Source of the DNA: a virus
DNA length: 64,000 nt
Reading direction: 5' to 3' (one strand)
IMG/VR virus record: IMGVR_UViG_3300025141_008753
Location: 3,677-67,676 of that record
The notes under the pieces were generated by a model. The model searched no databases, had not been told where the DNA came from, and saw nothing but the letters and a program-made list of their open reading frames with translations. This document shows positions 1-64,000 of this stretch, one piece after another. How positions within the stretch are numbered: position 1 is the stretch's first letter; the number at the start of each line of letters is the position of its first letter. Both the position numbers and the translations under genes were made by a program.

Positions 1-16
1 GAGGAGCCAGGCTGGG

Positions 17-1867
17 ATGAGGGACTACCTGACGGAGTTTAGCGCAGATTTAAAGGCGTACATTAGTATGGCTTCGGGTAAAGACGATTTAAAACCAGAA
101 GATTTAACAAAAGACCAGAAGAGGGCGGCTGACAGATTTATTCTAAAATCCAACGGGGGACAATTGTACTACAAACACGAAGACCCAAAATATGCCTCGA
201 TTGTTGGAGCTTACGCAGGCACTGGCAATTATAATGCATTAGGCATATCAACCCCAACGGGTGCGCTAAACAAGATGGCTCGTTCCCTTGTGAAACAGGG
301 CGTTATCGTTAAAGGTCGAAGTAATGACCCGGGACCCGCCGCTCGCCAGCTTACCGGAGATGTCCTTGAGCATGCTCTTGCTATGGCAACTAACTGCTCT
401 AAGTTGGAAGGGGATGCCCTTCTTAAATGTAGGAAGAAAAATATAGATAAGGTGATTGCCGGGATACGAGGCTCTACAAAATGGCAAGCAATGAAGGAAG
501 CAGTGGACCAGGGTCATGGGAAAATTGAAGGTGGTGTCGAAGGTTTAGGAAATTGCTTTGAGACAGCAGATGCTGAAGCTGTTAAAGAGTTGCTGGATAT
601 GGTAGAAGAAGATTTAGGCTTGGAACCAGGTACTGGTGAATTGGAGCATTTAGCTGTATACTTTACTGTGGCTAGTGCTAAGGGGCTGGAAGAAGCAGGA
701 GAGGTACTGGCAGAAGTTTGTCCCGGTATTGAACTGGAACAGCTAGGTACTGGAGAAAAAGGGATTAACGACGAAGGAACCCGAACCAACGTAGATGCTG
801 GTGGTAAGTGTGGGGGCGACATGGAGGCGTTGCGACGAGCCCTCGCCGAACACACAGGGGAAGGGGATGAGAAATTCTCTCAATGTGCGAAGCAATCAAA
901 GAACTTGAACGCCAGCGTGAAATCCATGCAGGGGAAAAATGCCAATACCAGCGACCTAGGAAAGAGAAGTAGAGGCGGCGACACGCCCGAAGGTATCGCT
1001 GCGAATATTCAGAATGGGGGTGATTACATGAGATGTATAGGAGAAAAATCAGGACACAGCCCTAAGGAGGTCGAGGTGGAAACAAGGAAGATGCAGGAAG
1101 CTATGGCGAAGGAGGATAAGGACGTAGAGACGGTTATGAACGCGATTGATGAACTGGACAACGCATCCATAGACGGCATCTTGAAGAAGCTTCAAGGGGA
1201 AATTGGTGGAACAGACCTCGCGTCACTGGAAATAATAAAAGGTATGAGGGACGATTTCAAATGCGCTGCCAACAAAAACATCCACAAACTAAAACAAAAA
1301 GCTTGCCGGGCTCGCGCTGAGGCTGCGTACACTCAGGTCCGGCGTGTAAGTAAAATGGGCACCTCTGAGGGTCGTAGACTGTATGCCGGTAATGTGCTGC
1401 GCATGCAGGCGACTGAGGATTCTATTAATTTAGGTATAGACCTTAGAAATGGTCTGAACAACATGGAAGTTTCTATGGGAAACGAGCAGCAAATATCAGG
1501 TAAATTAGCTGAGTCGTTATTGTTCGGAGACCCTGCCCCCACTCAAGAGAATTTTCACATAACTAAAGACGGCATCACTTATACCCCTCCGAAAGAGCAT
1601 GGAGTGCATGATGGTCCTTCGGTAACTTTAGAGTCCAGGGTTAAGGCGGAGAGATGCAGCACTATGGTGAAGACTCACGAAGCCTACCAATCGAAACAGA
1701 AGGTTCCAATCTCCAAACTTAAGGGCTCAATCGCAAAGCAGGCAGAAGCCATAAAGAAAGAAAAGGCTGCTAAAGAGAAAGAAGAGGCTGAGTCCCTAAC
1801 GGATGTTCAGCGAGCCTTGGGTCTTGTCCAGAAGATTATTGAAAAAACCAAGAATCGTCAAGCCTAA
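17..1867 (+). CDS. Hypothetical protein, probably 5'-truncated by the window edge
   Basis: 616-aa ORF; the frame is open back to the window start; no motif recognised. Confidence 0.75.
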   Translation: MRDYLTEFSADLKAYISMASGKDDLKPEDLTKDQKRAADRFILKSNGGQLYYKHEDPKYASIVGAYAGTGNYNALGISTPTGALNKMARSLVKQGVIVKGRSNDPGPAARQLTGDVLEHALAMATNCSKLEGDALLKCRKKNIDKVIAGIRGSTKWQAMKEAVDQGHGKIEGGVEGLGNCFETADAEAVKELLDMVEEDLGLEPGTGELEHLAVYFTVASAKGLEEAGEVLAEVCPGIELEQLGTGEKGINDEGTRTNVDAGGKCGGDMEALRRALAEHTGEGDEKFSQCAKQSKNLNASVKSMQGKNANTSDLGKRSRGGDTPEGIAANIQNGGDYMRCIGEKSGHSPKEVEVETRKMQEAMAKEDKDVETVMNAIDELDNASIDGILKKLQGEIGGTDLASLEIIKGMRDDFKCAANKNIHKLKQKACRARAEAAYTQVRRVSKMGTSEGRRLYAGNVLRMQATEDSINLGIDLRNGLNNMEVSMGNEQQISGKLAESLLFGDPAPTQENFHITKDGITYTPPKEHGVHDGPSVTLESRVKAERCSTMVKTHEAYQSKQKVPISKLKGSIAKQAEAIKKEKAAKEKEEAESLTDVQRALGLVQKIIEKTKNRQA

Positions 1868-2345
1868 CGAAATCCTCGTAGGCGTACACGAAATATTCTC
1901 CATTTATTTCCATTCTTCTGTGCACAGGATGAGAATTCCCTACTATAACTAATGTAGTGCGACGGGTCTTTTTGTAAATAACCATCCAATCCTTGTTTGC
2001 TGTTGAAGCATCTCTCTTTGCTTGGTTAATAAAGTCCCACAAATCGCTGTTCTTTTTAAAGGGGTCATCTAACTCTAAGGTATAACCTGATTTACACTCG
2101 ATAACAAATTTAAAATTTTGTGGAGTAATAAGGTCCCCTTGGATTTTAAGATGTTCTGGGAGATTCTTATGCGTTGTTGCAAAGGCTCCCGACCCCGGCG
2201 TTCTTGCAAACTCTTTGGTATTAAACCTTTCGTTTAGCGAGCTCGCCATTTTTCTCTCAAAGGCGTTCCCTTTTCGGCGACTGTTAACCCGCTTCTTTTT
2301 AGCGAATTCACCGTGTCCTAAAATATCGTCTAATTTCTTAGCCAT
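1836..2345 (-). CDS. Holliday junction resolvase-like PD-(D/E)XK nuclease (Hjc/T5 D14-like)
   Basis: NSRRKGNAFER...RTPGSGA...GDL...FVIECK motif pattern. Confidence 0.75.
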   Translation of the reverse strand: MAKKLDDILGHGEFAKKKRVNSRRKGNAFERKMASSLNERFNTKEFARTPGSGAFATTHKNLPEHLKIQGDLITPQNFKFVIECKSGYTLELDDPFKKNSDLWDFINQAKRDASTANKDWMVIYKKTRRTTLVIVGNSHPVHRRMEINGEYFVYAYEDFVRLDDSWFFQ

Positions 2346-2362
2346 AATACTATAATAGTAAA
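2346..2362. promoter_or_regulatory. Bidirectional -10 element between divergent start codons
   Basis: Palindrome TACTAT-A-ATAGTA; TATAAT (+) and TATTAT (-) each lie 6 nt before an ATG (2363 and 2345). Confidence 0.6.
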
Positions 2363-2710
2363 ATGTCAGAAAATCCTGATAAAATTAAAATTAAAATTAA
2401 TTCCGGAGAATTCGGAAAATTCAAAATCAAAAACAACGGTAGACGAATGAAACTTTACGTTAAACTAAACCAACATGAAACCGAGCAATGGGAGGCATTG
2501 CGGGAAGCTCTTACGGGTAACAATGTCAGCAACGATGAGCTAGCGCGTGTAATGTTCTTACGCGGTGTAATGGCTTTCACGACAGAGTTGAATGAGCGAA
2601 TCGAGAAAATGTCTGATGAAGATAAAGCCAAGCTCATGGAAGAAGCTGGTATTTCTGAAACTCAAGTTGAGGTGGAAGGTGCCTCTGATGCGGACAATAA
2701 AGAAAATTAG
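2363..2710 (+). CDS. Hypothetical protein
   Basis: 115-aa ORF directly after a TATAAT box. Confidence 0.75.
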   Translation: MSENPDKIKIKINSGEFGKFKIKNNGRRMKLYVKLNQHETEQWEALREALTGNNVSNDELARVMFLRGVMAFTTELNERIEKMSDEDKAKLMEEAGISETQVEVEGASDADNKEN

Positions 2711-3014
2711 TCAAGATAAGGAGCTTAATGAGATTCTAAAAAGACGTAAGTCGTCTAGTTTCTCGCTCCTTTATTACTCTTTATGGTGCAGTAGGTCCAA
2801 GACGGCGATTGCGCTGGCGGACGAATGGAGGGAGAGAGAAGGAGACGAGACGATGTACCTAGTAAATAGCTGGGACCTCCCGCAATCGTTTGCGGCGTTC
2901 TCCATCACTTCAGCCCCTACTCTCGTACACGTTAAAAAGGGCAAGATACGCGTGGATGTTGAATATCCAAAAGTATATTCTTACCTTACTGCGGGTCGTC
3001 CAAAAACTGCTTAA
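2688..3014 (+). CDS. Thioredoxin-fold protein lacking a full CxxC
   Basis: LLYYSLWCSRSK and FSITSAPTLVHVK resemble the WCxxC and cis-Pro regions; ATG 2688 preferred as start. Confidence 0.55.
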   Translation: MRTIKKISQDKELNEILKRRKSSSFSLLYYSLWCSRSKTAIALADEWREREGDETMYLVNSWDLPQSFAAFSITSAPTLVHVKKGKIRVDVEYPKVYSYLTAGRPKTA

Positions 3015-3351
3015 TTTTACGGTCTTTGTAGTCTTGAATTTTCTCTTGATACTTTTTATTCTTAGTATAAATGAGTTTCAGATTATTTACGATTACTGTA
3101 GTAAAATAATTAAAAGCCGAGCCTTTATCTGGAGTGAAGTTCTTTAATACTTTAAGCGCCAATACAAAGCACTCCTGTTTTGCGTCGTCGTGGTCCACCT
3201 TAAATTTGAAGGATAGGAGAATGTTGGAGATAAGTAAATCCAATTTTTCTACCAAATCATCGACATGACCCTCCTCATCTTCCAAATAGTTCTTAATAGT
3301 TGCCTCAAACTCCTTGTTGTTGAGGTAATGCTTACCTTTCTTTTTAGCCAT
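2986..3351 (-). CDS. T4 gp55-like late sigma factor
   Basis: HYLNNKEF...DDAKQECF...KNFTPDKGSAFNYFTTVIVN matches the gp55/sigma region 2 pattern. Confidence 0.7.
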   Translation of the reverse strand: MAKKKGKHYLNNKEFEATIKNYLEDEEGHVDDLVEKLDLLISNILLSFKFKVDHDDAKQECFVLALKVLKNFTPDKGSAFNYFTTVIVNNLKLIYTKNKKYQEKIQDYKDRKIKQFLDDPQ

Positions 3352-3363
3352 AACATGTAATAG

Positions 3364-4338
3364 ATGCAAGACTTAGAAAAATTAATACAAACTTTTGAAG
3401 AAACTAGTTCAGAATTCGATATAATACAAAACCCTGTAGGGGAAGAGGAAATTGTTTTCGTACATTCTTCTTACCATAAAAGTATGGGACAAGTATTCAA
3501 CTTTCCGGATAATGAATATGGGATTTTTACAAAACTTTTAAAACAGACAAAAATCCCCGAAAATTCGTATCAATTAGTTCCTGCGATTAAATTGGCTAAT
3601 ATTCCCGATGACGACATTGATACCAAGATGTTCCATAAGATGCGCCCGGTGCTTCACGATGAGATGGAGCAAATCAAACCTAAGCTAATTATCCCTTTGG
3701 GTAATGTGGCGATGAAGGCGTTGATTAAGAAATCCGGACTCAGTAATAAGAGAGGCAGGGAGTTTAAACTAGGAGACTTTCCTGTAGTACCGACATTTGG
3801 ACCAGACACTTTATTCTTAGAGCCTAAGGTACGGGACCTGTTTATACAGGATGTAAATAACGCTTATGATAAATTTATCCTAGAGACTAACAAGCTTGCA
3901 GACTCCACTTATGTTTTATGTAAGACAATGGACGAGGTTAATGAGAACCTAGACAAAGTAGAAGCTTGTGATGTAGTAGCAGTAGATTTGGAGACAACAG
4001 GATTAGACTTCAAAAAGGATAAGATTACAACTATTGGCTTTTCTATGGGGGAAGAGGAAGCTTTCGTCATCCCTGTTAATCATAGAGAGACGCCCTTTGA
4101 CGAGAAAGAGATAAAGCATATCTCTGAACGAGTAGCCAAAATTATGGCTAACGATAACATTGCTAAAGTTTTTCATTACTGTCAATTTGATTTAAAATTT
4201 TTGATGAACTTTGGCTCAACCACTTTTAACAACATTGAGGATACGAAAATTATGCATGCTTTGATTGATGAGAATTTGCCGCACGGCTTAATTGATTTAG
4301 TAAAGCAGTATTTCCCACATGAATTGGAGAAGTTCTAA
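3364..4338 (+). CDS. polA: DNA polymerase A, N-terminal part: UDG-like domain plus 3'-5' exonuclease motifs I-II
   Basis: IKPKLIIPLGNVA...PVVPTFGP (family-4 UDG-like, His replaced); VAVDLETTGLD (ExoI); FHYCQFD (ExoII); DTKIM. Confidence 0.8.
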   Translation: MQDLEKLIQTFEETSSEFDIIQNPVGEEEIVFVHSSYHKSMGQVFNFPDNEYGIFTKLLKQTKIPENSYQLVPAIKLANIPDDDIDTKMFHKMRPVLHDEMEQIKPKLIIPLGNVAMKALIKKSGLSNKRGREFKLGDFPVVPTFGPDTLFLEPKVRDLFIQDVNNAYDKFILETNKLADSTYVLCKTMDEVNENLDKVEACDVVAVDLETTGLDFKKDKITTIGFSMGEEEAFVIPVNHRETPFDEKEIKHISERVAKIMANDNIAKVFHYCQFDLKFLMNFGSTTFNNIEDTKIMHALIDENLPHGLIDLVKQYFPHELEKF

Positions 4339-4583
4339 TGACTCTAGAAGAGAAATACATATTACTTCGGCTCCTCGTGGAATGGGACCCATCTGTAGTC
4401 TCGGAAAACACTGGGAAGTTCAGGATGTCTAAATTGGATGCGCATCTAGACCGCTTAGACTTACCTACTGCAAAATCCATAGTGACAAGTCTCAAAGACC
4501 ACTTGGCTTCGTACGTTGACGATAATGATTTTTGCAACAATATCCAATGGTGTTTCCCAAGAATAAAGCATGTCTCCCAATAA
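4338..4583 (+). CDS. Small hypothetical protein between the polymerase halves
   Basis: 81 aa; TAATG stop/start overlap with the upstream ORF. Confidence 0.55.
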   Translation: MTLEEKYILLRLLVEWDPSVVSENTGKFRMSKLDAHLDRLDLPTAKSIVTSLKDHLASYVDDNDFCNNIQWCFPRIKHVSQ

Positions 4584-4621
4584 AGCGGAGAAATTTTAAC
4601 GCCACTTACTATTATTATATC

Positions 4622-5617
4622 ATGGATAAAATCAAAGCAGAATACATTTGGTTGGACGGCACAGAACACATGCCCCGCCTTAGAAGTAAAACCCGAATCA
4701 TCGAGGCTTCGGGCGAAGTCCCTGAATGGGGGTTTGATGGCGGGAGTACTTACCAAGCTGATAACGAGAACTCAGACCTAACTCTCAAGCCTGTAAGGGT
4801 TTACAAAGACCCGTTTCGCGAAGAAGACGACGTCCTCGTTCTGTGTGAAGTGTATGTCCCAGAAACAGGGCTTCCTCATGACAGTAATACGAGGGATGGT
4901 CTTTTAGATATGCCTGTAACAGATGCTCCACTATTCGGCTTTGAACAGGAGTACACTTTATTTAACGGTAAAATGCCTATCGCATGGATGTACAACGAGA
5001 TGCCAGAGCCACAGGGAGATTACTACTGCGGTATCGGTAATCGGATTGTGTACGCAAGAAATATGGCAGAAGACCATTTAGTTAAATGTCTGAAGGCTGG
5101 AGTGGATATCTACGGGATGAATGCTGAAGTTATGCCTTCCCAGTGGGAGTTTCAAACCACCGCCAACGACCCCCTCAAAGCTGCTGACGACCTGTGGATG
5201 GCTAGGTATATCCTAGAACGTGTAGGGGAAGCTTTCGGCTGTACTATTTCGTATGCGCCAAAGCCTCTTGCTGGAGAATGGAATGGTGCTGGATGCCATA
5301 CCAATTTCTCAACCAAACCCATGCGAGAGGGCTGGGACGCCATTCAGACAGCTATTAAGCGCCTTAAGAAGCGTCATGAGGTTCATATGCTATGTTACGG
5401 GGCTGACAACGAAGAACGCATGACAGGCGATTGTGAGACGTCTGACATCACTAAGTTCACGGTGGGAGAAAAAGACCGCTCTTGCAGCATTAGAATCCCC
5501 GCTGGTGTGTCCCGAGACAGGAAAGGATATATCGAGGACCGTAGACCAGCCGCTAATATTGACCCCTATCTCGTTTGCACTAGGATACTTAAGTCGGTAT
5601 GCTTAGACCAGGACTAA
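4622..5617 (+). CDS. glnII: Glutamine synthetase type II
   Basis: AEYIWLDG, LRSKTR, WGFDGGST, FGFEQEY, NAEVMPSQWEFQ, WNGAGCHTNFS, YIEDRRPAANIDPY; ATG 4622 lies 6 nt after TATTAT. Confidence 0.93.
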   Translation: MDKIKAEYIWLDGTEHMPRLRSKTRIIEASGEVPEWGFDGGSTYQADNENSDLTLKPVRVYKDPFREEDDVLVLCEVYVPETGLPHDSNTRDGLLDMPVTDAPLFGFEQEYTLFNGKMPIAWMYNEMPEPQGDYYCGIGNRIVYARNMAEDHLVKCLKAGVDIYGMNAEVMPSQWEFQTTANDPLKAADDLWMARYILERVGEAFGCTISYAPKPLAGEWNGAGCHTNFSTKPMREGWDAIQTAIKRLKKRHEVHMLCYGADNEERMTGDCETSDITKFTVGEKDRSCSIRIPAGVSRDRKGYIEDRRPAANIDPYLVCTRILKSVCLDQD

Positions 5618-5802
5618 GCGAACATGATAGAAATGAAGCACTTCGGCTTCTAACCGAGGTGTCTCGTACTATAACAAGCATAGGGGAAATTACCTTAGTA
5701 GACCATAAGGTAGACGGACGCTACGTAAATTTAATCTTTGACATTGGAAAAATAAAACAGGAGCTACATAATGCTAACAGTAACAGACGGCGGAACCCAT
5801 GA
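5599..5802 (+). CDS. Small hypothetical protein
   Basis: 67-aa ORF filling the gap between GS and the polymerase C-terminal ORF. Confidence 0.45.
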   Translation: MLRPGLSEHDRNEALRLLTEVSRTITSIGEITLVDHKVDGRYVNLIFDIGKIKQELHNANSNRRRNP

Positions 5803-7291
5803 TTGGGAAAACATGCCACTTGACGACATTGCCTTTGGTAATGCTATGGACTGCGATTTTACTCTTCGGTCCTTTAAGAAAATGCGTCGCGAGATGGAGA
5901 GTAAGCAAGTCGACCTAGTATATGATAACCTTCTGAAGTCTATTCTTGTAACTGCGTCCACTATAGAGAACAAAGGAATCTTAGTTGATACCGAGTATCT
6001 CGATGAAATAGATGAGATTCTAAAAGATGAAATTGAGGATATAAAAACGAGGCTTGCGACCCTCTCTCCTGTTTCTGACCTTAACCCCAACTCAAATTTA
6101 GAGTTGGCGGGCATTCTGTTCACGTCTGCGGGGTTTGATTTGCAACCTGTTTCCTTTTCGGAGAAGACTAAAACACCTCAAATATCTGAACAACACCTAC
6201 TCAAGGTTAAGGCTAACACGGACTCTGACGATGCTGTTGAGTTTATTGAACTCTTATTGAAGTATAAGTTCCGTGTTAAACAACATAAGACATACGTGAA
6301 CGGTATCAGGGATGCAATCACATACAACGAAGACGGACGGGTCTACTCCAGCTACAACTTCGGTACAGTAGTTACGGGTAGACTATCCTGCTCTACGTAT
6401 ACAGTAGGACCTAAAAAGAAAAAAGGCATCTCTTTCCATACTTTACCTAGACCTGACGAAAATGATAATATCAATCTAAGAAGGCTCATGATTCCGGACG
6501 GGGATAAGGTCTTCATCGCAGCCGACTTCTCACAGGCTGAGCTTCGTATGCTCGCACAATGTTGTCGTGACGAAAGCCTTATCGAGGCATTTAATAGCGG
6601 AATGGACTTACATAAGTTTACAGCCTCTATGGTGTTTGATAAGCCTATTGACGATATTACTAAGCAAGAAAGACAAATTGCCAAGAGCGTAAGCTTCCTT
6701 ATTGTGTACGGGGGAGGACCCCACAAACTATCTGAACAGATTGGAAAGCCTGTAGGTTACTGTAAAAGTATCTTTGCGGCATACCAGGAATCGTTCCCTA
6801 AGGTTTTTCAATGGATTAATGGAGTTCATAAGTTTGTCCGGGAGAATGAATACGCGGTAAGCCCTTTCGGACGCCGTAGACACCTCTCTAACGTGAAGAG
6901 CCCTAACCGCAAATACCAGTACAGAGCCCTGCGGCAAGGTATGAACTTCATCATTCAGAGCTCAGCTTCAGACTTGATGTTACACTCTATTAAACGATTA
7001 CAGAAGTATATCGAGGCTGCGGGAGTTAGCGCAGAGATTTTAGCGACTGTACACGACTCTGTGGAGTTGCAGTGCGATAAAGAGGATTTGGACAAAGTAC
7101 TAGAGTTGCTGAAGTTTTCTCTTACAAATACAGAAGATTTTAAAGATAATTATGGATTAGACTTTGTTGTTCCGTTTGAGGTAGATATCGAGGTCGGACA
7201 TTCCTTCGGAGACGGTAAGGAGGCTAAATTTACTCCTGAAGGACGACTAACGAATTTAACAGAACTTTATGAATACATCGAGAATAAGTAA
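5771..7291 (+). CDS. polA: DNA polymerase A, C-terminal part (ExoIII plus polymerase domain)
   Basis: GNAMDCD (ExoIII-like), TVVTGRLS, ADFSQAELR (motif A), RQIAKSVSFLIVYG (motif B), TVHDS (motif C). Confidence 0.92.
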   Translation: MLTVTDGGTHDWENMPLDDIAFGNAMDCDFTLRSFKKMRREMESKQVDLVYDNLLKSILVTASTIENKGILVDTEYLDEIDEILKDEIEDIKTRLATLSPVSDLNPNSNLELAGILFTSAGFDLQPVSFSEKTKTPQISEQHLLKVKANTDSDDAVEFIELLLKYKFRVKQHKTYVNGIRDAITYNEDGRVYSSYNFGTVVTGRLSCSTYTVGPKKKKGISFHTLPRPDENDNINLRRLMIPDGDKVFIAADFSQAELRMLAQCCRDESLIEAFNSGMDLHKFTASMVFDKPIDDITKQERQIAKSVSFLIVYGGGPHKLSEQIGKPVGYCKSIFAAYQESFPKVFQWINGVHKFVRENEYAVSPFGRRRHLSNVKSPNRKYQYRALRQGMNFIIQSSASDLMLHSIKRLQKYIEAAGVSAEILATVHDSVELQCDKEDLDKVLELLKFSLTNTEDFKDNYGLDFVVPFEVDIEVGHSFGDGKEAKFTPEGRLTNLTELYEYIENK

Positions 7292-8294
7292 GGTAGTAAT
7301 TCTAACAGACCTTCACCTAAGGTCGGATTACATGCCTGGATTTTTGGATACCCAAGTTGAAACTTTGCTCCATTACGCTAATAGGAAGCCGTGCTCACAC
7401 GTCGTTATAAACGGCGATGTTTTTGAGAGAAGGAATCCTACTGGGGAGGAGCTTTTAGCTTTTAGGAAAGTTCTGGACGGCATTAAGTGCAACAACATTA
7501 TTGTAAACAGGGGGAACCATGACACGCTACGCAAAGATGGCTCGTCGGAGACGGTCCTTAGTCTATTTTCAGACAAAGCGAAGATTATTACAGATACAGA
7601 GACAGTTAGAATTGGAACAATCGACTTCGACTTCATCCCCCACTACGAAGATGAAGACAGAATCATCCAAGACTTAAAGAAAACGAATAATCCAGTATTT
7701 GGACACTTCGGTTTTGATGGTTGCGTATCTAACGGTCACTACGCGTATGAAGCGCGAGTGAAGAAATGGCATTTCAAAAAGAAACCTTTTGGTTTCCTAG
7801 GACATATACACAAACCTCAAATTTATAATAATGTGGTTATTATGGGTACGCCTTATTCTAATACCTTCGGAGAAGCCAACGCTCAAAAGTTTATTCACGA
7901 GCTGGTGATTCGTGACCAAGAGATAGAACTTGTTAAAAAGCCCATCGACAGAGGTATTAAACACATAGTAGGAACGGTAGACCAGCTACCAGCGCTAGCT
8001 AAGAAGCATAGGTTCGACAGCTTCTACACGATTCTACGGGTTAAGTTGGATAAGCTGGACTCATACACAGAAGAGCAGTTAAGGGATAAGTTATTTGCTC
8101 AGTACCCTATAAAACATTTAGAGTTAGTATTCGAAGATGTCTTGCCTAAATTTGAATCAGGTTATGTTCCTGAGAACCGTATTTTTAGTTTAGACGAGAG
8201 TGTTATAAATCAATACATATCCGAAAGCGATACTGTGTTTTCTAGAGAAGATATAATGGGAGCTTTGGAGGAGATTAGAGATGAAATTAAATAA
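7269..8294 (+). CDS. Mre11/SbcD/gp47-like recombination nuclease
   Basis: TDLH, NGDVFE, GNHD, GHIH phosphoesterase motifs; adjacent to a Rad50-like gene. Confidence 0.88.
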   Translation: MNTSRISKVVILTDLHLRSDYMPGFLDTQVETLLHYANRKPCSHVVINGDVFERRNPTGEELLAFRKVLDGIKCNNIIVNRGNHDTLRKDGSSETVLSLFSDKAKIITDTETVRIGTIDFDFIPHYEDEDRIIQDLKKTNNPVFGHFGFDGCVSNGHYAYEARVKKWHFKKKPFGFLGHIHKPQIYNNVVIMGTPYSNTFGEANAQKFIHELVIRDQEIELVKKPIDRGIKHIVGTVDQLPALAKKHRFDSFYTILRVKLDKLDSYTEEQLRDKLFAQYPIKHLELVFEDVLPKFESGYVPENRIFSLDESVINQYISESDTVFSREDIMGALEEIRDEIK

Positions 8295-9891
8295 AATTGA
8301 GATTCATAATTTTCTTTCGATAAAGGAAGCTGCCATAGATTTTGATTCGTATGGAAATTTGGTCCGCATTGTAGGAAAGAACTTTGATACAAAGCCGAGA
8401 AGTTCTAACGGGGCTGGTAAGAGTTCTATTATTGAGGCGGTTATGTTTGCGTTGTTTGGGAAGACAATACGAAAGACAAATGATAAAAGTTTAAAGAATT
8501 ATCATACAAAAGGTAAGTGCCGCGTTGTTCTTACTGTTAACGGGGATACAGTCATAGAGAGAATTAAGAAAGCTCCTATGTTGTCCGTGACGGTAGCAGG
8601 AGAAAACTGTACACAAGATTCCATACAAGCTACTCAGAAATACCTAGAGAAGTTTCTTAACATTAACCATAATGTGTTCCTAGCCTCCATCGTATTTGGA
8701 CAACAGAACAACACGTCATTTTTAACGGCAACGCCCGACGAGAAACGTTCTATTATCCAGAGTTTCCTGTCAGTCAAAGACTTATTCCAGAACAGGTCCA
8801 CGATTAAATCATTAAAGACTAAGTATTTAAACGAAAAGAAGATTAATCTGACCTTACATAATGATGGATTAACTAAAATTGAAAGGTCGCAAAAGAAGAT
8901 TAAAAAGCTTAAAGGCATGCAAAAGCAGGCTAAACAGTTTTTAGCGTCTGATAAAGCTAAGTTTATTTTCGCTCACACGTTCAGTGAGATACAAGAGGCT
9001 GAAAGGTTGTTCCACGAGAAAGACGTAGAGTATGAACAAGAACAAGCTAGCCTTACCGCTAATAGAGCTCGTATCAATCAAACAAAAAAAGTTATTCTGC
9101 AAATTAAGGATACAGACTGTGAGCACTGTGGTAAATTGTCCCGCGCGAATTGGAATAATACACAAGACCTAGCAGCTAAAGTTGAGAAATGGGAAGAAGA
9201 AGATAGAGAGAAAGTAAAATATCTTCGTCAACTAGGAAAAGAAGTGGATGCGTTAGCTATACCTGTATCTGCAGAAGACTTTGAACTCATTGAAAAGCTT
9301 AAAGCTGTAGATACTGAAATTAAGATTTTAGGCAAGCAACTCAGAAACGAGAAGGGTCGTGTGAGGAAATACGGAGAGCTATCAGTGGCTGCTCAGAAGC
9401 GGTACGATTTGATGAGGTTTTGGGAGCACGCGTTCTCCGAAGCGGGACTTATTAAGTATATCATACGAAATGTCCTGGAGTATTTTAATGAGCGGTGCAA
9501 CTCGTACCTCAGCACTTTGACAAAAGGAAATTTTATGATAAAGTTCGATGATACTTTGAACGAGGTCATCTATAATAATGAAGTCGGAGCGCATTACGAT
9601 TCCTTGTCTGGAGGAGAGAAGAAGCGGGTATCCTTGGCTGTAATGCTGGGGCTTAATGACCTACTGCTTCTAACCGGAAAGGACAGGTCCAACGTAGTAT
9701 TCTTCGATGAGGTAGCGGAATCTTTGGATGCTGATGGAGTGAAAGGGCTAATCGAGCTGATTCACCAAGTCTCGGAGCATAAGAAACTGTTCTTAATAAC
9801 CCACAATGAATATCTCACGTCTTTAGTCGAGGAATATTCAGAAACATTAACGGTAACAAAACGTAATAACATTACCAAAATCACTAAATAA
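8281..9891 (+). CDS. Rad50/SbcC/gp46-like ATPase
   Basis: NGAGKSS Walker A, CEHC zinc hook, LSGGE signature, FFDEV Walker B, ITH. Confidence 0.9.
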   Translation: MKLNKIEIHNFLSIKEAAIDFDSYGNLVRIVGKNFDTKPRSSNGAGKSSIIEAVMFALFGKTIRKTNDKSLKNYHTKGKCRVVLTVNGDTVIERIKKAPMLSVTVAGENCTQDSIQATQKYLEKFLNINHNVFLASIVFGQQNNTSFLTATPDEKRSIIQSFLSVKDLFQNRSTIKSLKTKYLNEKKINLTLHNDGLTKIERSQKKIKKLKGMQKQAKQFLASDKAKFIFAHTFSEIQEAERLFHEKDVEYEQEQASLTANRARINQTKKVILQIKDTDCEHCGKLSRANWNNTQDLAAKVEKWEEEDREKVKYLRQLGKEVDALAIPVSAEDFELIEKLKAVDTEIKILGKQLRNEKGRVRKYGELSVAAQKRYDLMRFWEHAFSEAGLIKYIIRNVLEYFNERCNSYLSTLTKGNFMIKFDDTLNEVIYNNEVGAHYDSLSGGEKKRVSLAVMLGLNDLLLLTGKDRSNVVFFDEVAESLDADGVKGLIELIHQVSEHKKLFLITHNEYLTSLVEEYSETLTVTKRNNITKITK

Positions 9892-9906
9892 AAGGCAAAA
9901 AAGAAA

Positions 9907-10191
9907 ATGGCATTAATCCCAAATGGAAATAGAGTAATCGTGCAGAGAAAAACTGCAGAAAGCGAGACCGCTGGTGGTATTATTATCCCCGGAGCGGAGG
10001 AGAAGAAGTTGAACGAAGGAGTAATTGTTGCCGTGGGTCCGGACTGTAAGGACTACATGGTAAACGGTGAATATGTAATTTTTGACGCCTTTGCAGGCAA
10101 AGAAGTCCATCACGAAGGTGAAGACTACGCAGTGTTGGAGGAAGATGATATTGTTGTTTTCGTGAGAGGAGCGGAAGGAGCTGAGGTATAA
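9907..10191 (+). CDS. groES: Co-chaperonin GroES
   Basis: PNGNRVIV...TAGGIIIP...GVIVAVGP. Confidence 0.9.
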   Translation: MALIPNGNRVIVQRKTAESETAGGIIIPGAEEKKLNEGVIVAVGPDCKDYMVNGEYVIFDAFAGKEVHHEGEDYAVLEEDDIVVFVRGAEGAEV

Positions 10192-12107
10192 TGGGGTTTG
10201 AAATACCTAAAGACTCCCTATCCGAAACTATCTTTATGGATAAGTACGCATATCCGGGAGAGACCTCTTGGAAGGAGCTTTCTAAAAGGGTGGCTCGCCA
10301 CGCTTCAGACCCTGAGTTCCCTGAGAACCGGGAGAAGATTGAGACCAAGTTTTATGAGGCAATTAATTCAGGAGATTTCTGTCCGGGCGGACGTATTTTG
10401 TTTGGTTCTGGTAGAAGTAAGCAGAATCTTTTGAACTGTTATGTCCTAGACCCAGAAGACTCAGTAGAGAGCATCGGAAAGGTTATCTCGGATATGTACA
10501 AAATATCTTGTGGAGGAGGTGGAATAGGGTTTAACTTTTCCAAGATTAGACCTAAAGGGGATGACATTCAGAATATTAAGAACTCTGCACCGGGCTCTAT
10601 ATCCGTGATGAGGATGATTAATGAGATTGGCAACCATGTACGCGCAGGTAAGAACCGTCGCACGGCACTAATGTCCATACTCAGTATCACTCACCCCGAT
10701 TTTCTAGAATTTCTAAAAGTAAAATTAGACCGTAAGGAGCTTACCAATTTTAATATCTCTGTAGCTATCACCAAGCCTTTCTTGGAAGCTGTGGAAAAAG
10801 ACGAAGAGTGGTACTTTACTTTCGGAGGTCGTCAGAATAAGTATTACGTTTACGAGGTAGACCGTGCATCGACCGCAGGGGTAGCGCCTCTTAACCACAC
10901 TATTGAAGTTGTGGCTAAGTCGGAAGAGGATGCTATTGGTCGTGCGGAATTACACCACTTAAGTCACCCTGATGATACTTTTGCCAATGCAAGGAAAAAA
11001 GAAATTCGTGCTAGGGACTTATGGACCACTATTGTGGATAACGCAATTGAATCCGGAGAACCCGGTATTTTTAACATTGATTTTGCAAATGAATACACTA
11101 ACGTTTCTTACTTTGAGCACATGCCTTCTACTAACCCCTGTGGCGAAGAAGTTCTTCCAGCATACGGTAACTGTTGCCTTGGTCATGTCAATCTTGCTAA
11201 TATGGTTGACCTTGACGGCAACGTGGACTGGCGTAGGATGGCTCGTACGATTCGTACGGGCGTGCGGTTCTTGGATAACATCCTTACCGTCAACCATTTT
11301 CCAATTGAAGAATGTAATGAAGCTGGAACCCGAAGTAGACGTGTCGGCTTGGGAGTTACCGGTCTTCACTACTTCCTCATCAAAGCGGGATACAAATACG
11401 GGTCTGAATCGTGTCTTGAATTCCTGGAACGGTTATTCGCAACGATAAGAAATGAGGCGTATAAAGCATCCATGTATCTTGCGAGGGAGAAAGGAAGTTT
11501 TGCCGCTTATGATTGGGGTAAATTAAAAGATGAGAAGTTCTTTAAAACGTTACCTTCCAGGATACGCTCTGACGTTAAGAAGAATGGGTTGAGAAATGCC
11601 GTCCTCCTTACTGTTGCTCCAACTGGAACTATCAGCATGGTACTCGGAGTCTCCACTGGTCTTGAGCCGATATTTGCCCCTGTCTACAAACGTAGGTGGC
11701 GCACTGGCACTGATGGCGTCTGGAATGAGACTCATGTCATCGATAATCTATTTAAGCAGCTATATCTTCGTGGAAGAGACATTTCTCACTGTGTGGGTGC
11801 GTATGATGTTACTCCGGAAGAGCATATTAAGGTACAGGCGGTTGTACAGTCGTATATTGATTCGGCGGTTTCAAAGACGTGTAATTTGCCGTCGGACTAC
11901 AAGCCAGAAAACTTGTACGACGAACTCTTGACGTATGCTAATGATATGAAAGGGTTTACGTTCTATCGCGCAGGGTCTAGAGGTAACGAACCTTTAGAAG
12001 CTGTTGATATTAGCAGTATAGACCTAGATAACTTAATAACAAAAGGCAAAATTTCCGCTGAATCTAGGTCTGTAGATTCGTGCAAAAATGGAGTCTGCGA
12101 GCTATAA
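10191..12107 (+). CDS. nrdJ: Class II (B12-dependent) ribonucleotide reductase
   Basis: PGGRIL, NCYV, TNPCGE, APTGTIS, KGFTFYRAGSR (no class I YY pair), C-terminal CKNGVC; no beta subunit in the window. Confidence 0.85.
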   Translation: MGFEIPKDSLSETIFMDKYAYPGETSWKELSKRVARHASDPEFPENREKIETKFYEAINSGDFCPGGRILFGSGRSKQNLLNCYVLDPEDSVESIGKVISDMYKISCGGGGIGFNFSKIRPKGDDIQNIKNSAPGSISVMRMINEIGNHVRAGKNRRTALMSILSITHPDFLEFLKVKLDRKELTNFNISVAITKPFLEAVEKDEEWYFTFGGRQNKYYVYEVDRASTAGVAPLNHTIEVVAKSEEDAIGRAELHHLSHPDDTFANARKKEIRARDLWTTIVDNAIESGEPGIFNIDFANEYTNVSYFEHMPSTNPCGEEVLPAYGNCCLGHVNLANMVDLDGNVDWRRMARTIRTGVRFLDNILTVNHFPIEECNEAGTRSRRVGLGVTGLHYFLIKAGYKYGSESCLEFLERLFATIRNEAYKASMYLAREKGSFAAYDWGKLKDEKFFKTLPSRIRSDVKKNGLRNAVLLTVAPTGTISMVLGVSTGLEPIFAPVYKRRWRTGTDGVWNETHVIDNLFKQLYLRGRDISHCVGAYDVTPEEHIKVQAVVQSYIDSAVSKTCNLPSDYKPENLYDELLTYANDMKGFTFYRAGSRGNEPLEAVDISSIDLDNLITKGKISAESRSVDSCKNGVCEL

Positions 12108-12113
12108 TAAACT

Positions 12114-12608
12114 ATGCCAACTTACATGTACTACTGCAAGAAGTGCGATGCCAACTTCGACAACATCAGCTCATACGAGAAGATGAAGAAGGAGTTGACG
12201 TGTCCGGAGTGCAGTAAGAGAAGGTGCCCGCGCTCTTATGATATGAGTAAGTGCAGAGGTCCCAAAGCGGGGGTTTTGGTTAAAGGCGGAGGAACTCCTA
12301 AGTTCTACCATACCGGTGAGGCACGCGCCAAAAGCGAGCACCGTTGGATGGAAAATCAAATTGACGCCACGAAGGAAGCTCTTCAGTTTAAGAAGGGCGC
12401 AAGCCCCTATTCTAGTTACAAACTAAATAATGAAGCTTTGGAAAAATCAGGTGTCGCGAAACGGGTCACTGGTGACGAAGCTAAAGACAGAAAGAAAACC
12501 GCGCATAAACGTAACCTAAGGGCAGCAGAGTCTGCCAACAAGGAAATGTCGCAACTCGACAAAGACCACATAAGCGGGCAACAAGGAAATGTCGATAAAA
12601 AGAACTAA
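12114..12608 (+). CDS. FmdB-like zinc-ribbon protein
   Basis: MPTYMYYCKKC...CPEC. Confidence 0.7.
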   Translation: MPTYMYYCKKCDANFDNISSYEKMKKELTCPECSKRRCPRSYDMSKCRGPKAGVLVKGGGTPKFYHTGEARAKSEHRWMENQIDATKEALQFKKGASPYSSYKLNNEALEKSGVAKRVTGDEAKDRKKTAHKRNLRAAESANKEMSQLDKDHISGQQGNVDKKN

Positions 12609-12633
12609 TTACACTGGATACACAAAATTTAAA

Positions 12634-13080
12634 ATGGATGGAATACTAATTAATAACCGTTCTGATAATCCCAACCCCGAATACGCTACAGAAGGCTCTG
12701 CAGGATTCGACATACGGGCTGACCAGGACATCACTATACCACCCGGAGAAACCGTGGTGATTGGCACTGGGCTATATTTCGCAGTACCTCAAGGATTTGA
12801 GGCACAAATACGAATGCGCTCTAGTTTGGCTATACGGGGATTGACTATCCCAAATGCTCCTGGAACCATCGATTCGGATTACCGAGGCGAGGTTAAGGTT
12901 GTAATGCATAATATGAGCAAACAAGGTTACGTGGTTGAACACGGAGACCGTATCGCGCAAGTCGTTGTAGCGCCTGTAGTTAAAACTACACCATATTTTC
13001 TTTCTAAAAAAGAGTTCCTAGACGTCTCTCTTATGACTATAAGAGGTGAAGGGGGATTCGGTTCAACAGGAAGAAACTAA
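12634..13080 (+). CDS. dut: Trimeric dUTPase
   Basis: SAGFDI, RSSLA, GTIDSDYRGE, RIAQ, RGEGGFGSTG; start could be 12589. Confidence 0.95.
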   Translation: MDGILINNRSDNPNPEYATEGSAGFDIRADQDITIPPGETVVIGTGLYFAVPQGFEAQIRMRSSLAIRGLTIPNAPGTIDSDYRGEVKVVMHNMSKQGYVVEHGDRIAQVVVAPVVKTTPYFLSKKEFLDVSLMTIRGEGGFGSTGRN

Positions 13081-14366
13081 TGGCATATCAATTTCAAGAT
13101 TCAATTCAACGAGGGTTACTTTATCTGGCAAAGTCAGAGGAGAACTTTCTGGTACAGGTGATGCCTATGGTGAAGGCGGATTACTTTGAGTTTCCGTCCC
13201 ATCAAAAGTTTTACTCGATTATTAAGGACCATTATCAAGCATACCGCGCCCTTCCTTCGGATGACCAAATCCTAGAAGAGGCTAAAGGGCTTAAAAGCGA
13301 TAACGAACTTTTAGCTGACTTCAGAGATGAGTTAGACGCTCTTAACAGCGTAGACGAGAAGTCTATTCAAAATGAAGAGTACTACTTGGATTTGGTTGAG
13401 GAGTTCGCCAAGGAACAAGCCTTAAAGGACGCTATTATAAATTCTTTGGACCTTTTGAAAAGCAAGAAATTTGGAGAAATAGAAGCCGAGTTCCGCACTG
13501 CTCTTACTATTAGCAGAGATGTTGATTTAGGGTCCGACTACTTCACAGGTATTGAGGAACGATGGAACCGTATTAACAGTTCTAGTTTAGATGTTCAGTA
13601 CCGGACGCCCTTCGGAACTGTCAACGAACAGCTTGAGGGAGGGTTATGCTCCAAAGAGCTTGCTATGGTTGTAGCTCCTCCAGGAGTGGGTAAGTCTTTG
13701 TTCTTAGCTAATCAAGGGGCACGTTCTGTCTTGGACGGAAAGAACGTTCTATACATCTCCTTGGAAATGGCGGAAGACAGGGTCGCCCAACGGTTCGACA
13801 GCATTTTCACACGTATCCGACAAAAGGAATTAGCGGGGAAGGTGGGTACACTGAAAGAGCGGTTAGAAGAAATTTCAGACGCCGTAGATGGAAGAGGGAA
13901 GCTTAAGATTAAGGAGTTCCCTACGAAGCGTTTAACTATCGCTGCTCTTAGGGCTTACTTAAACCAATTACAGAACTACGAGGACTTTGTACCTGACGTT
14001 CTTATTATTGATTACTTAGAACTGCTGACGACGGACGCACAGCTCGCAGAGTATTCCGCGCAAGAAAGACTAGCACAGGAACTTCGGGGCATTGCCGTAG
14101 AGAACAATCTGTTAGTATGGACAGCCACACAGACAAATCGTGAGGGTAGGAAAGTAAACATTATCACTGACGCCGAGCTAGCAGATTCTTACGGTAAGAT
14201 TCGTGTCTGCGACTTGGTATTTTCAATCAATCAATCCGAGCAAGAGTTTGATGAATCTAAAGCGCGTTTGTACATTATGAAATCTCGTAACGGCAAGGCT
14301 AGGTTTATTGTTCCTGTTAGGATTAACTACTCAACATTAGTAGTATCACAAGAAAATGGCATCTAA
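13080..14366 (+). CDS. Replicative DnaB/gp41-like helicase
   Basis: APPGVGKS, YISLEM, IIDYLEL, WTATQTNR, KSRNG. Confidence 0.92.
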   Translation: MAYQFQDSIQRGLLYLAKSEENFLVQVMPMVKADYFEFPSHQKFYSIIKDHYQAYRALPSDDQILEEAKGLKSDNELLADFRDELDALNSVDEKSIQNEEYYLDLVEEFAKEQALKDAIINSLDLLKSKKFGEIEAEFRTALTISRDVDLGSDYFTGIEERWNRINSSSLDVQYRTPFGTVNEQLEGGLCSKELAMVVAPPGVGKSLFLANQGARSVLDGKNVLYISLEMAEDRVAQRFDSIFTRIRQKELAGKVGTLKERLEEISDAVDGRGKLKIKEFPTKRLTIAALRAYLNQLQNYEDFVPDVLIIDYLELLTTDAQLAEYSAQERLAQELRGIAVENNLLVWTATQTNREGRKVNIITDAELADSYGKIRVCDLVFSINQSEQEFDESKARLYIMKSRNGKARFIVPVRINYSTLVVSQENGI

Positions 14367-14709
14367 AAAACTAAAACTAAAAATTAGAGAACACCCTAGC
14401 ACGTTGTATATTGGGTTTAAGAAGTTCGATATCGTACAGGAATGTTTATCAAAGGATAGCCTGTATGGATGCGTAGAATTCCCTAAAGCAAAAATAACAA
14501 TCGACCCTAATCAGTCAGACGTTGATTACAAGGGAACGTTATTACATGAAATTTGCCATGTAGGTTTTGATTTGTTTGGCTTGGGTGATGATGATGAAAT
14601 GCCCCAAATGGGAAATGAGTACCTTACTACTGTAACAAGTAATATGTTTCAAATGTTAGTAGGACTAAACAAAGAACTTTTTGATTTTATCTTTAGTGAA
14701 AATGAGTGA
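14356..14709 (+). CDS. Small HExxH metallopeptidase-like protein
   Basis: TLLHEICH motif preceded by YG...ITID. Confidence 0.6.
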   Translation: MASKKLKLKIREHPSTLYIGFKKFDIVQECLSKDSLYGCVEFPKAKITIDPNQSDVDYKGTLLHEICHVGFDLFGLGDDDEMPQMGNEYLTTVTSNMFQMLVGLNKELFDFIFSENE

Positions 14710-15157
14710 TTCCGGACCCGACATTAAAAGTGTATACGATGCTTTGGAAGAATCCTATATGGAAATTACAAAGAAGTATATCAGCATTAACGAATCTAAT
14801 TTTCAAGATAAGATGGTAAGGCACCCTTCTATCTTCGCTTTCTTTGGAGGCATATTAGCATACGCTAAAAAAGAAGTAGAACGAGTAGACACTTTGTTTG
14901 AAACACGAGAAGCAGAGATTAGAGAAGAAAGGCGAGAGGAGCTATCCTCCTCTGGAAAGAAAGTAACTGACCGTGCGTTGGACGCCTACCTCCGCACTGT
15001 CCCTGAGCTGCAAACCCTAAAACAGGGCGTGATAAGAAAATCTTACAAATTTAATTTAGCTAAGAATATTCTGTCCAGTTTGGAGCATCAGAAGGATATA
15101 ATAATACAACTGAGCGCTAACCGCCGTGCGGAAGCGAAACTAATTGAACAACTGTAA
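14702..15157 (+). CDS. UvsY-like recombination mediator
   Basis: Helical ~150-aa protein, KVTDRALDAYL; lies between helicase and SSB. Confidence 0.55.
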   Translation: MSDSGPDIKSVYDALEESYMEITKKYISINESNFQDKMVRHPSIFAFFGGILAYAKKEVERVDTLFETREAEIREERREELSSSGKKVTDRALDAYLRTVPELQTLKQGVIRKSYKFNLAKNILSSLEHQKDIIIQLSANRRAEAKLIEQL

Positions 15158-15166
15158 AAAAATAAA

Positions 15167-15937
15167 ATGGTAAATTTAAACGAACTACGTAAAAAATACG
15201 AACAAATTAATAATCCTGGAGGAGGTGGCAACACTGATTTCCTTAGCAAGTTTTTTATGATGGAAGAGGGCACATCTGTTGTCCGTGTTCTTCCTTGGAA
15301 AGACGATAGCCAAGAATTCTACACCGAAACCGCAATTCACCGATTGGATGATAAGAACTACCACTGCCCCCGTGTTAAGGGTGGTAAGTGCCCCGTGTGC
15401 GATACATACTACGATTTGTGGAAGCAGATTAATGTTATCGGTAAGGAAACACCTGAAGGTAAGGAGCTAGCTGAGTTAGCTCGTGGTATTAAGGCTCGCA
15501 AGCGTTTCTACTTGAATGTAGTTGACCGCCGCGACGAAAAGGTTAAGATTCTTTCTGTGGGGCAAAAGCTCTTCGGTAAGATTCTTGATTGTTTCTTTGA
15601 TGAAGACTTTGGAGATATCACTGACTTAAAAGAAGGTTGGGATTTTAAGATTGTAAAAGACACTCAAGGACAGTGGCCGAATTATGATAAGTCTGCTCCT
15701 AAACCAAAACAAAGTGAAGCAGGTACTGATGCTGAAACTGCGACTTGGATGGACGAACTTCATGATATTCACGGTCTTGTTAAAGTAGCAGACTATGAAG
15801 AGCTTAGGCAAATGATGATGTCTTTAACCGGACAGTCTGAGCCCAAAACGATTGCAGAAATCGAGGCTACGGCGTCAGAAGAAGATACTACCGAGGAAGA
15901 TTACCTCTCACACTTAAAGAATCTTAAGGTCGACTAG
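15167..15937 (+). CDS. gp32-like ssDNA-binding protein
   Basis: VRVLP, H...CP...CPVC zinc site, RFYLNV, DITDLKEGWDF, acidic C-terminus. Confidence 0.85.
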   Translation: MVNLNELRKKYEQINNPGGGGNTDFLSKFFMMEEGTSVVRVLPWKDDSQEFYTETAIHRLDDKNYHCPRVKGGKCPVCDTYYDLWKQINVIGKETPEGKELAELARGIKARKRFYLNVVDRRDEKVKILSVGQKLFGKILDCFFDEDFGDITDLKEGWDFKIVKDTQGQWPNYDKSAPKPKQSEAGTDAETATWMDELHDIHGLVKVADYEELRQMMMSLTGQSEPKTIAEIEATASEEDTTEEDYLSHLKNLKVD

Positions 15938-17139
15938 TGAAAGAGAAGCGGAAGCTTAGAATTCTGGCATGCCCCTCTAACGAAGGGGGGTGTGCCTACT
16001 ACCGTATTATAATGCCACTACAAAAGTTGGAAGAGAAGTGCGGGGACGAAGTAGAGATTAGATGGAACTCTAATCCGTTAGGGGCTGACCCCAAGACAGG
16101 CAAAACACTGCCGGATTGGGAGCCTACTGACTTTGAATGGGCTGACATTGTTTTTACCCAGAACATTCATAACTTTGGAGGTCATTACACTGTGAATATT
16201 TTAAAATGTGCTTTTGACCACGGATGTTTCACCCACTTTGATACAGACGACTTACTTACAGATTTATATGAGGGGCACCGCCTGTACAAAGTATACAAAG
16301 AACAAAAGTTAGATGAGATAACCAAGTTTATTTATAGTAATGTAGACTTGGTTACCGTTACTCAGCGAAAGTTTGCTGAGCGCATCATGCCTTATGTACG
16401 TAATGCATTGGTTGTGATTAAAAACGCAATCGACTTTAATCTACCAAGCTGGAATGTCCCTCGGATGTCCACTAAGCAGTGTAGAATCGGATGGGCTGGG
16501 GGTATCCACCACGACGTGGACGTTAAAGAGTTTGCCAGCGTACCTTTAGGAGTAAATTCTAAATGCGGGGTTGAAAATATTCATTGGGGATTCTACGGTA
16601 GACCGCCTATGCCTATGGAAGATGGGAAACCAAAACCTGACTGGCAACAAGATGTATGGGATGGTTATGAACGTACAATGACTATAGGCATGAAAGGCAA
16701 GAGAAAGAACTACGACATTTTCTTCGCTTTACCATGCCACGAGTACGGAAAAATGTTTTCTAACATGGACTTGTGTATAGCCCCCCTAGAACATAACGCG
16801 TTTAATGACTCTAAATCAGAGATTAAAGCTATTGAAGCAGGTCACTACGGACTCCCTTTGATTGCTACAAACACTGGCTGTTATGACGAGTTAATTGTGA
16901 ACGGCGAAACCGGGTTTTTAATCGACCCCGAAAACAAAAGGAAAGATTGGGTCAATGCCATTTCTAAAGTAGTTAAGGATAAAAAACTACGTGACAGAAT
17001 GGGGCGCAATTTAAAGAAGATTGTAGATGAAAATTACGATATTAATAATATTGTACAAGGACGTTTAGAGTTATACCAGCAATTAATGGATGCAAAAACT
17101 AAAGCTATGGAGATGCATAATGCCAAAGCATTATCTTAG
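15937..17139 (+). CDS. GT-B (GT4-like) glycosyltransferase
   Basis: GCAYYRI, FDTDD, IGWAGG, APLEHNAFNDSKSEIKAIE. Confidence 0.85.
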   Translation: MKEKRKLRILACPSNEGGCAYYRIIMPLQKLEEKCGDEVEIRWNSNPLGADPKTGKTLPDWEPTDFEWADIVFTQNIHNFGGHYTVNILKCAFDHGCFTHFDTDDLLTDLYEGHRLYKVYKEQKLDEITKFIYSNVDLVTVTQRKFAERIMPYVRNALVVIKNAIDFNLPSWNVPRMSTKQCRIGWAGGIHHDVDVKEFASVPLGVNSKCGVENIHWGFYGRPPMPMEDGKPKPDWQQDVWDGYERTMTIGMKGKRKNYDIFFALPCHEYGKMFSNMDLCIAPLEHNAFNDSKSEIKAIEAGHYGLPLIATNTGCYDELIVNGETGFLIDPENKRKDWVNAISKVVKDKKLRDRMGRNLKKIVDENYDINNIVQGRLELYQQLMDAKTKAMEMHNAKALS

Positions 17140-17938
17140 TATAGTTGCGTGTCTAAAGAATGAAGCGCCTAATATTGTAGAATGGTTAGAGTTTCATAAG
17201 TTGGTCGGCGCTGAACATTTCTACTTGTATGATAACGAAAGTACTGACAACACCAAAGAAGTTCTGCAGCCCTACGTAGACGCTGGGGAAGTATCTTTAT
17301 TTTATACTGACATGGACAACTGTCAGTTTGCGTGTTACTATAACGCTTTAACAGCTTATCGAGACCAGTCCGTATGGATGGCTTTTATAGACTTGGATGA
17401 GTTTTTGTTTTCTCCCGAAGGCGAGTTAATCGAGAACCTTAAAGAGTTTGAAACGAAATGTCCCGGCATAGCCGTTAACGAAGTATTCTTTGGGTCGAAT
17501 AACCACCTTACTAGACCAGACGGATTAGTAATAGAGAATTATACTAAAAGAGAGAAGGAACTTAATAAACACATAAAGAGTATCTGCCAGCCGAACTACA
17601 CGCTTTGTCCTGCAAACAACCCGCACTCATTTGTTTACATGCAGGGACAGGCTATTACAGAAAACGGAGAGGTATGTGGAGGAGCTTTTACCGAAACTCA
17701 TAGTTCTGATAAGTTTAGGATACACCATTACTTTTCTAAATCTAAAGAAGAGGCTGAAGTAAAACTTAATCGCGGTCGGGCGGATGTTCCTAAAAGGGAC
17801 CCAATGTTCCGATACGGCACAGGGCTAGATGATTTTAGTTTTGATGATTATTGCGCTGGAGCAAACGATGTTGAAGATATGGCAATGTTAAAGTACGTAC
17901 CAGAATTAAAGAGGATAATTGATGAAAGAGAAAATTAA
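17120..17938 (+). CDS. GT-A (GT92/GT2-like) glycosyltransferase
   Basis: KNEAPNIVEWLEFH, YDNESTD, WMAFIDLDEF, IHHYFSKS. Confidence 0.85.
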   Translation: MPKHYLSIVACLKNEAPNIVEWLEFHKLVGAEHFYLYDNESTDNTKEVLQPYVDAGEVSLFYTDMDNCQFACYYNALTAYRDQSVWMAFIDLDEFLFSPEGELIENLKEFETKCPGIAVNEVFFGSNNHLTRPDGLVIENYTKREKELNKHIKSICQPNYTLCPANNPHSFVYMQGQAITENGEVCGGAFTETHSSDKFRIHHYFSKSKEEAEVKLNRGRADVPKRDPMFRYGTGLDDFSFDDYCAGANDVEDMAMLKYVPELKRIIDEREN

Positions 17939-18716
17939 AATTTTGACGGGGTGGTCTAACCCTGGAGGCTCTACCGTAGCTCTTATTAATTTATGTAACT
18001 TATTAAATGAAAGAGGTTATGACTGTACTATGTACGGTCCACACGGATGGCACATTAAACAGTGCAAGTCGGGATGGCTTAATGAATGCCCCTTAAACGA
18101 AGTTAACGAGCGATTGATTGTGCACTTTTTACGCTTGCCTGCGCGCCCTACGGAATCGGAGGCTGTTGTTTTGGCTTGTCACGAGAAGGACGTGTTTCCT
18201 ATAAAAGATGTGCCGTGTTACTGGGACGAGACAGTCTTCGTATCGAAGACGCAGAAGGAATGGCAGGGCACAGAAGGCGTGGTAATCCCTAATGTTATAG
18301 CGCCTCTCGCTCCCCCTAAACTAGTGGTCTTAGGTAAGCCCGCAGGTATTATAGGAAGTATAGACGAGAATAAGAATGTTCATGTATCAATTGAACGCGC
18401 CGTTAAGGACGGACACAAAGACATCAAACTATACGGCATAGTAACGGACCAGCCTTACTATGATAAGTATGTAAAGTCTTACGTAGAGGAAGGCACCGCT
18501 ACGGTGATGGGGCACGAGGACAACAAACAAGAAATGTATGACTCAATCTCTTGTGTATATCACTCATCTAAAAGTGAAACTTTTAATCTAGTTAAAGCAG
18601 AGTGCAAAAAAACAAACACTCCGTACCACGGTCTAGACTCAGCTGAATCAGGCGCTGAGGACTGGACAGACTCCCAAATTTTAAACGCATGGAAAACCGC
18701 ACTAAACTTGTCGTAA
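17922..18716 (+). CDS. Putative GT-B glycosyltransferase
   Basis: PGGSTVA, VFVS, IPNVI, SKSETF. Confidence 0.65.
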   Translation: MKEKIKILTGWSNPGGSTVALINLCNLLNERGYDCTMYGPHGWHIKQCKSGWLNECPLNEVNERLIVHFLRLPARPTESEAVVLACHEKDVFPIKDVPCYWDETVFVSKTQKEWQGTEGVVIPNVIAPLAPPKLVVLGKPAGIIGSIDENKNVHVSIERAVKDGHKDIKLYGIVTDQPYYDKYVKSYVEEGTATVMGHEDNKQEMYDSISCVYHSSKSETFNLVKAECKKTNTPYHGLDSAESGAEDWTDSQILNAWKTALNLS

Positions 18717-19756
18717 CAGTAACCGGGATTCGTCCGGACTTTATCCGTATGTCCAAGGTGTTTAAAGCTTTGGACGACGACCCGGACATTGAACATGTCC
18801 TTGTTCATACAGGTCAGCACTATGATGAGCTATTGTCAGGGGTATTTTTTGACGAGCTAGACATTAGAGAGCCAGATTACAATTTAGCTATTGGTGACGG
18901 AGGATGTACGCATTACGAACAGCTAGGCAGAGTATCAACACGCCTTATTGAGTTGTTTAAAAAAGAAAGTCTTCACCCTCACGTCGTTATGTTTCTAGGA
19001 GATTCTAATTCGGTCGGGGCGGCTTTCCCTTTAAAGAAAGAAGGTTACAAGGTAGCTCATATAGAAGCGGGTATGAGGTCAGGAGATAAGAGAATGTTAG
19101 AGGAGATTAACAGGATTGTGTGCGACCACTGCTCAGACGTTCATTTCGTATATCACGAGGATTACAAACAGAACCTTCTAAGAGAGGGGTTACCGGAAGA
19201 AAACATCTTTGTAGTAGGTAATACTATCGTTGAACCTCTCTCAGAAATATGGGAACCTTCTACCCCCTCTAATGATTACATTTTAATGGATATACATAGA
19301 CCAGAGAATTTCAAACACTCTCATAGAATGTCACGTATTATGCTATTTGCTAATAAATGTGCCGAAAGGTTTGGAGTTCCTGTAAAAATGGTAGCATGGG
19401 GCAGGACGTTATCTGCCTTGGAACCGTTGAACATGGGTAATGTAGAGTTATCCCCATTGATGTCTTATAAAGATTATATAAAAGCTCAGTGGAATTCTAA
19501 ATTTATAATCTCTGATTCAGGCACGGCACAAGAAGAACCTTCCTTAATGCACGTCCCTGTTATAGTACCTCGGGATTTTACCGAGAGACCTCAATCTGTT
19601 GAGCATGGATGTTCCTACATGCTGAAGGTAGATGATATGGACTCATGGGAAGAGCCTATCCGCTGGGTAGAAGAGTGGGAAGGTTGTTATAGCCGTTGGC
19701 TCGGAGACGGGAACACATCACAGGAGATAGTAAAATGCTTAAAGTCTCGATTGTAA
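18689..19756 (+). CDS. wecB: UDP-N-acetylglucosamine 2-epimerase (non-hydrolysing type)
   Basis: GIRPDFI, HTGQHYD, HIEAGMRS, HRPEN, SDSGTAQEE. Confidence 0.9.
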   Translation: MENRTKLVVTVTGIRPDFIRMSKVFKALDDDPDIEHVLVHTGQHYDELLSGVFFDELDIREPDYNLAIGDGGCTHYEQLGRVSTRLIELFKKESLHPHVVMFLGDSNSVGAAFPLKKEGYKVAHIEAGMRSGDKRMLEEINRIVCDHCSDVHFVYHEDYKQNLLREGLPEENIFVVGNTIVEPLSEIWEPSTPSNDYILMDIHRPENFKHSHRMSRIMLFANKCAERFGVPVKMVAWGRTLSALEPLNMGNVELSPLMSYKDYIKAQWNSKFIISDSGTAQEEPSLMHVPVIVPRDFTERPQSVEHGCSYMLKVDDMDSWEEPIRWVEEWEGCYSRWLGDGNTSQEIVKCLKSRL

Positions 19757-20508
19757 TGTCTTACTATAACCGCAGGGCACAGTTCCTGCGGACGTTATCT
19801 ACTATACAAAAAACTAAGTATACGAATTACGAAGTTATTGTTGTAGATGATGGTAGTGTAGAAGAGCATAGGTTAGAAGATGTAGACGGTATAAAGTTAA
19901 TACGGACAGAGCCGGAAACGAAAAATTACATTAATCCTTGCATACCTTTTAACAGAGGGTTTAAAGAAGCCACAGGAGATATTGTTATCTTACAAAACCC
20001 CGAGTGTTTGCATTTAGGAGATGTTATATCTCATGCGAAGGATAACGTTACTGATGAAAATTATATTTCTTACGAGTGTTACTCGTTCGACGAATTTATA
20101 ACTAAAAGGTTGCCGGACGATATAACCCACGAAGGAATGGATAGGATAAAGAGCATCCTTCCCCAGTTACCACAGCAACCTCCCGAAGCAGGGCAGTGCG
20201 GGTGGTATAATCACAATAATATAAAACCTACGGGGTATCACTTTACATCTGCTATAACAAAAAAGAATCTGGACACTTTAAAAGGTTTCGATGAGCAGTT
20301 TGCTCATGGCATAGGATTTGATGATGATGAGTTTTTGGCTAGAGTGAAGCATCTCGGTCTCGAAGTTGTCATACCTTCAGCCCCGCCTATGTCTGTTCAC
20401 CAATGGCACTATTCGTCAGGTGGATTTGAGGCGGAAGCAAGTAAAGACTGGAGCTTATTTCATAGGAACAGGGCTCTGTACGAACAATTAAAAAATAGTT
20501 TAAAATGA
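19735..20508 (+). CDS. GT2-family glycosyltransferase
   Basis: VSIVMSYYNR, VVDDGS, GFDEQF...GFDDDEF. Confidence 0.85.
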   Translation: MLKVSIVMSYYNRRAQFLRTLSTIQKTKYTNYEVIVVDDGSVEEHRLEDVDGIKLIRTEPETKNYINPCIPFNRGFKEATGDIVILQNPECLHLGDVISHAKDNVTDENYISYECYSFDEFITKRLPDDITHEGMDRIKSILPQLPQQPPEAGQCGWYNHNNIKPTGYHFTSAITKKNLDTLKGFDEQFAHGIGFDDDEFLARVKHLGLEVVIPSAPPMSVHQWHYSSGGFEAEASKDWSLFHRNRALYEQLKNSLK

Positions 20509-21305
20509 AAATAGTCGGATTTTGTCAATTACACAACGAGCTCTCTAACGGTAACCTAGAGAATTGGTTTAAATGCATGGAAGTATGTGATTACATATAC
20601 ATCTATGACCAGAACTCTACTGACGGCAGTAAAGAGTATTATAAGAAGTTTGATAATGTAGTAGTTATTGAATCACCTATTAACGATTACGAGAATGAAC
20701 GTATTTGTAAAGGTACACTTCTGAAAAAACTTCTTAAGGAGCATCCCGACACTGACTGGATTTACTGGATAGACGGTGATACTATGATGGACGGTAGGTT
20801 AATAGGCAACAACGGCTATTACCTACGAGACCTTTGCAGACATTGTTCGGAGCAGAATATTGACGGTATTTATTTTGGTCACTTAAACTTGTGGAGAAGC
20901 GATGTCTGGGTTCGCACTGATAATAACTATGATATGTTTGATAGAGACGGTAGGCGAGCACTATGGAGAAACAATGGTAAATTGTATTTTCATGAACAAG
21001 CAGGTTTGCATGGCAGAAACCCTGATATGACAGATGCGCAAGAGCCTATGGGCATGGAGAGAAGTATACGTGTTCCATTTACCCTTGTTCACCGTGGGTT
21101 TGCTGACGACAAGCAGCTTGTAGGTAAATATGAAAACTACAAAAGCAGAGGGCAGGAAGGAGAATCGTTAGACCGGATAATAGATGAACGAGGTTTAACT
21201 GTACAACCTATTCCGCCCGGTATTCTACCTCATTGGATTGAGCCTAAAGATGTACAGGACCCAAGAGAAAAGGAGAGGTTGGTAGATGCGTACGACAAAA
21301 ATTAA
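20505..21305 (+). CDS. GT2-like glycosyltransferase
   Basis: YDQNSTDGS, WIYWIDGD, VHRGF. Confidence 0.75.
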   Translation: MKIVGFCQLHNELSNGNLENWFKCMEVCDYIYIYDQNSTDGSKEYYKKFDNVVVIESPINDYENERICKGTLLKKLLKEHPDTDWIYWIDGDTMMDGRLIGNNGYYLRDLCRHCSEQNIDGIYFGHLNLWRSDVWVRTDNNYDMFDRDGRRALWRNNGKLYFHEQAGLHGRNPDMTDAQEPMGMERSIRVPFTLVHRGFADDKQLVGKYENYKSRGQEGESLDRIIDERGLTVQPIPPGILPHWIEPKDVQDPREKERLVDAYDKN

Positions 21306-22149
21306 TATAGTTACAGTTAATAGCGGATGGATTCTGCAGAAGATAGCTGAACGTATTCATGACGAACTAAAAAATTTATGTGAGTCGTCTATCTCTCATG
21401 AGCCTGATGAAACTGCGGACGCCAACTTTTATGTTGATGTACAAAACTGTTTCTTTGGACCAACCAAAACGTTTGATATCGGGTATTTCACGCACGTACA
21501 CGAAAATAATCCACAGTGGATTAACCCAACTTGGTTTCAGTTAGATTACATCATGCATATGTGTACCAGGTACTACGATATGTTTAGTAATCACTATCCA
21601 AAAGAGAAGATGCAAGTCGAGTATCAAGGGCAGACGGATTCAGCATTTACTTTGAAGAAACCTGTCTTAGGGGTATTTCAGAGAGGCGGGTTTGAAGGAA
21701 AGGGTGAAGGGGTAATGCATAATCTGATTTCGCGCCCGTGTATGAAAAATTATAAACTACTGTTTGTGGGAGGTGGTTGGGAAAATGTAATGCGGGCTTG
21801 TGAGCAGGCTGGAGTAGAAGCTGAACACGTAACCGATGAGTCGTATGAAAACTATCCTGCCCACTATGACCGTATTGATTATCTTCTCATTCCTTCTCTA
21901 TGGGAAGGAGGACCTATGTCTGTTATAGAAGCCTGCGCTAAAGGGATTCCTATCATAGGCTCGAATGTAGGAGTAATTGGCAAGGACCTGGAGATTGATT
22001 ATATGTACGAACCTGGAGATATTAACGCCCTTGAAGGTATTTTAGACTCTATAATGGAGGAGCCATTAAAGCGCAGAAAAAAAGTGGCGGGTTTATCTTG
22101 GAAAAAGTACGCAGAAACACTATTACAAGTTGTGGAGAATAACATATGA
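21286..22149 (+). CDS. GT4-like glycosyltransferase
   Basis: PSLWEGGPMSVIEACAKGIPIIGSNVG. Confidence 0.85.
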   Translation: MRTTKINIVTVNSGWILQKIAERIHDELKNLCESSISHEPDETADANFYVDVQNCFFGPTKTFDIGYFTHVHENNPQWINPTWFQLDYIMHMCTRYYDMFSNHYPKEKMQVEYQGQTDSAFTLKKPVLGVFQRGGFEGKGEGVMHNLISRPCMKNYKLLFVGGGWENVMRACEQAGVEAEHVTDESYENYPAHYDRIDYLLIPSLWEGGPMSVIEACAKGIPIIGSNVGVIGKDLEIDYMYEPGDINALEGILDSIMEEPLKRRKKVAGLSWKKYAETLLQVVENNI

Positions 22150-22601
22150 AGTTAAATTTAGGATGCGGTAATGATTACAGAGAAGGATGGGTAAATGTGG
22201 ACAGGGGAGACTGTAAGTGTGATGTGGAGCACGACTTGTTCGAGTTTCCTTATCCTTTTGAAGACAGTTCTGTTGATGCTATCTTTCTTTCTCATATGAT
22301 GGAGCATTTCCCAAAGGACATGTTTGTGGATGTTGTTCGTGAGCTTTATAGGATATGTAGAAATGACGCAGAGATTTTAATTATATCCCCTCACGCAGGC
22401 TCCGATAATTTTTGGACCGACCCTACGCATAGCATGCCGTTGACATCTAGAACATTCGATTATTTTGACCGAACTAAACCATTGTTTGAGAACGGGGAGA
22501 TTTATGGTTGGGATGATGTTAATTTTTTGGTACAGGCTGAGGTGGTTCCCAATGAGCCAAATGGACCCGACGTTAAACATTTATTAAAAGTTATAAAATG
22601 A
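22146..22601 (+). CDS. Class I SAM-dependent methyltransferase
   Basis: KLNLGCG, PFEDSSVD, SHMMEH, DPTH. Confidence 0.85.
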   Translation: MKLNLGCGNDYREGWVNVDRGDCKCDVEHDLFEFPYPFEDSSVDAIFLSHMMEHFPKDMFVDVVRELYRICRNDAEILIISPHAGSDNFWTDPTHSMPLTSRTFDYFDRTKPLFENGEIYGWDDVNFLVQAEVVPNEPNGPDVKHLLKVIK

Positions 22602-23404
22602 CACCGTTTACTTATTACACAATTATAGGAAAAGACCCTTCATTGCTGAAAGGTCATTTGGAAAACGTTACTAAGTACGCAGGGTTTGATAAACTTGAAT
22701 GCGAAAAAAGACTTTTGGTTATTGTTTACCGTAATTCGTTAATCACTAAAGAAACCACGGATAAAATACTGGAAGTTTGTGATGAGTACGGCGCTCACCC
22801 AGTTATGTACGATGAGCCTGTAACTGAATTCCTGCCTAATTTATATGCTTGCTGGAACTTAGGTTATGAGTATGCTCTGGACGGGTTTGTGTTTAGGGGA
22901 GGGTCTGACCAAGTGTTCTCCAAGGATTCGTTTGTCTCCTTGCACAGGGTCGCGGAGGAGACGAAAAACCGTAACATAGTACTGCAAGCAAATACCATTG
23001 AAAATGGAGACAGAAATTTGGGCAGCAGGCACATCCTAAAATCTTTTGGGGATACTTTTGAGGGGTTCAAGTTAGAAGAGTTTGAAGAAACTTGCGAAGA
23101 GCTTAACGGAAGCCCTTTCTTGCCTGACGGTGACTTGGTTTCTATTTCGGAAGCACTTGAAGTGTGGGGAAAACCCACATCATTTAATTCTTCTTTAGGG
23201 CATATTAATCGGTGTGACGGATGTTCCTGGTTAATGTCTAAGAAGGATTGGGAAGAGTTCGGTCCTTTACCTATCACAGAAAACGGTCACACAGGAGATG
23301 TTGTTATTCACGATAGGTTACAGAAGGCAGGGTACCAGTCTTATATCGCCAAGGACTGTATTACGTATCATTTTGTTAGAGGCGAGTCTTTAGAAGTACA
23401 ATGA
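22598..23404 (+). CDS. Putative GT-A glycosyltransferase
   Basis: [24 protein letters not shown]; located within the sugar cluster. Confidence 0.55.
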
Positions 23405-24366
23405 AAACTGCATTTATTACTGGAATTACGGGGCAAGATGGCTCCTACCTCGCCGAACTTCTTTTGGAGAAGGGGTATACTGTTGTTGGTTTAGTTAGGA
23501 GGGTTTCTACTGAAAATACTCAGCGTATATCTCATATTGAGTCGGAGCGGTTGACCTTGGTTGAGGGAGATGTCACAGACCTGTCATGTTTGGTGCACGC
23601 GATGCAGGAGCATAAACCGGATGAGGTTTATAATTTAGCCGCACAGAGTTTTGTTATGGGCTCATTCGCAGAACCTATTCACACAGCTGAAGTAAATGCG
23701 ATAGGTACTCTTAATGTTTTAGAGGCGGTGCGTATTATGCACCCAACTGCAAAGGTGTACCAAGCTTCTACTAGCGAAATGTTTGGGAAGGTTCGTGAAA
23801 CTCCTCAAAACGAAGACACCCCTTTCCATCCGCGCTCCCCTTACGGAGTAGCGAAAACATACGCCCATTTTATGGTACAGAATTACAGAGAAAGTTATAA
23901 AATATTTGCATGTTGTGGTATCTTGTTTAACCATGAGTCTCCCCGTAGAGGAGAAGAGTTTGTAACACGTAAAATTACTAAAGCGGTTGCTAACATTAAA
24001 AAAGGTAAACAGGATAAGTTATTTTTGGGTAACTTAGACGCAAAGCGTGATTGGGGATTTGCTCCTGATTATGTTGAAGCTATGTGGATGATGTTACAAC
24101 AGGAGAAGCCTGATGATTATGTTATTTCCACAGGAGAGACGCACACTGTTCGAGAGTTCTGTGATGTTGCGTTTTCACGTCAAGGTCTTAACTACAGAGA
24201 TTATGTTGAGGTAGACCCAAAATTTTATAGACCTGCCGAGGTTGAGATTTTGCTAGGAGATAACACCAAAGCTACGACTGTCCTGCAGTGGACACCACGT
24301 CATAGTTTTAAAGACTTAGTTGAAATTATGGTTGATGCTGATGTGACGGGGGGTGAATCTAAATGA
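23401..24366 (+). CDS. gmd: GDP-mannose 4,6-dehydratase
   Basis: [48 protein letters not shown]. Confidence 0.96.
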
Positions 24367-25160
24367 AAATAGGAATTATGGGCGTGGGCGCCGTTGGTAG
24401 CGCTATTAAATATGGGTTTGAAAAGCTGGGGCATGATGTCTTTGGATATGATACAGCAGATTTTGAGACCGAGTTTCGGGACGTACTATACACGGACATT
24501 TGTTATATTTGTGTACCTACCCCCAAAAATGAAGATGGCTCCTGCAACGTAGGCATTGTGGACAAATGCGTAAGGGACCTCATCGCCGCCGACTACACCG
24601 GTATTATAGCTATTAAATCTACGGTTTCTCCAGGAACCACGCAAAGGCTGATTGATTCGTTCGGAGATAGAATATGTTTTGTGCCTGAGTTCCTTCGTGA
24701 GAGATGCGCTATCACAGATTTCATGGAATCGCATGATGTGTGTATTATAGGCACGGAGGATAAGGAAGTGTTTAAGGCTGTTAGAAAGTCTCATGGTCGT
24801 TACCCTAGGAAGGTTGTACAGGTATCCCCAACGGAAGCTGAGATGTGCAAGTATTTTAATAACATATACAATGCTACGTTGATAACATTCGCTAACAGCA
24901 TGTTTGAAGTGTGCGAGGTTCTGGGCGCTGACTACACCGCAGTTAAAGAAGCGATGACCGAACGCATACATATTTTTGATAGGTACTTAGACTGTAACCC
25001 CAAGACACGAGGGTTTGGTGGGGTGTGCTTGCCCAAAGATACAGCCGCGTTAGATAGCTTGTGCAAAGACCTTTCTATCGATGTAGAGTTGTTTGGGTGC
25101 CTACTCAAAGAAAACAACAAATACGAGACTACAGTATTCGAGGGTATGAGGAAAATATAA
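24363..25160 (+). CDS. UDP-glucose/GDP-mannose dehydrogenase family, lacking the C-terminal domain
   Basis: [34 protein letters not shown]. Confidence 0.88.
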
Positions 25161-25161
25161 C

Positions 25162-26184
25162 ATGAAAACAGTATTAGTAACAGGAAGCCAAGGGTTCATC
25201 GGGTCGTACGTGTGTACGGAGCTGTTAAACAAAGGGTATAAAGTAATAGGGGTGGACAACTACTCAAAGTACGGAGAGGTACAAAGAGCCCACGACACTC
25301 ATGAACATTTTCGCCTTATTGAGTGCGATGTACGATGTCTTAGCAATCATCTCGACAAACTTTCTGACGTGGAATACATTATAGCAGGTGCAGCTATGAT
25401 TGGAGGTATTAGTTATTTCCATAAATATGCTTATGATTTGTTAGCGACCAACGAAAGGATTCTCGCCGAGACCTTTGACGTTGCCATCAACTTGCGCCTT
25501 CACGGGAAGCTAAGCAAAGTAGTAGTTCTGTCCAGTAGCATGGTATTCGAGAACACAGACGTTTACCCTACCCCAGAAAGCGAGGTAGAGGTAAGCCCAC
25601 CGCCCCTAAGTACTTACGGGTTCCAGAAGCTGGCTTCGGAGTTCTTTGCAAAAGGAGCATGGGAACAGTACGGTATCCCTTACACTATCATTAGACCATT
25701 TAACTGTGTAGGTATTGGTGAGGAGGAGTCGTTACAGGATGAGGAGTATTACGTAGGCAACCACAAACTACTGATGAGCCACGTATTACCTGACCTAATC
25801 CATAAAGCACTTACTTTAGGTCCTAATGAAAAGCTGCCTATTTTGGGAGACGGTTCACAAGTAAGATGTTATACCAATGGGAAAGATATTGCCCGAGGTA
25901 TCGTTATAGCTATGGAAAGCGAAAAAGCTCTTAACGAAGACTTTAATATTTCTACTCCCACACCCACGACGGTTAAAGAGTTGGCGCAGGAGATTTGGAG
26001 CCAACTGTACCCAGTAGGACCCCAATTAGATTTTGAGTACCAAGAGCCGTTTATGTATGATGTACAGAAACGAATACCTGACGTTAGGAAAGCAGAAGAG
26101 CTTCTAGGGTTCAAAACCGAAATCAGTTTATCTGAAAGTGTCGGAGAAGTAATAGAATGGATGAAACAAAAATTAGTAAAGTAA
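25162..26184 (+). CDS. NAD-dependent epimerase/decarboxylase (UDP-glucuronate decarboxylase-like)
   Basis: TGSQGFIG, YGFQK, TIIRPFNCVG, QVRCY. Confidence 0.8.
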   Translation: MKTVLVTGSQGFIGSYVCTELLNKGYKVIGVDNYSKYGEVQRAHDTHEHFRLIECDVRCLSNHLDKLSDVEYIIAGAAMIGGISYFHKYAYDLLATNERILAETFDVAINLRLHGKLSKVVVLSSSMVFENTDVYPTPESEVEVSPPPLSTYGFQKLASEFFAKGAWEQYGIPYTIIRPFNCVGIGEEESLQDEEYYVGNHKLLMSHVLPDLIHKALTLGPNEKLPILGDGSQVRCYTNGKDIARGIVIAMESEKALNEDFNISTPTPTTVKELAQEIWSQLYPVGPQLDFEYQEPFMYDVQKRIPDVRKAEELLGFKTEISLSESVGEVIEWMKQKLVK

Positions 26185-26516
26185 TAAACAGTATTATAAC
26201 AGATACGATTCACGATTTCCCTTCAGGGGCTTATGAGTTGGAGCAGGTCCCCTGCCCTTTTGAGACCTTGTTAAGTTTTGGGGAGTTAGTAGACCGCCTG
26301 TCAATAGTAAATTTTAAACTGTACAACTTGAAAGATAAGGTTATGGAAAGCGAAGACCCTGAGTTTAAGGCTTGGGCTTCTGAACATGACGTAATTCTGG
26401 TCGAGGAAAGAGCTAGATTAAAAAAGTGCATAGATTTAAAACTTTTATCTATTATAAAGGGAGCCAACTCAGGCTCGGACACGTTTAACCCCGAAGTAAA
26501 GAGGTACGGAAAATGA
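26157..26516 (+). CDS. Hypothetical helical protein
   Basis: SFGELVDRLSI motif, of a kind often seen next to glycosyltransferase genes. Confidence 0.6.
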   Translation: MDETKISKVINSIITDTIHDFPSGAYELEQVPCPFETLLSFGELVDRLSIVNFKLYNLKDKVMESEDPEFKAWASEHDVILVEERARLKKCIDLKLLSIIKGANSGSDTFNPEVKRYGK

Positions 26517-27469
26517 AAGTATTAGTAGTAGGTGGTGCAGGGTACATCGGAGGATGTACCGTAGACACGTTAATTGGCGGCTCTGGTCATGAGGTTACTG
26601 TATATGATAATCTCATGTATGAAAATATGTATTTAAAGCCGGTTAAATTCATCGCAGGGGATATTAGAGACCCTGAGCTTTATACTGATATCTTACCGAA
26701 CTACGATGCCGTGGTCTGGTTGGCGGCTATAGTAGGGGACGGTGCTTGTACCGTTGACCCCGCTCTAACCACCGAGGTTAACTACACTTGCGTGAAGCGC
26801 TTGGTTGATAGTTATAAAGGACGAATCGTCTTCACTTCTACGTGTTCTGTTTACGGTAAGAATGACGCAATCATTGACGAAGAAGCAGAACCAAACCCCC
26901 TTTCCCTGTATGCTAAAACTAAATTGCAGGCTGAGCAGTACCTCGTGGAAAACCATAAAGACTATCTTATTTTTAGATTAGGGACTTTGTTCGGGCTTAG
27001 CGACCAGTACTCTAGACTTCGTTTGGATTTGGTCGTTAATATCTTAACGAAGAAGGCTACTAGCGGGGAGGACCTAACTGTCTTTGGTGGAGAGCAATGG
27101 AGACCGTTACTGCACGTTAAAGATGTAGCGAGTGCCGTTGCGTATGGCTTAGATAATAGTATTGTAGGTTTATATAACCTTAGCTATGATAACTTTACTA
27201 TCAGTGAGTTAGCCCGCACAATTCAAGGGCAGATTCCAGGCGTTAATATCGTGGAAACTGATTTGGCATTTGAGGATATGAGAAATTACAAGGTTAAAAC
27301 GGACTTGTTCGCAGCGACGGGATGGACCCCAATGTGGACATTGGCTGACGGCATTAGTGAGCTACACACAGTAATGAAAGAAGGTAGAATCACGAACGCG
27401 AATAATCCGGTTTATAATAACCACGCATACATGAAATCAAGAGCAGTAGCAGAGGGGTGGGTATCATGA
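26513..27469 (+). CDS. NAD-dependent epimerase/dehydratase
   Basis: GGAGYIG, STCSVYG, YAKTK, QWRPLLHV. Confidence 0.88.
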   Translation: MKVLVVGGAGYIGGCTVDTLIGGSGHEVTVYDNLMYENMYLKPVKFIAGDIRDPELYTDILPNYDAVVWLAAIVGDGACTVDPALTTEVNYTCVKRLVDSYKGRIVFTSTCSVYGKNDAIIDEEAEPNPLSLYAKTKLQAEQYLVENHKDYLIFRLGTLFGLSDQYSRLRLDLVVNILTKKATSGEDLTVFGGEQWRPLLHVKDVASAVAYGLDNSIVGLYNLSYDNFTISELARTIQGQIPGVNIVETDLAFEDMRNYKVKTDLFAATGWTPMWTLADGISELHTVMKEGRITNANNPVYNNHAYMKSRAVAEGWVS

Positions 27470-27888
27470 GACCGTGGACAATAGATGGTGGAGTTGCCGT
27501 CGATGACAGGGGTTCTGTACGGTTTGTTAACGATTTTACCTTTTCAAATATTAGTAGGTTCTACCAAGTAGAAAACCATAAACGCGGTACTGTTAGAGCA
27601 TGGCACGGACACAAAACAGAAGCAAAATATGTGTATGTAGTGAAAGGCTCAGCTAAAATAGCAACAGTATCAATGCGCGAAGATGACCCTACTCCTAAAG
27701 TATGTGTTATGAGCGACAAAAATCCCCAAGTACTTTACGTTCCGGAGATGCATTACAACGGGTTTCAAACTTTGGAAGAAGATACGATTGTTATGTTCTT
27801 TTCTACAAAGCCGTTAGAAGATAGTTTAAAGGACGACTTCAGAGAAGATTGGAACAAGTGGAATGTCTGGGAGGATGACTACAGGTAA
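27466..27888 (+). CDS. RmlC-like cupin (sugar 3,5-epimerase/isomerase)
   Basis: DDRG, RAWHGH, YNGFQTL. Confidence 0.8.
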   Translation: MRPWTIDGGVAVDDRGSVRFVNDFTFSNISRFYQVENHKRGTVRAWHGHKTEAKYVYVVKGSAKIATVSMREDDPTPKVCVMSDKNPQVLYVPEMHYNGFQTLEEDTIVMFFSTKPLEDSLKDDFREDWNKWNVWEDDYR

Positions 27889-28076
27889 TGGCAGTAGAGA
27901 CTCGGGTACGAAGCCTTCTCAAGACCGTAGTGTGGAGAGTAGTTGCAACGGCTAATAGTTACCTGGTTTTAGTCTCTGATTTCTGCCAAACAAATATAGA
28001 GAGCGCTGTTCTAATGAACATTACAGGGTTCTTTATTTTTTACGCGCATGAGCGTGTATGGGCACACATAAAATAA
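27888..28076 (+). CDS. DUF2061-like small membrane protein
   Basis: ETRVRSLLKTVVWR...YAHERVW. Confidence 0.7.
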   Translation: MAVETRVRSLLKTVVWRVVATANSYLVLVSDFCQTNIESAVLMNITGFFIFYAHERVWAHIK

Positions 28077-28081
28077 ATAAA

Positions 28082-28948
28082 ATGGCAAAAGTATTAGTAT
28101 TAGGTTCAACGGGGATGTTAGGTTCTCAAGTAATGAAAACTCTCAAAGAGAAAGGTCATACTGTTAAAGGGACAATTCGTCCCTATAGCTCTCAGCAGCC
28201 ACTGGCGACAGCTATTAAATCCCAACACTCAGACCGGACAGAAGGGTTGGTAACCTTCGACGCTTACCATGACCGTGAGATGGCTCTTATCCCTATGTTG
28301 GATTGGGCTGATTATGTCATTAACTGTATCGGAATAATTAAGCCCTTTATGAACAAATACATGGCAGCGAGTATTAAAGTTAACTCTATCTTTCCAAGGA
28401 TGATGGCTCAGATGATAGAAAAGTTTGACGGTAAGACTAAGTTCATTCATATCACGACGGACTGCGTTTACTCAGGGCAACAGCCTACGGCTTCGGTGGA
28501 AAGCACCCCACACGACGCTCTGGACGAGTACGGAAAGAGCAAGTCTCTAGGTGAGCCGGTTGATACGTGCATGGTTCTTCGAACCAGTATTATAGGTGAG
28601 GAAATGGATAAACACGCTAGTCTAATTTCATGGGTTAAATCCCAAAAAGGGGAAGAGATTGATGGGTACAGCCACCACTTATGGAACGGTGTAACCACGG
28701 CTCAATACGCTGACGTAATACATCAGATTATGGAAAAAGAGTTGTTTGAAATTGGTTTGTTTCACGTACATTCTAATACAGTAAACAAGTTTCAACTAAT
28801 GAACATGTTGAATGAGCGATTTGATTTAAGTCTCAAGATTAATGAGGTGGAAGGGTTCCCTGTAGTGAACAGGGCTCTGGCTACAGAAAAAGGTCTTATG
28901 GATAAATTAGAAATTCTACCATTGTCTGAACAGATTAAAGCTATATAA
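28082..28948 (+). CDS. RmlD-like nucleotide-sugar reductase
   Basis: GSTGMLG, INCIG, ITTDCVYSG, YGKSKSLGE, RTSIIG. Confidence 0.88.
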   Translation: MAKVLVLGSTGMLGSQVMKTLKEKGHTVKGTIRPYSSQQPLATAIKSQHSDRTEGLVTFDAYHDREMALIPMLDWADYVINCIGIIKPFMNKYMAASIKVNSIFPRMMAQMIEKFDGKTKFIHITTDCVYSGQQPTASVESTPHDALDEYGKSKSLGEPVDTCMVLRTSIIGEEMDKHASLISWVKSQKGEEIDGYSHHLWNGVTTAQYADVIHQIMEKELFEIGLFHVHSNTVNKFQLMNMLNERFDLSLKINEVEGFPVVNRALATEKGLMDKLEILPLSEQIKAI

Positions 28949-28951
28949 AGT

Positions 28952-29095
28952 ATGAAACGATTTACCAAATTCCGTCACTTTATGCCTGGTAGCCCTATGT
29001 GGAGAGAGGAGCAAGCGCGCATACTCGCCGAAGAAGAAGCAGCTAAAGCTAAGTCTAAAAAGAAAAAGACTACCAAGAAAAACCCCAAGAAATAG
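28952..29095 (+). CDS. Small Lys-rich protein (47 aa)
   Basis: Manually translated MKRFTKFRHFMPGSP...KKNPKK; fills the gap after the reductase. Confidence 0.5.
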   Translation: MKRFTKFRHFMPGSPMWREEQARILAEEEAAKAKSKKKKTTKKNPKK

Positions 29096-29146
29096 TTCAG
29101 GTTAAAGCGAAGTTTTTTTTAGTTTAGGTCAGAGGTACCACCTAGA

Positions 29147-29154
29147 TATAAATA
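29147..29154 (+). promoter_or_regulatory. Possible T4-type late promoter TATAAATA
   Basis: Exact TATAAATA 10 nt before the ATG at 29165; a gp55-like sigma is present in the window. Confidence 0.4.
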
Positions 29155-29164
29155 GGAAAACATC

Positions 29165-30157
29165 ATGCCTCAACAACTCAATCCAACACCAACTAACACT
29201 TCCATAGCTGTCTCTGGCGGCGGTGGAAATACTACAACTTCCGGCACAATACCACGCGGGGGTTGGACAGGCGCCTCGGGCACTTTTTCAGGTCCTCATT
29301 TTATTGAGGAGCAGTCGATGCATATAGACTATTGGCGCGATGCATCGTGGACATGGAATACTCTTAACCCTAACGACTTCAGCCTGAGCTCAAGTGCACC
29401 AATAATCACCAACCTTTCAGGCTCTGTTGCATGGTCTAATGTAAATGTAAAAGTAGTCGGGTCAGTAATCCGCTATAAAAGCGATGACCTATACGGCACA
29501 TCCTCCTTCCAACAGGCGCAAAGATTTGAAGTTCTGTCAACTAGTGCAGATGCTCAAGGGTATACTTATGGCGCTGTCCCAACCGGAGCTTTAGGACCTG
29601 CAGGCAGCATTGTAACCACTCAAAAGTTTTATTCTAGGCGACCATGGATGTCAACCGATACATCGTGCTCGTATACTGCAGAGGGTTACAGCTACGCCTT
29701 CGAACCGAGCGGCATAGGTATTATGGGACAGGCTGGGTGTGCATTTGTACCTAACTACGGCGGACCGTACGGTCAAGGTGGCGACCTGCAAATGCACGCC
29801 ATAGGGTTAACTTACTTAACCGAACTCAAAGAAAGAGAAGAGCTCCGCCCGACATGGAATCCCGACTGGGTTTGGATTGTGCCATACAGTTGGAGTGTGC
29901 CGGGTCGACTAATGGGACCTTACCAAGCAGCGAACGACCAAGCATACTTTGTACCGCAGGTCGTGGACTGGTGTGGGCGAATGATTCAATGTGGCTACAG
30001 TTTATATAATGGTGAGATAGCGACAGAAGACCCTGGCACCGCCGCAAACAATTACTACCCGTCCACTTACATCGCTAGGGGCGCACTCCACGCTTTCGAT
30101 GCCTCCGCTGGCGGAGCTATCACCGAGTACGACATAAACCGCCACGATTTTAGTTAA
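29165..30157 (+). CDS. Hypothetical, probably virion protein (Ser/Thr/Gly-rich)
   Basis: 330 aa, beta-type composition, follows the late-promoter-like box. Confidence 0.6.
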   Translation: MPQQLNPTPTNTSIAVSGGGGNTTTSGTIPRGGWTGASGTFSGPHFIEEQSMHIDYWRDASWTWNTLNPNDFSLSSSAPIITNLSGSVAWSNVNVKVVGSVIRYKSDDLYGTSSFQQAQRFEVLSTSADAQGYTYGAVPTGALGPAGSIVTTQKFYSRRPWMSTDTSCSYTAEGYSYAFEPSGIGIMGQAGCAFVPNYGGPYGQGGDLQMHAIGLTYLTELKEREELRPTWNPDWVWIVPYSWSVPGRLMGPYQAANDQAYFVPQVVDWCGRMIQCGYSLYNGEIATEDPGTAANNYYPSTYIARGALHAFDASAGGAITEYDINRHDFS

Positions 30158-30197
30158 AAGTACCGTCTAATTTACCTAGCCATGCCTATAATAAGGC

Positions 30198-31172
30198 ATG
30201 GCTAGTATTCTAGATGATATATGTAAGCGCCTTGACGGCGCTAGTTTGCTTTCTGAGGAAGGGCAGGTTTACGGTTACGTAGACTCCGGCTCCTACGCCC
30301 TTAATAAGATTATTTCGGGGAGGTACGATGGCGGTTATCCTATTGGAGCGATTACCGAAATTTACGGAGAAAGTAGTACGGCGAAAACAGTTTTTCTAAC
30401 ACACGCTTTTGTAGGAGCACAAAAGAAAGGCTACTACACAGTCATGATAGATAACGAGCACGCCTACTCACCGTCTTTTGCCAAGACATTAGGCGTAGAC
30501 CCAGAGAGGCTAATCTATCAAATGCCAGAGACAATGGAAGATTGTTTTGAGGCTATTGAGACTGTTATCGGAGCTATTCGGGAGCACGATAAAGACACCC
30601 CAATTGTTATCGGTTACGACTCCATTGGAGTTTCTCCTACCCGAAAGGAAATGGATGATACGTTTGGAAAGAACAGCGAGATGGGTGGAGCTCTACGAGC
30701 GAAGGTAGCAGGTCAATGCCTGCGTCGAATTAACCCACTTCTCCGCAAGCACAAGGCGGCACTCCTTATTGTAAACCAAGTACGAAGTAAGGTAGGTGTT
30801 ATGTTTGGTGACCCTCGCACTAAAGCGGGTGGAGGTAAAGCACTGCTTTACTACTGCGGCGTTTCTTTGGAAACACAGTCTGCTAAGAGCGATGTCCTGT
30901 ATGATGACCTGAAGAATCCTATAGGTATTAAAGGTAATATTAAATGTGTTAAGAATAAAGTTACCGTACCTTATCAGGAATGTGAGTTTAGGTTAGTGTA
31001 CGATGAAGGTCTGCGACGAGATACAGGGCTGACCACGTTCATGGCTAAGAAAGGGCAGGTGACGGTACCTTCCAAAGGTTGGTATAGTGCTGATGGCGGC
31101 AAAACGAAATCCCGAGCCGTCGACTTAAATAAGGTTCTATGTGAGAGAATTGAGAAGGGAGAAATTGAATGA
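30198..31172 (+). CDS. recA: RecA/UvsX recombinase
   Basis: EIYGESSTAKT, IDNEHA, YDSIG, VNQVR, GGKALLYY, KNKV. Confidence 0.93.
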   Translation: MASILDDICKRLDGASLLSEEGQVYGYVDSGSYALNKIISGRYDGGYPIGAITEIYGESSTAKTVFLTHAFVGAQKKGYYTVMIDNEHAYSPSFAKTLGVDPERLIYQMPETMEDCFEAIETVIGAIREHDKDTPIVIGYDSIGVSPTRKEMDDTFGKNSEMGGALRAKVAGQCLRRINPLLRKHKAALLIVNQVRSKVGVMFGDPRTKAGGGKALLYYCGVSLETQSAKSDVLYDDLKNPIGIKGNIKCVKNKVTVPYQECEFRLVYDEGLRRDTGLTTFMAKKGQVTVPSKGWYSADGGKTKSRAVDLNKVLCERIEKGEIE

Positions 31173-31600
31173 AGCTCCATAAAATAGAGAAATTCATGGA
31201 TGCTCGGGGGTGGAGTATGAACGATATTTACGCTTGTACCCCTGTGGGTAGCACCGATGATTACCAAATCAATTATTCGGTACTGTACCCAGGAATTATT
31301 AAAGCGTGGCACCGTCACAAACATCAGAATGATTTCTTTTGCGTGTTGCATGGCACCGCACAGGTCGGGATATACAATCCCGATACACAGGAAGCCACCA
31401 AGCTCTTTGTCGGGGATATGAATCCTCAGATAATCGAGATTGAAGCGGGAGAATGGCACGGTCTGACAGCCGTGGGACCACAGCCTGTAGGTTTACTGTA
31501 TCTTGTTACTAACCAATATAACCCAAGCGAGCCAGATGAAGAGCGGGCTAGCTGGGCTTCCTTTGTAGGCTCTGAATGGTGGCTACCAGAAAACAAATGA
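31169..31600 (+). CDS. rmlC: RmlC-like dTDP-4-dehydrorhamnose 3,5-epimerase
   Basis: DARGW, KAWHRH, WHGL, NQYNP..PDEER. Confidence 0.75.
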   Translation: MKLHKIEKFMDARGWSMNDIYACTPVGSTDDYQINYSVLYPGIIKAWHRHKHQNDFFCVLHGTAQVGIYNPDTQEATKLFVGDMNPQIIEIEAGEWHGLTAVGPQPVGLLYLVTNQYNPSEPDEERASWASFVGSEWWLPENK

Positions 31601-31878
31601 TGCCTCCCATTGTTAATGAGGTTTTAGGGTTTATTTTAGCTATTGGAATTTTGCTATGGTTGGGAGCAGCTCCTGTAATAGCGTTGAGAAGCTTAAAAAC
31701 TGTAGTGAAACCCAAGAAAGTTAAAAAGGCTAAGACCGCCGAGAAAAAAGTGGCGAAAACGCCCAAGGTACCGGCAAACGTCATACCCGGGTGTAGCCCG
31801 GAATACGAAATAAACGATAATTTTAGTTGGAATAATGAGCACAGTCGCAGTAAAAGGAAAAGGCTACTTCACAGGTAG
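31597..31878 (+). CDS. Membrane-anchored basic hypothetical protein
   Basis: N-terminal hydrophobic helix followed by a Lys-rich tail. Confidence 0.6.
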   Translation: MMPPIVNEVLGFILAIGILLWLGAAPVIALRSLKTVVKPKKVKKAKTAEKKVAKTPKVPANVIPGCSPEYEINDNFSWNNEHSRSKRKRLLHR

Positions 31879-32065
31879 TCAGTGTAAAGCTGGCTACAAT
31901 GTAGTCCGTAGGTATCAGAGAGCAGATGAGCCTTGTGATAAGACGGATGTGTTTGAGTGGCTAGGAGCGTTTAAAACCGAGGCTGCTGCTAATAAGTACA
32001 TTAAAGCAAATAATTTAAAAGATACTACTGAAATAATTGAGTACAAGAAACCGAAAACCCCCTAG
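31835..32065 (+). CDS. Hypothetical protein
   Basis: 76-aa ORF in the operon. Confidence 0.6.
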   Translation: MSTVAVKGKGYFTGSQCKAGYNVVRRYQRADEPCDKTDVFEWLGAFKTEAAANKYIKANNLKDTTEIIEYKKPKTP

Positions 32066-32082
32066 ATAAGGTGGAGTTTATT

Positions 32083-32481
32083 ATGAAATATCTCGGAGAA
32101 GTAAAGAAAAAATCTGGAAATAAGGAGATTAGCGCCGACAAAATGGGTCATTTAGACAGTTCAAAGAAGTCTAGAGTTCCTGTCGTGGGGTCTATCTCGC
32201 AAGCCATGTCTAAGCATGAGTACGGTTTTATTTTTACAACTCCTAAGTCTGACAGGATTTATGTCATTACGCAAGGTACCTGGGGCGAAAAATCTGACAA
32301 CAAAGTTGTTAAAGGATTTCCCGGAACAACCGCTATTGAGAAAATCAAAGGTTACGGCAAAAGGACTAAAGTTAAACACGGTCCTGCGAAAGCCCCTACT
32401 TCCACCGAAGACGCTGGAAAGAAGGGCTACGCCACCCGTAAAATGAAGGACGGAAAGAAACGACGAAAAGACCTAGACTAA
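32083..32481 (+). CDS. Basic hypothetical protein
   Basis: GGAG SD before ATG 32083. Confidence 0.65.
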   Translation: MKYLGEVKKKSGNKEISADKMGHLDSSKKSRVPVVGSISQAMSKHEYGFIFTTPKSDRIYVITQGTWGEKSDNKVVKGFPGTTAIEKIKGYGKRTKVKHGPAKAPTSTEDAGKKGYATRKMKDGKKRRKDLD

Positions 32482-32792
32482 TGGCAAGAAATTATATCCC
32501 TAAGCGCTCATATTTTTCTGAAACGCGTGTTCAGAAGATAGCGAAGGAGGTTATGAAAGATTGCCAGCAGGACAGGCAAAAAGCGTTAGAGATGTTTCAG
32601 TATTTCTTGAAAATGGTCGAAAATAATCCAGAGGATGACAAGGCGAAAGCTGAAATGTCTAAAGCCTTGGATTTAGCTCAAAGCTCAAATGATAAGGTAG
32701 TTAAAGTACTGGACATGATGCTGAAGATGACCCAACATGAAATGAAAGATAAAAAACCAGACGAATTCTCGTTTGAACAACTCCAAAAATGA
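32481..32792 (+). CDS. Helical hypothetical protein
   Basis: 103 aa, translationally coupled on both sides. Confidence 0.7.
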   Translation: MARNYIPKRSYFSETRVQKIAKEVMKDCQQDRQKALEMFQYFLKMVENNPEDDKAKAEMSKALDLAQSSNDKVVKVLDMMLKMTQHEMKDKKPDEFSFEQLQK

Positions 32793-34006
32793 ACGACCCA
32801 TACATACTTTATAGCCCCGTTATCGACAACTTCATTAAGATTAAAAAGTTGTCTGAAAAGGAATGCCTAGTTATTGTAGAGGAGCTTAGAGGAAAAGTTA
32901 AAAGCCCTAAGTTCAAAATAACTAATTACGTTAACTACATGATTAGTTTGCTGGTTGATAAGCATGAGACTTTAATTAAGGGAAACGGGGAAGGAACTCA
33001 CGAAGCATTGTTTGAATGTGTATGTGAAGTTTATCCTGGATTTTCTATAGAGCTTTTAAACAAAACTCTTAATGATGGATTTGAGGACGAATCTGAGGTT
33101 GGCGTATCCGTTTCAGGTCTAACTCTTCCGCAGGTGGAGAAGATTGAAAGGAAAATTAAAAGTTTTTTAGTCGGTCAGGATTCTGCGGTATCAGAGGTTG
33201 TGAAGTGCATTAAATTAATGTCCTCAGGATTGGAAGGCTCCACTTCAATGTTTTTCATCGGACCTACAGGAGTAGGAAAGACGGAATTAGGCAAGTTACT
33301 AGCCAAGTGTTACTTAGGCACGGATAAGAGGTTACTGAAGGTAAACTGTGCCGAGTACTCAGGCTCACACGAGTACGCTAAGCTCATCGGAAGCCCTCCA
33401 GGGTATATCGGTCATAATGAAAAGGGAATCCTTACTGAGTGCGCTAAGAAGTCGTCTCAATGGATTCTACTGTTTGATGAGATAGAGAAGGCATCTGACA
33501 AATTACATAATCTCTTACTAGGCTTATTAGACGAGGGCAAAATTACCGATTCACATGGCACGGTTCTGGATTTCACCAATACTATTATCTTATTCACCAG
33601 TAACGTAGGTGTTAAAGATGTCGTAAATAGAAAACAAATGGGATTTGGCGCTGAGAAGATGTCATATGCAGATTCCCGGGCTGAGGTGGAAGAAGCGTTC
33701 AAGGATACATTTTCTCCGGAATTTATTAATAGACTAGACTCTATTGTGTACTTCAACACCCTAAATAAAGATGACGCTAAGCATATTGCTCGTCTTAATC
33801 TGAAACATCTCCCTATACGAGTTACGAAGAAGCTCGTGGATTGGGTTGTCGAAGAATCCTTTTCGGAGGACTTTGGGGCGAGGAACATCAAGCGTTTTAT
33901 TAAAAATAATATAACCTTACAGGTAGCTGATAAGATACTAGAGGGCAATGCAAACACAGTATTTTCTCCGGTATTTTCTAAAAATAAATTTCAAGGATTA
34001 AAATGA
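32789..34006 (+). CDS. ClpA/ClpB-like AAA+ ATPase (second ATPase domain only)
   Basis: VGQD, GPTGVGKTELGK, LIGSPPGYIGH, FDEIEKA, FSPEFINRLD, FGARNI. Confidence 0.9.
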   Translation: MNDPYILYSPVIDNFIKIKKLSEKECLVIVEELRGKVKSPKFKITNYVNYMISLLVDKHETLIKGNGEGTHEALFECVCEVYPGFSIELLNKTLNDGFEDESEVGVSVSGLTLPQVEKIERKIKSFLVGQDSAVSEVVKCIKLMSSGLEGSTSMFFIGPTGVGKTELGKLLAKCYLGTDKRLLKVNCAEYSGSHEYAKLIGSPPGYIGHNEKGILTECAKKSSQWILLFDEIEKASDKLHNLLLGLLDEGKITDSHGTVLDFTNTIILFTSNVGVKDVVNRKQMGFGAEKMSYADSRAEVEEAFKDTFSPEFINRLDSIVYFNTLNKDDAKHIARLNLKHLPIRVTKKLVDWVVEESFSEDFGARNIKRFIKNNITLQVADKILEGNANTVFSPVFSKNKFQGLK

Positions 34007-34266
34007 CATCTAAAACAAACGCCCCCCTTCGCTTTTCTATAGCGAACATTATAACTTTATCGTTATCTTTGATTTCGGTGGGAGTTACGTTTGGCATCAC
34101 TGCACAGAGGCTGGCGGAGATTGAGAACCGGGTTGCTGTATTAGAGGATGGTACATCCAAATCTTTGAATGAAATTAGAGAACAATTAATTCAGCTCAGA
34201 GTGGACACCGGGAAGATGGCTAAAGACGTAGAATGGCTCCGGTCGACCGCAAAGTCTGATGAGTAA
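34003..34266 (+). CDS. Small TM plus coiled-coil protein (possibly lysis-related)
   Basis: One N-terminal TM segment followed by a heptad-rich tail. Confidence 0.55.
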   Translation: MTSKTNAPLRFSIANIITLSLSLISVGVTFGITAQRLAEIENRVAVLEDGTSKSLNEIREQLIQLRVDTGKMAKDVEWLRSTAKSDE

Positions 34267-34363
34267 AGGACTTAAGTTTTACCAAATTTAGGGTCAAAAC
34301 TGCCCCCAAAGTGCTATAATAATATGTAACGAGGTAAAACAACCCTCCGAACAAAGGTAAAAC

Positions 34364-34642
34364 ATGAAAGATAAAAAATTTAACTACAAAACCGCGTCTA
34401 GCGATAAGTCCCCACGTGTGTTGATTACTACTGAGAATCAGCACGTTCTTCGTGGGTTTAACATTCATTATATGACACCCAAACAAATTGGGCAGATTCG
34501 TAAAGAGTGGAATATGGTTCGTAACCAGCCTTGGACCAACGCAACTAAAGAGCGTGTAACTATCCGCCGTGCGGGTAAGTTCGCGAAAAACTGTTTCCGT
34601 TCATACAAGAAGCCTAATATTACCAAGTGGTATAACAGCTAG
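34364..34642 (+). CDS. Basic protein, weakly T4 gp2 (DNA end protector)-like
   Basis: GFNIHYMTP and CFRSY resemble the gp2 GLNLHY..P pattern; own TGcTATAAT promoter (~34312) and terminator. Confidence 0.45.
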   Translation: MKDKKFNYKTASSDKSPRVLITTENQHVLRGFNIHYMTPKQIGQIRKEWNMVRNQPWTNATKERVTIRRAGKFAKNCFRSYKKPNITKWYNS

Positions 34643-34661
34643 TAAGTACTGGAATTATATT

Positions 34662-34693
34662 AAAGGACACAAGTAAAACTTGTGTCCTTTTTT
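34662..34693 (+). terminator. Intrinsic terminator
   Basis: AAAGGACACAAG-TAAAA-CTTGTGTCCTTT followed by a T-run. Confidence 0.85.
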
Positions 34694-34716
34694 AATTGTT
34701 TTTGCTATAACATGTT

Positions 34717-35442
34717 ATGAAAGGAATCGTACTAGCAGGGGGACTCGGAACTCGGTTGCGCCCTCTTACATACGCTACTAACAAACACCTGCTCCCAGTG
34801 TTTGACAAGCCTATGGTTTACTACCCTATCCAATCTTTGGCACAGGCAGGTATCACAGATATTATGGTAGTAACAGGCGGACAACACGCGGGAGATTTTA
34901 TTAAAGTATTAAAAAACGGAGAAGATTTTGGACTGGAGAGACTCAGCTACGCTTATCAGGAAGGCGAGGGAGGCATCGCGGATGCGCTCGCTATGGCAGA
35001 AACATTTGTTGGGGGTGACAGTTGTGCTGTCGTTCTTGGTGATAATATCATTGCTGATGATATCACTACTGCTGTTTCCCATTACAATGATTTGGACGGG
35101 GCTGTTATCTTTACTAAAGAAGTTGACGACCCGGAAAGGTTCGGCGTGATTAAGTTTGATGATACAGGAACCATTATAGAAGATATTATTGAGAAGCCTA
35201 CTAACCCCCCTTCTAATGAAGCTGTTATAGGGCTGTATATGTACGATAATACAGTGTTCGATAAGATTCGTTCATTGGCACCGTCACAGCGCGGCGAATT
35301 AGAGGTTACGGACCTAAACAAAATGTACTTAGGAGATGGCAAGCTAGATTCCTGTAAGATTAGAGGTACATGGATTGATTGTGGTACGCCAGAATCTCTG
35401 GCAAGAGCAACATTTAAATTTTACGAAGATGCAAAAGAATAA
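34717..35442 (+). CDS. rmlA: Glucose-1-phosphate thymidylyltransferase
   Basis: LAGGLGTRLRP, KHLLPVFDKPMVYY, LGDN, EKP, RGELEVTD, WIDCGT. Confidence 0.93.
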   Translation: MKGIVLAGGLGTRLRPLTYATNKHLLPVFDKPMVYYPIQSLAQAGITDIMVVTGGQHAGDFIKVLKNGEDFGLERLSYAYQEGEGGIADALAMAETFVGGDSCAVVLGDNIIADDITTAVSHYNDLDGAVIFTKEVDDPERFGVIKFDDTGTIIEDIIEKPTNPPSNEAVIGLYMYDNTVFDKIRSLAPSQRGELEVTDLNKMYLGDGKLDSCKIRGTWIDCGTPESLARATFKFYEDAKE

Positions 35443-36388
35443 AAAAATAATTATCACGGGGGGCTATGGATTCATCGGCTCTCGCTTTGTTAAGGCAGTA
35501 TATGATAAGACTAACTATGAAATACTGGTTATCGATAGTATAACTTATGCCGCTGATTTCAATAGAATCCCGGACAGGATTAAGGAGGATATCGACAGAT
35601 TTAGGTTCTTGTCTAAAGATATCTGTGACGTTACTTGCGAAGACTTAAAAGGTGCTACTTATTTGGTTAACTTTGCGGCAGAGTCCCATGTTGATAACTC
35701 CATCACCGACGGCAAACCTTTTATTAGAAGTAATATTGAGGGAGTGTTTAATTTGTTGCAGTGTGGAGGAGGTACTGTTAAGAAGTTTATTCAAATATCA
35801 ACGGATGAAGTTTATGGGGACATGTACGACCTAAGAGGAAGACAGTATGCGGATGAGTCTTTTAGACTTCGCCCTAGTTCATACTACTCAGCCTCGAAAG
35901 CGTCGGCTGACCTGTTAGTACAGGCGGCTGCTCGTACCTTTGGAACCCCTTACATTATTACGAGAAGCTGCAACAACTTTGGACCAGGACAGCATAAAGA
36001 AAAATTCCTCCCAACAATCTTTGATTCCATAGCAAACGATAAGGACGTTCCGGTATATGGGGATGGTCTTCAGTCGCGTGAGTGGATTCATGTAGATGAT
36101 AATGTAGAAATCATTTTAGAGCTAGTATTATCCAATGTTAAGGACGAGATTTATAACATTGGTTCCGGGTACCATTACAAGAATATTGAGCTCGTGAACT
36201 ATATTGGTGAGTGTTTAGGCACTAAAGTTAAACGTGTTCCCGTGGAAGATAGACTTGGTCACGATAAAGTTTATAGGCTTAATTGTAAAAAGGTAGAAGG
36301 GTTTCTAGGAGAAAGAGTATATCAATGTTTGGAGGGATACTTAAAAGATGAAGCTAAAGGGCTGCAGGGTACTTCTAACAGGAGCTAA
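35429..36388 (+). CDS. rmlB: dTDP-glucose 4,6-dehydratase
   Basis: TGGYGFIG, AAESHVDNS, STDEVYG, YSASKA, REWIHV, DRLGHD. Confidence 0.93.
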   Translation: MQKNKKIIITGGYGFIGSRFVKAVYDKTNYEILVIDSITYAADFNRIPDRIKEDIDRFRFLSKDICDVTCEDLKGATYLVNFAAESHVDNSITDGKPFIRSNIEGVFNLLQCGGGTVKKFIQISTDEVYGDMYDLRGRQYADESFRLRPSSYYSASKASADLLVQAAARTFGTPYIITRSCNNFGPGQHKEKFLPTIFDSIANDKDVPVYGDGLQSREWIHVDDNVEIILELVLSNVKDEIYNIGSGYHYKNIELVNYIGECLGTKVKRVPVEDRLGHDKVYRLNCKKVEGFLGERVYQCLEGYLKDEAKGLQGTSNRS

Positions 36389-37034
36389 TGGAAGGCTAGG
36401 ACAAGAACTTATACCTTTATTAGAGGCTGAAGGAGCGGATTTATCCACTCCTTCTTCTTCTGTCTGGGATATCACGAAAAAGTCTTATCCGCAGTATTTA
36501 AGTACTTGGAGCCCTGAGCTAGTTATTCATTGCGCCGCTTACACGGACGTGACGGGAGCGGAGAGGGAAAGAGGGGACGTTGTCGACACTAACATTGTAG
36601 GTACCCTCAACGTAGCACAGCTTTCTCGCATGCACCAAGCTAAACTTGTGTACATTTCTAGCGATTACGCGGCGGTACAGCCTATGGGAATGTATGCTTT
36701 TACTAAATTAGCAGGAGAGAGTTTTGCTAGACCTAATGATATGGTAATCCGTACGTCATTTAAATCTCGTGGAACTTGGGGGAAAAATGCACTAACAAAG
36801 GTGTTTCACCCCGTATTTACTAACGCTGATTGGGTAGATATAATAGCGGGTAAGATTCTAAAAGCAATAAAACTTGATTTGACGGGTATAGTTAATATCG
36901 GAACCAAGAAGAAGACTTTAAAGACTCTTGCTCAACAGGAATATCCGTATGTGGACATAATTCCTGTCCGGGAAGCAGATGCTCTAGTAGGATATAAGTA
37001 TCCTAGGGATTGCTCGATGGATTTAACTATATAA
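36348..37034 (+). CDS. rmlD: dTDP-4-dehydrorhamnose reductase (short form)
   Basis: TGANGRLG, HCAAYTDV, ISSDY, YAFTKLAGE. Confidence 0.85.
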   Translation: MKLKGCRVLLTGANGRLGQELIPLLEAEGADLSTPSSSVWDITKKSYPQYLSTWSPELVIHCAAYTDVTGAERERGDVVDTNIVGTLNVAQLSRMHQAKLVYISSDYAAVQPMGMYAFTKLAGESFARPNDMVIRTSFKSRGTWGKNALTKVFHPVFTNADWVDIIAGKILKAIKLDLTGIVNIGTKKKTLKTLAQQEYPYVDIIPVREADALVGYKYPRDCSMDLTI

Positions 37035-37038
37035 TATT

Positions 37039-37437
37039 ATGGCAAACGATACTACACCAGCACTCGGAGGAGGTTATGGATTTACTCTTAAGGATTCTAA
37101 TCAGAACGTCCGAAATTACGGCAGTCTCAGCACAACCTCCGTTGAGATAACAGGAACCAGTGATTACGGTCTTCTACCGGCAGTCGCTGGTCGAACCTAT
37201 TACATTTGGGGAATGAACCTAACAACGGATAATTCCTCAGCATTTGGGGGTTTCTTGGAGGATTCTGATGGAACTGAGCTGATGGCGGGGGTATGCAACC
37301 TACAAGGACCGTTCTTCCTGAATCTTGAAATCCCTATAAAAATTACAACTGGAAAAGGATTACAGTTTGATAGCTTGGCTGGGTCGTCGGGCAAGGAGTG
37401 TTGGGCTCTATTATTTTACACTCAGAGGGATGACTAA
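37039..37437 (+). CDS. Small beta-rich putative virion protein (paralog family)
   Basis: PAVAGRTYYIWG...GPFFLNLEIPIK shared with the ORFs at 37437 and 42083. Confidence 0.6.
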   Translation: MANDTTPALGGGYGFTLKDSNQNVRNYGSLSTTSVEITGTSDYGLLPAVAGRTYYIWGMNLTTDNSSAFGGFLEDSDGTELMAGVCNLQGPFFLNLEIPIKITTGKGLQFDSLAGSSGKECWALLFYTQRDD

Positions 37438-37853
37438 TGGTTAACGATACAGTAAATTGGGGAAATGATATGGGAGTTTTTTCGGGAACTCCTTTAAATG
37501 CATACGAAACGGGTCATTGTCTGACTATGTGTTCTGCTTTGAAGAATGGTATCACTACCTCAGAAACCCATCCTGTTATAGCGGCTCCCACTAACGGAAG
37601 AACGATATTTTTGTGGGGGTGGGCTGCCGCCACCGCTGGAAATAGCAACTCTCAGTCTTTAGTTGCCGGTTTGCAAAATACAGGAGAATCCGTGAATAAG
37701 ATAAGGGTGCAGTCTTCCTTAGCAGGACCTCAATTCGTCAGATTAGCTGTCCCGGTAGAATTCCCGGACGGGGTAACATTAGACACAATTAAAACGGCAA
37801 CGCTCGGCGTCGGCGGTAATAATTACCTCACACTGATATACACATTATCTTAA
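37437..37853 (+). CDS. Small beta-rich putative virion protein (paralog family)
   Basis: IAAPTNGRTIFLWG...GPQFVRLAVPVE. Confidence 0.6.
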   Translation: MVNDTVNWGNDMGVFSGTPLNAYETGHCLTMCSALKNGITTSETHPVIAAPTNGRTIFLWGWAAATAGNSNSQSLVAGLQNTGESVNKIRVQSSLAGPQFVRLAVPVEFPDGVTLDTIKTATLGVGGNNYLTLIYTLS

Positions 37854-37856
37854 CCT

Positions 37857-40800
37857 ATGGCTCCAGGCAGCAACGACTCGATTGATGTATCATCGGTAAT
37901 CGACCCAGATAAGGTTGGAGGAACACCAGTTGATACAGTCAGACCGGGGGATGGAACGGACCATCGCCAGATTATTGTATTGGGTGACCCCCATACCATT
38001 GGTGGAGTTGCTGGTGTCGTAGATGGTCAATTAGTTGTATCCGCTGGACCCACTTCCTCGATGACCGTGGCTGGGGCTACTGCGAATGTCCCTGTTGTTA
38101 GAGCTTTAACAGACGCCGTTCTGAGTGTTGATAACATTGAATTTGGGGATGTCGATATAGGCGGCACGGTTCATACGTCCTCTATCGGAGGCAAAACAGT
38201 ATCTGCTTTAGTTACATCCGGTGTCACTGACCTCCTTCATATGACAAAGTTAGATAGTATTGAAGGTAAATTGGATACTATAGACGGTGTTTTAGATAAC
38301 ATTAAAACTGGAACTGATTATTTAGATGAAATTAAAACTGGAACTGATTATTTAGATGACATAGATGCGGACACTAATGCTATTAAAGTAGGGGTCGGGC
38401 TTGTCGAAGGCACTTTGGATGACCATCTAGAAGAAGGATTCAACAACGTATCGGGTGGTTTATATCACACTTCCGCAGGTCTGTTTAATGTTTCATCTAC
38501 TATTAAAGGGCACATTGGGACTTGGTTGGACAACGTGCGGGTTAACCATACCGAGACTCCCGCCGTATCCGCCATGCGTGTCGCTTTACCTGTCGTAGCC
38601 GGTAAGTCTGGTGGAGCAACGAACCATCCAACAAATTTCTCTAGACTAGACACTTCTGGTCTCTCCTCTATTAATGGTAGCGGGCTTATGACTCACGCTA
38701 TTATGGTTGGGGATAGGTGGCAACCGATGAGGCAGACAGCTACTGGGCGAATTGGTGTTGAGGCGCGTATTGTATATCCGGACGCCCTAACCCAATGGAT
38801 TAATTATGGCGACCCTGGCTACAGTGAAACTGAAGATGTTAGCGCTTTGCGTACCTTGATGTATGTTAGCGCCCAAGGTGAGGAGGCTTTTGTCCTGGCA
38901 GGAGACCCTGAGTTCAGTGCGTTATATGTTAGCAGTTACGGTCATACTAATATAGTAAGCGCTTTAGACCACATTAATTCTACAAACTCATCCGGTTTTA
39001 TATGGAATGGTTCTAGTTTAGACCACATTAATTCTACAAACTCATCTGGTCTCATATGGAACGGCTCTAGTTTAGACCACATTAATTCTACAAATTCATC
39101 TGGTTTTATATGGAATGGTTCTAGTTTAGACCATATTAATTCTACAAACTCATCTGGTTTTATATGGAATGGTTCTAGTTTAGACCACATTAATTCTACA
39201 AATTCATCCGGTTTAGGAGACATAATTACTGTAAACTCTTCTGGTTTAGGAGACCTCATTACTGTAAACTCTTCTGGTTTAGGAGACATAATTACTGTAA
39301 ACTCTTCTGGTCTGGGGGATTTAATTACTGTAAACTCTTCTGGTTTAGGAGACATAATTACTGTAAACTCTTCTGGTCTGGGGGATTTAATGACGCAATT
39401 ACGAGAAAAGTGTCTACCTGTAAAACAAACATTCTGTCATGAAAATTGGACCTTCTCCAGCGATATACAAGCTCTCTCAGGGAATGGGTGCTTAGATGCA
39501 TCTTCTTGTAACCCATGGATGGGTTTCTGGTTTGATACTATCCACGCACCAACCGTAAGGAACGCTAGCTGTACCCCCGAGGTCATATCTGATGTAGGTA
39601 ATGATAAGGGAGACGATGGCGACACAGGTCTAACAATTCGAGGTAGCGACGGCGGCGGCAATGGTGGAGGCATAGGTCCCCCGCCCGGGGGAGAAATGGA
39701 TGAAGGGAAGCTCGGCTCGTTGCGGGGGGACCAAAATAACCCTGACTGGGGAGAAAACGCGACCGACAGAGGTCCGGGTTATGACTTAAACAAAGCGTCC
39801 TCGACCACTCGTGGCGGGTCCGAGTACAAGCTAGAGTGGCACGGCGGAGCTACGAGCGGCACTGTTCACGACATACCTCCTGATGAGTGGTATTGTCAGC
39901 ACGCTGTTAAGATTGGGGAGGATGCCGAAGGAACTGAACTAGCTTTTAATCATAACCTAATGCCTATTGTAGCGCCTAGGAAGGCTGGCGGAGTTTGGGT
40001 TGCGGGCAAGGAAGCGATATCTAAAACCGCTTTTGTCAGGTTAGACAGACCGCACAGCGTTAACCCTCCATTAGGATGGATTCCTAATGGGTGTAAGCAC
40101 TTTACTGATGCCGGGGGACAGATTGATAATTCATTCTCCGGCACGGTACGTATGACCAACAACCCGTTTGACATTAGACCTTCAGAGAATACGGGCTTCG
40201 GGTGGTCCTGGTACGACGCAATAGCATTACCTAAGACTGTCTCTGCCACGTCTCCTAGCGCAAACGTATCCCCATCAGGAGAGGATTGGGACTGGGCTGG
40301 TGCTTCAGCAACCGCAGGCGGGACGAACTTCCTCCACCAGACCTATGGACATTGGGAGGTTAATGCAACTCCCGCTACCCCTGTTGCACAAAGCCCTTAC
40401 ATCAAAGCGAAAACTTCAAATATCAACTACAAATGTTTTCTTGTTTCTGGTGGTTATGGAATGTTTGAAACTAGCAGTTGCGCCACCGTACCCGAGCATT
40501 TTGCGTATATAAAAGACTTTAGCTCTTGCTGGGCTGTTCTTAGCTCTAATATAAACGTTCACCACGAAACCGTTACATTGCCGCATGGCACGGTGGTGGA
40601 AACACCAGCCTTAGAACCCAACACCGAGTACTTGATAACCGCAGAGGTTTCTTGCGTTAATGCAGGGTCTACGTATCGAGGTCACGATTATTCTGGAGCG
40701 TTATTTGTGTGGGGAGGAACTTGTTGGGAATCTTCTGCTCAATGTTATCCAACCGTGAACTCCGGCTTTGGCACGGGAGGTGGGGTGATGGCGCCAGATG

Positions 40801-41675
40801 AACACAAAGTCCATGACCTTCAGAAGTTCCACTCCCTACAGAGTCCGTATGTTTTAGCAAAGGCGAGACATATAAACGGCGACCAAGACGCTAGAACTAA
40901 TTGGGGTGACCAAGCCACATGGCAGGACTTAGGAGTTGTATCTTCCACGTTTAAGACGGATGCGTCATCTACTAACCTTGTATTGGGTTGGGCAGGGCTA
41001 AGGGACATTAGCCAAGGTTACGCAAACAATCACACAGACGTTTGGTGTATCCGTAATATATCTCTTTATAAGAAGTATTACAATACGTGTAAACGTGTAG
41101 TATTACATGGAATTACTATGGACTCAGCCGGAGACACCTCCCTGAAAGAGGATGCGTGGAATATCAAACCTGGGAAACCTAAAGGTACAATGACAGTTTA
41201 CGACGGAAAGTACCCCACGAACCATGGATTTGACCCGCATTGGGCTGGCTGGGCGGGGATTGCGTTTAGTGCTAATCCCTCAGGTCCCCCAGCTAGCGCT
41301 CTGCAATCGTATGGAGCGTTAAACAACACTCAACATGAATCAAACGTACACGCTGAATACAGACACCACGGGGATGCAATGGGTATGACTAGACAAACCA
41401 CTTTTGACCCTCCTGTACCTTGTCACCCAGGTTACCCGGTGAGAGTAATGTGCACGGAAGAGTGGAATCCCGACTTTACACCTTTCATAGACAAAAAGAA
41501 CCAGGGAAGCGACCTCACTATATTAAACCACGGGGTGCGACCTAGTGATGTATACTGGAATGGTACTATTACCTACTCCATAGAAACTATGAAGGACGCA
41601 GTGGCGCCCGTAATGACGACTGATACACGTAATCCTAATCAATTAGAAACACCTAACACGGACAAGTGTACATAA
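37857..41675 (+). CDS. Large fibre/spike-like virion protein with a repeat stalk
   Basis: 1272 aa; coiled-coil-like LDxI repeats, 18- and 11-aa tandem repeats, beta-rich C-terminal part. Confidence 0.7.
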   Translation: MAPGSNDSIDVSSVIDPDKVGGTPVDTVRPGDGTDHRQIIVLGDPHTIGGVAGVVDGQLVVSAGPTSSMTVAGATANVPVVRALTDAVLSVDNIEFGDVDIGGTVHTSSIGGKTVSALVTSGVTDLLHMTKLDSIEGKLDTIDGVLDNIKTGTDYLDEIKTGTDYLDDIDADTNAIKVGVGLVEGTLDDHLEEGFNNVSGGLYHTSAGLFNVSSTIKGHIGTWLDNVRVNHTETPAVSAMRVALPVVAGKSGGATNHPTNFSRLDTSGLSSINGSGLMTHAIMVGDRWQPMRQTATGRIGVEARIVYPDALTQWINYGDPGYSETEDVSALRTLMYVSAQGEEAFVLAGDPEFSALYVSSYGHTNIVSALDHINSTNSSGFIWNGSSLDHINSTNSSGLIWNGSSLDHINSTNSSGFIWNGSSLDHINSTNSSGFIWNGSSLDHINSTNSSGLGDIITVNSSGLGDLITVNSSGLGDIITVNSSGLGDLITVNSSGLGDIITVNSSGLGDLMTQLREKCLPVKQTFCHENWTFSSDIQALSGNGCLDASSCNPWMGFWFDTIHAPTVRNASCTPEVISDVGNDKGDDGDTGLTIRGSDGGGNGGGIGPPPGGEMDEGKLGSLRGDQNNPDWGENATDRGPGYDLNKASSTTRGGSEYKLEWHGGATSGTVHDIPPDEWYCQHAVKIGEDAEGTELAFNHNLMPIVAPRKAGGVWVAGKEAISKTAFVRLDRPHSVNPPLGWIPNGCKHFTDAGGQIDNSFSGTVRMTNNPFDIRPSENTGFGWSWYDAIALPKTVSATSPSANVSPSGEDWDWAGASATAGGTNFLHQTYGHWEVNATPATPVAQSPYIKAKTSNINYKCFLVSGGYGMFETSSCATVPEHFAYIKDFSSCWAVLSSNINVHHETVTLPHGTVVETPALEPNTEYLITAEVSCVNAGSTYRGHDYSGALFVWGGTCWESSAQCYPTVNSGFGTGGGVMAPDEHKVHDLQKFHSLQSPYVLAKARHINGDQDARTNWGDQATWQDLGVVSSTFKTDASSTNLVLGWAGLRDISQGYANNHTDVWCIRNISLYKKYYNTCKRVVLHGITMDSAGDTSLKEDAWNIKPGKPKGTMTVYDGKYPTNHGFDPHWAGWAGIAFSANPSGPPASALQSYGALNNTQHESNVHAEYRHHGDAMGMTRQTTFDPPVPCHPGYPVRVMCTEEWNPDFTPFIDKKNQGSDLTILNHGVRPSDVYWNGTITYSIETMKDAVAPVMTTDTRNPNQLETPNTDKCT
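38964..39389 (+). repeat. Coding tandem repeats: 54 bp x4, then 33 bp x6
   Basis: LDHINSTNSSG(F/L)IWNGSS x4, LDHINSTNSSG, then LGD(I/L)ITVNSSG x5. Confidence 0.95.
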
Positions 41676-41678
41676 GAT

Positions 41679-42083
41679 ATGGCTACTAATATTGACCCAT
41701 CACGTAACTCACCTTTATCTCGGTCAGGAGAATGGGGAGAGCAGAGGAATTATGCACGGTACACCTTTGAGCCTGCTGACGACTCTAAGATTCAGACTGA
41801 CCCAATACCAACCGCAGGGTTTGAGTACGCTGTTATATTGTGGGACCCGGATTCCGATGGGACAAAACTAGATTTCGATAAAACCTCGTATTTAGCGTAT
41901 GACGCTAACACAGGCACGAAATACATTAAGGAAAACCCAGAGTGCGGTGTGGTTATAGCCACGGAGACCAAAGTAGGTTACATAGGAAAGCCAGCTCTAC
42001 CCGCTCAGTTGGTTATCGAGACCCCCTGTGACGGCTCGCTGGTAGTAGAATTACACAATCCAGTAAACAGGAGAGTGAACTAA
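41679..42083 (+). CDS. Hypothetical protein
   Basis: 134-aa ORF in the structural-like operon. Confidence 0.7.
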   Translation: MATNIDPSRNSPLSRSGEWGEQRNYARYTFEPADDSKIQTDPIPTAGFEYAVILWDPDSDGTKLDFDKTSYLAYDANTGTKYIKENPECGVVIATETKVGYIGKPALPAQLVIETPCDGSLVVELHNPVNRRVN

Positions 42084-42457
42084 TGTTTAATGAAACCAAT
42101 TATATCTCAGCCAGTGCTGTAGACTTTGATGCCAACGGGGATATTGATATGTCTGACACAACATTAATAGCCGCTCCCGGGGCTGGCAACCGTATTGTTT
42201 TATACGGAGTAAACATGTCAATGGCTGGAAGCACGGCTTCTACCGCAGGTAGGTTGTACCTAACTGATGGGGACAAAGGTACTTATACTATTTTGTGGCA
42301 ACTAAGATGCCAAGGAGTATACCCTGTACAAAGTGATATGACATTCCCAGTAGGTGTTAAGCTAAGTGCTAACACCGCCCTCAAGATTACAGGTGAGGAA
42401 GACTCCGCCCAGGCATACGCATTCGGTACAGTTTATTACCGTATTGAGCGCACGTAA
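42083..42457 (+). CDS. Small beta-rich putative virion protein (paralog family)
   Basis: LIAAPGAGNRIVLYG...FPVGVKLSANTAL. Confidence 0.65.
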   Translation: MFNETNYISASAVDFDANGDIDMSDTTLIAAPGAGNRIVLYGVNMSMAGSTASTAGRLYLTDGDKGTYTILWQLRCQGVYPVQSDMTFPVGVKLSANTALKITGEEDSAQAYAFGTVYYRIERT

Positions 42458-42486
42458 GCATAAGTCAAAGCTATTATAAGACTGGG

Positions 42487-42563
42487 GGGGATGTAGCTCA
42501 GTCGGTTAGAGCGCCGGTCTTATATGCCGTAGGTCCCAGGTTCAAGTCCTGGCATCCCTACCA
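42487..42563 (+). tRNA. tRNA-Ile, anticodon UAU
   Basis: Cloverleaf: GGGGATG/CATCCCT acceptor, GCTC/GAGC D-stem, loop CT-TAT-AT, CCAGG-TTCAAGT-CCTGG T-arm, encoded ACCA. Confidence 0.9.
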
Positions 42564-42607
42564 TTATTACGTGCGTAAGTATAAGTCAAAGACTATAATA
42601 ATACTAA

Positions 42608-42647
42608 GGGGTACTAGTCCAGGGTTCGACTCCCAGGCACCCTACCA
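42608..42647 (+). ncRNA. tRNA minihelix (acceptor stem plus T-arm only) or tRNA remnant
   Basis: GGGGTAC-TAGTC-CAGGG TTCGACT CCCAG-GCACCCT-ACCA; TATAAT at 42594-42599 immediately upstream. Confidence 0.55.
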
Positions 42648-42691
42648 CGTAAATATAAGCGTTGCTATAAGTCAAGGCAAGGTATATAACA

Positions 42692-43219
42692 ATGAAAACC
42701 CCATGGATAATAACTAATATGAAACAAGGAACAAAAGCAAATAAATCAGGATTGAAACTTGAATCCCAAGTTGAGAATCTTATCATCAAGAACTTGAAAG
42801 TAGACTCCGAGTATGCGAGTCGCTATAAGTCAAGAGAGGATAATGAGGATATTCTACTTAAGAATGTGCCATACACAAACATATATGGCAATACCAAATG
42901 TCGCTCTGAGTTTGTCCTCTGCTATAAGTCAAGAAAGGTAAGGATAGAATGTAAAACCCAACATTCTGCTGGGAGTGTCGATGAAAAACTACCTTACCTT
43001 TACATGAACTTTACACAAACAATACCAGAATCCGAAGCAATCATTGTGATTGAAGGAAATGGATTTAAGCAAGGGGCAAAAGAGTGGTTGAAAACGAATT
43101 GTAAAGGAACAAAGGTAAAAGTGATGGACTTATCTGAGTTTCAGCGATACATCATTAGTGGTATGCCGAAAATCGTTCCCTCAATACAGAATCGTATAAA
43201 AAACTGGTTGAGCGGTTAG
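42692..43219 (+). CDS. PD-(D/E)XK restriction-endonuclease-like protein
   Basis: SEF...RIECKTQHSAGSVDEKLPY; start may be 42719. Confidence 0.7.
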   Translation: MKTPWIITNMKQGTKANKSGLKLESQVENLIIKNLKVDSEYASRYKSREDNEDILLKNVPYTNIYGNTKCRSEFVLCYKSRKVRIECKTQHSAGSVDEKLPYLYMNFTQTIPESEAIIVIEGNGFKQGAKEWLKTNCKGTKVKVMDLSEFQRYIISGMPKIVPSIQNRIKNWLSG

Positions 43220-43287
43220 CCATTATTATAATAGACATTTCTCCCTAATACAAACTCCTGAATACCCTAAACTACATAAATACTTAT

Positions 43288-43665
43288 ATGAATAACATTT
43301 CGTTTCGACTAAACATGGATGATGATGAGGTATTTGCCTTTTTCAATATTCTACCTTTGGCTCGCATAACTGCGTCAGAGAAAGAACGAAAAGCGGTTAT
43401 GAGAATGATGGGATTCACAAGTGAGTCTTTATTTGTGAAAGAACTTGATTCTAGTAAGGCTATGCTAGAGCAATACTCTATACTATTATACCTCACGCAT
43501 TTGAGAACAGAAGATAAAGCCTTGAGTAATTTTTTTAAGCGACTAACTTGGTTAGATAAGGAAATGGAACAAAGGGTTAGAGATATGTTGTGGATTGAAA
43601 ATGACGCTCCTAGTAACGAAGAGTTGTCTAAATGGTTTGAGATTGAGTCCGACAAAGAGTTGTAA
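43288..43665 (+). CDS. Hypothetical protein
   Basis: 125-aa ORF. Confidence 0.7.
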   Translation: MNNISFRLNMDDDEVFAFFNILPLARITASEKERKAVMRMMGFTSESLFVKELDSSKAMLEQYSILLYLTHLRTEDKALSNFFKRLTWLDKEMEQRVRDMLWIENDAPSNEELSKWFEIESDKEL

Positions 43666-43682
43666 TCTGAGGTCGTGGGCGT

Positions 43683-43763
43683 GTTCGTAAGTATAGGCGG
43701 GCAAAGGACTTACGAACGCCATTTTACCCCCTGAGCGTAACTGCTTTGCTGTAAACGACTTAC
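43683..43763. promoter_or_regulatory. Two 27-bp dyad sites GTAA(G/C)-N17-CTTAC upstream of the early promoter
   Basis: 43687-43713 (arms extend to GTTCGTAAGT/ACTTACGAAC) and 43737-43763. Confidence 0.65.
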
Positions 43764-43823
43764 ACGAACCTGTAATATAAAACAAGTTTATGTAAGTATT
43801 TTTCTATTATGGCATAATAATAC

Positions 43824-43852
43824 TTGACACGAGAGCATTTTTTTGGTATAAT
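43824..43852 (+). promoter_or_regulatory. Consensus sigma70 early promoter
   Basis: TTGACA-17 bp-TATAAT with extended TG; AAGGAGG SD before ATG 43912. Confidence 0.92.
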
Positions 43853-43911
43853 ATATGTTCAATGTGGGACTCACAAACTCCCATTTCAACTCAATACTAA
43901 AAGGAGGTAAA

Positions 43912-44706
43912 ATGTTTGTAATAGATAAAATCAAGAAAGATATGATAGCGGAACTTGTTTCGCAAGAACAAAGTGTTCTATTGACAGGGGCAACAGGCTG
44001 TGGAAAGACTACTTTATGTAAGGAAATCGCTGATGACCTAGACATGAATGTGGTTATTGTAAACATGGGTTCGACACAAGATGCTCGCACTACACTAATT
44101 GGTTATCACACATTACAAGATGGTGAAACCAAGTTTGAGAAATCTGCTTTCATAAATGCGATTCAACAAGAAAATACTTTGATTATTCTTGATGAGTTGA
44201 GTAGAGCAAGTGATGATGCGTATAACATTATCTTCCCACTTTTGGATTTTCGTAAAGAGGTTCATGTAGAAGAAACAGGTGAAACTATTAAAGTTGCTGA
44301 TGGCGTTAGATTTATCTCTACTGCCAATGTAGGTTTGGAATACTCATCTGCTCGTTCTATTGACAGGGCTTTACAAGACCGATTTATGATTTTCAACATT
44401 CCATACATGACAGGAAAAGAGTTGAAAGGATACATTAAGACTGTTCATGGTAAGGAGATTGCTTCTTCTATGGCTAACTTGTGTAGTGTTTATGATTATA
44501 GTCATCAACAATACGAAAAGTCTCGCATTTCTGCGAAAATGTCTCCTCGTATGATTCTAAACTGTTGTAGTTTAGTTGGTAAGTTTACTGATGCTGAAGT
44601 TATGAACAATGTTTTGTTGTCTATGTTTGAGCAAGATAGCAGTAGCATTACTTCTGACGCAAACATTATGCGTGAATACGCTGATTCTTTAGGAATGTTT
44701 AACTAA
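43912..44706 (+). CDS. MoxR/CbbQ/CobS-like AAA+ ATPase
   Basis: GATGCGKT, LDELSRA, STANVG, DRALQDRF. Confidence 0.9.
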   Translation: MFVIDKIKKDMIAELVSQEQSVLLTGATGCGKTTLCKEIADDLDMNVVIVNMGSTQDARTTLIGYHTLQDGETKFEKSAFINAIQQENTLIILDELSRASDDAYNIIFPLLDFRKEVHVEETGETIKVADGVRFISTANVGLEYSSARSIDRALQDRFMIFNIPYMTGKELKGYIKTVHGKEIASSMANLCSVYDYSHQQYEKSRISAKMSPRMILNCCSLVGKFTDAEVMNNVLLSMFEQDSSSITSDANIMREYADSLGMFN

Positions 44707-45998
44707 TGAACGAAAGGGAAATAGACGCAACACTTATGAATAAGTGGTTGGGGGATAAGAAAATTACAGACTTATCTCCTAAGACTCTCTATGATATTCA
44801 GACTTTGATTGAGTATTACAGAGATGTGATTGTTCCCAATGTAGATGTGAAAGTTGGATTTCCTGTTGAGGGTATCCCATGTGCTGATACGGATAAGAAA
44901 GAAATCTTTATACCATATCATATGTTGAAAGAAGGTCGTGTTGATGAAACCATTGGTGCGATGATTCACGAACTAAGGCACATTGAAGATACTCCTGTAA
45001 AGGAAAAAACCGTAGCACCTATTTGGTCTTTACTTAATAAGATTCTAAATAGTCTCAAACTAGACAATGGAAAGACGATTGCGGAAGTTGTATTTTCAGA
45101 TTCATCATATACGCTAAACGCTATTTTGCGTGAGCCTAAAGATGATGAGAGATATGACCCAAATCTGTTTTTTCTTCGTGAAGCGTGTGGAGTCCTTTTC
45201 GGTTTAGCAAATGCGACTGAAGATGTTAGGATTGACACTAACACTCCCCCAAACCTAAAAAAGTATATCGACAAGATAGACAAAAATGCTTTTGAGAAGT
45301 TTGAGGAAGCACGACAGAAAGGGGACATTGAGGATTGGGATTCTTTACATACCATGTTGTTCCGTTTCATATTTCATCATAAAGGTTACTACAATGACCC
45401 TTTGATTGAAAAGATTTCTCCTACAACAGAAGAAATCTGTGAGATGGGTTCTGTTGAAGCAATCACAAATGTGTTTGATAGATTCAGAGATACTTGCCAA
45501 GAAGAAGTTGCCAAACTATTTAATCAGTATGTTCCACCACAACCTAATGATGGCGATGGGGAAGATTTGATGGATATGTTTGATGACTATGTTGGAGATA
45601 TGGTAAACGAAGAACTACAAAATGACCTTGCTAACCAAGCAGGAGATGATGGTGGTGCTACAAAAGGTATTACCTTAGAAGAGAAAAGTGTAGGAGATTT
45701 TGCTAAGACGCACGATACAACTACTGAAATAGAACAAACAGAAGGCGAGAAAACAATGTCGCATGATGACGCTGTTGAAAATGGGCAAACACAATGTAAG
45801 CCCTTCGCCAAAAAGGAAACTCCAATGAAGGAGTTTGCTAAAACAATGAACGCTGATGCTAGGACACAACTAATATCAGCAGAACTAAATGCTCAAATCC
45901 AAAACTTCTCTAACATACAAGTCCATACGACTACTGAGAACTTTGGAAGAGACACAAACATAACTTACGATACCGTCATTTTTGACGCAACAAAATAA
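44706..45998 (+). CDS. CobT-like N-terminal HExxH domain protein with an acidic linker
   Basis: GAMIHELRH and NATEDVRID, typical of the N-terminus of MoxR-partner VWA proteins. Confidence 0.7.
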   Translation: MNEREIDATLMNKWLGDKKITDLSPKTLYDIQTLIEYYRDVIVPNVDVKVGFPVEGIPCADTDKKEIFIPYHMLKEGRVDETIGAMIHELRHIEDTPVKEKTVAPIWSLLNKILNSLKLDNGKTIAEVVFSDSSYTLNAILREPKDDERYDPNLFFLREACGVLFGLANATEDVRIDTNTPPNLKKYIDKIDKNAFEKFEEARQKGDIEDWDSLHTMLFRFIFHHKGYYNDPLIEKISPTTEEICEMGSVEAITNVFDRFRDTCQEEVAKLFNQYVPPQPNDGDGEDLMDMFDDYVGDMVNEELQNDLANQAGDDGGATKGITLEEKSVGDFAKTHDTTTEIEQTEGEKTMSHDDAVENGQTQCKPFAKKETPMKEFAKTMNADARTQLISAELNAQIQNFSNIQVHTTTENFGRDTNITYDTVIFDATK

Positions 45999-46012
45999 CA
46001 AAGGAGATTACA

Positions 46013-46759
46013 ATGGTTAATAAACCCGAAATGTATCACATGGAGCATTACTTAAAAGATGCCCAATCACTACCCAAAGAAGCACTTGCTATCGTGTCCG
46101 AACAAGATATGTTAGGATATGAAAAGGAATACGCAGTTTACCAAAAGATTCAACAAGAGGCGGTTCAGAAATGTTCAACTCTTGTGAGCGAAGTAAAAGA
46201 GCGTATAAGTGTTTTGTTTGGAGGAAACTACTCTAAGCAATATAAGTATTTTGATAGAGCAGTTATGGGGGGCGAGATTTTGACCGACCAACATAACAGT
46301 TTGTTCCCTAAGCCAAATGTGGTTCGTGATTTAGTAGAAACTGCTAAACTGCGATGCCCTAATATCCAAACAGATAATAGTGTTGGTGGACGCAGTAATG
46401 AGAGTGTAGAAGAAATGAACTCAGCAGTATCATACTTGCTAGGAGAAGGTCTTACTCTTAATACTGATTTTACTGTTGGTAACGCTGTTGAAGTAGCGAA
46501 AGCAAGAAAGGCTACGGAGTTTCATGCTAACATGGCTTCAAAACTTAGAGGATACTTAGATGGAACGAAATTTCCTAAAATGGCGATGAAGGATAACTTC
46601 AAGGGAACAAGTTGTGTTGATGACGATTGTTTAAGTGAACACATTAAGTTTGATGCTATACATGACAAGTTTGACTGTAAATGTGGCAGTAATTCTTACA
46701 AAGGTTGTGTAGGAACAAACGCCGAAGGGTGTTGGGAGTTTTCTGTAACTGATGCCTAG
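46013..46759 (+). CDS. Hypothetical protein with a Cys-rich C-terminus
   Basis: 248 aa, AAGGAG SD. Confidence 0.75.
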   Translation: MVNKPEMYHMEHYLKDAQSLPKEALAIVSEQDMLGYEKEYAVYQKIQQEAVQKCSTLVSEVKERISVLFGGNYSKQYKYFDRAVMGGEILTDQHNSLFPKPNVVRDLVETAKLRCPNIQTDNSVGGRSNESVEEMNSAVSYLLGEGLTLNTDFTVGNAVEVAKARKATEFHANMASKLRGYLDGTKFPKMAMKDNFKGTSCVDDDCLSEHIKFDAIHDKFDCKCGSNSYKGCVGTNAEGCWEFSVTDA

Positions 46760-47672
46760 AAGTAATACCGACAACATTTCCCTCTGTAAAGAGGGAATGT
46801 TCTCCGTCCAAGATTGGAGGACAGAGGATAACAAACATCTCCGAGATGTTATGTATAACCGATTCAAGAATCAAGTTTCATTGCTTCTTGAAAGTAAAAA
46901 ACCAAAAGCCTTTCACTCAACTAAAGGTCGATTAGACCCTCGTAGAGCGTATAGGAGTCCGTTTAGTGATAATATCTTTTTACAAACTACAAAAGTGCCT
47001 AATGGAGATACTACTATCGTCATGTTAATTGACGGTAGTGGTTCTATGGATTGTGGCGTGGAAGTCTTTGGGAAAGGATATACTCGTATTGGTGTGTGTA
47101 ATGCTATTGTATCCGCTTTTTCTAAAGCGGTAAACGATGTGTTAGGTAATGAAATCAAGATTGAAGTGTTCCTAAAGTCTGCCCCTTCCTATCATGGTAA
47201 GGCAATCACAGGAACTGATAACGGAAGTTTTGTTACTCTTACAAGAGTGTTTAGTAACTCTAATAAGAACTTGGACTTTGATAAAATCTTGAAGTTAGAT
47301 TGTGTTTCTCCCATTAAGAGAGGTGGTAGCAACGATGGCAGTTATACTGCTGAGTATGCTGTGTTACCTGCTTTGTTAAAATGGATGAATAAGAACATTG
47401 TTACGAAGAATGTGGTTCTGTTTAATCTAACTGATGGAGATGCGTATTGCTCTTTGGGCAGTAACAATATGAGTTTCAATGACGAGGAAAATAAGCAAAT
47501 GCGAATCAAGTATTTGAGAAATGTTCCTAACGCAACAATGTCTATCGGTGGCAGAAGTAATCATAACCATATGACCAATGTGTATGGGCAGAATGTGATT
47601 GAATGTGATGACGATGGTTTTCATGTTAAAATGTTTAATACCTTTATGACCTTTATTGGAGAAGCACTATGA
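46752..47672 (+). CDS. VWA (MIDAS) domain protein
   Basis: GRLDPRR, LIDGSGSM (DxSxS), LTDG. Confidence 0.85.
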   Translation: MPRSNTDNISLCKEGMFSVQDWRTEDNKHLRDVMYNRFKNQVSLLLESKKPKAFHSTKGRLDPRRAYRSPFSDNIFLQTTKVPNGDTTIVMLIDGSGSMDCGVEVFGKGYTRIGVCNAIVSAFSKAVNDVLGNEIKIEVFLKSAPSYHGKAITGTDNGSFVTLTRVFSNSNKNLDFDKILKLDCVSPIKRGGSNDGSYTAEYAVLPALLKWMNKNIVTKNVVLFNLTDGDAYCSLGSNNMSFNDEENKQMRIKYLRNVPNATMSIGGRSNHNHMTNVYGQNVIECDDDGFHVKMFNTFMTFIGEAL

Positions 47673-48214
47673 TTTCTAATGAACAATGGGAAAAGGTGGA
47701 GAAAAAGTATAAAAAACTTATGTGGCACATCTCGCACAGAATCGGACAAGACCCTATCACAAATGATAAGGCAGATTCTTACCAAGAGTTAAGCATAACT
47801 TGTTTAGACGCAATCCGAACTTTTGCCAAATCAACAAATACAGAGTTTGATGACTTCTTTGATACAGTAGCATTTGATAAGTATATTAAAACTTGTCTGT
47901 GGAACAAAAAGAATAATCAAGGAATGAAGATTGTAAAGAGAGAACCTTTGCGTAGGCAAATAACGATTGAAGAAAGTTTACTTACTGAGAAAGCGATAAA
48001 CCCAAAAGAGGCTTTTGAACCTTTCGGATTAGAAAACTTTGATGCTAACTTACAAGAAATCATTGACGCTATCCAACAAGATGGCAAGATGATTAAGCCA
48101 AGCGGTAGAATAAATGTCAATCGCATGGCAACATACACAAACAAACCAAAGTCGCAAATCAAACATAGCATTGAACGACTACAAAAACAACTAATAAATG
48201 ATTTCGGAGAATAG
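47669..48214 (+). CDS. Sigma-factor-like protein (region 2 plus C-terminal HTH-like segment)
   Basis: YKKLMWHIS...DSYQEL...AIRTF...FDKYIKTCLWN. Confidence 0.6.
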   Translation: MISNEQWEKVEKKYKKLMWHISHRIGQDPITNDKADSYQELSITCLDAIRTFAKSTNTEFDDFFDTVAFDKYIKTCLWNKKNNQGMKIVKREPLRRQITIEESLLTEKAINPKEAFEPFGLENFDANLQEIIDAIQQDGKMIKPSGRINVNRMATYTNKPKSQIKHSIERLQKQLINDFGE

Positions 48215-48216
48215 AA

Positions 48217-49086
48217 ATGGCTAAAATAACTAATAAAACAATCCCTGTGGAAGCAACGATTACCACATTAAAAGGTGTAATGACCATCATCGAACTTTTG
48301 AGGACTGCCAACAATGTGTTTGACAGAGCAGGTTTTGAGAGTCCTTACAAAATGAATGACAACGATTTGGGTTTGCTTGCTTTTGGAATGGCATTATTTG
48401 ATGGTAGTATCGACAGTTACCGACATGATGGTATTCCTGACGAGGTTCTTAAACCATTTAAGCCTTTGGTTGAATGGGTTAATGAAGAAGGAAATAGTGG
48501 TGTAACTAAGGTGTTTACTTCTTTTGTTGATACTGATAAGGTTGCTGTAAAGTTTGTTTATACTGCGAATAAGTTTGGTGTAGCAATCTCTAGGGGTTAC
48601 TTACTAGACCTTGTTGCTAGGTATAACAACTTGGAACAAGAGCATAACAAGAAAACTGAAAATAGAAACGATTGGAGGAGAAACTTGCGTGTAGAATCTT
48701 CATGGTTTGTTCCACGAATCCTTGATGTAGCAAACGCACTTCGTGAGTTGGACACTAACATCGCAGAGAGTAACATTACTTTCTTCGATAGAACTCTCTT
48801 TAAGAATAGAGCAGGTCGTGGTTACAGTTATTACTCAAGGGGAACAGACTATTTGACTAGCCCACAAAGCAATCCATACCTTTCGCAGAGATACGAACAA
48901 GAAACTGTAAAGAATATTTTAATGGGAACTTATGGAGAACATTATAAGGAATCCGATTTGAGTAATATCAAAAGAGGTTCTTTAGATTATCGTGAAAAGG
49001 GTTTTCCTTTGCCTGTGGCACAAGCAGAACTTATCTATTCACGAAACTATAACAGTAAACTGAAAGGAGTAGAAACAAATGCCTAA
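48217..49086 (+). CDS. Hypothetical protein
   Basis: 289 aa, GGAG SD. Confidence 0.75.
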   Translation: MAKITNKTIPVEATITTLKGVMTIIELLRTANNVFDRAGFESPYKMNDNDLGLLAFGMALFDGSIDSYRHDGIPDEVLKPFKPLVEWVNEEGNSGVTKVFTSFVDTDKVAVKFVYTANKFGVAISRGYLLDLVARYNNLEQEHNKKTENRNDWRRNLRVESSWFVPRILDVANALRELDTNIAESNITFFDRTLFKNRAGRGYSYYSRGTDYLTSPQSNPYLSQRYEQETVKNILMGTYGEHYKESDLSNIKRGSLDYREKGFPLPVAQAELIYSRNYNSKLKGVETNA

Positions 49087-49669
49087 TTGGACATTTAATA
49101 ACTTGGAAGTTGAAGGGAATGAAGCAAGCCGTAAAAAGTTTGCTTCAGACCACAAGAGTGTTAGGAAAACTTGGAAAAACGACAAACAAGACGGTTGCGA
49201 AACAGAACTTGATTTTTCAGCGAGTGTTTGGGATTCTGAATACGCTAAGAATCATAAATACTCTACTGATGGATACAGTTGGTGTTGTGAGCATTGGGGA
49301 ACTAAATGGAACGCTTGTGAAGTTGATACCTATGATGATGGTGTAATGTTACATTATAGTTTTGATACGGCATGGAGTCCTCCTCACGATTGGCTTTTAG
49401 AAGCATCAAAGAAGTATCCTAATCTAACTTTCACTCTCACAGCCACAGAAGAAAGTGATGCTTTCTTGTATGGTGTAGAAGTAAGTAATGGTAAAATACT
49501 AAAACAGTATGACACAGGAGATGTTTTAGGTGCTGTAATGGAAAAAGCAGATATAACATTAGAACAACGAGTAGAATTTAATTCTAGTAATTGGTATGAC
49601 GATGATGAATTACGAGAAATCTACTCATCAACTCAACACGAGATTTTAGGAGATAAAAAATCATGGTAA
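49079..49669 (+). CDS. DUF1281/YubB ferredoxin-like domain protein
   Basis: MPNWTFN, WCCEHWGTKWNA, FDTAWSPP. Confidence 0.8.
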   Translation: MPNWTFNNLEVEGNEASRKKFASDHKSVRKTWKNDKQDGCETELDFSASVWDSEYAKNHKYSTDGYSWCCEHWGTKWNACEVDTYDDGVMLHYSFDTAWSPPHDWLLEASKKYPNLTFTLTATEESDAFLYGVEVSNGKILKQYDTGDVLGAVMEKADITLEQRVEFNSSNWYDDDELREIYSSTQHEILGDKKSW

Positions 49670-49899
49670 AGAAAAAAGAAAAACGATATGTAGTGGCACG
49701 AAAGTGTCATGCTATTGAATGGGTATTTGTAGATGCGACTACTGAAAAGGAAGCGGTTAAGTTCGCTAAACATAGTGATGATGTTGCGTGTGGTCATTTG
49801 GAGTTCGCAGGTTATCAAGATATAAAAACTTGGACTGCCGAAGAACTAGCACAGCCAAAACCAAGTGAGGTTCGATATGGAGATGTTTGTGATGACTGA
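49663..49899 (+). CDS. Hypothetical protein
   Basis: 78 aa, AGGAG SD, VDATTEKEAV. Confidence 0.65.
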   Translation: MVKKKEKRYVVARKCHAIEWVFVDATTEKEAVKFAKHSDDVACGHLEFAGYQDIKTWTAEELAQPKPSEVRYGDVCDD

Positions 49900-50101
49900 T
49901 AACATTACGAAGAAAACTAATATGATAAAATGTCCTGTGTGTAGTGGCACAGGCATACAGGAAGAAACCATGAAAGGTTACCGTAGATACAAATGTTGGT
50001 GCTGTGAAGGCGCAAGATTTATAATGAGTTCTTCCGTAACAGAAACAGAACAAGAAACAGAACAAGAAACAGAACAGGAGGATGAAAATGAACAAGGATA
50101 A
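49892..50101 (+). CDS. Small DnaJ-type zinc-finger-like protein with an acidic tail
   Basis: CPVCSGTG...CWCCEG; TEQE x3. Confidence 0.6.
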   Translation: MTDNITKKTNMIKCPVCSGTGIQEETMKGYRRYKCWCCEGARFIMSSSVTETEQETEQETEQEDENEQG

Positions 50102-50921
50102 GATTGCTATGTTAGCAAAAGATTTAGATGACAGGAAACTAGAATACCCATGCTATGTTGAACCAAAGTATGATGGTGTTCGTGTTCTTGCTAAAGTAAA
50201 CACAGAAGAACAGACTGTGGAGTTTTTCTTCCGTAGTGGGAAAGAGGTTCATACCCTTGACCATTTAGTAGAACCATTATTAGAACTTGATTTAGGAGTT
50301 GAGTATTATGTTGATGGAGAAGTAGTAAACAACGAAGGAGGTTTTATGAAGTGTGTTGGCGATGTTCGTAGAAAGAGCAAGCAAGCACCGCATCTTGAAT
50401 ACCAAATCTTTGATGCTTTCTTTGAGAATGATAGTAGAGATTACTTAACTCGTAAGGAGTTGGTAAAGAATCAAATCTCTACCCATATTTCTGGTGTGAT
50501 AGATTATGTTATACATAAGAAATGTTGCTGTATCGAAGAAGTGTTGGCATTCAAAGACCTTTGGGAAACTATGGATTCTAATGTTGAAGGTGTGATGGTT
50601 AAGAAAAATACTTTGTATCAGCACAAACGCACTTGGGATTGGATGAAAATCAAAGATGAACTATCGGTAGATTTCCCTGTCGTAGATGCGTATGAGGGAA
50701 AAGGAAAATACGATGGTATGTTAGGAGGACTTATTGTTGAGAATCCACAAACAAAGGTTCGGATTCGTGTCGGTGGTGGCTATAATGATGAGGAACGATA
50801 TTCTTTTTGGAATGACCTTCCTACATACATCGGAAAAACCGCCGAAGTAAAATACCAATACATGACTCCAAAGGGTTCACTTAGACACCCTGTTTTCAAG
50901 GGTTTCAGAATAGACAAGTAA
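50088..50921 (+). CDS. lig: Minimal ATP-dependent DNA ligase
   Basis: EPKYDGVR, VDGE, IFD, EGVMVK, WMKIK, LRHPVF. Confidence 0.93.
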   Translation: MNKDKIAMLAKDLDDRKLEYPCYVEPKYDGVRVLAKVNTEEQTVEFFFRSGKEVHTLDHLVEPLLELDLGVEYYVDGEVVNNEGGFMKCVGDVRRKSKQAPHLEYQIFDAFFENDSRDYLTRKELVKNQISTHISGVIDYVIHKKCCCIEEVLAFKDLWETMDSNVEGVMVKKNTLYQHKRTWDWMKIKDELSVDFPVVDAYEGKGKYDGMLGGLIVENPQTKVRIRVGGGYNDEERYSFWNDLPTYIGKTAEVKYQYMTPKGSLRHPVFKGFRIDK

Positions 50922-50923
50922 AG

Positions 50924-51373
50924 ATGAGTAGTAATTGTAACGAGTGTAACGAATGTTTTACAGGGTGTGTATTTTGTGATGCCACAGGTATAAAAACTGA
51001 CCATCACATTATCGTGAAAGATAAATACCCAATAACGAAAGGACATTTGCTTGTTGTTCCTAAACGCCATTTACTTCATGTTTCACAGTATGAGGTTCAA
51101 GAATGGAGTGATTTACATAATGCTATCAGCGAAGCAAAACAAATGTGTTCTTTCGCTACTGATTTTAACATTGGAGTAAACGAGGGAACATACGCAGGGC
51201 AAACAGTAAATCATTTACATTGGCATATTATTCCACGAACAGAAAATGATGGTGGGAAACCTTGTGGTGTTAGAAATGTTTTTCCTAATAAAGCAGACTA
51301 TCGCAAAGAAGCACAAACAGAAACAGATGGGGAAGAAGAAACTTTTAACCATTACTACACAGGAGATTACTAA
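50924..51373 (+). CDS. HIT-family nucleotide hydrolase
   Basis: CVFC, GHLLVVPKRH, AGQTVNHLHWHIIPR. Confidence 0.92.
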   Translation: MSSNCNECNECFTGCVFCDATGIKTDHHIIVKDKYPITKGHLLVVPKRHLLHVSQYEVQEWSDLHNAISEAKQMCSFATDFNIGVNEGTYAGQTVNHLHWHIIPRTENDGGKPCGVRNVFPNKADYRKEAQTETDGEEETFNHYYTGDY

Positions 51374-51676
51374 ATGAAACTAATAGGAATGATAATGTTG
51401 GCAACAATGATTGTGCCACTAAAAGTAGAGATTGAAGCAGTAACAGGTGGAGTATTCTATGTTGAAGCATGGGATTGCCAAGCAGGGTTACTCGTAAAAG
51501 GAACTAAGGAAAAGAAGGTTATGTTCAACATGGAACATATCCTCTACGCAGAAGAGAAAGGAAAGTATACTGTTATTACCGTTGAAGATGGTAATGATAC
51601 TAGACAGTTCTTAATCAAAATGAAGTTTGATGATGCCATGAAAGGTATTATCTCAACATATCACAAAGGAACTTAA
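51374..51676 (+). CDS. Hypothetical protein, possible signal peptide
   Basis: 100 aa, AGGAG SD. Confidence 0.65.
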   Translation: MKLIGMIMLATMIVPLKVEIEAVTGGVFYVEAWDCQAGLLVKGTKEKKVMFNMEHILYAEEKGKYTVITVEDGNDTRQFLIKMKFDDAMKGIISTYHKGT

Positions 51677-51690
51677 CAAAACAAAAACAA

Positions 51691-51870
51691 ATGAAAACAA
51701 CAAGCAAATACAGAATACGAAAGAGATTCAGCAACAGCACAAAGGCTGAGAAATACATGGAACAGTTAAGTAAAACTGTTGATAACCTATCGGTTATGAA
51801 GCGTAAGTTTATCGGTAAGGATAAAACTCGTTTCTATGTCCGAGAACTTGTAAGAAAAGGGAGTAAGTAA
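51691..51870 (+). CDS. Small basic protein (59 aa)
   Basis: Manually translated MKTTSKYRIRKRF...; TAATG coupling to the next ORF. Confidence 0.55.
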   Translation: MKTTSKYRIRKRFSNSTKAEKYMEQLSKTVDNLSVMKRKFIGKDKTRFYVRELVRKGSK

Positions 51871-52058
51871 TGGATTACAGAGATACTAAAGAGCATTACG
51901 CTAAGAAGGAAGATGATTTGACGAAACGCCAAATGTATACTGCTGACGAGTGGAACGAGATGTGCCGAGAAGCAGACTCCTCAGCACGAATGATGGCTTG
52001 CGTTATGACTTTAACTGCTGTTACTGTTTTCGGAGGTCTAGTATGGTTATGCCTGTAA
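51870..52058 (+). CDS. Small protein with a C-terminal TM segment
   Basis: 62 aa, GGGAG SD. Confidence 0.6.
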   Translation: MDYRDTKEHYAKKEDDLTKRQMYTADEWNEMCREADSSARMMACVMTLTAVTVFGGLVWLCL

Positions 52059-52354
52059 CATCTCCTCAACAAAACGGGCTTCCTCCTTTACGCAAACACA
52101 CACATGGCTATATGGTTTTCGTAACATCAAAGAATGCGTTTTGGGGAAAGAAAGAAGCGTGGACTATGCTAGGTTCTTCTTGGGGATACCCTTACGAAAT
52201 ACTAGGTTTTGCGATAAACAAAGCAAAGCACTATTCACAACATCACAATCTTAATAAGCCGTCCACTATGAACGATGGGTTTGAGTCGTGTGTTGTGAAC
52301 CTCCAAACAGGTGAAACTGAATGGACTTCTTGGGATAACAAACCCACAACTTAA
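52043..52354 (+). CDS. Hypothetical protein
   Basis: GGAGG SD before ATG 52043. Confidence 0.6.
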   Translation: MVMPVTSPQQNGLPPLRKHTHGYMVFVTSKNAFWGKKEAWTMLGSSWGYPYEILGFAINKAKHYSQHHNLNKPSTMNDGFESCVVNLQTGETEWTSWDNKPTT

Positions 52355-52364
52355 TAATAAAGAA

Positions 52365-52622
52365 ATGATTAAAACAGATACAAAAAGTGCTTTGACACTA
52401 ATTCTAATGTTCGCTTTGGGCTTTATGGCAGGAGACTTGGTAAATGACCTTACCTACGAATCCCCTACAAAGCAAATGAAGCAACGACAAAACCGTATGG
52501 AGTTTCAGCGATACGAATATGACCAAAACATGGGTCAAGATGAGTATTACCGAAATAAGCGTAAGGAGATGAAGCGAGATGGAAATCGTCCTTCTAACCT
52601 CAAACAACGCAACTCGGCATAA
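52365..52622 (+). CDS. Small membrane-anchored protein
   Basis: N-terminal hydrophobic helix; followed by a hairpin. Confidence 0.6.
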   Translation: MIKTDTKSALTLILMFALGFMAGDLVNDLTYESPTKQMKQRQNRMEFQRYEYDQNMGQDEYYRNKRKEMKRDGNRPSNLKQRNSA

Positions 52623-52631
52623 AAGTAATAA

Positions 52632-52672
52632 AAGGGCGGTATCTCCAGAATCAAAAGTGAGATACTGCCCTT
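52632..52672 (+). terminator. Hairpin, probable terminator of the early operon
   Basis: AAGGGCGGTATCTC...GAGATACTGCCCTT; the U-tract is weak. Confidence 0.55.
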
Positions 52673-52684
52673 AACCTTGTATAG

Positions 52685-53038
52685 ATGATAACTGAACACA
52701 CAGTAGATAATCACATGAAACTAAACATAGACATAAGCACAGAAGAACTATATTCCATACAACAACTACTTAGGATAACTAACAAACATATAGAAGCAGA
52801 AAAGGATGATATAGACCATGAAACAGCAGAGTTCCTAGACCATATTACCAAGCAATGCGAGTCCGTATTAGAGAAAGGACATAGTGCCTTTGGTAGTGTT
52901 GCTAAAAGTCAAAGCCCTCTAGTAGGAACACACATTGCTAGTGAGATATACCCCCTCCCCCATTGGGAAGAAGTAGAGGGTAATGTTGCTATAAGTCAAA
53001 GCACCTCCCCTGAGAAGAAGAACCCCTTTTGGGAATAA
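52685..53038 (+). CDS. Hypothetical protein
   Basis: 117 aa; contains two copies of the GCTAWAAGTCAA motif. Confidence 0.5.
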   Translation: MITEHTVDNHMKLNIDISTEELYSIQQLLRITNKHIEAEKDDIDHETAEFLDHITKQCESVLEKGHSAFGSVAKSQSPLVGTHIASEIYPLPHWEEVEGNVAISQSTSPEKKNPFWE

Positions 53039-53630
53039 CATATTACCCATAGTAGGGGTAAGATAGGGGTAAAACATATATGTATAATATAGACTCTGCT
53101 ATAAGTCAAGGCTTGTCTGTCTAACGCTTCTTACCATATTCTCCTATAAATACCTGTATCTTCTTGTAAGATATGGGTGTTTTTTTATTTTATTTCATAT
53201 TTTTTTATATCTGTTACACGCCTTGTTATAACAACAAAAAATAAAAATAAACTCACACACCCGTATTATGCTATAAGTCAAGATGGCATTTACACAACAT
53301 TAAATGTATTTTTTTTGATTTTCGCTATGATTTATTATCAAAAAATACACCATATATGGCATTTATGATAACATTACATAATGCTGGCAATCCGTTAAAC
53401 GACAATGTAAAAGAGCAAAGAAAAAAGAAAAAAACATAATCCTATGGGGAGAGAAACAACAAACCCCACAGGACTATGCCTATATGAATACTACTTGTAT
53501 ACACTATATGTCATTGAATAACCTATTCTATTTTTTTTCATAAGATGTTGTTGTGATTTTTTATGAAAACAAAAGAGCCGCTCCGTCTGGTTTTCCTGAG
53601 CAGAGGGGTTCTCGCGCAAATCACGGATTT

Positions 53631-53659
53631 ATTATACCATATCGGCGTAACTTTGTCAA
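53631..53659 (-). promoter_or_regulatory. Consensus sigma70 promoter with no downstream ORF
   Basis: TTGACA-17-TATAAT on the minus strand, overlapping a 27-bp dyad site. Confidence 0.8.
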
Positions 53660-53857
53660 TAGTAAAGACTTACAACCGCACAAATAATAATTTTATTTTC
53701 TTTGATTTTTTTTGATTTTGTGCTACTATAACTGTCTTTCGTTCGTAAGTGCTGTGCTCGCCTATACTTAGGCGCGCCCGGGACCGCTAGGCCATTTTGT
53801 CAAGTAAAAAAGGGGGAAAATCCGAAGATAATCCCCCTAGTATGAAACACTCTACAC

Positions 53858-54202
53858 CTAGTCAGCGTTAGCGATTTCTTGAGCAATGTTCTCACTCAAG
53901 GTTTGACGCTCATCTTTCAGATTTCGGAGTTGCTTATTTGCTTCCGAGATTTTAGATTTAGCGATTTCTCCACGCTCAATCCAAGTAGCAACACGATTCT
54001 CAAAATCTTCTACTTTCTGCTCCCATTCCGTATTCCAACGGTTGAACTTGAGCATTGAGTTATTGATTTCACGAATACGCTTGCCGATAGCAAGGATACG
54101 AGGGTCAGCATTAACCGCATCGGCGTTTGCCTTTGCTTGAAGCATTGAAAGTTGCTTCATGGTTTCTGCGATTCTTTGTTCTACGGGACGATGTTTTGCC
54201 AT
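53858..54202 (-). CDS. Coiled-coil hypothetical protein
   Basis: 114 aa, AAGGAG SD, promoter TTGACT-17-TATACT at 54253-54281. Confidence 0.8.
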   Translation of the reverse strand: MAKHRPVEQRIAETMKQLSMLQAKANADAVNADPRILAIGKRIREINNSMLKFNRWNTEWEQKVEDFENRVATWIERGEIAKSKISEANKQLRNLKDERQTLSENIAQEIANAD

Positions 54203-54470
54203 TTTAGTTTCTCCTTTGGGTTATGGGTAATGGTCTTGATTATTGAATACATAGTATACCATAGTTGTTGCTAAAAGTCAAGGATAAAATGGACAAAATG
54301 TTGGAATATTTCAAAAAAAAACTTTACCGGGCTGGCAGCCTGGTGCCTGGGCTGGGACATATAGTATAACATATCCGGTGCTAAAAGTCAAGAACAACCT
54401 TAACCCCTTACCCAGCCTATACTTACACTCGCGTGGGACCGCCCCTCAAGGGCTGCTATAAGTCAAAGGG

Positions 54471-54548
54471 TGGTGGAGGTGGTGGGAATCGAACCCACGT
54501 CCTGACAAGAGCCATGATAGGTTTACCAGTCGAACACCAATCACCCCC
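54471..54548 (-). ncRNA. Mini-tmRNA: tRNA-like domain only, no tag reading frame
   Basis: GGGGGTGATTGGTGTTCGAC 5' end, GGACGTGGGTTCGATTCCCACCACCTCCACCA 3' end, G3-U70 pair, P2 stem CTGGTAA/TTGTCAG closed by a 14-nt loop. Confidence 0.8.
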
Positions 54549-54554
54549 AAAAAT

Positions 54555-54703
54555 GAGCCAAAGAGGATTTCTTTCCATGCTCGCTCGCACCACCCTTCCT
54601 TTTCAAGGCGTGGATGGGCGCTCTGGCATTCCAACCTTCATGGAACTTGCTCTGGAATTCTCCAACCTAGGATGTCCAATGGGTGAGGTTGCCTCTTTGA
54701 CTC
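54555..54703 (-). ncRNA. Unidentified ~150-nt structured RNA upstream of the mini-tmRNA
   Basis: 12-bp terminal stem GAGTCAAAGAGG/CCTCTTTGGCTC, internal stems, begins 7 nt after a consensus -10. Confidence 0.65.
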
Positions 54704-54710
54704 GTTTACC

Positions 54711-54739
54711 ATTATACACGAGCGCACCCGTATTGTCAA
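54711..54739 (-). promoter_or_regulatory. Consensus sigma70 promoter for the ncRNA unit
   Basis: TTGACA-17-TATAAT; further consensus copies at 54819-54847 and 54937-54965. Confidence 0.88.
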
Positions 54740-54972
54740 GTAAAAAATGGGGTTTTTTCATGAAATCTCAACAAATTATGCGAGAACCCCAAAACTCGAA
54801 TTTTAACTCATGCAATATATTATACTACATTTTACCTCCGTTGTCAAGAGAAAAATAGTCTTTCTTTTTTTCAGAGTGTCATTATCGACTCTCAGAGGTG
54901 AAAAACTGCCGGAAAAATCTCCCCTGTTGTGCGTATATTATACCATTTTCCTAGCATATTGTCAAGGGGAAA

Positions 54973-55475
54973 ACGTGTAAAATTCTCCGCTTTTTTACTT
55001 GACAAAATGAGCCTAAACGTGTAAAATTCTCCGCTCAATCATGTAAAACTTTCCGCTCAATCATGTAAAATTCTCCGCTCCCAATCATGTAAAACTTTCC
55101 GCTCAATCATGTAAAATTCTCCGCTCAATCATGTAAAACTTTCCGCTCAATCATGTAAAATTCTCCGCTCCCAATCATGTAAAACTTTCCGCTCGAACGT
55201 GTAAAATTCTCCGCTCGAACGTGTAAAATTCTCCGCTCTAAGTCCTTATTATACCATTTTCCTAGCATATTGTCAAGGGGAAAACGTGTAAAACTTTCCG
55301 CTCTAAGTCCTTATTATATCATTTTCCTAGCATATTGTCAAGGGGAAAACGTGTAAAACTTTCCGCTCGAACGTGTAAAATTCTCCGCTCGAACGTGTAA
55401 AATTTTCCGCTTTTTTTACTTGACAAAATGAGCCTAAACGTGTAAAATTCTCCGCTCGAACGTGTAAAATTCTCC
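54973..55475. repeat. Tandem array, ~17 copies of TGTAAAA(TTCT/CTTT)CCGCT, mostly 22-bp period
   Basis: Direct reading; interrupted by duplicated promoter modules at 55248-55276 and 55313-55341. Confidence 0.93.
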
Positions 55476-55602
55476 AAGTCCTTACTACACCTATACTTAG
55501 GACCGCCCGGGACCGCGCGGCTCGATTTTGTCAAGTAAAAAAGGGGGATTTTAGAAAAAGCGGCGTGGCAGTAGTTCAAGGCTCCCCCAAACCTTTTTAG
55601 AC

Positions 55603-55809
55603 TTAGAAACCTTGAGTGGCTTTCCAAGGACGGGCATTTGACCATCTATGGTTACCCCAATGGTTACCGTCTACCATTTTAGGTAGCATACGGCGAATGT
55701 TAATGTAGCGATTAAGCCAAAAATCAGCGGACTTGCCAGAGCCTTTAGTATAAGCGGACTCAAAGCGACGAGCGCAGAAGAGAGAAAGTTGATTGAGAAA
55801 GTATTTCAT
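55603..55809 (-). CDS. Small hypothetical cassette protein
   Basis: 68 aa; promoter TTGACA-17-TATACT at 55856-55884. Confidence 0.55.
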   Translation of the reverse strand: MKYFLNQLSLFCARRFESAYTKGSGKSADFWLNRYINIRRMLPKMVDGNHWGNHRWSNARPWKATQGF

Positions 55810-55885
55810 TTTATTGAATGCCTAGAGGTAGGACTTTGTTATTTGGTATACGTATAGTATACCACAGCGAGGGCGCTTTGTCAAG

Positions 55886-56122
55886 TTAAAAACCACAAAA
55901 ATTGTAGGCTTTTTCCATAACGATTTGCTGAACATCTGAGTTATCCATGATGATTTCTAACTCATCATTTCCTAGACGAAAGCCGTCAGTCCAAAGTGCT
56001 TCGGATACGAAAGCGTCGCAAAAATCGAAAGCGTCGGTGATATCGACTCCGTCGATGACGATGGAACGGAGGTCTAGGCTTCTGCCTAGAGTGGGAATGT
56101 AGAGGGTATTATTGTTTTTCAT
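55886..56122 (-). CDS. Small acidic hypothetical protein
   Basis: IVIDGVDITDAFDFCDAFVSEA; ATG 9 nt after the -10. Confidence 0.7.
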   Translation of the reverse strand: MKNNNTLYIPTLGRSLDLRSIVIDGVDITDAFDFCDAFVSEALWTDGFRLGNDELEIIMDNSDVQQIVMEKAYNFCGF

Positions 56123-56286
56123 TATGCTAATAGTATAACACAGCGCACCCAATCCGTCAAGTATAAAACAGGAAAAATCTTTAAATATTTGAAGTTTTTG
56201 TAAGTCCTTTGTGCGCCTATACTTAGGACTGTCTCGGACCGCCCAAAATGTGGGTTTAGAGCCCTCCGGCGTGGTCTAATAGGCGA

Positions 56287-56940
56287 TTAGACGGTAAACC
56301 ATTTATCCTTAACTTTATTTCCATGCAGGGCGTATTTTATAACCTTAACCGATTTTGACCAACACGCTCGGCACGATTTGCATTTTCCATCACGCTCAAA
56401 CGCTCGGCATAAACTTTCGCCCTTGCTCGGCTTAAACTCATCGGCGGTTTGTATAATGGTGGAAGATAATCCCTCAACCGTTACGCCATTAATAGAATCG
56501 CTAGAATAACGCACTACTACATTTTCTAATTCGTTCATGCGCTCGAATATAGAAACAAAATTAGAATCCTTATACATTCTAGTTGGCAACCAATGCTGGC
56601 AGTTAGGCGTTAAGCCCATAACGGTATAGATTTTGTGGGCGAGTTTAATATCGTAAACATCGCCACTATCAAACCACCGAAAATATTTTGCCTTGCCGAT
56701 TTTCTTAACCATAACGGAAACCCAATCATCGCACTTCCAATCTTCCATATTATGCTTGCGACTTGCTACCGTAGCAGGAAAGCGATATGCGCCCGTCAAG
56801 GCATAGCAATAATTGCAAGCATCGACAGGCGAACCGTCAGACTTTCTCGCACTTGGGCAAGAATCCCATGCAGGAAGCGACCAAGATTTGCAAGGCATTT
56901 TGGAAGCGTTAGATATTTTAGGGGTAGCGAGTGTTTTCAT
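56287..56940 (-). CDS. GP88-like Cys-rich phage protein
   Basis: SKMPCKSWSLPA, C..CYA, FRWFDSGD, HWLPTR, C..CRACW; ATG 7 nt after the -10. Confidence 0.8.
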   Translation of the reverse strand: MKTLATPKISNASKMPCKSWSLPAWDSCPSARKSDGSPVDACNYCYALTGAYRFPATVASRKHNMEDWKCDDWVSVMVKKIGKAKYFRWFDSGDVYDIKLAHKIYTVMGLTPNCQHWLPTRMYKDSNFVSIFERMNELENVVVRYSSDSINGVTVEGLSSTIIQTADEFKPSKGESLCRAFERDGKCKSCRACWSKSVKVIKYALHGNKVKDKWFTV

Positions 56941-57078
56941 TATACCTAGTATAACACAGCGCACCCAATCCGTCAAGTATAAAACAGGAAAAATCTTTAA
57001 GTATTTTAAGTTTTTGTAAGTCCTTATGCCACCTATACTTAGGGCTGCCTCGGACCGCTCCAAATGTGGGTTTAGAGC

Positions 57079-57282
57079 CTATTCGTCGGCGTTATTCCCA
57101 AAAACAGAGTCCTGACATTCTTGGCACATTCCGCTGATACCGTATTCCTTAATGCTGATTTCATCTCTAAAATCCATGTCTAGTATATCATTAGGACAGG
57201 TTACGCATTGCTTGTTATCTATTCTCTGAACTAGGTCGGGAACGAGTTGGAATACAGGCTTGTTGAGGTCGGGTTTATTCAT
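57079..57282 (-). CDS. Small zinc-finger-like protein
   Basis: CVTC...FRDEISIKEYGISGMCQECQD; leaderless start. Confidence 0.75.
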   Translation of the reverse strand: MNKPDLNKPVFQLVPDLVQRIDNKQCVTCPNDILDMDFRDEISIKEYGISGMCQECQDSVFGNNADE

Positions 57283-57303
57283 GCGTATAGTATAACAGAG
57301 CGC

Positions 57304-57711
57304 CTACTGTTTGTCAAGCAAAATCTGGACTTTTTTCCAATATTTTAATGTTGCGGTTTTCTTATAACCTTTTGGTCCGCCGTTATGGATTCGGGCAACC
57401 TTCTCAGCATCAAACTTTAGTGGATTAGTCCATGCGGAACGGGCATACCTTCGCATATAAGCGTCAAACACCATAATAGAATAAGCCCTTTTATAACAAT
57501 CAAGATACTTCCCGCCGATATTAGAACGCTCGGTAGCATCGGTGTGATAGATTTTCCAAATTTGGAGACAGCCAATAGCATTGCCATTATCTCCGACGGC
57601 ATCATCTTTGCCGTTTGATTCGACTTGGATAAGGGCATTGACGAGTTTAGTTTGTTGAGCATTGAGTTCTACCTGTGGCAGAGCCAATAGGGTGAGTGCG
57701 AGAGTTATCAT
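57304..57711 (-). CDS. Lysozyme-like/lytic transglycosylase with a signal peptide
   Basis: LIQVESNG, GCLQI, ARIHNGGP, YWKKV; N-terminal hydrophobic segment; leaderless start. Confidence 0.8.
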   Translation of the reverse strand: MITLALTLLALPQVELNAQQTKLVNALIQVESNGKDDAVGDNGNAIGCLQIWKIYHTDATERSNIGGKYLDCYKRAYSIMVFDAYMRRYARSAWTNPLKFDAEKVARIHNGGPKGYKKTATLKYWKKVQILLDKQ

Positions 57712-57752
57712 GCGTATAGTATAACAGAGCGGAGGAGGGTTGTCAAGTAAAA

Positions 57753-57962
57753 TTAGAGAATATTTGGAGGGTTCTTTTTGCCGAAAGTGTGCCAATCTTC
57801 AAAGGTCATATATGCAACCTTGTGAGGGTTGTAATGCGCCAAAGCAGCTTTGGCTTGTAGGTAAGGTAGTGAGCCTTCACCGATAAAAACACGGTAGGGC
57901 TTCAAAACGCCTTTCTTAGCGTAGAGAACGTATTCAGGAGAAGCAGAGTTTTTCATTTTCAT
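57753..57962 (-). CDS. Small hypothetical cassette protein
   Basis: ATG directly after the promoter module. Confidence 0.6.
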   Translation of the reverse strand: MKMKNSASPEYVLYAKKGVLKPYRVFIGEGSLPYLQAKAALAHYNPHKVAYMTFEDWHTFGKKNPPNIL

Positions 57963-58139
57963 TATGCCTATAGTATACCATAGCGCAAGGGTATTGTCAA
58001 GCATAATCCCACAATTTTTAACTCCTTATGCTACCTATACTTAGGACTGTCTCGGACCGCCCAAAATGCCCCTTTTAAGCCTGTTGGCGAGGGGTAAAGT
58101 GGGGTTTTGAGCAGACCCCAAACTGCGTAATGAAAAAAC

Positions 58140-58547
58140 TCAATCCTCCATCATATCCCCAAACTCCTTCGAGGATAGATGGTCTTTAGGTTTCTCTATA
58201 ACACCCGTTGTAACTGCGTCATCGAATGATTTATTCCAACGCATATACCATTCCATAGGTATACTTATTATTTTCTCTATATCTCGCCTTCCCAATTCTT
58301 GAAGAACGGCAAGGATAGGAACTAAGGTAGCAATGTTGGCAAGGATTTGCTCCGACTTATTAAAGGCGGGCATTTCCTTATCTCCCATGACTAAGTAAAA
58401 AGCCATCGAAGTGCAATTGCGGATATCATTATCCTTGGCAATTAGATTAGCAAACTCATTGCAGACTGAATCGGGTGGGGCTTCATGCCCACCCACCATT
58501 TCTATATCGCTTTGATTATAGATTGTGTAAGTTTGAACATCAGACAT
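58140..58547 (-). CDS. Hypothetical protein
   Basis: 135 aa, coupled to the upstream ORF. Confidence 0.65.
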   Translation of the reverse strand: MSDVQTYTIYNQSDIEMVGGHEAPPDSVCNEFANLIAKDNDIRNCTSMAFYLVMGDKEMPAFNKSEQILANIATLVPILAVLQELGRRDIEKIISIPMEWYMRWNKSFDDAVTTGVIEKPKDHLSSKEFGDMMED

Positions 58548-58782
58548 TGTAAGTGCCGTAATCTTGAGTTGCTAGGTAAGCATCGTAAGCACCATAACGG
58601 CTCTCACAAAGTTTTTCGTTATCCACCATACGGCGAGCATCACGATACATTTCCAAAAGTTGCATCGTTTGTTCACAATGCGTATGGATTCTGTATGACT
58701 GAGCAAATGCCTTGCCAATGGTAAGAGAGAGATTGTGCCTATCTTCGACAGACTGAGGAACGGTAGCAGAGTTGTATGCCAT
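58540..58782 (-). CDS. Hypothetical protein
   Basis: 80 aa after the promoter at 58832-58860. Confidence 0.6.
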   Translation of the reverse strand: MAYNSATVPQSVEDRHNLSLTIGKAFAQSYRIHTHCEQTMQLLEMYRDARRMVDNEKLCESRYGAYDAYLATQDYGTYNV

Positions 58783-58867
58783 GAGTTTTTTCTATGCCCA
58801 CGATGGGGACTTGGTTATTTGTTATGCGTATAGTATACCATAGCGCAAGAGGTTTGTCAAGCAAAAT

Positions 58868-58996
58868 CTAGAAAATATTTGGGATAAAATCCAAACAGTA
58901 GACAATCCACAACAGAGCCGATGCGAACACCTTAAGGCAGAACGCAATAGGTTGGTGGAAGATGACGAACAAGGTAAGGGAGAGTAGCGATTTCAT
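58868..58996 (-). CDS. 42-aa hydrophobic peptide
   Basis: Manually translated MKSLLSLTLFVIFHQPIAFCLKVFASALLWIVYCLDFIPNIF; ATG 7 nt after the -10. Confidence 0.55.
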   Translation of the reverse strand: MKSLLSLTLFVIFHQPIAFCLKVFASALLWIVYCLDFIPNIF

Positions 58997-59201
58997 TATA
59001 CACAGTATACCATAGCGCAAGGGTATTGTCAAGCATAATCTCATAATTTTTAACTCCTTACTACGCCTATACTTAGGGCTGTTTCGGACCCCCGGCTCGC
59101 GATTTTGTCAAGTAAAAAATGGACTTTCTTTGTAGGTGAAAGCCCGAAACATCCTCCCCTAAACTTATACTATCGGCGAAGGGGCGAGCCGTCTCATAAT
59201 T

Positions 59202-59483
59202 TCAGCCACATGAATACTCACCCTCCTCATTTTGCCAGTAATCAGCCGTTGCACCATAATCACTATCGTAATCACCGCACTCATGAGCCATATCGCCCTC
59301 AGCGTCAGCCCAAGCGCAGAAGGTTTCATCGCCAGCGTCGCACTCGCAGAAAGTGGTAGAACGGACATCGTAGCCCTTCTCAATCACGCCAGTATCAGCG
59401 CAGTTTGAGCAAGCAGGGACATCGCAAGCCTCACAAGCCTCGTTAGGGCTGTAAGATGAATCGTAGTAGGAGGTGTTTTCCAT
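59202..59483 (-). CDS. Very acidic Cys-rich small protein
   Basis: CEAC, CSNC..TG, CEC; D/E-rich; ATG after the promoter module. Confidence 0.65.
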   Translation of the reverse strand: MENTSYYDSSYSPNEACEACDVPACSNCADTGVIEKGYDVRSTTFCECDAGDETFCAWADAEGDMAHECGDYDSDYGATADYWQNEEGEYSCG

Positions 59484-59540
59484 TATGCCTATAGTATACC
59501 ATAGCGCGTGTGTATTGTCAAGCACTTTCTTAGATTTTTT

Positions 59541-59729
59541 TTAATCAAACCAACCTCGCTTTACATCACGCCTAGCCTGAGTTATACTATACCCATTTTC
59601 TTCGAGTCTGTCAAGCGTTTCTTGGATAATTATTTCTTGAGTTACAGAGTCCATCTCCACACGATTAGAAGAAGGAAAGACATAGGCGTGCGTAATGACA
59701 CCTAAACAGAATGCTAGTGCGTATTTCAT
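59541..59729 (-). CDS. Small protein with an N-terminal hydrophobic segment
   Basis: 62 aa; ATG 7 nt after the -10. Confidence 0.6.
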   Translation of the reverse strand: MKYALAFCLGVITHAYVFPSSNRVEMDSVTQEIIIQETLDRLEENGYSITQARRDVKRGWFD

Positions 59730-59872
59730 GGTCTATAGTATAACACAGCGTAAGCGTATTGTCAAGTAAAAAACCCTAAATATCTCGCTGGTCGGAGAAA
59801 ATCGTTGATTCGGTACCATGCCAAAATGGCAGAGCGCCCTGTATCTTCCGTAGGACCCATGCCTATACCTTT

Positions 59873-59930
59873 TGGGACTCCTACAAAACTGGGACTCCTA
59901 CAAAACTGGGACTCCTACAAAACTGGGACT
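59873..59930. repeat. 17-bp tandem repeat TGGGACTCCTACAAAAC x3.4
   Basis: Direct reading. Confidence 0.92.
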
Positions 59931-59975
59931 GTAAAAAAATATAATTATTTTATAGCAATCATCCTAGGATTATAC

Positions 59976-60398
59976 TTATTTAATTTTTCGCGCTACGACG
60001 ACCTCTACGCCCAGCTCTCTTAGGAATTCGATTCCTGTAGTATCGCTATAAGCCTGTCCGCATACAACTCTCACTATACCAGATTGATATATCATTTTGG
60101 CACAATCAAAACATGGCGATAGTGTAGTATATAACGTAGAGCCGACGCTACTCTGAGAGCCCCTTGCGAGCTTTGTGAGCGCGTTTGTCTCTGCATGTAG
60201 GACTTCCTTAAGAGTTTCGCCATCGTCGCCCTCACACGCGTTAGAGAAGCTTGTAGGGGTCCCATTATATCCATCGGAGATAATCTGATTATCTCTTACC
60301 ACCAAACATCCAACTTGTTTTCTTTTCGCATGAGATTGTTGACCCCATATATGCGACATAGCTAAATAAGTTTCATCTAATTTTTTTTGATTTACCAT
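59976..60398 (-). CDS. dCMP deaminase
   Basis: QVGC, GYNGTP, LHAETNA, LSPCFDCAK. Confidence 0.93.
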   Translation of the reverse strand: MVNQKKLDETYLAMSHIWGQQSHAKRKQVGCLVVRDNQIISDGYNGTPTSFSNACEGDDGETLKEVLHAETNALTKLARGSQSSVGSTLYTTLSPCFDCAKMIYQSGIVRVVCGQAYSDTTGIEFLRELGVEVVVARKIK

Positions 60399-60603
60399 GA
60401 TTTTACTTTTTATTTCTGCTGTTATTACTTCTATCGGTGTCATTGCTGGCACATGCGCTCTAAAAGAAATTATATTTAGGAGAAGGGTCCAAGACCTACA
60501 AATCGAATGGGAAGCGACATACGGAGCTCAAGGAGGTTATCCTATATTCATTAAAGACAATGAAGTGAAAAAGAAAAAGAAAAAGATAAAAATTAGCGCG
60601 TAA
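60397..60603 (+). CDS. Small membrane protein
   Basis: N-terminal TM segment and basic tail; starts head-to-head with the deaminase. Confidence 0.5.
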   Translation: MILLFISAVITSIGVIAGTCALKEIIFRRRVQDLQIEWEATYGAQGGYPIFIKDNEVKKKKKKIKISA

Positions 60604-60769
60604 TCCAAAAAAACATCATATCATTACCAAGAGGTTAAAAATATGATGTTTTGGTATTTTATCGCCGGGATAGCCACGTGTGACTTGCTTCTAGACCTTA
60701 TGGAAAGGAAGCGACGCTCTCACTTAGGAACACTATGGCGCCGTGTCACCAAGGGTGTCCGGCGGCACT

Positions 60770-61654
60770 TTAGGAAGTAGCACCCTCGGGCTTCTTCTTA
60801 ATCGCATCTCCAGCCCGAACAGCCGTAGCTAAGTCCGTATCAGGGTTGGAAGCGGTAGCAACCGCGCGTCTTTGCTGTGATGCCTCCTTCTTCTTCAAAC
60901 GCTCTACGTTCTCCGGTGAAGGGTTTGCATTCGCGGCGCGCTTCGCGCGCTGTACTCCCGCCTCACCAATCTGCCCTACTTTGCGCGGATTCTCTTCTTT
61001 ATTGGCTTCGGCTTTGCGTTTCGCCGCCGCTTTTTCTACTTCCTCAGGGGTAGGAGGGGTAAAGTTTTGCTTTCTGTCAGCGCTATACTTTTGGGAGGGT
61101 GTGTCCCATTTTCCCCCAATACCCCTAGCTTCGTTGGCGGTTTTTGCTTCAGCTTCAGCTTTTTTTTTGGCTGCGGCGTTGCGTTCGGCTTGACCAGGAC
61201 CTGCACCCGGCTGAGACCTGAATTTTCCGATGGTTTTGGAGTTGTTGTCGTCGGCGTCGGAGCCCGGAATTGTCCTACCTCTGTCGTCGGTAGCTTCTGC
61301 TGTTAAAGTACCAATAGGGCGAGGACCGCTGACATACTCTGGCTCTTGGTCGGTTCCCGCTGCCAATACGCTTCGCCAGGCGTCCTCAGACTCCTTTTGA
61401 CCAATATTGGTGCGACCATTGTTATCCACTTGCTGAATCTTCATGTAGTCTTCAAAGGTACTATTCTCTGTGACTGTGCGTGCTTTTGGTTTGTTTCTAT
61501 ACATTTCGGTGTTCCTTTTCCAATCCCAAGCGTTTTCAAAGCTATTGCCGAATGCTCCAGGTTTATCGCCCTGGATAACATTACCAAATTCGTGTAGTCT
61601 ATTATTCTTTACGGGCTTGGCTTTGCCGACAAAACTCATTTTCTTGATTGGCAT
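60770..61654 (-). CDS. Hydrophilic low-complexity hypothetical protein
   Basis: 294 aa, Ala/Lys/Glu-rich. Confidence 0.7.
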   Translation of the reverse strand: MPIKKMSFVGKAKPVKNNRLHEFGNVIQGDKPGAFGNSFENAWDWKRNTEMYRNKPKARTVTENSTFEDYMKIQQVDNNGRTNIGQKESEDAWRSVLAAGTDQEPEYVSGPRPIGTLTAEATDDRGRTIPGSDADDNNSKTIGKFRSQPGAGPGQAERNAAAKKKAEAEAKTANEARGIGGKWDTPSQKYSADRKQNFTPPTPEEVEKAAAKRKAEANKEENPRKVGQIGEAGVQRAKRAANANPSPENVERLKKKEASQQRRAVATASNPDTDLATAVRAGDAIKKKPEGATS

Positions 61655-61710
61655 ACTTTATATACTAATCTCAATTCGACCCGCATATATAAAATAGAGG
61701 AATTTAACAC

Positions 61711-62292
61711 ATGCCAGTCTCATATTCAGTAACAGGGAGCGTAGCGCCAGTAACAGGCGCGCCGTTCGTCGCATCGGGTACTCCGGTAGAATGCACGCTT
61801 TATGAGCATGACTCCGGATTCTCCTATGAAGTAATCACATACGGTGAAAGCCAAGGGGGTTATCCGCCATCTACGTGTACAACCGTGTCTGCGTTATATA
61901 TTCGGGGGGCGAATAGAGCTTGGGATAGGCAGACTATTTTCTGGTACAATACTACAGGCTCTCCTAACTTCTATAATGAGCAGACGTACTCCTTTAGCTC
62001 GCATACTAGCCCTAGCGGACTAGGTGTGTCTGGCGTAGTTTACTCTGACCGGATAGCCGCGCACCAACGTGCAAAGCTCGCGGGTGATGTCGCACATTAT
62101 GAATGGCTTAGTTTGCAGGGCATTCTCGTTCCTTTCTCAGACTATCGGGTGATGGACGGCTACGATGGTAATGTCGCTGCCGGTAACCTAATAGCGGATA
62201 TTATTTCTATGATGCAGTGCGGTGGCTTGCGAAACGGGCTTAATTCTTATACCGGACCTTTGCCTAACTGGCGACCTGACCTAGTGTTGTAG
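61711..62292 (+). CDS. Putative virion protein, weak paralog of 29165..30157
   Basis: PSGLG, VPFS, MMQCG shared with the 330-aa protein; GAGG SD. Confidence 0.6.
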   Translation: MPVSYSVTGSVAPVTGAPFVASGTPVECTLYEHDSGFSYEVITYGESQGGYPPSTCTTVSALYIRGANRAWDRQTIFWYNTTGSPNFYNEQTYSFSSHTSPSGLGVSGVVYSDRIAAHQRAKLAGDVAHYEWLSLQGILVPFSDYRVMDGYDGNVAAGNLIADIISMMQCGGLRNGLNSYTGPLPNWRPDLVL

Positions 62293-62302
62293 GGCTCGTA
62301 CT

Positions 62303-63127
62303 ATGTCGCAAATATATAGCCAAGTGCGCAAAGAGCGTCTTCGACGACTGGCAAAGAAGGCGGGAATACTTCCTCAATATGGAGAAAGCAGTCCCGGTCC
62401 ACAAACGGGAATGGTATTTGAGGATAAAACGGGCTCGCAGAGTCTCCAAGGGGGAGGTCCACCTGACGCTGGAAGTCCCAGTCGAAACGAAACACTTGTA
62501 AAAGAGCATGACAGGCTCTTTGGCTCATTTATTGACATGCGTTGCACATTCGAGCTGCAATCGTTGTATACGGATTTAACCGAACTAAAAAATGCGTTCC
62601 CTGATGCTGAGCGCATGATGCCCGATTATCCCAAAGATGAGCAGCAAGGATACACTGTTTTAAGCCTTAAGGGCAGCGTGGAAGGGACAGTGGAAGGGTA
62701 TTGGTCATGTCAATGCATGGAGAGTTGTAGCCCTTGGGAGCACCCCGAAGATGGCAAGAATTTCTATAAACAAGCCGAGGGGGCGCTGGCAAATCCAGAA
62801 AAAGTTGCGTGGGACAACTCCGATAATAGTTTGTTTATGTGGTTCGACTCGTTGAAAGTAGGCTGTTGTGGTCCGTGTTCCACAACTGACCAAGGAATAC
62901 CCATCGGGAGCAACCGTGTGCACATAAGCGACTTTTGGTGGAATGAATTTGTGTTTGTTAATAAGTCCTATACTACTTTGGATGAGCTGGAAGCTGACAA
63001 TGACCTGCTGATGCGAGAGCTGTGGAGGATTAAAGTAGAGAATTCCGACATCGGCATGGAGGCTAAACGTTTAGGCGGTTGGCTCGATATTAGAGATTGT
63101 ACCTACTGTTGTAAAGGAGTAAAATAA
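62303..63127 (+). CDS. Cys-rich hypothetical protein
   Basis: 274 aa; CQC, CCGPC, CTYCC. Confidence 0.7.
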   Translation: MSQIYSQVRKERLRRLAKKAGILPQYGESSPGPQTGMVFEDKTGSQSLQGGGPPDAGSPSRNETLVKEHDRLFGSFIDMRCTFELQSLYTDLTELKNAFPDAERMMPDYPKDEQQGYTVLSLKGSVEGTVEGYWSCQCMESCSPWEHPEDGKNFYKQAEGALANPEKVAWDNSDNSLFMWFDSLKVGCCGPCSTTDQGIPIGSNRVHISDFWWNEFVFVNKSYTTLDELEADNDLLMRELWRIKVENSDIGMEAKRLGGWLDIRDCTYCCKGVK

Positions 63128-63151
63128 AAGGAACCTTTGCAGGTTCCTTTT
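63126..63151. terminator. Bidirectional intrinsic terminator
   Basis: AAAAGGAACCT-TTGC-AGGTTCCTTTT between convergent genes. Confidence 0.85.
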
Positions 63152-63171
63152 AAAATAGGTAAATAGAGGAA

Positions 63172-63351
63172 TTACTGCTGTGGTGTATACCCTGGCGGAA
63201 CCAAGGGCTGACCTAACAGTTGTTGTAAAATACCCATTAATTGAATACCCATAGGTGTCATACCGTCTTCGGTAAACCTCTCCGGGTATGCTTTATTGAG
63301 CACTTTTAGGACATCCTTCATTACCTGTACAAGTTGTTCGTCTCTTTCCAT
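63172..63351 (-). CDS. Small hypothetical protein (59 aa)
   Basis: Manually translated MERDEQLVQVMKDVLKVLNKAYPERF... Confidence 0.5.
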   Translation of the reverse strand: MERDEQLVQVMKDVLKVLNKAYPERFTEDGMTPMGIQLMGILQQLLGQPLVPPGYTPQQ

Positions 63352-63390
63352 GTTATTGTTATAGGGTTAGTTTTTAAAAAAGAATAAAAA

Positions 63391-63819
63391 TTATCCGAAT
63401 AATATGACGGACTTTGAATCCTTCGTCTTAGGGAAAGAAACGGTTAGAAGACCGTTCTTCAAGTCGACCTTAGCCTTCTTAACATCAAACTGTGCGTCGA
63501 CGTTGATAGTGAAATCAACATCACGGTCACTAATGCCATGGTGTAGAACACAAGGGCTTTTCATAGGTTCCTTCTTACTTGCGCGTACAGTGAAGGAGTT
63601 TTTACCCCCTACTACTTTAACGTCTTCGTCTGAGAATCCCGCGAGCGCAAACTCAAAAAAGAGTTGGTCTTGGTCATCTGACACGTAACAGTTGCTTACC
63701 GGGTATTTTGGTAGCTTGCACGTTTCGTTTGGTCGTGCATCCTTTCTTTGGCTTTCAGGGAAGCCTAGGCTTGCGAACTCTCGGAAGAGCTCATCAAAGT
63801 GTGTGAAATAATAATTCAT
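63391..63819 (-). CDS. Hsp20 small heat-shock protein
   Basis: YPVSN, EFALAGF, HHGIS.R, LKNGLLTV; AAGGAG SD. Confidence 0.9.
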   Translation of the reverse strand: MNYYFTHFDELFREFASLGFPESQRKDARPNETCKLPKYPVSNCYVSDDQDQLFFEFALAGFSDEDVKVVGGKNSFTVRASKKEPMKSPCVLHHGISDRDVDFTINVDAQFDVKKAKVDLKNGLLTVSFPKTKDSKSVILFG

Positions 63820-64000
63820 GTTTTTTAATCTCCTTATCGGACAATTGTTGTATCACCTTATCAGTGATGGAAATGGTTTGGTGCTCTTTCGACACACCAC
63901 CCTCCTCAACGACGAGGGCATGATTATATAGTTTAGCAGTTTTACTTACTGCCTTTCTATATTTTTTGGTACATATCTGCATAAGCTGTGTGTACCTAGC

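Follow-up and report, generated by a model that had tools for sequence, protein, structure and literature searches.

The window, by which we mean the whole stretch of 64,000 nucleotides that was analysed (positions 3,677 to 67,676 of IMG/VR record IMGVR_UViG_3300025141_008753), comes from an uncultured marine phage; the source record is 67.7 kb long with an estimated completeness of 62%. It carries a family A DNA polymerase that is encoded in two open reading frames, exoN and polC, with 1,432 nucleotides and three ORFs (orf81, a glutamine synthetase gene, GS, and orf67) between them (Table 1). An insert of 1.43 kb with GS and two small ORFs had been described in an earlier sequence-only reading of the stretch and is present at this place. 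The sigma-70-like gene in divergent orientation is kept as the left neighbour of the polymerase genes and adjoins exoN in nearly all related loci (49–79% identity, tblastn); its real start probably lies a few codons within the listed ORF. On the right side, the synteny of the SbcD/Mre11-like and SbcC/Rad50-like genes is kept across related loci. The start of orf81 is preceded by GGAG (4326–4329, 8 nucleotides upstream), and orf67 overlaps the end of GS by 19 nucleotides and the start of polC by 32 nucleotides. The junctions, for which an assembly chimera had to be considered, are real: in four of four further, independent runs contigs bridged both 4336–4340 and 5769–5773, and one contig covered 3300–7400 entirely.

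Table 1. Genes and sequence elements at the polymerase locus, in coordinates of the window
Feature	Position	Strand	Basis or remark
Sigma-70 region-2-like gene	2986..3369	-	Pfam Sigma70_r2, E 1e-4, under cut-off
exoN (N-terminal polymerase subunit, 324 aa)	3364..4338	+	Pfam UDG and DNA_pol_A_exo1
TAATG, exoN stop/orf81 start, one-base overlap	4336..4340	+	sequence
orf81 (81 aa, small cargo ORF)	4338..4583	+	between exoN and GS
GS, GlnII type (331 aa, ATG at 4622)	4622..5617	+	Pfam Gln-synt_N, Gln-synt_C
orf67 (67 aa, small helical ORF)	5599..5802	+	directly before polC
AGGAG (5759-5763) and polC ATG (5771-5773)	5759..5773	+	sequence; spacing 7 nt
polC (C-terminal polymerase subunit, 506 aa)	5771..7291	+	Pfam DNA_pol_A, E 2.1e-78
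SbcD/Mre11-like gene	7269-8294	+	Pfam, PHROGs; conserved right neighbour
SbcC/Rad50-like gene	8281-9891	+	Pfam, PHROGs; conserved right neighbour

exoN and polC are pieces of one polymerase

The protein encoded by exoN, which ends with ...HELEKF, has a Pfam UDG match at residues 54–154 (28.3 bits, cut-off 24.3) and a DNA_pol_A_exo1 match at residues 185–322 that covers only profile positions 3–133 of 173, leaving it without the last ~40 profile positions of the exonuclease fold. It holds the ExoI D-x-E (D208, E210) and ExoII D (D276) of a DEDDy 3'-5' exonuclease (PF01612), all invariant in 24 sequences. The nearest homologues in cultured phages are the fused UDG-exo-pol polymerases of SPO1-like phages (27–32% identity). 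The NCBIfam model UDG_fam4 gave 24 bits, far under its cut-off of 125, and the position that we take to be that of the family-4 UDG motif A reads IVFVHSS, with the usual motif missing. The N-terminal domain has a UDG-like fold and is probably not a glycosylase.

The polC product begins with MLTVTDGGTHDWENMPLDDIAFGNAMD and matches the Pfam DNA_pol_A profile from position 2 to 380 of 381. An alignment with the Klenow fragment (E 1.6e-40) pairs residues 17–31 with the ExoIII segment, and pairs DFSQAELR, RQIAKSVSFLIVYG and VHDS with the polymerase segments that we take to be motifs A, B and C. PolC comprises the ExoIII helix (G23, N24, D27), thumb, palm and fingers and has the PF00476 domain and the three motifs of a family A DNA polymerase; D27 and the residues of motifs A, B and C (D252, K305, H428, D429) are invariant in 14 sequences. 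The Pfam matches and the Klenow alignment bear out how the two ORFs had first been read: as a UDG-like domain with ExoI and ExoII ending in ...HELEKF, and as an ExoIII-like segment with all polymerase motifs. The dN/dS values were 0.02–0.04 for exoN (two close pairs) and 0.04–0.05 for polC, with synonymous sites near saturation. The canonical ExoIII Y-x3-D is incomplete: the Asp is present (polC D27) and the Tyr is replaced by Gly, in the window as well as in 10 of 10 split-clade representatives, while 64 of 75 fused representatives have Tyr. Since the canonical Tyr is missing, proofreading in the split clade may be weakened or may work differently.

On the PHROG profile phrog_17 (DNA polymerase) exoN covers positions 538–785 and polC 794–1242, and on the NCBIfam PolI model they cover 286–433 and 448–887. 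Because these ranges adjoin, exoN and polC are contiguous pieces of one enzyme, and the halves likewise adjoin in Pfam coordinates and in the Klenow alignment when set against intact PolA. The locus differs from the Klenow, T7 and SPO1 types, in which exonuclease and polymerase are in one chain. The break lies between ExoII and ExoIII, and therefore the proofreading site needs two polypeptides: three of its four acidic residues are on exoN and one is on polC, all of them invariant. A second exonuclease or polymerase partner, which would have allowed each ORF a complete partner elsewhere, was not found in the record. The order and strand of exoN and polC are kept in every locus.

A model of the exoN-polC complex, which used alignments made in this analysis, gave an ipSAE of 0.93 in three runs (best of three controls 0.00); 58 of 80 solved complexes and 2 of 110 mismatched pairs attain this mark. 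Such a pass is expected for halves of a known fold and could stem from similarity to single-chain PolA structures that have been solved. Contact agreement between runs was at least 93% and partner pLDDT at least 91, and the predicted interface places polC 12–67 against exoN 204–324 with low predicted error. A two-subunit polymerase whose proofreading site forms in trans, with a fidelity that might follow the subunit ratio, had been proposed by the sequence-only reading. The division of ExoII and ExoIII between the ORFs and the predicted complex agree with a site formed in trans, and we infer that the two proteins assemble physically.

The break is conserved among relatives

Of 90 related loci fetched from IMG/VR, 83 were classifiable and seven were truncated. 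In all 83, exoN and polC are separate ORFs. Among the non-redundant junctions 39 of 72 are directly adjacent, 30 of those 39 with a one-base stop/start overlap, and the other 33 have more than 30 nucleotides between the halves, with up to 3.7 kb of intervening genes. Because intervening sequence is present in these 33 junctions, exoN and polC must work apart. Many relatives have a second break, at which a kinase-like ORF can sit, resulting in a three-piece enzyme. A survey for fused, adjacent-split and interrupted states had been suggested; the latter two were found, and none of the classifiable loci has a fused gene. When 1.84 billion representative proteins were searched, the best 36 matches were all short forms, and the first fused protein had rank 37 with 33% identity. 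No close fused form was found among longer proteins, the best UDG+exo+pol match being 29% identical.

The sequence-only reading had a GS cassette splitting the polymerase gene. This part was not supported, since most of the relatives with the same break have no GS and over half of the non-redundant junctions are free of any insert. By parsimony, on a polymerase tree that is unrooted and with quick trees that carry long-branch warnings, the split would be older than GS in the slot, and GS was probably not its cause.

Genes in the slot between exoN and polC

The NCBIfam GlnII model matches GS with 409.6 bits over model positions 3–330 of 333, below the equivalog cut-off of 500. GS aligns end to end with the solved GSII 4bax (E 2.9e-101) and has full-length beta-grasp and catalytic domains; the conserved catalytic segments EQEY, NAEVMP-QWEFQ, GAG-HTNFS, RIP and EDRRP match between the two. 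With a dN/dS of 0.06 the gene is apparently intact. Homologous GS genes occupy the slot in 15 related loci and are restricted to part of the window's own subclade. Bacterial GlnII proteins are of the same length and have similar catalytic segments; however, their identity to the window's GS is only ~50–53%, and the slot GS sequences form one clade, with phage and marine-metagenome sequences, that leaves bacterial GlnII outside. The GS tree rejects the grouping of the polymerase tree (lnL difference 152.8, p-AU 1e-80).

In two-piece loci an insert is present at the exoN-polC junction in 21 of 25 cases and at the polC-Mre11 junction in 0 of 22. Cargo found in this slot among relatives includes GS, ThyX, PDDEXK (PDDEXK_11 ORFs in L019 and L022), HNH (an HNH_3 ORF in L081), DUF3310 and small ORFs. 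For orf81 there was no match in Pfam, PHROGs or NCBIfam; an ORF 57% identical to it is the sole insert in L036, directly following exoN as in the window. In 10 loci, some with GS and some lacking it, a homologue of orf67 immediately precedes polC, and the order GS-orf67-polC recurs in L014, L015 and L017. No family could be named for orf67 (dN/dS 0.18–0.41), for which the Atlas model has a modest pLDDT of 0.68 and short helical proteins as structural neighbours. Neither small ORF matched a nuclease family in Pfam, PHROGs or NCBIfam, and the break in the window contains no homing endonuclease gene.

Both junctions read TAATG, as had been noted earlier; a coupled stop and start is present only at the first. 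There, 4336–4340 is a true stop/start overlap, of the kind by which exoN and polC are directly joined in 30 of the 72 non-redundant relatives. At 5769–5773 the TAA (5769–5771) is not in the frame of orf67, whose end is at 5802, and the element is not a stop/start overlap. Three relatives sharing the GS and orf67 layout have no TA before the polC start, and one-base overlaps make up 9 of the 74 same-strand ORF junctions in the window. For these reasons we consider the repetition to be due to chance, a possibility the sequence-only reading had itself raised, and not the footprint of an insertion.

Signals for rejoining the halves were searched as well. Rfam gave 0 matches at E up to 1 on both strands of 3000–7600, and thus no intron RNA and no group I/II core of the SPO1 type between the halves. 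On an alignment with the fused polymerase P0037, 16 residues of exoN and 23 of polC flank the break (39 in total, counted by hand), and the equivalent stretch in P0037 has 39, leaving no room for intein halves at the fragment ends. An intron core and intein ends had not been seen in the letters either.

Discussion

We think it likely that an old fission of a family A polymerase gave rise to a non-covalent two-protein enzyme, and that the junction was later turned into a cargo slot. The fission would have occurred in the lineage's replicative polymerase, between the ExoII and ExoIII motifs. ExoN (UDG-like domain, ExoI, ExoII) and polC (ExoIII helix, polymerase) would be made separately and held together by non-covalent contacts, with the ~65 N-terminal residues of polC completing the exonuclease fold of exoN. 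ExoN would then supply three acidic ligands and polC the fourth, and proofreading could be retained. In the usual and probably older arrangement the two genes would be coupled in translation, the stop of one and the start of the other sharing one base. In the subclade of the window the exoN-polC junction would have become a slot whose genes are gained, lost and exchanged via recombination between related phages. GS would most likely be an auxiliary metabolic gene that provides glutamine for nucleotide synthesis during replication.

It might be argued that the polymerase gene was intact until the GS cassette inserted into it and that the GS-free relatives lost GS later. In the window and in the 15 related loci the position of GS coincides with the break, the single clade of slot GS sequences fits one acquisition, and on an unrooted tree gain and loss are formally inseparable. 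Nevertheless, we consider this very unlikely: the break is found in every classifiable locus, GS is absent from the entire 46-row three-piece clade, and the 23-row GS clade mixes GS loci with adjacent, ThyX, PDDEXK and small-ORF ones, an adjacent locus (L030) being sister to one with GS (L031). About eleven independent losses would be required, and the GS and polymerase histories are incongruent. It also seems unlikely that exoN and polC have ceased to be one enzyme, with polC working alone without proofreading and exoN serving some other function, such as that of a DNA-binding or nuclease accessory. The invariant D27 and ExoIII helix of polC would be useless alone, exoN stops short of the last ~40 profile positions of the fold, the order and strand of the pair are constant, and the model is predicted to pack polC 12–67 into exoN. 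What speaks for separate roles is the loss of the ExoIII Tyr throughout the split clade, the degenerate UDG-like motif and the 1.4 kb of cargo, with which the halves in the window are no longer directly coupled in expression.

It is highly improbable that the halves are rejoined, be it by intron or split-intein splicing, by ribosomal bypass or by frameshifting. We know of no precedent for a ribosomal bypass of 1.4 kb. The three ORFs that make up the insert are conserved in relatives, and GS is under purifying selection; neither the Rfam search nor the flanking residues, which show no surplus, point to such a device. On the other side, the S-TIP37 record notes a possible frameshift in its own split gene, and group I introns are known in SPO1-type polymerase genes, as cited in PMC10580990. 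The chance that the arrangement is an assembly chimera is close to nil: the window is a metagenomic contig, and in several runs contigs end within GS, near 4830–5086, but all four other runs cross both junctions, and the same neighbour pairs recur in L036 (exoN-orf81) and in L014, L015 and L017 (GS-orf67-polC).

Beyond the old fission itself, it is conceivable, if doubtful, that the fission is used and not merely tolerated, with a proofreading level set by exoN and a selected cargo bay. The split site together with the loss of the ExoIII Tyr may allow the proofreading level to be varied through the supply of exoN. Enzymes for nucleotide supply in the slot (GS, ThyX), as well as the kinase-like ORF at the second break, may be expressed with the replisome, and slot enzymes might even be drawn into it. 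An analogy for such replisome-linked enzymes is the T4 dNTP-synthesising complex.

The locus would represent a natural enzyme with its catalytic metal site divided between two separately encoded proteins, a division kept in a group of ocean phages that is both large and diverse, with three pieces in some members. It would provide a direct system for studying the assembly of a divided proofreading site and any change in fidelity. Such genes can be scored as truncated in annotation and in PolA-based surveys of marine viruses, or their exonuclease half can be missed. Metabolic genes, GS and ThyX among them, appear to land preferentially at the junction between pieces of an essential gene, and this cargo would tie the replication modules of phages to the supply of nitrogen and nucleotides.

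Comparison with known split polymerases

Fused UDG-exo-pol polymerases, as in SPO1-like Bacillus phages and the metagenomic proteins P0037 and P0274, have the same domain order as the window. P0037 (802 amino acids) aligns across the window's break, and P0274 has PF03167, PF01612 and PF00476 on one chain. In contrast to the window these are single chains with the canonical ExoIII Tyr (DYACTD in P0037), and their identity to the window's halves is ~30%.

Clade B T7-like cyanophages have a split PolA, described as a split polymerase in print (PMC12695635). In S-TIP37 (STIP37_17A, 17B), as in the window, the exonuclease and polymerase parts are in separate ORFs, which in S-TIP37 are adjacent; its annotation leaves a frameshift open. 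However, all three Exo motifs, with a Y-x3-D ExoIII among them, are on the exonuclease ORF of S-TIP37, which is not so in the window, and therefore the break of S-TIP37 falls between domains instead of within the active site. In addition, S-TIP37 has no UDG-like domain and no cargo, and its pieces overlap by 40 nucleotides.

The OM43 phages MEP401 and MEP402 are, like the window, marine phages with PolA on two ORFs and a small intervening ORF of unknown function, and the report on them mentions the same split in related metagenomic genomes and the authors' suggestion of a possible intron (PMC10580990). As described there, their break is inside the polymerase domain, with ORF13 containing the whole exonuclease and the N-terminal polymerase part, and thus resembles the second break of the window's relatives and not the break of the window. 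Essential replication enzymes in two polypeptides that reassemble are described in T4-related phages: gp43A and gp43B of Aeromonas phages 25 and 44RR co-purify and polymerise (PMC2988022), and the split NrdA-a/NrdA-b of Aeh1 is active (PMC3045599). The inserts in these genes include homing endonuclease genes (PMC2988022, PMC3045599). In these cases the split polymerase belongs to family B and the other enzyme is a ribonucleotide reductase, whereas the window has a family A polymerase, and as reported in these sources the splits occur in few phages and are tied to endonuclease genes or an untranslated spacer. The window's split defines a large clade, most members of which are insert-free, and its cargo is mostly metabolic. 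Thus, split phage polymerases are already known, and the described ones break elsewhere than that of the window.

Results

The family A DNA polymerase of this virus is encoded in two ORFs, the N-terminal exoN and the C-terminal polC, with a glutamine synthetase gene of the GlnII type (GS) in the slot between them. The Pfam UDG match lies at exoN residues 54-154, and exoN covers only positions 3-133 of the 173 positions of the PolA exonuclease profile; polC covers 2-380 of the 381 positions of the PolA polymerase profile. The same order is seen in the PHROG polymerase profile (exoN 538-785, polC 794-1242) and in the NCBIfam PolI model (exoN 286-433, polC 448-887). In an alignment with the Klenow fragment, the ExoIII segment corresponds to polC residues 17-31 with D27 as the ExoIII aspartate, followed by motifs A, B and C. 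Profile coordinates and alignment therefore place the break between ExoII and ExoIII, as proposed in the sequence-only reading. The whole virus record (67,676 nt, linear, completeness 62% as estimated by CheckV) contains no second PolA or exonuclease match, and a complete partner of either ORF, named beforehand as evidence against a split enzyme, was absent from it.

Genes of the polymerase locus in the window
Gene	Position	Strand	Description
sigma-70-like gene	2986-3369	-	head to head with exoN
exoN	3364-4338	+	324 aa; Pfam UDG and part of the PolA exonuclease domain
orf81	4338-4583	+	small ORF directly after exoN
GS	ATG at 4622, end at 5617	+	glutamine synthetase
orf67	5599-5802	+	small ORF before polC
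polC	5771-7291	+	506 aa; PolA polymerase domain
genes downstream of polC		+	SbcD/Mre11-like, SbcC/Rad50-like, GroES-like, ribonucleotide reductase, dUTPase, DnaB-like helicase, SSB

Hardly any intergenic space separates the divergent sigma-like gene and exoN, whose starts as listed overlap by 6 nt, so that any promoter of either gene must sit within the coding region of the other. Promoter-like sequences are weak consensus matches only, and no plus-strand terminator-like site was detected within the insert. The homology search with orf81 gave no usable match, and for orf67 helical look-alikes were found but no family that could be named. Elsewhere in the window (15937-28948 and 35375-37034) lies an extended series of genes for glycosyltransferases, methyltransferases, UDP-glucose dehydrogenase-like enzymes and at least six nucleotide-sugar epimerase-like proteins; so many sugar genes are unusual for a phage replication region.

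We found no sign that the halves are rejoined by an intron or an intein, or that their separation is an assembly error. An intron in the polymerase gene was rejected, since the Rfam scan of 3000-7600 yielded no match at E values up to 1, in line with the earlier remark that no intron core is visible. Across the break, exoN contributes 16 and polC 23 residues, and the resulting 39 equal the 39 residues of the same stretch in P0037, a fused metagenomic UDG-exo-pol relative (manual count on the alignment); there is therefore no room for intein halves, and the reported lack of intein ends holds. The assembly chimera raised as a possible refutation was not found when contigs from four additional marine metagenome runs were compared over 3300-7400. 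One contig covers the complete region; the remaining three runs each have distinct contigs that bridge 4336-4340 and 5769-5773, so that both junctions are bridged in all four. The layout of exoN, slot and polC is not an assembly artefact. Within GS, contigs of three runs tend to break at 4830-5086, and the fourth run has a dense variant block at 4831-5067 with mostly third-position-like differences, which suggests strain-level mosaicism within the gene.

The sequence TAATG is present at both junctions, and the sequence-only reading noted that removal of the insert would leave a coupled stop/start pair. The first copy is the exoN/orf81 stop/start overlap; the second is no such overlap because orf67 ends at 5802. 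The second copy is not kept in three loci with the same layout (L014, L015, L017), and one-base overlaps occur at 9 of the 74 same-strand junctions of the window. The duplication was thus rejected as an insertion footprint and is best read as chance, a suspicion already voiced in the sequence-only reading.

Two scans of IMG/VR yielded 90 related loci, one near-identical locus apart; truncation left seven of them unclassifiable. All 83 classifiable loci have exoN and polC as separate ORFs with the same break point, the former terminating in ELExx and the latter beginning with MLT(V/I). After removal of identical junctions 72 remained; the halves are adjacent in 39, with a one-base stop/start overlap in 30 of these, and more than 30 nt separate them in 33, with a maximum of 3.7 kb (the 50-nt gap of L084 depends on a mechanically picked TTG start and could be artefactual). 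When polC was searched against 1.84 billion representatives, the 36 best matches were all short and the first fused protein appeared at rank 37 with 33% identity; a search with exoN gave no longer relatives closer than 29-36% identity. The proposed survey of relatives thus recovered adjacent and interrupted states; a close fused form was not among them. In the most divergent relative (L091:5831-8704), both ORFs share one reading frame, with a single TAA and then ATG between exoN and polC.

The phage genome collection, which may omit records very near the window, contained no cultured member of the lineage. It returned only distant fused polymerases, from SPO1-like Bacillus phages for exoN and from Gordonia and Mycobacterium phages for polC; matches to polC, exoN and the DnaB-like helicase were all at most 33% identical, and the sigma-like protein, encoded by the conserved neighbouring gene, had one weak match (28%).

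A second break in polC is found in L032:3661-5246, L036:7001-8586, L054:7001-8558 and 44 more loci, at about window residue 143-157 of polC near the thumb/palm border. These three-piece polymerases comprise roughly 340, 160 and 360-375 aa with overlaps of mostly 4 or 8 nt, and both new ends have short extra tails absent in the continuous polC of the window. L032 and L036 are placed inside an otherwise two-piece clade, which implies either two origins of the second break or its reversal. One three-piece locus (L094:4178-10081), with the order sigma, exoN, three-piece polymerase, Mre11, Rad50 and a polC 44% identical to that of the window, lies on a 130.6-kb contig titled Prochlorococcus single-cell genome AG-409-P03, which offers a candidate lead to the host, though solely for the three-piece clade. 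A weaker lead is L095, on a 10-kb contig from the bin of a Planctomycetales MAG.

The slot carries GS in 15 loci and two truncated ones, and an orf67-like small ORF in 10 loci, with or without GS. Other cargo comprises ThyX (L018, L023, L024, L025), a PDDEXK_11 nuclease (L019, L022), an HNH_3 protein (L081), DUF3310 (L032), an orf81-like ORF (L036), a 91-aa family (four loci) and a 659-aa protein without match in Pfam and NCBIfam (L025). The biggest slot, L025:3270-6996 with 3.7 kb, combines GS, ThyX and the 659-aa protein. In two-piece loci inserts are present at 21 of 25 exoN/polC junctions and at none of 22 polC/Mre11 junctions; the corresponding counts for three-piece loci are 12 of 47 and 27 of 37. 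The exoN/polC slot is therefore a preferred cargo site specifically in the subclade of the window. Between the close relatives L003 and L015, dN is 0.054 for polC, 0.129 for exoN and 0.215 for GS, consistent with a recombination boundary at the slot or close to it.

GS can be aligned over its full length with solved type II enzymes (4bax, E 2.9e-101), and its conserved catalytic segments match theirs; its score on the NCBIfam GlnII model, 409.6 bits, falls short of the 500-bit cut-off. Unnamed marine metagenome proteins are its closest relatives, and bacterial GlnII are about 50-53% identical. All slot GS form one clade with the unnamed marine proteins, apart from bacterial GlnII. Within this clade the window GS falls together with its counterparts in L025 and L020, not with those of its nearest polymerase relatives, and forcing the polymerase grouping on the GS tree costs 152.8 lnL units (p-AU 1e-80). 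GS thus entered the phages a single time and later moved between those that have the slot.

In the polymerase tree of 70 rows, an unrooted quick search with long-branch warnings, the window falls into an 8-row GS-bearing clade (SH-aLRT 96) nested in a 23-row clade (SH-aLRT 98), in which adjacent, ThyX, nuclease and small-ORF states are interspersed with GS; GS is absent from the remaining 46 rows. The break is far wider than GS, so that on parsimony the split probably preceded GS, the unrooted quick tree being no proof. The earlier claim that a GS cassette split the polymerase is not supported, given the same break in every classifiable locus and the many GS-free rows.

No variation occurs at exoN D208, E210 and D276 across 24 sequences, nor at polC D27 and the polymerase motifs across 14. 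At synonymous sites close to saturation, dN/dS amounts to 0.02-0.04 (exoN), 0.04-0.05 (polC) and 0.06 (GS); orf67 has 0.18-0.41. The suggested modelling of the two-ORF complex gave for polC with exoN 172-324 an ipSAE of 0.93 in three runs (best of three controls 0.00), with at least 93% contact agreement, a partner pLDDT of at least 91 and an interface of polC 12-67 against exoN 204-324; 58 of 80 solved complexes and 2 of 110 mismatched pairs reach the same mark. The model used our own alignments, and the pieces of a familiar fold may score well simply because the predictor has learned that fold; the result shows likeness, not binding.

At the ExoIII tyrosine position, the window and 10 of 10 split-clade representatives have Gly followed by a conserved Asn, a departure that may alter proofreading; Tyr is present in 64 of 75 fused representatives. 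In the window (5837-5851, polC residues 23-27) ExoIII reads G-N-A-M-D instead of Y-x3-D, and the residue preceding the Gly varies across the split clade (F, L, Y, V, I, E). The place of the conserved LQNIP segment of Klenow (window 6422-6451, polC about 218-227) is taken in the split clade by G-(V/I)-S-F-H-T-L-P-R, with a variable basic insertion just before.

Discussion

We infer that GS acts as an auxiliary gene that provides glutamine to nucleotide synthesis, because of its replication-module setting and its companions among the cargo (ThyX and, at the second break of L039, an ORF weakly resembling a kinase). In the openly accessible articles searched, supplements aside, we found no description of a GS between polymerase halves or of a PolA whose two parts separate ExoII from ExoIII. 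GS appears in PMC8115048 only as a neighbour of glnB, and a paper on virioplankton PolA (PMC6302109) nowhere mentions split, uracil or glutamine.

Split phage polymerases are already known. Published reports describe split PolA genes in clade B T7-like cyanophages (PMC12695635), a PolA of the OM43 phages MEP401 and MEP402 that is broken within the polymerase domain and has a small ORF in the gap (PMC10580990), and, in T4-related phages, a split family B polymerase, 43A/43B, whose parts co-purify and are active, as well as a split NrdA (PMC2988022, PMC3045599). In S-TIP37, one of these cyanophages, the exonuclease ORF has all three Exo motifs including the Y-x3-D ExoIII, and the break is at the domain boundary. 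In contrast to S-TIP37, MEP401/402 and the T4-related phages, the polymerase of the window is broken within the exonuclease active site and has a UDG-like domain, its split spans a whole clade and its slot holds metabolic cargo.

Follow-up and report, generated by a model that had tools for sequence, protein, structure and literature searches.

Among the closest described parallels to the locus reported here is the first-step-transfer (FST) segment of bacteriophage T5. Excerpts of a study on T5-like phages report, from experiments, that restriction acts solely through sites in the FST (PMC10644984), and excerpts on the murciaviruses describe restriction acting through the first-injected region (PMC12455610). 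The T5 stop signal is given as an array of DnaA boxes in the excerpted part of 10.1101/866236. Further points of comparison are the early region of T7, the terminal repeat of SPO1 and the leading regions of conjugative plasmids. For the last of these, excerpts of a 2026 study of 1751 plasmids report no consistent depletion in 4–8-bp palindromes (PMC13478746).

The present locus lies in a 64,000-nt window (the whole stretch of DNA that was analysed, from record IMGVR_UViG_3300025141_008753) of an uncultured marine phage. It is a block of 10,965 nt (42648..53612) purged of short palindromes. The initial annotation took it for candidate pre-early, first-injected DNA, and this interpretation is partly supported. 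Our own reading is that the phage delivers its genome in stages, as T5 or T7 does, and that the block is exposed first, a reading that we consider about evenly balanced between right and wrong. Like the T5 FST, the block is a segment of about 10 kb of host-promoter-driven takeover genes. The layout is also alike: next to the block (FST in T5) comes a non-coding region that carries arrays of a short motif of the protein-binding type (the injection stop signal in T5), and beyond it an early array on the minus strand that is rich in promoters and has tRNA-like genes (tRNAs in T5). However, all 16 T5 FST proteins lack a homolog here (best E = 0.075), DnaA boxes were not found in the non-coding region (53039..53857), and the motif arrays lie on both sides of the block but on one side in T5. 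The present phage also has a myovirus-like virion, a T4-type terminase and no sign of a twofold repeat. The purge is far stronger here, with seen/expected ratios for 4-mer and 6-mer palindromes of 0.41/0.11 against 0.84/0.64 for the T5 FST. The rest of T5 gives 0.98/0.88. The first-injected T5 segment had been described as poor in restriction sites; the counts bear this out weakly and reveal no comparable local purge.

The locus shares with T7 the same-direction signals clustered at the left edge, the genes all pointing inward, a regulator of the next transcription stage (a candidate sigma factor here, an RNA polymerase in T7), a DNA ligase towards the end of the unit and a terminator next to which same-direction signals cluster again. 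In contrast, the early region of T7 is not depleted in palindromes relative to the rest of its genome (0.77/0.45 against 0.75/0.48), the boundary motif here is not a recognisable sigma70 promoter, and the genes past the block run the opposite way. An Ocr homolog was not found here. SPO1 is also a myovirus and, by annotation, has an early-gene block of about 11–13 kb behind strong host promoters, but its 13-kb terminal repeat shows no local purge (0.93/0.74 against 0.92/0.74). Leading regions of conjugative plasmids are the first DNA to enter and carry anti-defence genes. The block would resemble them if its presumed entry order is right, but the depletion here is near-total. Phages that avoid palindromes genome-wide lose the same kinds of words, and the whole present contig avoids GATC and GGCC. 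The other words, however, are avoided here only in one cis-delimited 11-kb segment.

Extent of the purged block

The initial annotation had read the block as free of ACGT, AGCT, CCGG, CGCG, GTAC, TGCA, GATC and GGCC. Counting over 42651-53600 confirmed zero for each, and GCGC occurs once. In the window outside the block the nine words occur at 1.4–3.9 per kb, GATC (0) and GGCC (2) excepted; AGCT, GTAC, ACGT, TGCA and CCGG had been noted as frequent in 1-42.6 kb and after 60 kb. GATC and GGCC are avoided genome-wide, in the block and the remainder alike, and the whole contig has no GATC against about 170 expected from a Markov model. Both edges are sharp and step-like. To the left, sites end with ACGT at 42647; to the right, they resume with CGCG at 53613. 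The sole internal site, GCGC at 50010, divides the block into site-free stretches of 7363 and 3603 nt, and no other gap in the window exceeds 549 nt. The left edge site falls inside a tRNA-like stub (42609..42650, plus strand) that was read from the letters by its acceptor and T-arm-like sequence and its ACCA end, and that neither ARAGORN nor Rfam called. A tRNA-Ile gene with anticodon TAT (42487..42563, plus strand; ARAGORN, and Rfam tRNA at 70.6 bits) adjoins the block on the left.

The purge is real and goes far beyond base composition. Maximal-order Markov models predict about 212 of the nine words in the block (42.5+40.1+37.2+30.6+25.7+10.1+9.1+4.5+12.4), and one was seen. In the 17 block ORFs (9591 nt) none was seen, and 200 shuffles of synonymous codons among these ORFs gave 173 on average and at least 136. 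Observed/expected counts, as the initial annotation had proposed, establish a local depletion. For 6-mer palindromes, 19 were seen in the whole block against 168 expected, and 11 in its ORFs against a mean of 131 and a minimum of 105 in 60 shuffles. The 28 six-mer palindromes without the nine cores were seen 19 times against 113 expected. CCWGG, GGWCC, CCSGG, GCWGC, GTSAC and CASTG are each absent from the block, AATT (14/64 seen/expected by Markov) and TCGA (10/33) are partly depleted, and the purge reaches interrupted palindromes and some type IIS sites. It also covers the non-coding DNA at 53039-53612. The data support the purged words, including interrupted and non-palindromic ones, as bona fide restriction-type words. 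Selection has stripped the block of nearly all 4–6-bp words of this type and has spared the other 57 kb of the contig. Outside the block, the genome holds about 20 four-base palindromes per kb, and the neighbouring 53613-60000 is partly purged (GTAC 1/20 and AGCT 1/24 seen/expected).

Conservation of the purge in relatives

The alternative in the initial annotation was that the block had been acquired recently and horizontally from a phage avoiding palindromes genome-wide. Such an origin would suit the sharp edges and the lower GC content of the block (37.1% against 43.4% elsewhere). However, relatives at 32–62% protein identity carry the same syntenic block, in the same gene order and between the same flanks, and all are locally purged and show the GC drop over the block. 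Because the purged relatives are this diverged, recent acquisition is refuted. Also against it, the avoidance of GATC and GGCC is common to block and genome, the upstream element of the block promoter also occurs in the neighbouring array, and a search of the phage collection found no donor purged genome-wide. We give this origin practically no credence.

For 36 metagenome loci with an AAA identity of at least 52%, 6-mers were counted over the first 8 kb from the start of the AAA gene. Their seen/expected ratio was 0.07–0.37 in 35 of the loci; the exception, L109, had 0.61. Nineteen measurable flanks of such loci gave 0.36–1.04, and all six loci with only a distant AAA homolog gave 0.71–0.81. 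The IMG/VR loci agree with the metagenome loci on the purge. The meta-profile stays low and flat between −1 and +9 kb, and the block measures 10.4–11.4 kb in four lineages; in genome G005 the purge exceeds 14.7 kb and begins 8 kb upstream of the AAA gene. CASTG, GTSAC, GCWGC, all 4-mer palindromes containing G/C and the 6-mers are purged in all five genomes compared, and GGATG, GGTGA and CCAG/CTGG in three of the five. The purged set varies between lineages, with more than 40 different words lost. The purge is upheld in deeply diverged relatives and is a family-wide trait.

Genes of the block

The block consists essentially of a single transcription unit of 9 kb with one strong promoter at its head. 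It is a compact early operon that host RNA polymerase reads from this consensus sigma70 promoter. All features of the block given here are on the plus strand. The perfect promoter claimed earlier was confirmed at 43824..43852 (extended sigma70 type, TTGACA-17-TATAAT with TG), where it drives the operon from the AAA gene to 52.6 kb, though about 20 more, matching 10–12 of 12 positions, stand in the neighbouring minus-strand array. A promoter with at least 11 of 12 positions lies 70–100 nt upstream of the AAA gene in all six genomes. The upstream element (43685..43718; inverted-repeat pairs I2, I3, I8, I14–I16 and I20) recurs in seven promoter cassettes of the minus-strand array, in the orientation matching transcription. 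The strong SD sites claimed for the block did not hold up: with crude start calls, an SD match of at least 5 nt was found in 19% of block genes against 20% to the left.

The first block gene encodes a PD-(D/E)XK nuclease of 175 aa (42692..43219; Pfam PDDEXK_11, E = 4.5e-26) with a weak DpnII match (E = 4.6e-4, below cut-off). Its homolog in genome G001 (52% identity) lies elsewhere in that genome. The selective agent could have been the phage's own, or phage-activated, early nucleases that destroy host DNA, and not host restriction enzymes. The block would have to be immune because it is present while the nucleases act, and later DNA would be absent or protected. The leading position and DpnII-like match of the nuclease agree with this, as do the missing GATC of the contig and of G001 (0/333), the only other genome with a nuclease homolog. 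T5 degrades host DNA during the first step, according to excerpts of PMC10644984. On the other hand, one nuclease cannot explain more than 40 lost words in sets that differ between lineages, and G003 and G005 are also without GATC, with no nuclease homolog found in the fragments of these two genomes. Host-DNA-destroying nucleases still require staged exposure, which makes them a variant of the staged-delivery reading and not an alternative to it. We hold this variant to be distinctly improbable.

The second gene encodes an acidic protein of 125 aa (43288..43665, pI 4.8), of which G001 and G003 have weak homologs in the corresponding place. The protein had no Pfam or PHROG match, and the Atlas search gave no lead; by position it is a candidate DNA mimic. 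The operon opens with a MoxR/CobS-like AAA+ ATPase of 283 aa (43855..44706; Pfam AAA_5, 1.8e-19; phrog_249), the most conserved block gene (55–62% identity in relatives). It is followed by an acidic HExxH protein of 430 aa (44706..45998), for which 64 homologs were found and in which H88-E89-x-x-H92 is invariant in alignment A1 of 20 homologs. It had no sequence match in PDB, and its Atlas structural neighbours, phage CobT/VWA clusters, serve as a lead only. We regard it as a putative metallopeptidase-like partner of the AAA+ ATPase. Next come a conserved 248-aa protein with a Cys-rich C-terminus and no family match in Pfam or PHROG (46013..46759), and a vWA-type protein of 306 aa (46752..47672) with a DGSGS MIDAS motif. 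In the latter, L92-I93-D94-G95-S96-G97-S98 is invariant (alignment A3), and a weak PDB profile match to an integrin I-domain was obtained (E = 0.02). Excerpts of Iyer et al. 2021 (PMC7824862) describe a MoxR AAA+/metallopeptidase-vWA pair in T4-like jumbo phages, which resembles the AAA_5 ATPase adjoining HExxH and vWA/MIDAS proteins here. Here, however, peptidase and vWA are separate ORFs with the 248-aa gene between them, and the module belongs to an early operon, whereas those excerpts propose that the pair serves virion assembly.

The sigma-like factor of the initial annotation, a 181-aa ECF-like candidate (47669..48214), is supported only through its homologs, five of six aligned ones matching Pfam Sigma70_r2 (best E = 6e-6). 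That family was not matched by the copy in the window, and a PDB match to SigW reaches only E = 0.55. At 48217..49669 follow a 289-aa protein and an acidic 196-aa protein with DUF1281_C, an Api92-like ferredoxin-like domain (Pfam/PHROG). An ATP-dependent DNA ligase (279 aa), a HIT-family protein (149 aa) and a 100-aa ORF (50082..51676; Pfam, PHROG) form an accessory cassette. The claim that the block has its own ligase and nuclease was thereby corroborated. BLASTP found no ligase homolog in the five relatives, and a further search likewise yielded none. The HIT protein and the next ORF are 78–84% identical to G002, the only relative in which the HIT cassette was found. Contig depth over the ligase cassette is 2–7 times higher, and Logan contigs break at 50170 and 51620. 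The operon ends with small ORFs of 59, 62, 134, 103 and 117 aa (51691..53038). No specific anti-restriction gene was identified among the block genes.

Directly after the last gene stands a terminator-like hairpin with a T-run (53148..53182), within a non-coding region rich in A/T runs (53039..53857) where transcription converges. The purge extends over the leftmost 570 nt of this region, into which a perfect minus-strand promoter (53659-53631) is directed. Beyond the region lies the minus-strand array (53858..60000), in which small genes are arranged in repeated cassettes, each having its own near-perfect sigma70 promoter. The array is highly mosaic in natural populations, with many joints and depth up to 1500.

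Boundary motif arrays

The block is bracketed by a newly found feature. The oriented 11-mer WAWAAGTCAAR occurs, family-wide, almost exclusively in two arrays on either side of the block. The window holds 11 matches against 0.68 expected, all on the plus strand. The left array (42459..42933) has exact copies at 42580, 42666, 42824 and 42923, together with the variant CATAAGTCAA at 42459. On the right (52903..54467), copies lie at 52903, 52990, 53100 and 53272, and then at 54272, 54382 and 54457. Across 47 loci, 210 matches are on the same strand and one on the other; 139 lie at −3 to −0.6 kb, 68 at +7 to +10.7 kb, three at −9 to −10 kb and none between 0 and +7 kb.

Packaging and termini

The contig is an internal fragment that begins inside an ORF and has no end repeat. 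Public runs were compared as assembled (Logan) contigs, which cannot show ends; a single contig crosses the left block edge in three of four runs. Contig depth inside and outside the block was 84.7 and 92.1, 27.5 and 27.8, and 17.5 and 22.1. The large terminase of G001 is T4 gp17-like (31–35% identity), which suggests headful packaging and no fixed ends. The replication genes are T4-like (gp32, UvsX), and the virion genes are myovirus-like. With permuted ends from T4-type packaging, no fixed segment is first to enter, as stated in excerpts of PMC12455610.

The block might be a long direct terminal repeat of the T5 or SPO1 type, whose motif arrays mark the boundaries for terminase processing. 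Being at both ends, it would always enter first. The same oriented motif at both boundaries would suit cut-and-copy duplication, the block length in four lineages is near that of the T5 (10.2 kb) and SPO1 (about 13 kb) repeats, and those repeats hold pre-early and host-takeover genes. However, block depth is about onefold and not twofold in all three comparable runs, which does not support a collapsed 11-kb repeat in virion DNA and is weak evidence if the DNA is intracellular, as concatemeric intracellular DNA would likewise read onefold. Moreover, all six related IMG/VR records checked are classed as linear without end repeats, and the long purge of G005 does not fit. A terminal repeat is thus unlikely.

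T4-like headful packaging would instead fit entry of the whole genome at once, with the block as a restriction-proof operon whose products (nuclease inhibitors, AAA+/protease, ligase and HIT) stop or repair damage elsewhere. Only the long single-promoter operon must then stay uncut, since one cut abolishes all downstream genes. The 9-kb unit has one strong promoter, and the neighbouring array, with one promoter per small gene, is partly purged; the ligase next to the HIT protein in this phage also agrees. Nevertheless, the five relatives are purged with no ligase homolog found, and among them the HIT cassette was found in G002 alone. At about 20 sites per kb, a 4-base cutter would shred the remainder during the minutes of 9-kb transcription, and repair by correct re-joining would be implausible. 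The purge of two genes upstream of the promoter, that of the 570 nt after the terminator and the bracketing motif arrays are not predicted either. We therefore find such an operon improbable, to about the same degree as the terminal repeat.

Proposed staged delivery

Under staged delivery, the block would be the leading, first-transferred segment, like T5 first-step-transfer DNA or the T7 early region, and would stand naked in the host cytoplasm ahead of the protective functions of the phage. Only the block would be exposed to type II enzymes, and the remainder would enter or become accessible once block products have acted. Early timing alone is not enough for the purge, because the neighbouring early array has the same promoter class and is only partly purged. 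The motif arrays may be cis signals that fix the limits of the segment. They could bind a protein that makes entry pause or stop, as with the DnaA-box array of the T5 injection stop signal, or they could be entry-driving promoters like those of T7. Since the genes beyond the block oppose the presumed entry direction, a pure T7-type, transcription-pulled entry cannot import the whole genome. The candidate sigma factor may serve the next transcription stage. As for disarming restriction, the conserved AAA+/HExxH/vWA trio is a candidate, as is the 125-aa acidic protein close to the left edge. Counting against staged delivery are the T4-like terminase and replication genes, and the lack of a comparable local purge in T5, T7 and SPO1, whose entry is staged or polar. 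The same bracketed block in distant relatives suggests that the early segment meets host defences before the rest of the genome.

Palindrome depletion of the block

The block (42648-53612, 10,965 nt, a plus-strand early operon) had been described in the initial annotation as free of 4-bp palindromes, and counting bears this out. ACGT, AGCT, CCGG, CGCG, GTAC, TGCA, GATC and GGCC do not occur in it, and GCGC occurs once, at 50010. For these nine words, about 212 occurrences are expected from a maximal-order Markov model against the one seen. Shuffling of synonymous codons among the 17 block ORFs, with the proteins and the block's own codon usage preserved, gave a mean of 173 and a minimum of 136 in 200 shuffles. 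The 6-base palindromes number 19 against 168 expected, and to the left of the block 503 against 648. The ratio of seen to expected is 0.41 for 4-mers and 0.11 for 6-mers in the block, and 0.85 and 0.78 in the 42.6 kb to its left. Palindromic 4-6-mers are under-represented against both the Markov and the codon-preserving nulls, which is the pattern of type II site avoidance. Other types of words are purged as well. CCWGG, GGWCC, CCSGG, GCWGC, GTSAC and CASTG are absent from the block, AATT, TCGA, TTAA and CATG are fewer than expected, and the non-palindromic CCAG/CTGG (7 seen, 40 expected), GGATG (5 and 18) and GGTGA (3 and 10) are low. We take CASTG, GTSAC, GCWGC, GGATG and GGTGA to be enzyme recognition sites.

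The edges of the block are step-like. About 15-25 sites per kb are found up to 42647, and sites resume at 53613. Non-coding DNA 3' of the last gene is purged too, over 570 nt. The adjoining 6.4 kb (53613-60000) is partially purged, with GTAC seen once for 20 expected and AGCT once for 24. Outside the block and this stretch, GATC is seen 0 times for 138 expected and GGCC twice for 98. GATC is absent from the whole 67.7-kb contig and from the 101.7-kb relative G001, and the contig has three GGCC sites outside the block. The contig and G001 encode the same PD-(D/E)XK nuclease (42692-43219), with a weak DpnII-like match. This nuclease could be a self-sparing enzyme degrading host DNA.

The phage and its relatives

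The window spans positions 3677-67676 of a single viral contig of 67,676 nt. A search for an end repeat in the contig found none and its start lies inside an ORF; therefore, it is a fragment. Relatives reach sizes of 101-117 kb, and one record of 101.7 kb is rated 93% complete. The contig carries T4-like replication and recombination genes for a split family-A DNA polymerase, a DnaB-like helicase, a gp32-like protein, a UvsX-like recombinase, an SbcCD-like nuclease and ribonucleotide reductase. Two ORFs encode the polymerase, one at 3364-4338 and the other at 5771-7291, and a glutamine-synthetase-like gene (4532-5617) separates them. G001 encodes a T4 gp17-like terminase, a portal protein and baseplate wedge and hub proteins, and is therefore a myovirus. 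The ends of the G001 contig were considered as physical termini and rejected, as they lie inside ORFs and do not overlap. Cultured phages are distant, with DNA polymerase identities of at most 29%. Among 50,697 phage records, neither a DNA match to the block (megablast) nor a match to its HExxH protein (tblastn) was found. A cluster of sugar-nucleotide enzymes and glycosyltransferases (15937-28948 and 34717-37034) is of unusual size for a phage. Its members include GDP-mannose 4,6-dehydratase, UDP-GlcNAc 2-epimerase, several NAD-dependent epimerases and GT2, GT92 and GT1 enzymes, and no DNA-modification gene was recognised.

Loci of relatives (20 or more from IMG/VR and 76 from metagenomes) were fetched via alignments of the HExxH protein and the AAA+ ATPase. 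The relatives G002-G005, with block proteins 32-59% identical, have a syntenic block of 10.4-14.8 kb. In these blocks ACGT, GATC, GGCC and CCGG are at or near zero, AGCT, GTAC, TGCA and CGCG are so too in most, and palindrome levels outside are normal. In four of five genomes the GC content of the block is 4-5 points below that of the rest. G001 and others retain the 4-mers in the syntenic region, where 6-mers are still depleted. The depletion at the syntenic position extends to the metagenome loci: over 8 kb from the start of the AAA+ ATPase gene (AAA gene), the 6-mer ratio is 0.07-0.37 in 35 of 36 loci, the other (L109) having 0.61. These loci, some of them near-duplicates, have an AAA identity of at least 52% and at least 3 kb downstream. 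Their 19 measurable upstream flanks have ratios of 0.36-1.04; in the six loci where the AAA homolog is only distant, the ratios are all 0.71-0.81. When 42 loci, manually cleared of obvious duplicates, were combined in a meta-profile, a flat trough appeared from -1 to +9 kb. The alternative offered earlier, that the block was recently acquired by transfer, is excluded because distant relatives carry the same local purge. On this comparison of genomes, the purge shows long-term, position-specific selection, with a set of words that varies by lineage.

G006 (L171 and L172) is a divergent relative of 106 kb, 95% complete, with a terminase 47-50% identical. Its genome retains the sigma gene along with some boundary motifs, lacks the AAA+, HExxH and vWA genes and has no palindrome trough. 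This genome hints that the purge goes with the AAA+/HExxH/vWA cluster. In at least ten independent cases a metagenome contig begins 20-500 nt upstream of the AAA gene, and several contigs hardly extend beyond the block (L095, of 9.9 kb, is one). These starts were rejected as termini and ascribed to a repeated upstream element together with search seeding. A real discontinuity upstream of the AAA gene may be another source of them.

Genes and promoters

The block consists of densely packed plus-strand genes, beginning with the PD-(D/E)XK nuclease and an acidic 125-aa protein, the latter having no match in an Atlas search. The perfect sigma70 promoter claimed for the block was recovered 3' of the acidic protein gene (43824-43852), as an extended consensus matching at 12 of 12 positions. 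It precedes the AAA gene (43855-44706, plus strand), and a promoter at this place is conserved in 6 of 6 genomes. It is followed in order by the MoxR/CobS-like AAA+ ATPase, a 430-aa protein with an invariant HExxH, a 248-aa protein, a vWA protein with the MIDAS motif DGSGS, a 181-aa sigma candidate, a 289-aa protein and a DUF1281_C protein. An ATP-dependent ligase and a HIT protein come next, then small ORFs, and a terminator-like hairpin (53148-53182) forms the end. The ligase and nuclease assigned to the block in the initial annotation are thus present. The AAA+, HExxH, 248-aa, vWA and sigma genes are syntenic in 6 of 6 genomes, the 289-aa gene in two of five relatives and the DUF1281_C gene in three of five. 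All parts of a MoxR-metallopeptidase-vWA module are found (AAA_5 ATPase, HExxH and MIDAS DxSxS). No peptidase-vWA fusion exists in the 6 genomes, the two being separate ORFs in each (in the window, 44706-45998 and 46752-47672). The proposed sigma-like factor is a candidate, supported through homologs. Sigma70_r2 is matched by five of six homologs of the 181-aa ORF (47669-48214), at best with 6e-6, and the window's own copy has no match at E<=10. A PDB match to SigW has E=0.55, and alignments of the HExxH, vWA and sigma proteins used as profiles gave marginal matches at most against PDB sequences. Stronger SD sites had also been claimed for the block, and a comparison of SD strength shows no difference.

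The ligase region is variable. No ligase homolog was found in the five relatives, and the HIT protein and the next ORF have homologs among them in G002 only. The ligase-HIT-ORF cassette (50082-51676) is 78-84% identical to G002, the genomes being otherwise about 35-60% identical. In four public sequencing runs its depth is 2-7x higher, and contigs break at 50170 and 51620. The cassette is therefore mobile in the population, as judged by the raised depth and the breaks on both sides. It also shows a 'goes back 1703' joint in these public data.

A non-coding region (53039-53857) separates the block genes from the promoter array, a series of small minus-strand genes. About 20 tandem near-consensus sigma70 promoters lie on the minus strand at 53631-59765. 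They read TTGACA-17-TATAAT or TATACT, mostly with an extended -10 TG, and every cassette combines a small gene with the conserved element CCTATACTTAGG...GGACCGC. The upstream element of the block promoter is common to seven array cassettes; therefore, block and array form one early promoter class. The array is a strong mosaic in public runs: skip and go-back joints are numerous there and the depth reaches 1500. At 55015-55411 a 22-bp unit, TGTAAAAYTYTCCGCTC..., is repeated at least 13 times in iteron-like fashion, with two perfect promoters among the copies; this array may serve as an origin or bind a regulator. An Rfam tmRNA match of 78 nt on the minus strand (54471-54548; 67.6 bits, E=1e-24) is confined to the tRNA-like ends of the model, and ARAGORN made no call for it. 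A boundary-motif copy abuts this element, and similar sequence follows a motif copy in G004. A perfect extended -10 promoter on the minus strand (53659-53631, in the stretch 53659-53560) fires into the non-coding region towards the block end. No convincing ORF was found 3' of it, and its product may be a small RNA or an antisense transcript. An exact 17-bp tandem repeat, TGGGACTCCTACAAAAC x 3.4 (59873-59930), closes the array on the far side, where palindrome density is back to normal.

Boundary motif

The window has 11 copies of the oriented 11-mer WAWAAGTCAAR where 0.68 are expected, and none of 100 shuffles gave more than 3. All 11 share the strand of the genes and form two groups (42580-42933 and 52903-54467), with the purge edges inside these arrays. 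In relatives, all 12 copies in G002 and all 15 in G004 lie at the two block edges. The 47 loci have 210 same-strand copies and one on the opposite strand. The 210 are split into 139 at 0.6-3 kb upstream of the AAA gene, 68 at 7-10.7 kb downstream and three farther upstream; the 7 kb from the AAA gene, between the two groups, holds none. The copies are often in tandem with a spacing of 16-50 nt, commonly 21-36, and some are inside ORFs. An extended form specific to the window's own genome, CTATAAGTCAAG, is not conserved among relatives; only the core is. A motif-pair scan of viral contigs gave 37 stretches, many of them unrelated, G006 being among them.

The motif was rejected as a DnaA box and is not a sigma70 promoter in general. 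Its complement holds TTGACT, and by eye an opposite-strand -10 at 17 nt is present for the copies at 54272 and 54382 only. On the gene strand, -10-like hexamers lie 4-13 nt downstream of the five left copies and are mostly lacking at the right copies. One loose DnaA-box match, at 58996, was the only one found in 41-61 kb, and the whole window has 3 against 7.3 expected.

Proposed staged exposure

Once a phage genome is wholly inside the cell, cleavage anywhere is lethal. Only one segment is purged here and the rest is full of sites; therefore, only that segment would be exposed while protection is still lacking. Such exposure is most simply reached by staged delivery, and the bracketing motif arrays are consistent with cis signals setting the limits of the segment. 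We regard this reading of the block as evenly poised between right and wrong. Contig k-mer depths in public runs, block against outside, are 84.7 and 92.1, 27.5 and 27.8, and 17.5 and 22.1, each being one figure per contig from DNA that is possibly intracellular. The depth in the block is about 1x without doubling, which would count against staging. The joints and loose ends in public-run contigs are all in the ligase cassette and the promoter array, none at the block edges. These assembled contigs show no molecule ends and no terminus was mapped, another point against staging. A form of staged exposure that uses a long terminal repeat comes next after the main reading. The T4-like terminase suggests permuted ends, and this would also speak against staged exposure. 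A restriction-proof rescue operon, in which the block is purged without any staging, likewise comes after the main reading.

In T5, the annotated order is first-step-transfer DNA (FST), injection stop signal and minus-strand early array, and the same order of parts is found here. Host sigma70 promoters drive the segment genes in T5, as the 12/12 promoter (43824-43852) would here. Sites are selected against in the segment only in both, much more strongly here. In contrast, an ordered array of DnaA boxes bounds the FST, as outlined for the T5-like stop signal in 10.1101/866236, whereas another oriented motif is found here, at both edges. When 16 T5 FST proteins (with homologs of A1, A2 and dmp sought) were searched by tblastn against window 42001-60500, the best E was 0.075. 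This lack of homologs of the T5 transfer proteins would be a further point against staged exposure.

Seen/expected ratios (4-mers/6-mers) are 0.84/0.64 in the T5 FST against 0.98/0.88 in the rest, 0.77/0.45 in the T7 early region against 0.75/0.48, and 0.93/0.74 in the SPO1 terminal repeat against 0.92/0.74. The local palindrome signature is weak or absent in these three phages. No description of a comparable local purge in any phage was found in the literature searched. To our knowledge, the protein responsible for a broad anti-type-II function has still not been pinned down, even in T5. Experiments as outlined in PMC10644984 indicate that restriction reaches T5-like phages only via FST sites, and those outlined in PMC12455610 that restriction of murciaviruses acts via the first-injected region. 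In a 2026 study, plasmid leading regions were not consistently depleted (PMC13478746).

On a bolder reading, uncultured marine myoviruses that form a widespread family and share T4-like core genes would deliver their genomes in two stages. The first stage would be a segment of about 11 kb with limits set in cis, in which type II enzymes find essentially nothing to cut. Oriented 11-mer arrays on both sides would act as start and stop signals for DNA transfer. The conserved AAA+, metallopeptidase and vWA proteins would provide general anti-restriction, making sites in the other ~95 kb of an estimated ~105-kb genome irrelevant. This bolder reading is tentative and, as a whole, rather unlikely.

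Sub-genomic restriction selection on first-entering DNA is already known from experiments with T5-like and, since 2025, marine T7-like phages. The new element is a strong compositional signature, which such selection is not known to have left before; the counts for T5, T7 and SPO1 barely show one. The signature here is near-absolute and sharp-edged, is conserved over dozens of contigs from the environment, and is linked to a boundary motif that is itself conserved. If staged entry holds, two-step delivery would extend to a T4-like lineage expected to package by headful, a defined cis element for starting and stopping DNA transfer would be at hand, and a few conserved early proteins could be shortlisted for the broad anti-type-II function. 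Local palindrome troughs would then allow first-entering DNA and new anti-restriction genes to be found in metagenomes from sequence alone. They also lend themselves to an easy computational screen for the leading regions of uncultured phages.

Follow-up and report, generated by a model that had tools for sequence, protein, structure and literature searches.

The small-RNA island and its surroundings

The window, which is the whole 64,000-nt stretch of DNA analysed here, comes from a 67.7-kb IMG/VR phage record (IMGVR_UViG_3300025141_008753) with an estimated completeness of 62%. The DNA polymerase of this phage is less than 30% identical to that of every cultured phage in the collection compared. 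At 54555-54703 on the minus strand lies a small-RNA element, read from the sequence, whose window copy measures 149 nt in a family that ranges from 93 to 149 nt. It is followed by a gene for a tmRNA cut to its tRNA-like domain (mini-tmRNA). The parts of the locus are, 5′ to 3′ along the minus strand:

54711..54739, minus strand: sigma-70-type promoter TTGACA-17-TATAAT, predicted to drive the element
54692..54703, minus strand: 5′ strand of P1, the terminal clamp, 12 nt
54684..54691, minus strand: 5′ strand of P2, 8 nt, stacking straight onto P1; pairs with 54632-54640, one A being bulged
54679..54683, minus strand: 5-nt bulge CCCAU, the same in 8/8 variants and unpaired in the consensus fold
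54641..54678, minus strand: apical arm P2b/P2c/P3, in which P2c is weak in the window type
54675-54678 with 54641-54644, minus strand: helix P2b, both sides changed in 3/4 pairs
54653-54664, minus strand: hairpin P3 (UGGA/UCCA), both sides changed in 2/4 pairs
54632..54640, minus strand: 3′ strand of P2 including the invariant UGAA, from the 8-variant alignment and pair count
54567..54631, minus strand: variable junction region, a 65-nt insert in the window type; extra hairpin arm P4, a single-sequence prediction only
54555..54566, minus strand: 3′ strand of P1, preceded by the invariant AUCCUC entry, from the 8-variant alignment and pair count
54549..54554, minus strand: AUUUUU tract from P1 to the tmRNA, proposed terminator-like tail and/or 5′ processing leader of the tmRNA
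54471..54548, minus strand: mini-tmRNA, tRNA-like domain only, 78 nt (RF00023, 67.6 bits, E 3.4e-24)

An earlier note on this DNA had placed the element 7 nt after a TTGACA-17-TATAAT promoter, closed it with a 12-bp stem and ended it 6 nt before G1 of the mini-tmRNA, and all three points were borne out. The promoter at 54739-54711 (-) matches the consensus at 12/12 positions, with the first base of the element (54703) 7 nt beyond it; positions 54703-54692 pair with 54566-54555; and AUUUUU (54554-54549) separates this stem from G1 at 54548.

The surrounding region is rich in promoters. Six perfect sigma-70-type promoters occur at 53.6-55.4 kb, all on the minus strand, and the promoter scan counted 26 promoter-like sites at 52-58 kb where 14.6 ± 3.8 were expected. 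At the head of the island (55015-55411), a 22-bp unit is repeated in tandem about 20 times, and three copies of a perfect TTGACA-17-TATAAT promoter, at 55341, 55276 and 54965 on the minus strand, interleave with this array. The array looks like a protein-binding or iteron-like sequence. A second mini unit of about 70 nt is found at 54742-54812 (-) behind a promoter at 54847-54819. Its ends pair (GGGGUU...AACCCC) and AUUUUUU follows, which is the same clamped-ends and U-tract design as that of the element, and it is conserved nearly base for base in contig L002. Words resembling TTTGACTTTTT recur in early regions (L193 1400-2850; window 54250-54460), often without a matching -10 box, and may represent a binding site or decayed promoters.

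Downstream of the element, at a distance of 0.05-0.5 kb in 7/8 variants, lies a gene for a coiled-coil protein of 110-127 aa with the N-terminus M-(A/G)-(K/Q)-H-R (‘MAKHR’) and a conserved K..RW motif. Members of this family are encoded at:

window 53861-54202 (-)
L156 1402-1731
L057 801-1130
L052 5451-5798
L193 1774-2130
L050 10475-10855

The protein belongs to no Pfam or PHROG family, Pfam giving weak coiled-coil matches only, and its AlphaFold model consists of two long helices (pLDDT 92.6). Since these phages share other early-region genes, the common order of element and coiled-coil gene may be inherited, and no interaction between the two is claimed.

Elsewhere, the window encodes ClpX/ClpB-like AAA+ (32789-34006), GroES (9907-10191), Hsp20 (63391-63819) and glutamine-synthetase-like (4532-5617) proteins, a proteostasis gene set that is possibly relevant to the tag-less tmRNA. 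A tRNA-Ile (UAU) gene is located at 42487-42563, and contig L068 carries tRNA-Ile (UAU) and tRNA-Leu (UAA) genes at 1397-1669, about 1 kb downstream of its mini-tmRNA.

The mini-tmRNA itself spans positions 1-374 of the RF00023 model, 14 nt taking the place of the middle 310 positions, and is not called by ARAGORN. It retains G3-U70, the discriminator A, an encoded CCA and both acceptor strands. A general pattern for such genes matches 46 IMG/VR contigs from many lineages; judged by these matches, tag-less tmRNAs seem to be widespread in phages. A further RNA of about 110 nt is found upstream of the mini-tmRNA in seven contigs (L050, L053, L055, L049, L056, L058 and L064), with its own consensus promoter, a T-arm-like hairpin and 6-8 U directly before G1 of the tmRNA. 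It is not called by ARAGORN in L053 and has no Rfam match at E ≤ 5 in L053 or L058.

Homologues and support for a common fold

The homologues of the element come from two kinds of search. A lineage-specific mini-tmRNA pattern led to 20 metagenome loci, and element-based patterns added three further viral contigs (L083, L156 and L182). Scanning for a 15-base core returned 88 viral stretches; the 87 loci besides L002 were searched with a covariance model of the element (R1), and only L083 was genuine, nothing besides the real element reaching E ≤ 1. Two further motif scans gained L156 and L182 along with false matches (L180, L181, L183-L186). Merging identical copies left eight distinct variants, all from marine phage contigs, which differ in how the element is placed relative to the tmRNA:

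v1 (window, L060, L067): element immediately 5′ of the tmRNA, from which AUUUUU separates it
v2 (L002, L048, L054, L062): element upstream of the tmRNA, about 110 nt of extra hairpins between them, no intervening promoter seen by eye
v3 (L057): tmRNA 12 kb away on the other strand
v4 (L052, L059, L068): element before the tmRNA, a second consensus promoter just ahead of the tmRNA
v5 (L050, L053, L055): tmRNA first, then the element behind a promoter of its own; a different tRNA-like RNA precedes the tmRNA
v6 (L083): 63.6-kb record with no tmRNA by model or pattern, a search that found the window copy as its control
v7 (L156): 5.1-kb fragment with no tmRNA detected
v8 (L182): diverged tmRNA-like gene 1.2 kb downstream, beyond two protein genes

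Taken alone, the window copy folds only somewhat better than chance. The 149-mer reaches -53.2 kcal/mol (z = -2.61), and 2/200 shuffles fold equally well; over the 8 variants the z-scores are likewise modest (-1.15 to -2.80). The single-sequence fold is thus only moderately unusual and suggestive at most, and the case for the element rests on its homologues.

The 8-variant alignment supports five helices comprising 30 pairs and 234 cells, of which 95.3% are paired. Both sides have changed in 14/30 pairs and 22 cells. Shuffling the alignment reached the observed value in 0/500 cases on any of the five measures, however this control is inflated by shared ancestry, as the 8 sequences come from one related marine-phage set. 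The safer measures are the pair-type counts and a control in which the 3′ partners were slid by 1-3 columns, which lowered pairing to 40.4-50.2% with at most 3 compensatory pairs. The pair count for seven sequences agrees with that for eight, and RNAalifold, supplied with no structure, recovers the same helices (29 pairs, 14 compensatory).

The evidence is spread over the individual helices. In P1, both sides have changed in 5/12 pairs and 94.8% of cells are paired across the 8 variants; this clamp of 11-12 bp is present in 8/8 single-sequence minimum free energy folds. P2 is paired in 100% of cells, with both sides changed in 3/8 pairs, and occurs in four versions: CAACCU/AGGUUG, CAUCGU/ACGAUG, CAACGU/ACGUUG and CUACGU/ACGUAG. 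The short P2c contributes 1/2 pairs with both sides changed, from CAU/AUG to CUU/AAG in v8. The strand is also indicated, with 17 G-U cells compatible with a minus-strand RNA alone and the R1 model scoring 111.2 bits at the element on the minus strand versus 14.1 bits on the plus strand. In 5/5 records R1 detects a single copy, and its best score elsewhere in the window is 17.2 bits. Thus, the collection of homologues and the covariation analysis that the earlier note had called for gave compensatory changes in five helices with negative slid controls, and on this comparative evidence the element is a structured RNA family, so far confined to one uncultured marine phage set.

The conserved core consists, in order, of the clamp P1, P2, the 5-nt bulge, P2b/P2c and the hairpin P3, where P2 has 8 bp with one bulged A and P2b has 3-4 bp. 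Invariant in 8/8 variants are G-G-C at the P1/P2 joint, UCACCCAU, the facing UGAA, and AUCCUC. The 3′ segment leading from P2 to P1 varies from a short A-rich linker (v2, v3 and v8) to the 65 nt of the window, and this insert (54631-54567) is restricted to the window type (window, L060 and L067). As judged from the alignment, the conserved core is smaller than the earlier note had drawn it. That note's CAACCU/AGGUUG pairing is P2, for which the eight distinct variants provide compensatory changes. By contrast, its UUCCAUG/CAUGGAA and CCAUCC/GGGUGG pairings use the 65-nt insert and are not part of what is conserved; the duplicated AGGUUGG..CCAGAGC submotif and the AUUCCA/UGGAAU pseudoknot likewise belong to the window type only, their sequences not being kept in the other variants. 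In the window P1 encloses the CCCAUCC/GGGUGG hairpin, which in L002 and L057 is found downstream of P1, and the modules therefore appear to be shuffled.

Two structural readings of the loops were discarded. A kissing dimer through the palindrome CCUAGG (UCUAGA in v5) is made less plausible by the CCUGGG of v8, and the sequences, judged by eye, do not fit a K-turn, loop-E or GNRA-receptor.

Coding potential and known RNA families

Two open reading frames overlap the window copy, one of 141 aa on the plus strand and one of 52 aa on the minus strand. Together with the modest single-sequence z-score, they could be taken to mean that the element is non-functional, a chance fold or a by-product of an overlapping protein-coding gene. 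The overlapping frames are, however, broken or missing in L002, L083 and L050, and the 8 variants have no conserved frame, start, stop or C-terminus, so that a protein-coding reading is rejected. With the compensatory changes in five helices and the negative slid controls added, a non-functional origin is largely refuted and must be considered extremely improbable. The claim of the earlier note that no frame ends in an SsrA-like Ala-Ala-stop extends to 8/8 variants.

The element family is absent from Rfam 15. Across the whole window, only tRNA and tmRNA exceed the gathering score, and nothing overlaps the element at E ≤ 10 within 54300-55000. Searches of the L083, L156, L068 and L053 elements gave no match at E ≤ 5. 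All-family E-values are diluted by 4227 models, hence single families were also searched individually, at E ≤ 10 in five records. The 6S RNA model (RF00013) matched in 0/5 records, and the consensus fold lacks a central bubble. A resemblance to 5S rRNA (RF00001), short and limited to v4 and v6, was dismissed after matches in 0/5 records, the control being above the cut-off in 13/14 genomes. The glutamine riboswitch model (RF01739, 53 positions) also matched in 0/5 records; its control matched in 13/14 genomes, above the cut-off in 1. The earlier impression of a structured non-coding RNA from no described family is thus upheld by the negative Rfam cmscan.

Searches beyond Rfam were equally empty. 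A scan of prokaryote genome contigs returned 21 stretches that are unrelated by eye, with a best R1 score of 14.5 bits (E 0.94), and 54400-54800 had no blastn match among 50,697 phage records. Among 22 sequencing runs listed, no RNA run was found to contain the sequence. Contigs from 4 DNA runs contained only the window type, the L002 type and one single-base variant, and gave neither RNA ends nor new covariation. A full-text literature search returned no description of the element RNA and no phage tmRNA consisting of the tRNA-like domain only. A tmRNA without a messenger part has reportedly been described in a jakobid mitochondrial study.

Because the mini-tmRNA lacks a messenger part of its own, the adjoining element could be compared with the coding piece of a two-piece tmRNA (RF00023, RF04321). 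No tag frame is kept in the 8 variants and neither model matches the element; the RF04321 permuted-tmRNA matches fall on the tRNA-like domain (22.9 bits, below the cut-off) and downstream of it. The neighbouring tRNA-like domain also has both acceptor strands of its own, and this candidate was set aside.

Linkage to the mini-tmRNA and proposed role

The promoter scan found no sigma-70-like site between 54711 and 54548 on the minus strand of the window. In the window, the tmRNA is therefore expected to be transcribed through the element. The simplest reading of this arrangement is that the element and the mini-tmRNA are likely co-transcribed there and that 5′ processing of the tmRNA releases the element, as the earlier note had suggested. 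This part of the suggestion stands for the window; as a general rule it does not, given the arrangements in v3-v6.

One alternative goes further and makes the element a dedicated cis leader of the mini-tmRNA, which would guide 5′ processing, attenuate the tmRNA level or act as its partner in trans. In the window, the element is the sole promoter-proximal sequence before the tmRNA and ends 6 nt before G1; the v2 element likewise precedes the tmRNA with no intervening promoter by eye; and a mini-tmRNA or tmRNA-like gene lies on the same contig in 6/8 variants. This linkage is biased, however, as v1-v5 were found via the tmRNA in the first place. The unbiased set is v6-v8, which are incomplete contigs, and there only 1/3 has a tmRNA-like gene: that of v8 (L193 2605-2680, plus strand; also labelled G003), which has a recognisable T-arm and a ACCUCCACCA end and scores 25.4 bits against the RF00023 cut-off of 47. 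Placement also argues against a leader, since v4 has a separate tmRNA promoter, the v5 element lies downstream of the tmRNA and that of v3 is on the opposite strand at a distance of 12 kb. Furthermore, the constant co-occurrence anticipated in the earlier note is contradicted within the available contig sequence: the element is absent at 45/46 viral loci that match the general mini-tmRNA pattern (L002 being the only exception), and among the lineage-specific metagenome loci it is present in 11/20 and absent in 9/20. There is also no match to a tmRNA coding piece anywhere in the element. A leader function therefore appears unlikely, though it retains some credibility, and the best reading of these placements is that the element is an independent module or cassette rather than a dedicated tmRNA leader or appendage.

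A U-tract follows a stable stem directly 5′ of the mini-tmRNA G1 in four unrelated contexts (window, L002, L050 and L051). This recurrence, which could also be counted in favour of a leader, hints at a common signal for processing or attenuation. The invariant bulge region is complementary to the 5′ end of the tmRNA over six bases, which was disregarded as too short to be meaningful.

The preferred interpretation, which has a little over an even chance of being right, is that the element is an autonomous small structured RNA of the early phage region, in which the clamp acts as a leaky terminator and the RNA binds a protein or another macromolecule. We infer its transcription, termination, processing and binding role from the arrangement of its parts. 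The cassette would comprise a consensus sigma-70 early promoter, an RNA of 93-149 nt and a U-tract. The first and last 12 or so nucleotides would pair as P1, which would stack on P2; P2 would bear the invariant 5-nt bulge and the apical arm, and a variable insert or hairpin would sit 3′ of the P1/P2 joint. Clamp and U-tract would form a leaky, long-range intrinsic terminator that also shields both RNA ends.

Three regularities point to such a promoter-to-U-tract cassette for a stable RNA: a promoter close to the consensus, located 7-15 nt ahead of the element in 7/8 variants, at least 4 consecutive U at or right after the end of P1 in 7/8, and P1 in 8/8 folds. The exceptions count against it, namely v6, which has no recognisable promoter, and v2, whose U-tract is poor (UUCUA). 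In contrast to a canonical intrinsic terminator, the P1 stem encloses 70-125 nt, and a terminator scan limited to loops of 3-8 nt does not call it. In the window and v2, where the tmRNA lacks its own promoter, P1 and the U-tract presumably cannot terminate efficiently for that reason. Read-through transcripts in the window may double as tmRNA precursors, with the cassette serving as the tmRNA leader, and a cut by RNase P at G1 would free the element with a short U tail.

The working surface of the autonomous RNA would be the invariant unpaired UCACCCAU, the facing UGAA and AUCCUC. These bases are proposed to bind a protein or another macromolecule in the manner of a decoy or scaffold, rather than to pair with mRNA. 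Matches to antisense targets in the phage are at chance level, and complements of the two invariant loop stretches within the window are either the element itself or at chance level. Macromolecule binding is thus favoured over an antisense or riboswitch role by the combination of covarying helices around an invariant bulge and junction, a stable clamp and the lack of phage targets. A more specific version makes the element the RNA part of an early-takeover module of the phage, acting jointly with the tag-less tmRNA. It might, for instance, decoy a host factor of trans-translation or RNA quality control, such as SmpB, a ribonuclease or a defence nuclease, and the tag-less tmRNA would meanwhile occupy stalled ribosomes and leave their products untagged; this version is improbable as it stands.

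A possible analogy is with stable RNAs that sequester proteins and whose 5′ and 3′ ends pair, such as 6S RNA and the Y RNAs. The element resembles them in its end-to-end terminal helix, its invariant internal-loop nucleotides, its covarying helices and the high expression expected of it, whereas it has neither a 6S-type central bubble nor a match to the 6S model. Among the 70 window proteins scanned, none was seen to be of the Ro or RtcB type. Phage T4 provides another comparison: its ‘species 1’ and ‘species 2’ are stable small RNAs in a phage tRNA gene cluster. By analogy, the element would also be a small stable phage RNA, located by a tRNA-like gene, probably co-transcribed with it and subject to tRNA-type processing. 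It differs from the T4 RNAs in having its own promoter, a clamp with a U-tract and a position that moves independently of the tRNA-like gene.

Two cis-acting explanations compete with an autonomous RNA. Under the first, the element is a riboswitch-like aptamer with P1 as terminator stem, in which P1 would be stabilised by a ligand bound at the junction, halting transcription ahead of the next gene (in the window, the tmRNA). Covarying helices around invariant junction and bulge nucleotides would suit an aptamer, as would the promoter straight upstream and the U-tract straight after P1, and the phage carries a glutamine-synthetase-like gene. There is also a precedent in Melnitz-like marine phages, where a glutamine riboswitch (RF01739) is reported beside two-piece tmRNA genes (PMC9004378). 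The two situations share a small structured RNA next to a phage tmRNA, an early promoter and a marine phage, however the tmRNA there is in two pieces and here is a one-piece, tag-less tRNA-like domain. The element differs from RF01739 in being one long irregular hairpin with a terminal clamp; it has no RF01739 match at E ≤ 10 in the 5 records and no other Rfam riboswitch match. In addition, a P1 of 11-12 bp, formed in 8/8 minimum free energy folds, is expected to form without a ligand, which indicates a stable-RNA rather than a switch design. In v5, v7 and v8 the element is followed by a new promoter or an unrelated unit with no obvious regulated gene, and in v6 it follows a gene. Overall, a riboswitch is quite improbable.

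Under the second, the element is a promoter-proximal cis RNA that would modify RNA polymerase for read-through of U-tract sites in the early region. Phage HK022 put is an antiterminator RNA of this kind, promoter-proximal, structured and located in the early region. In 7/8 variants a strong promoter lies no more than about 15 nt from the start of the element, the region is crowded with U-tract stops and more promoters, and polymerase in the window must cross P1 and the U-tract to make the tmRNA. Unlike put, the element also occurs without a promoter, in v6, where it follows a coding gene, and it is usually followed by further promoters, most downstream genes having their own. The nearest terminator would moreover be the terminal stem of the element itself. 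A put-like role is accordingly highly doubtful.

Far less of the small-RNA repertoire of phages has been mapped than of their proteins. The element described here combines compensatory support from eight variants with what looks like a very strong early promoter and a compact form whose two ends are clamped together, and it sits in a small-RNA gene island that includes a tmRNA cut to its tRNA-like domain. Were it to bind a host factor, this would indicate an RNA-based route of takeover or counter-defence. A role in tuning or partnering the tag-less tmRNA would help account for the stripped-down rescue RNAs seen in many phages. Should the combined reading of a decoy and a tag-less tmRNA hold, the element would represent a novel class of regulatory RNA in phages, one directed at ribosome rescue. 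In any of these cases, it could readily be proposed as a new RNA family and lends itself to simple experiments at the bench.
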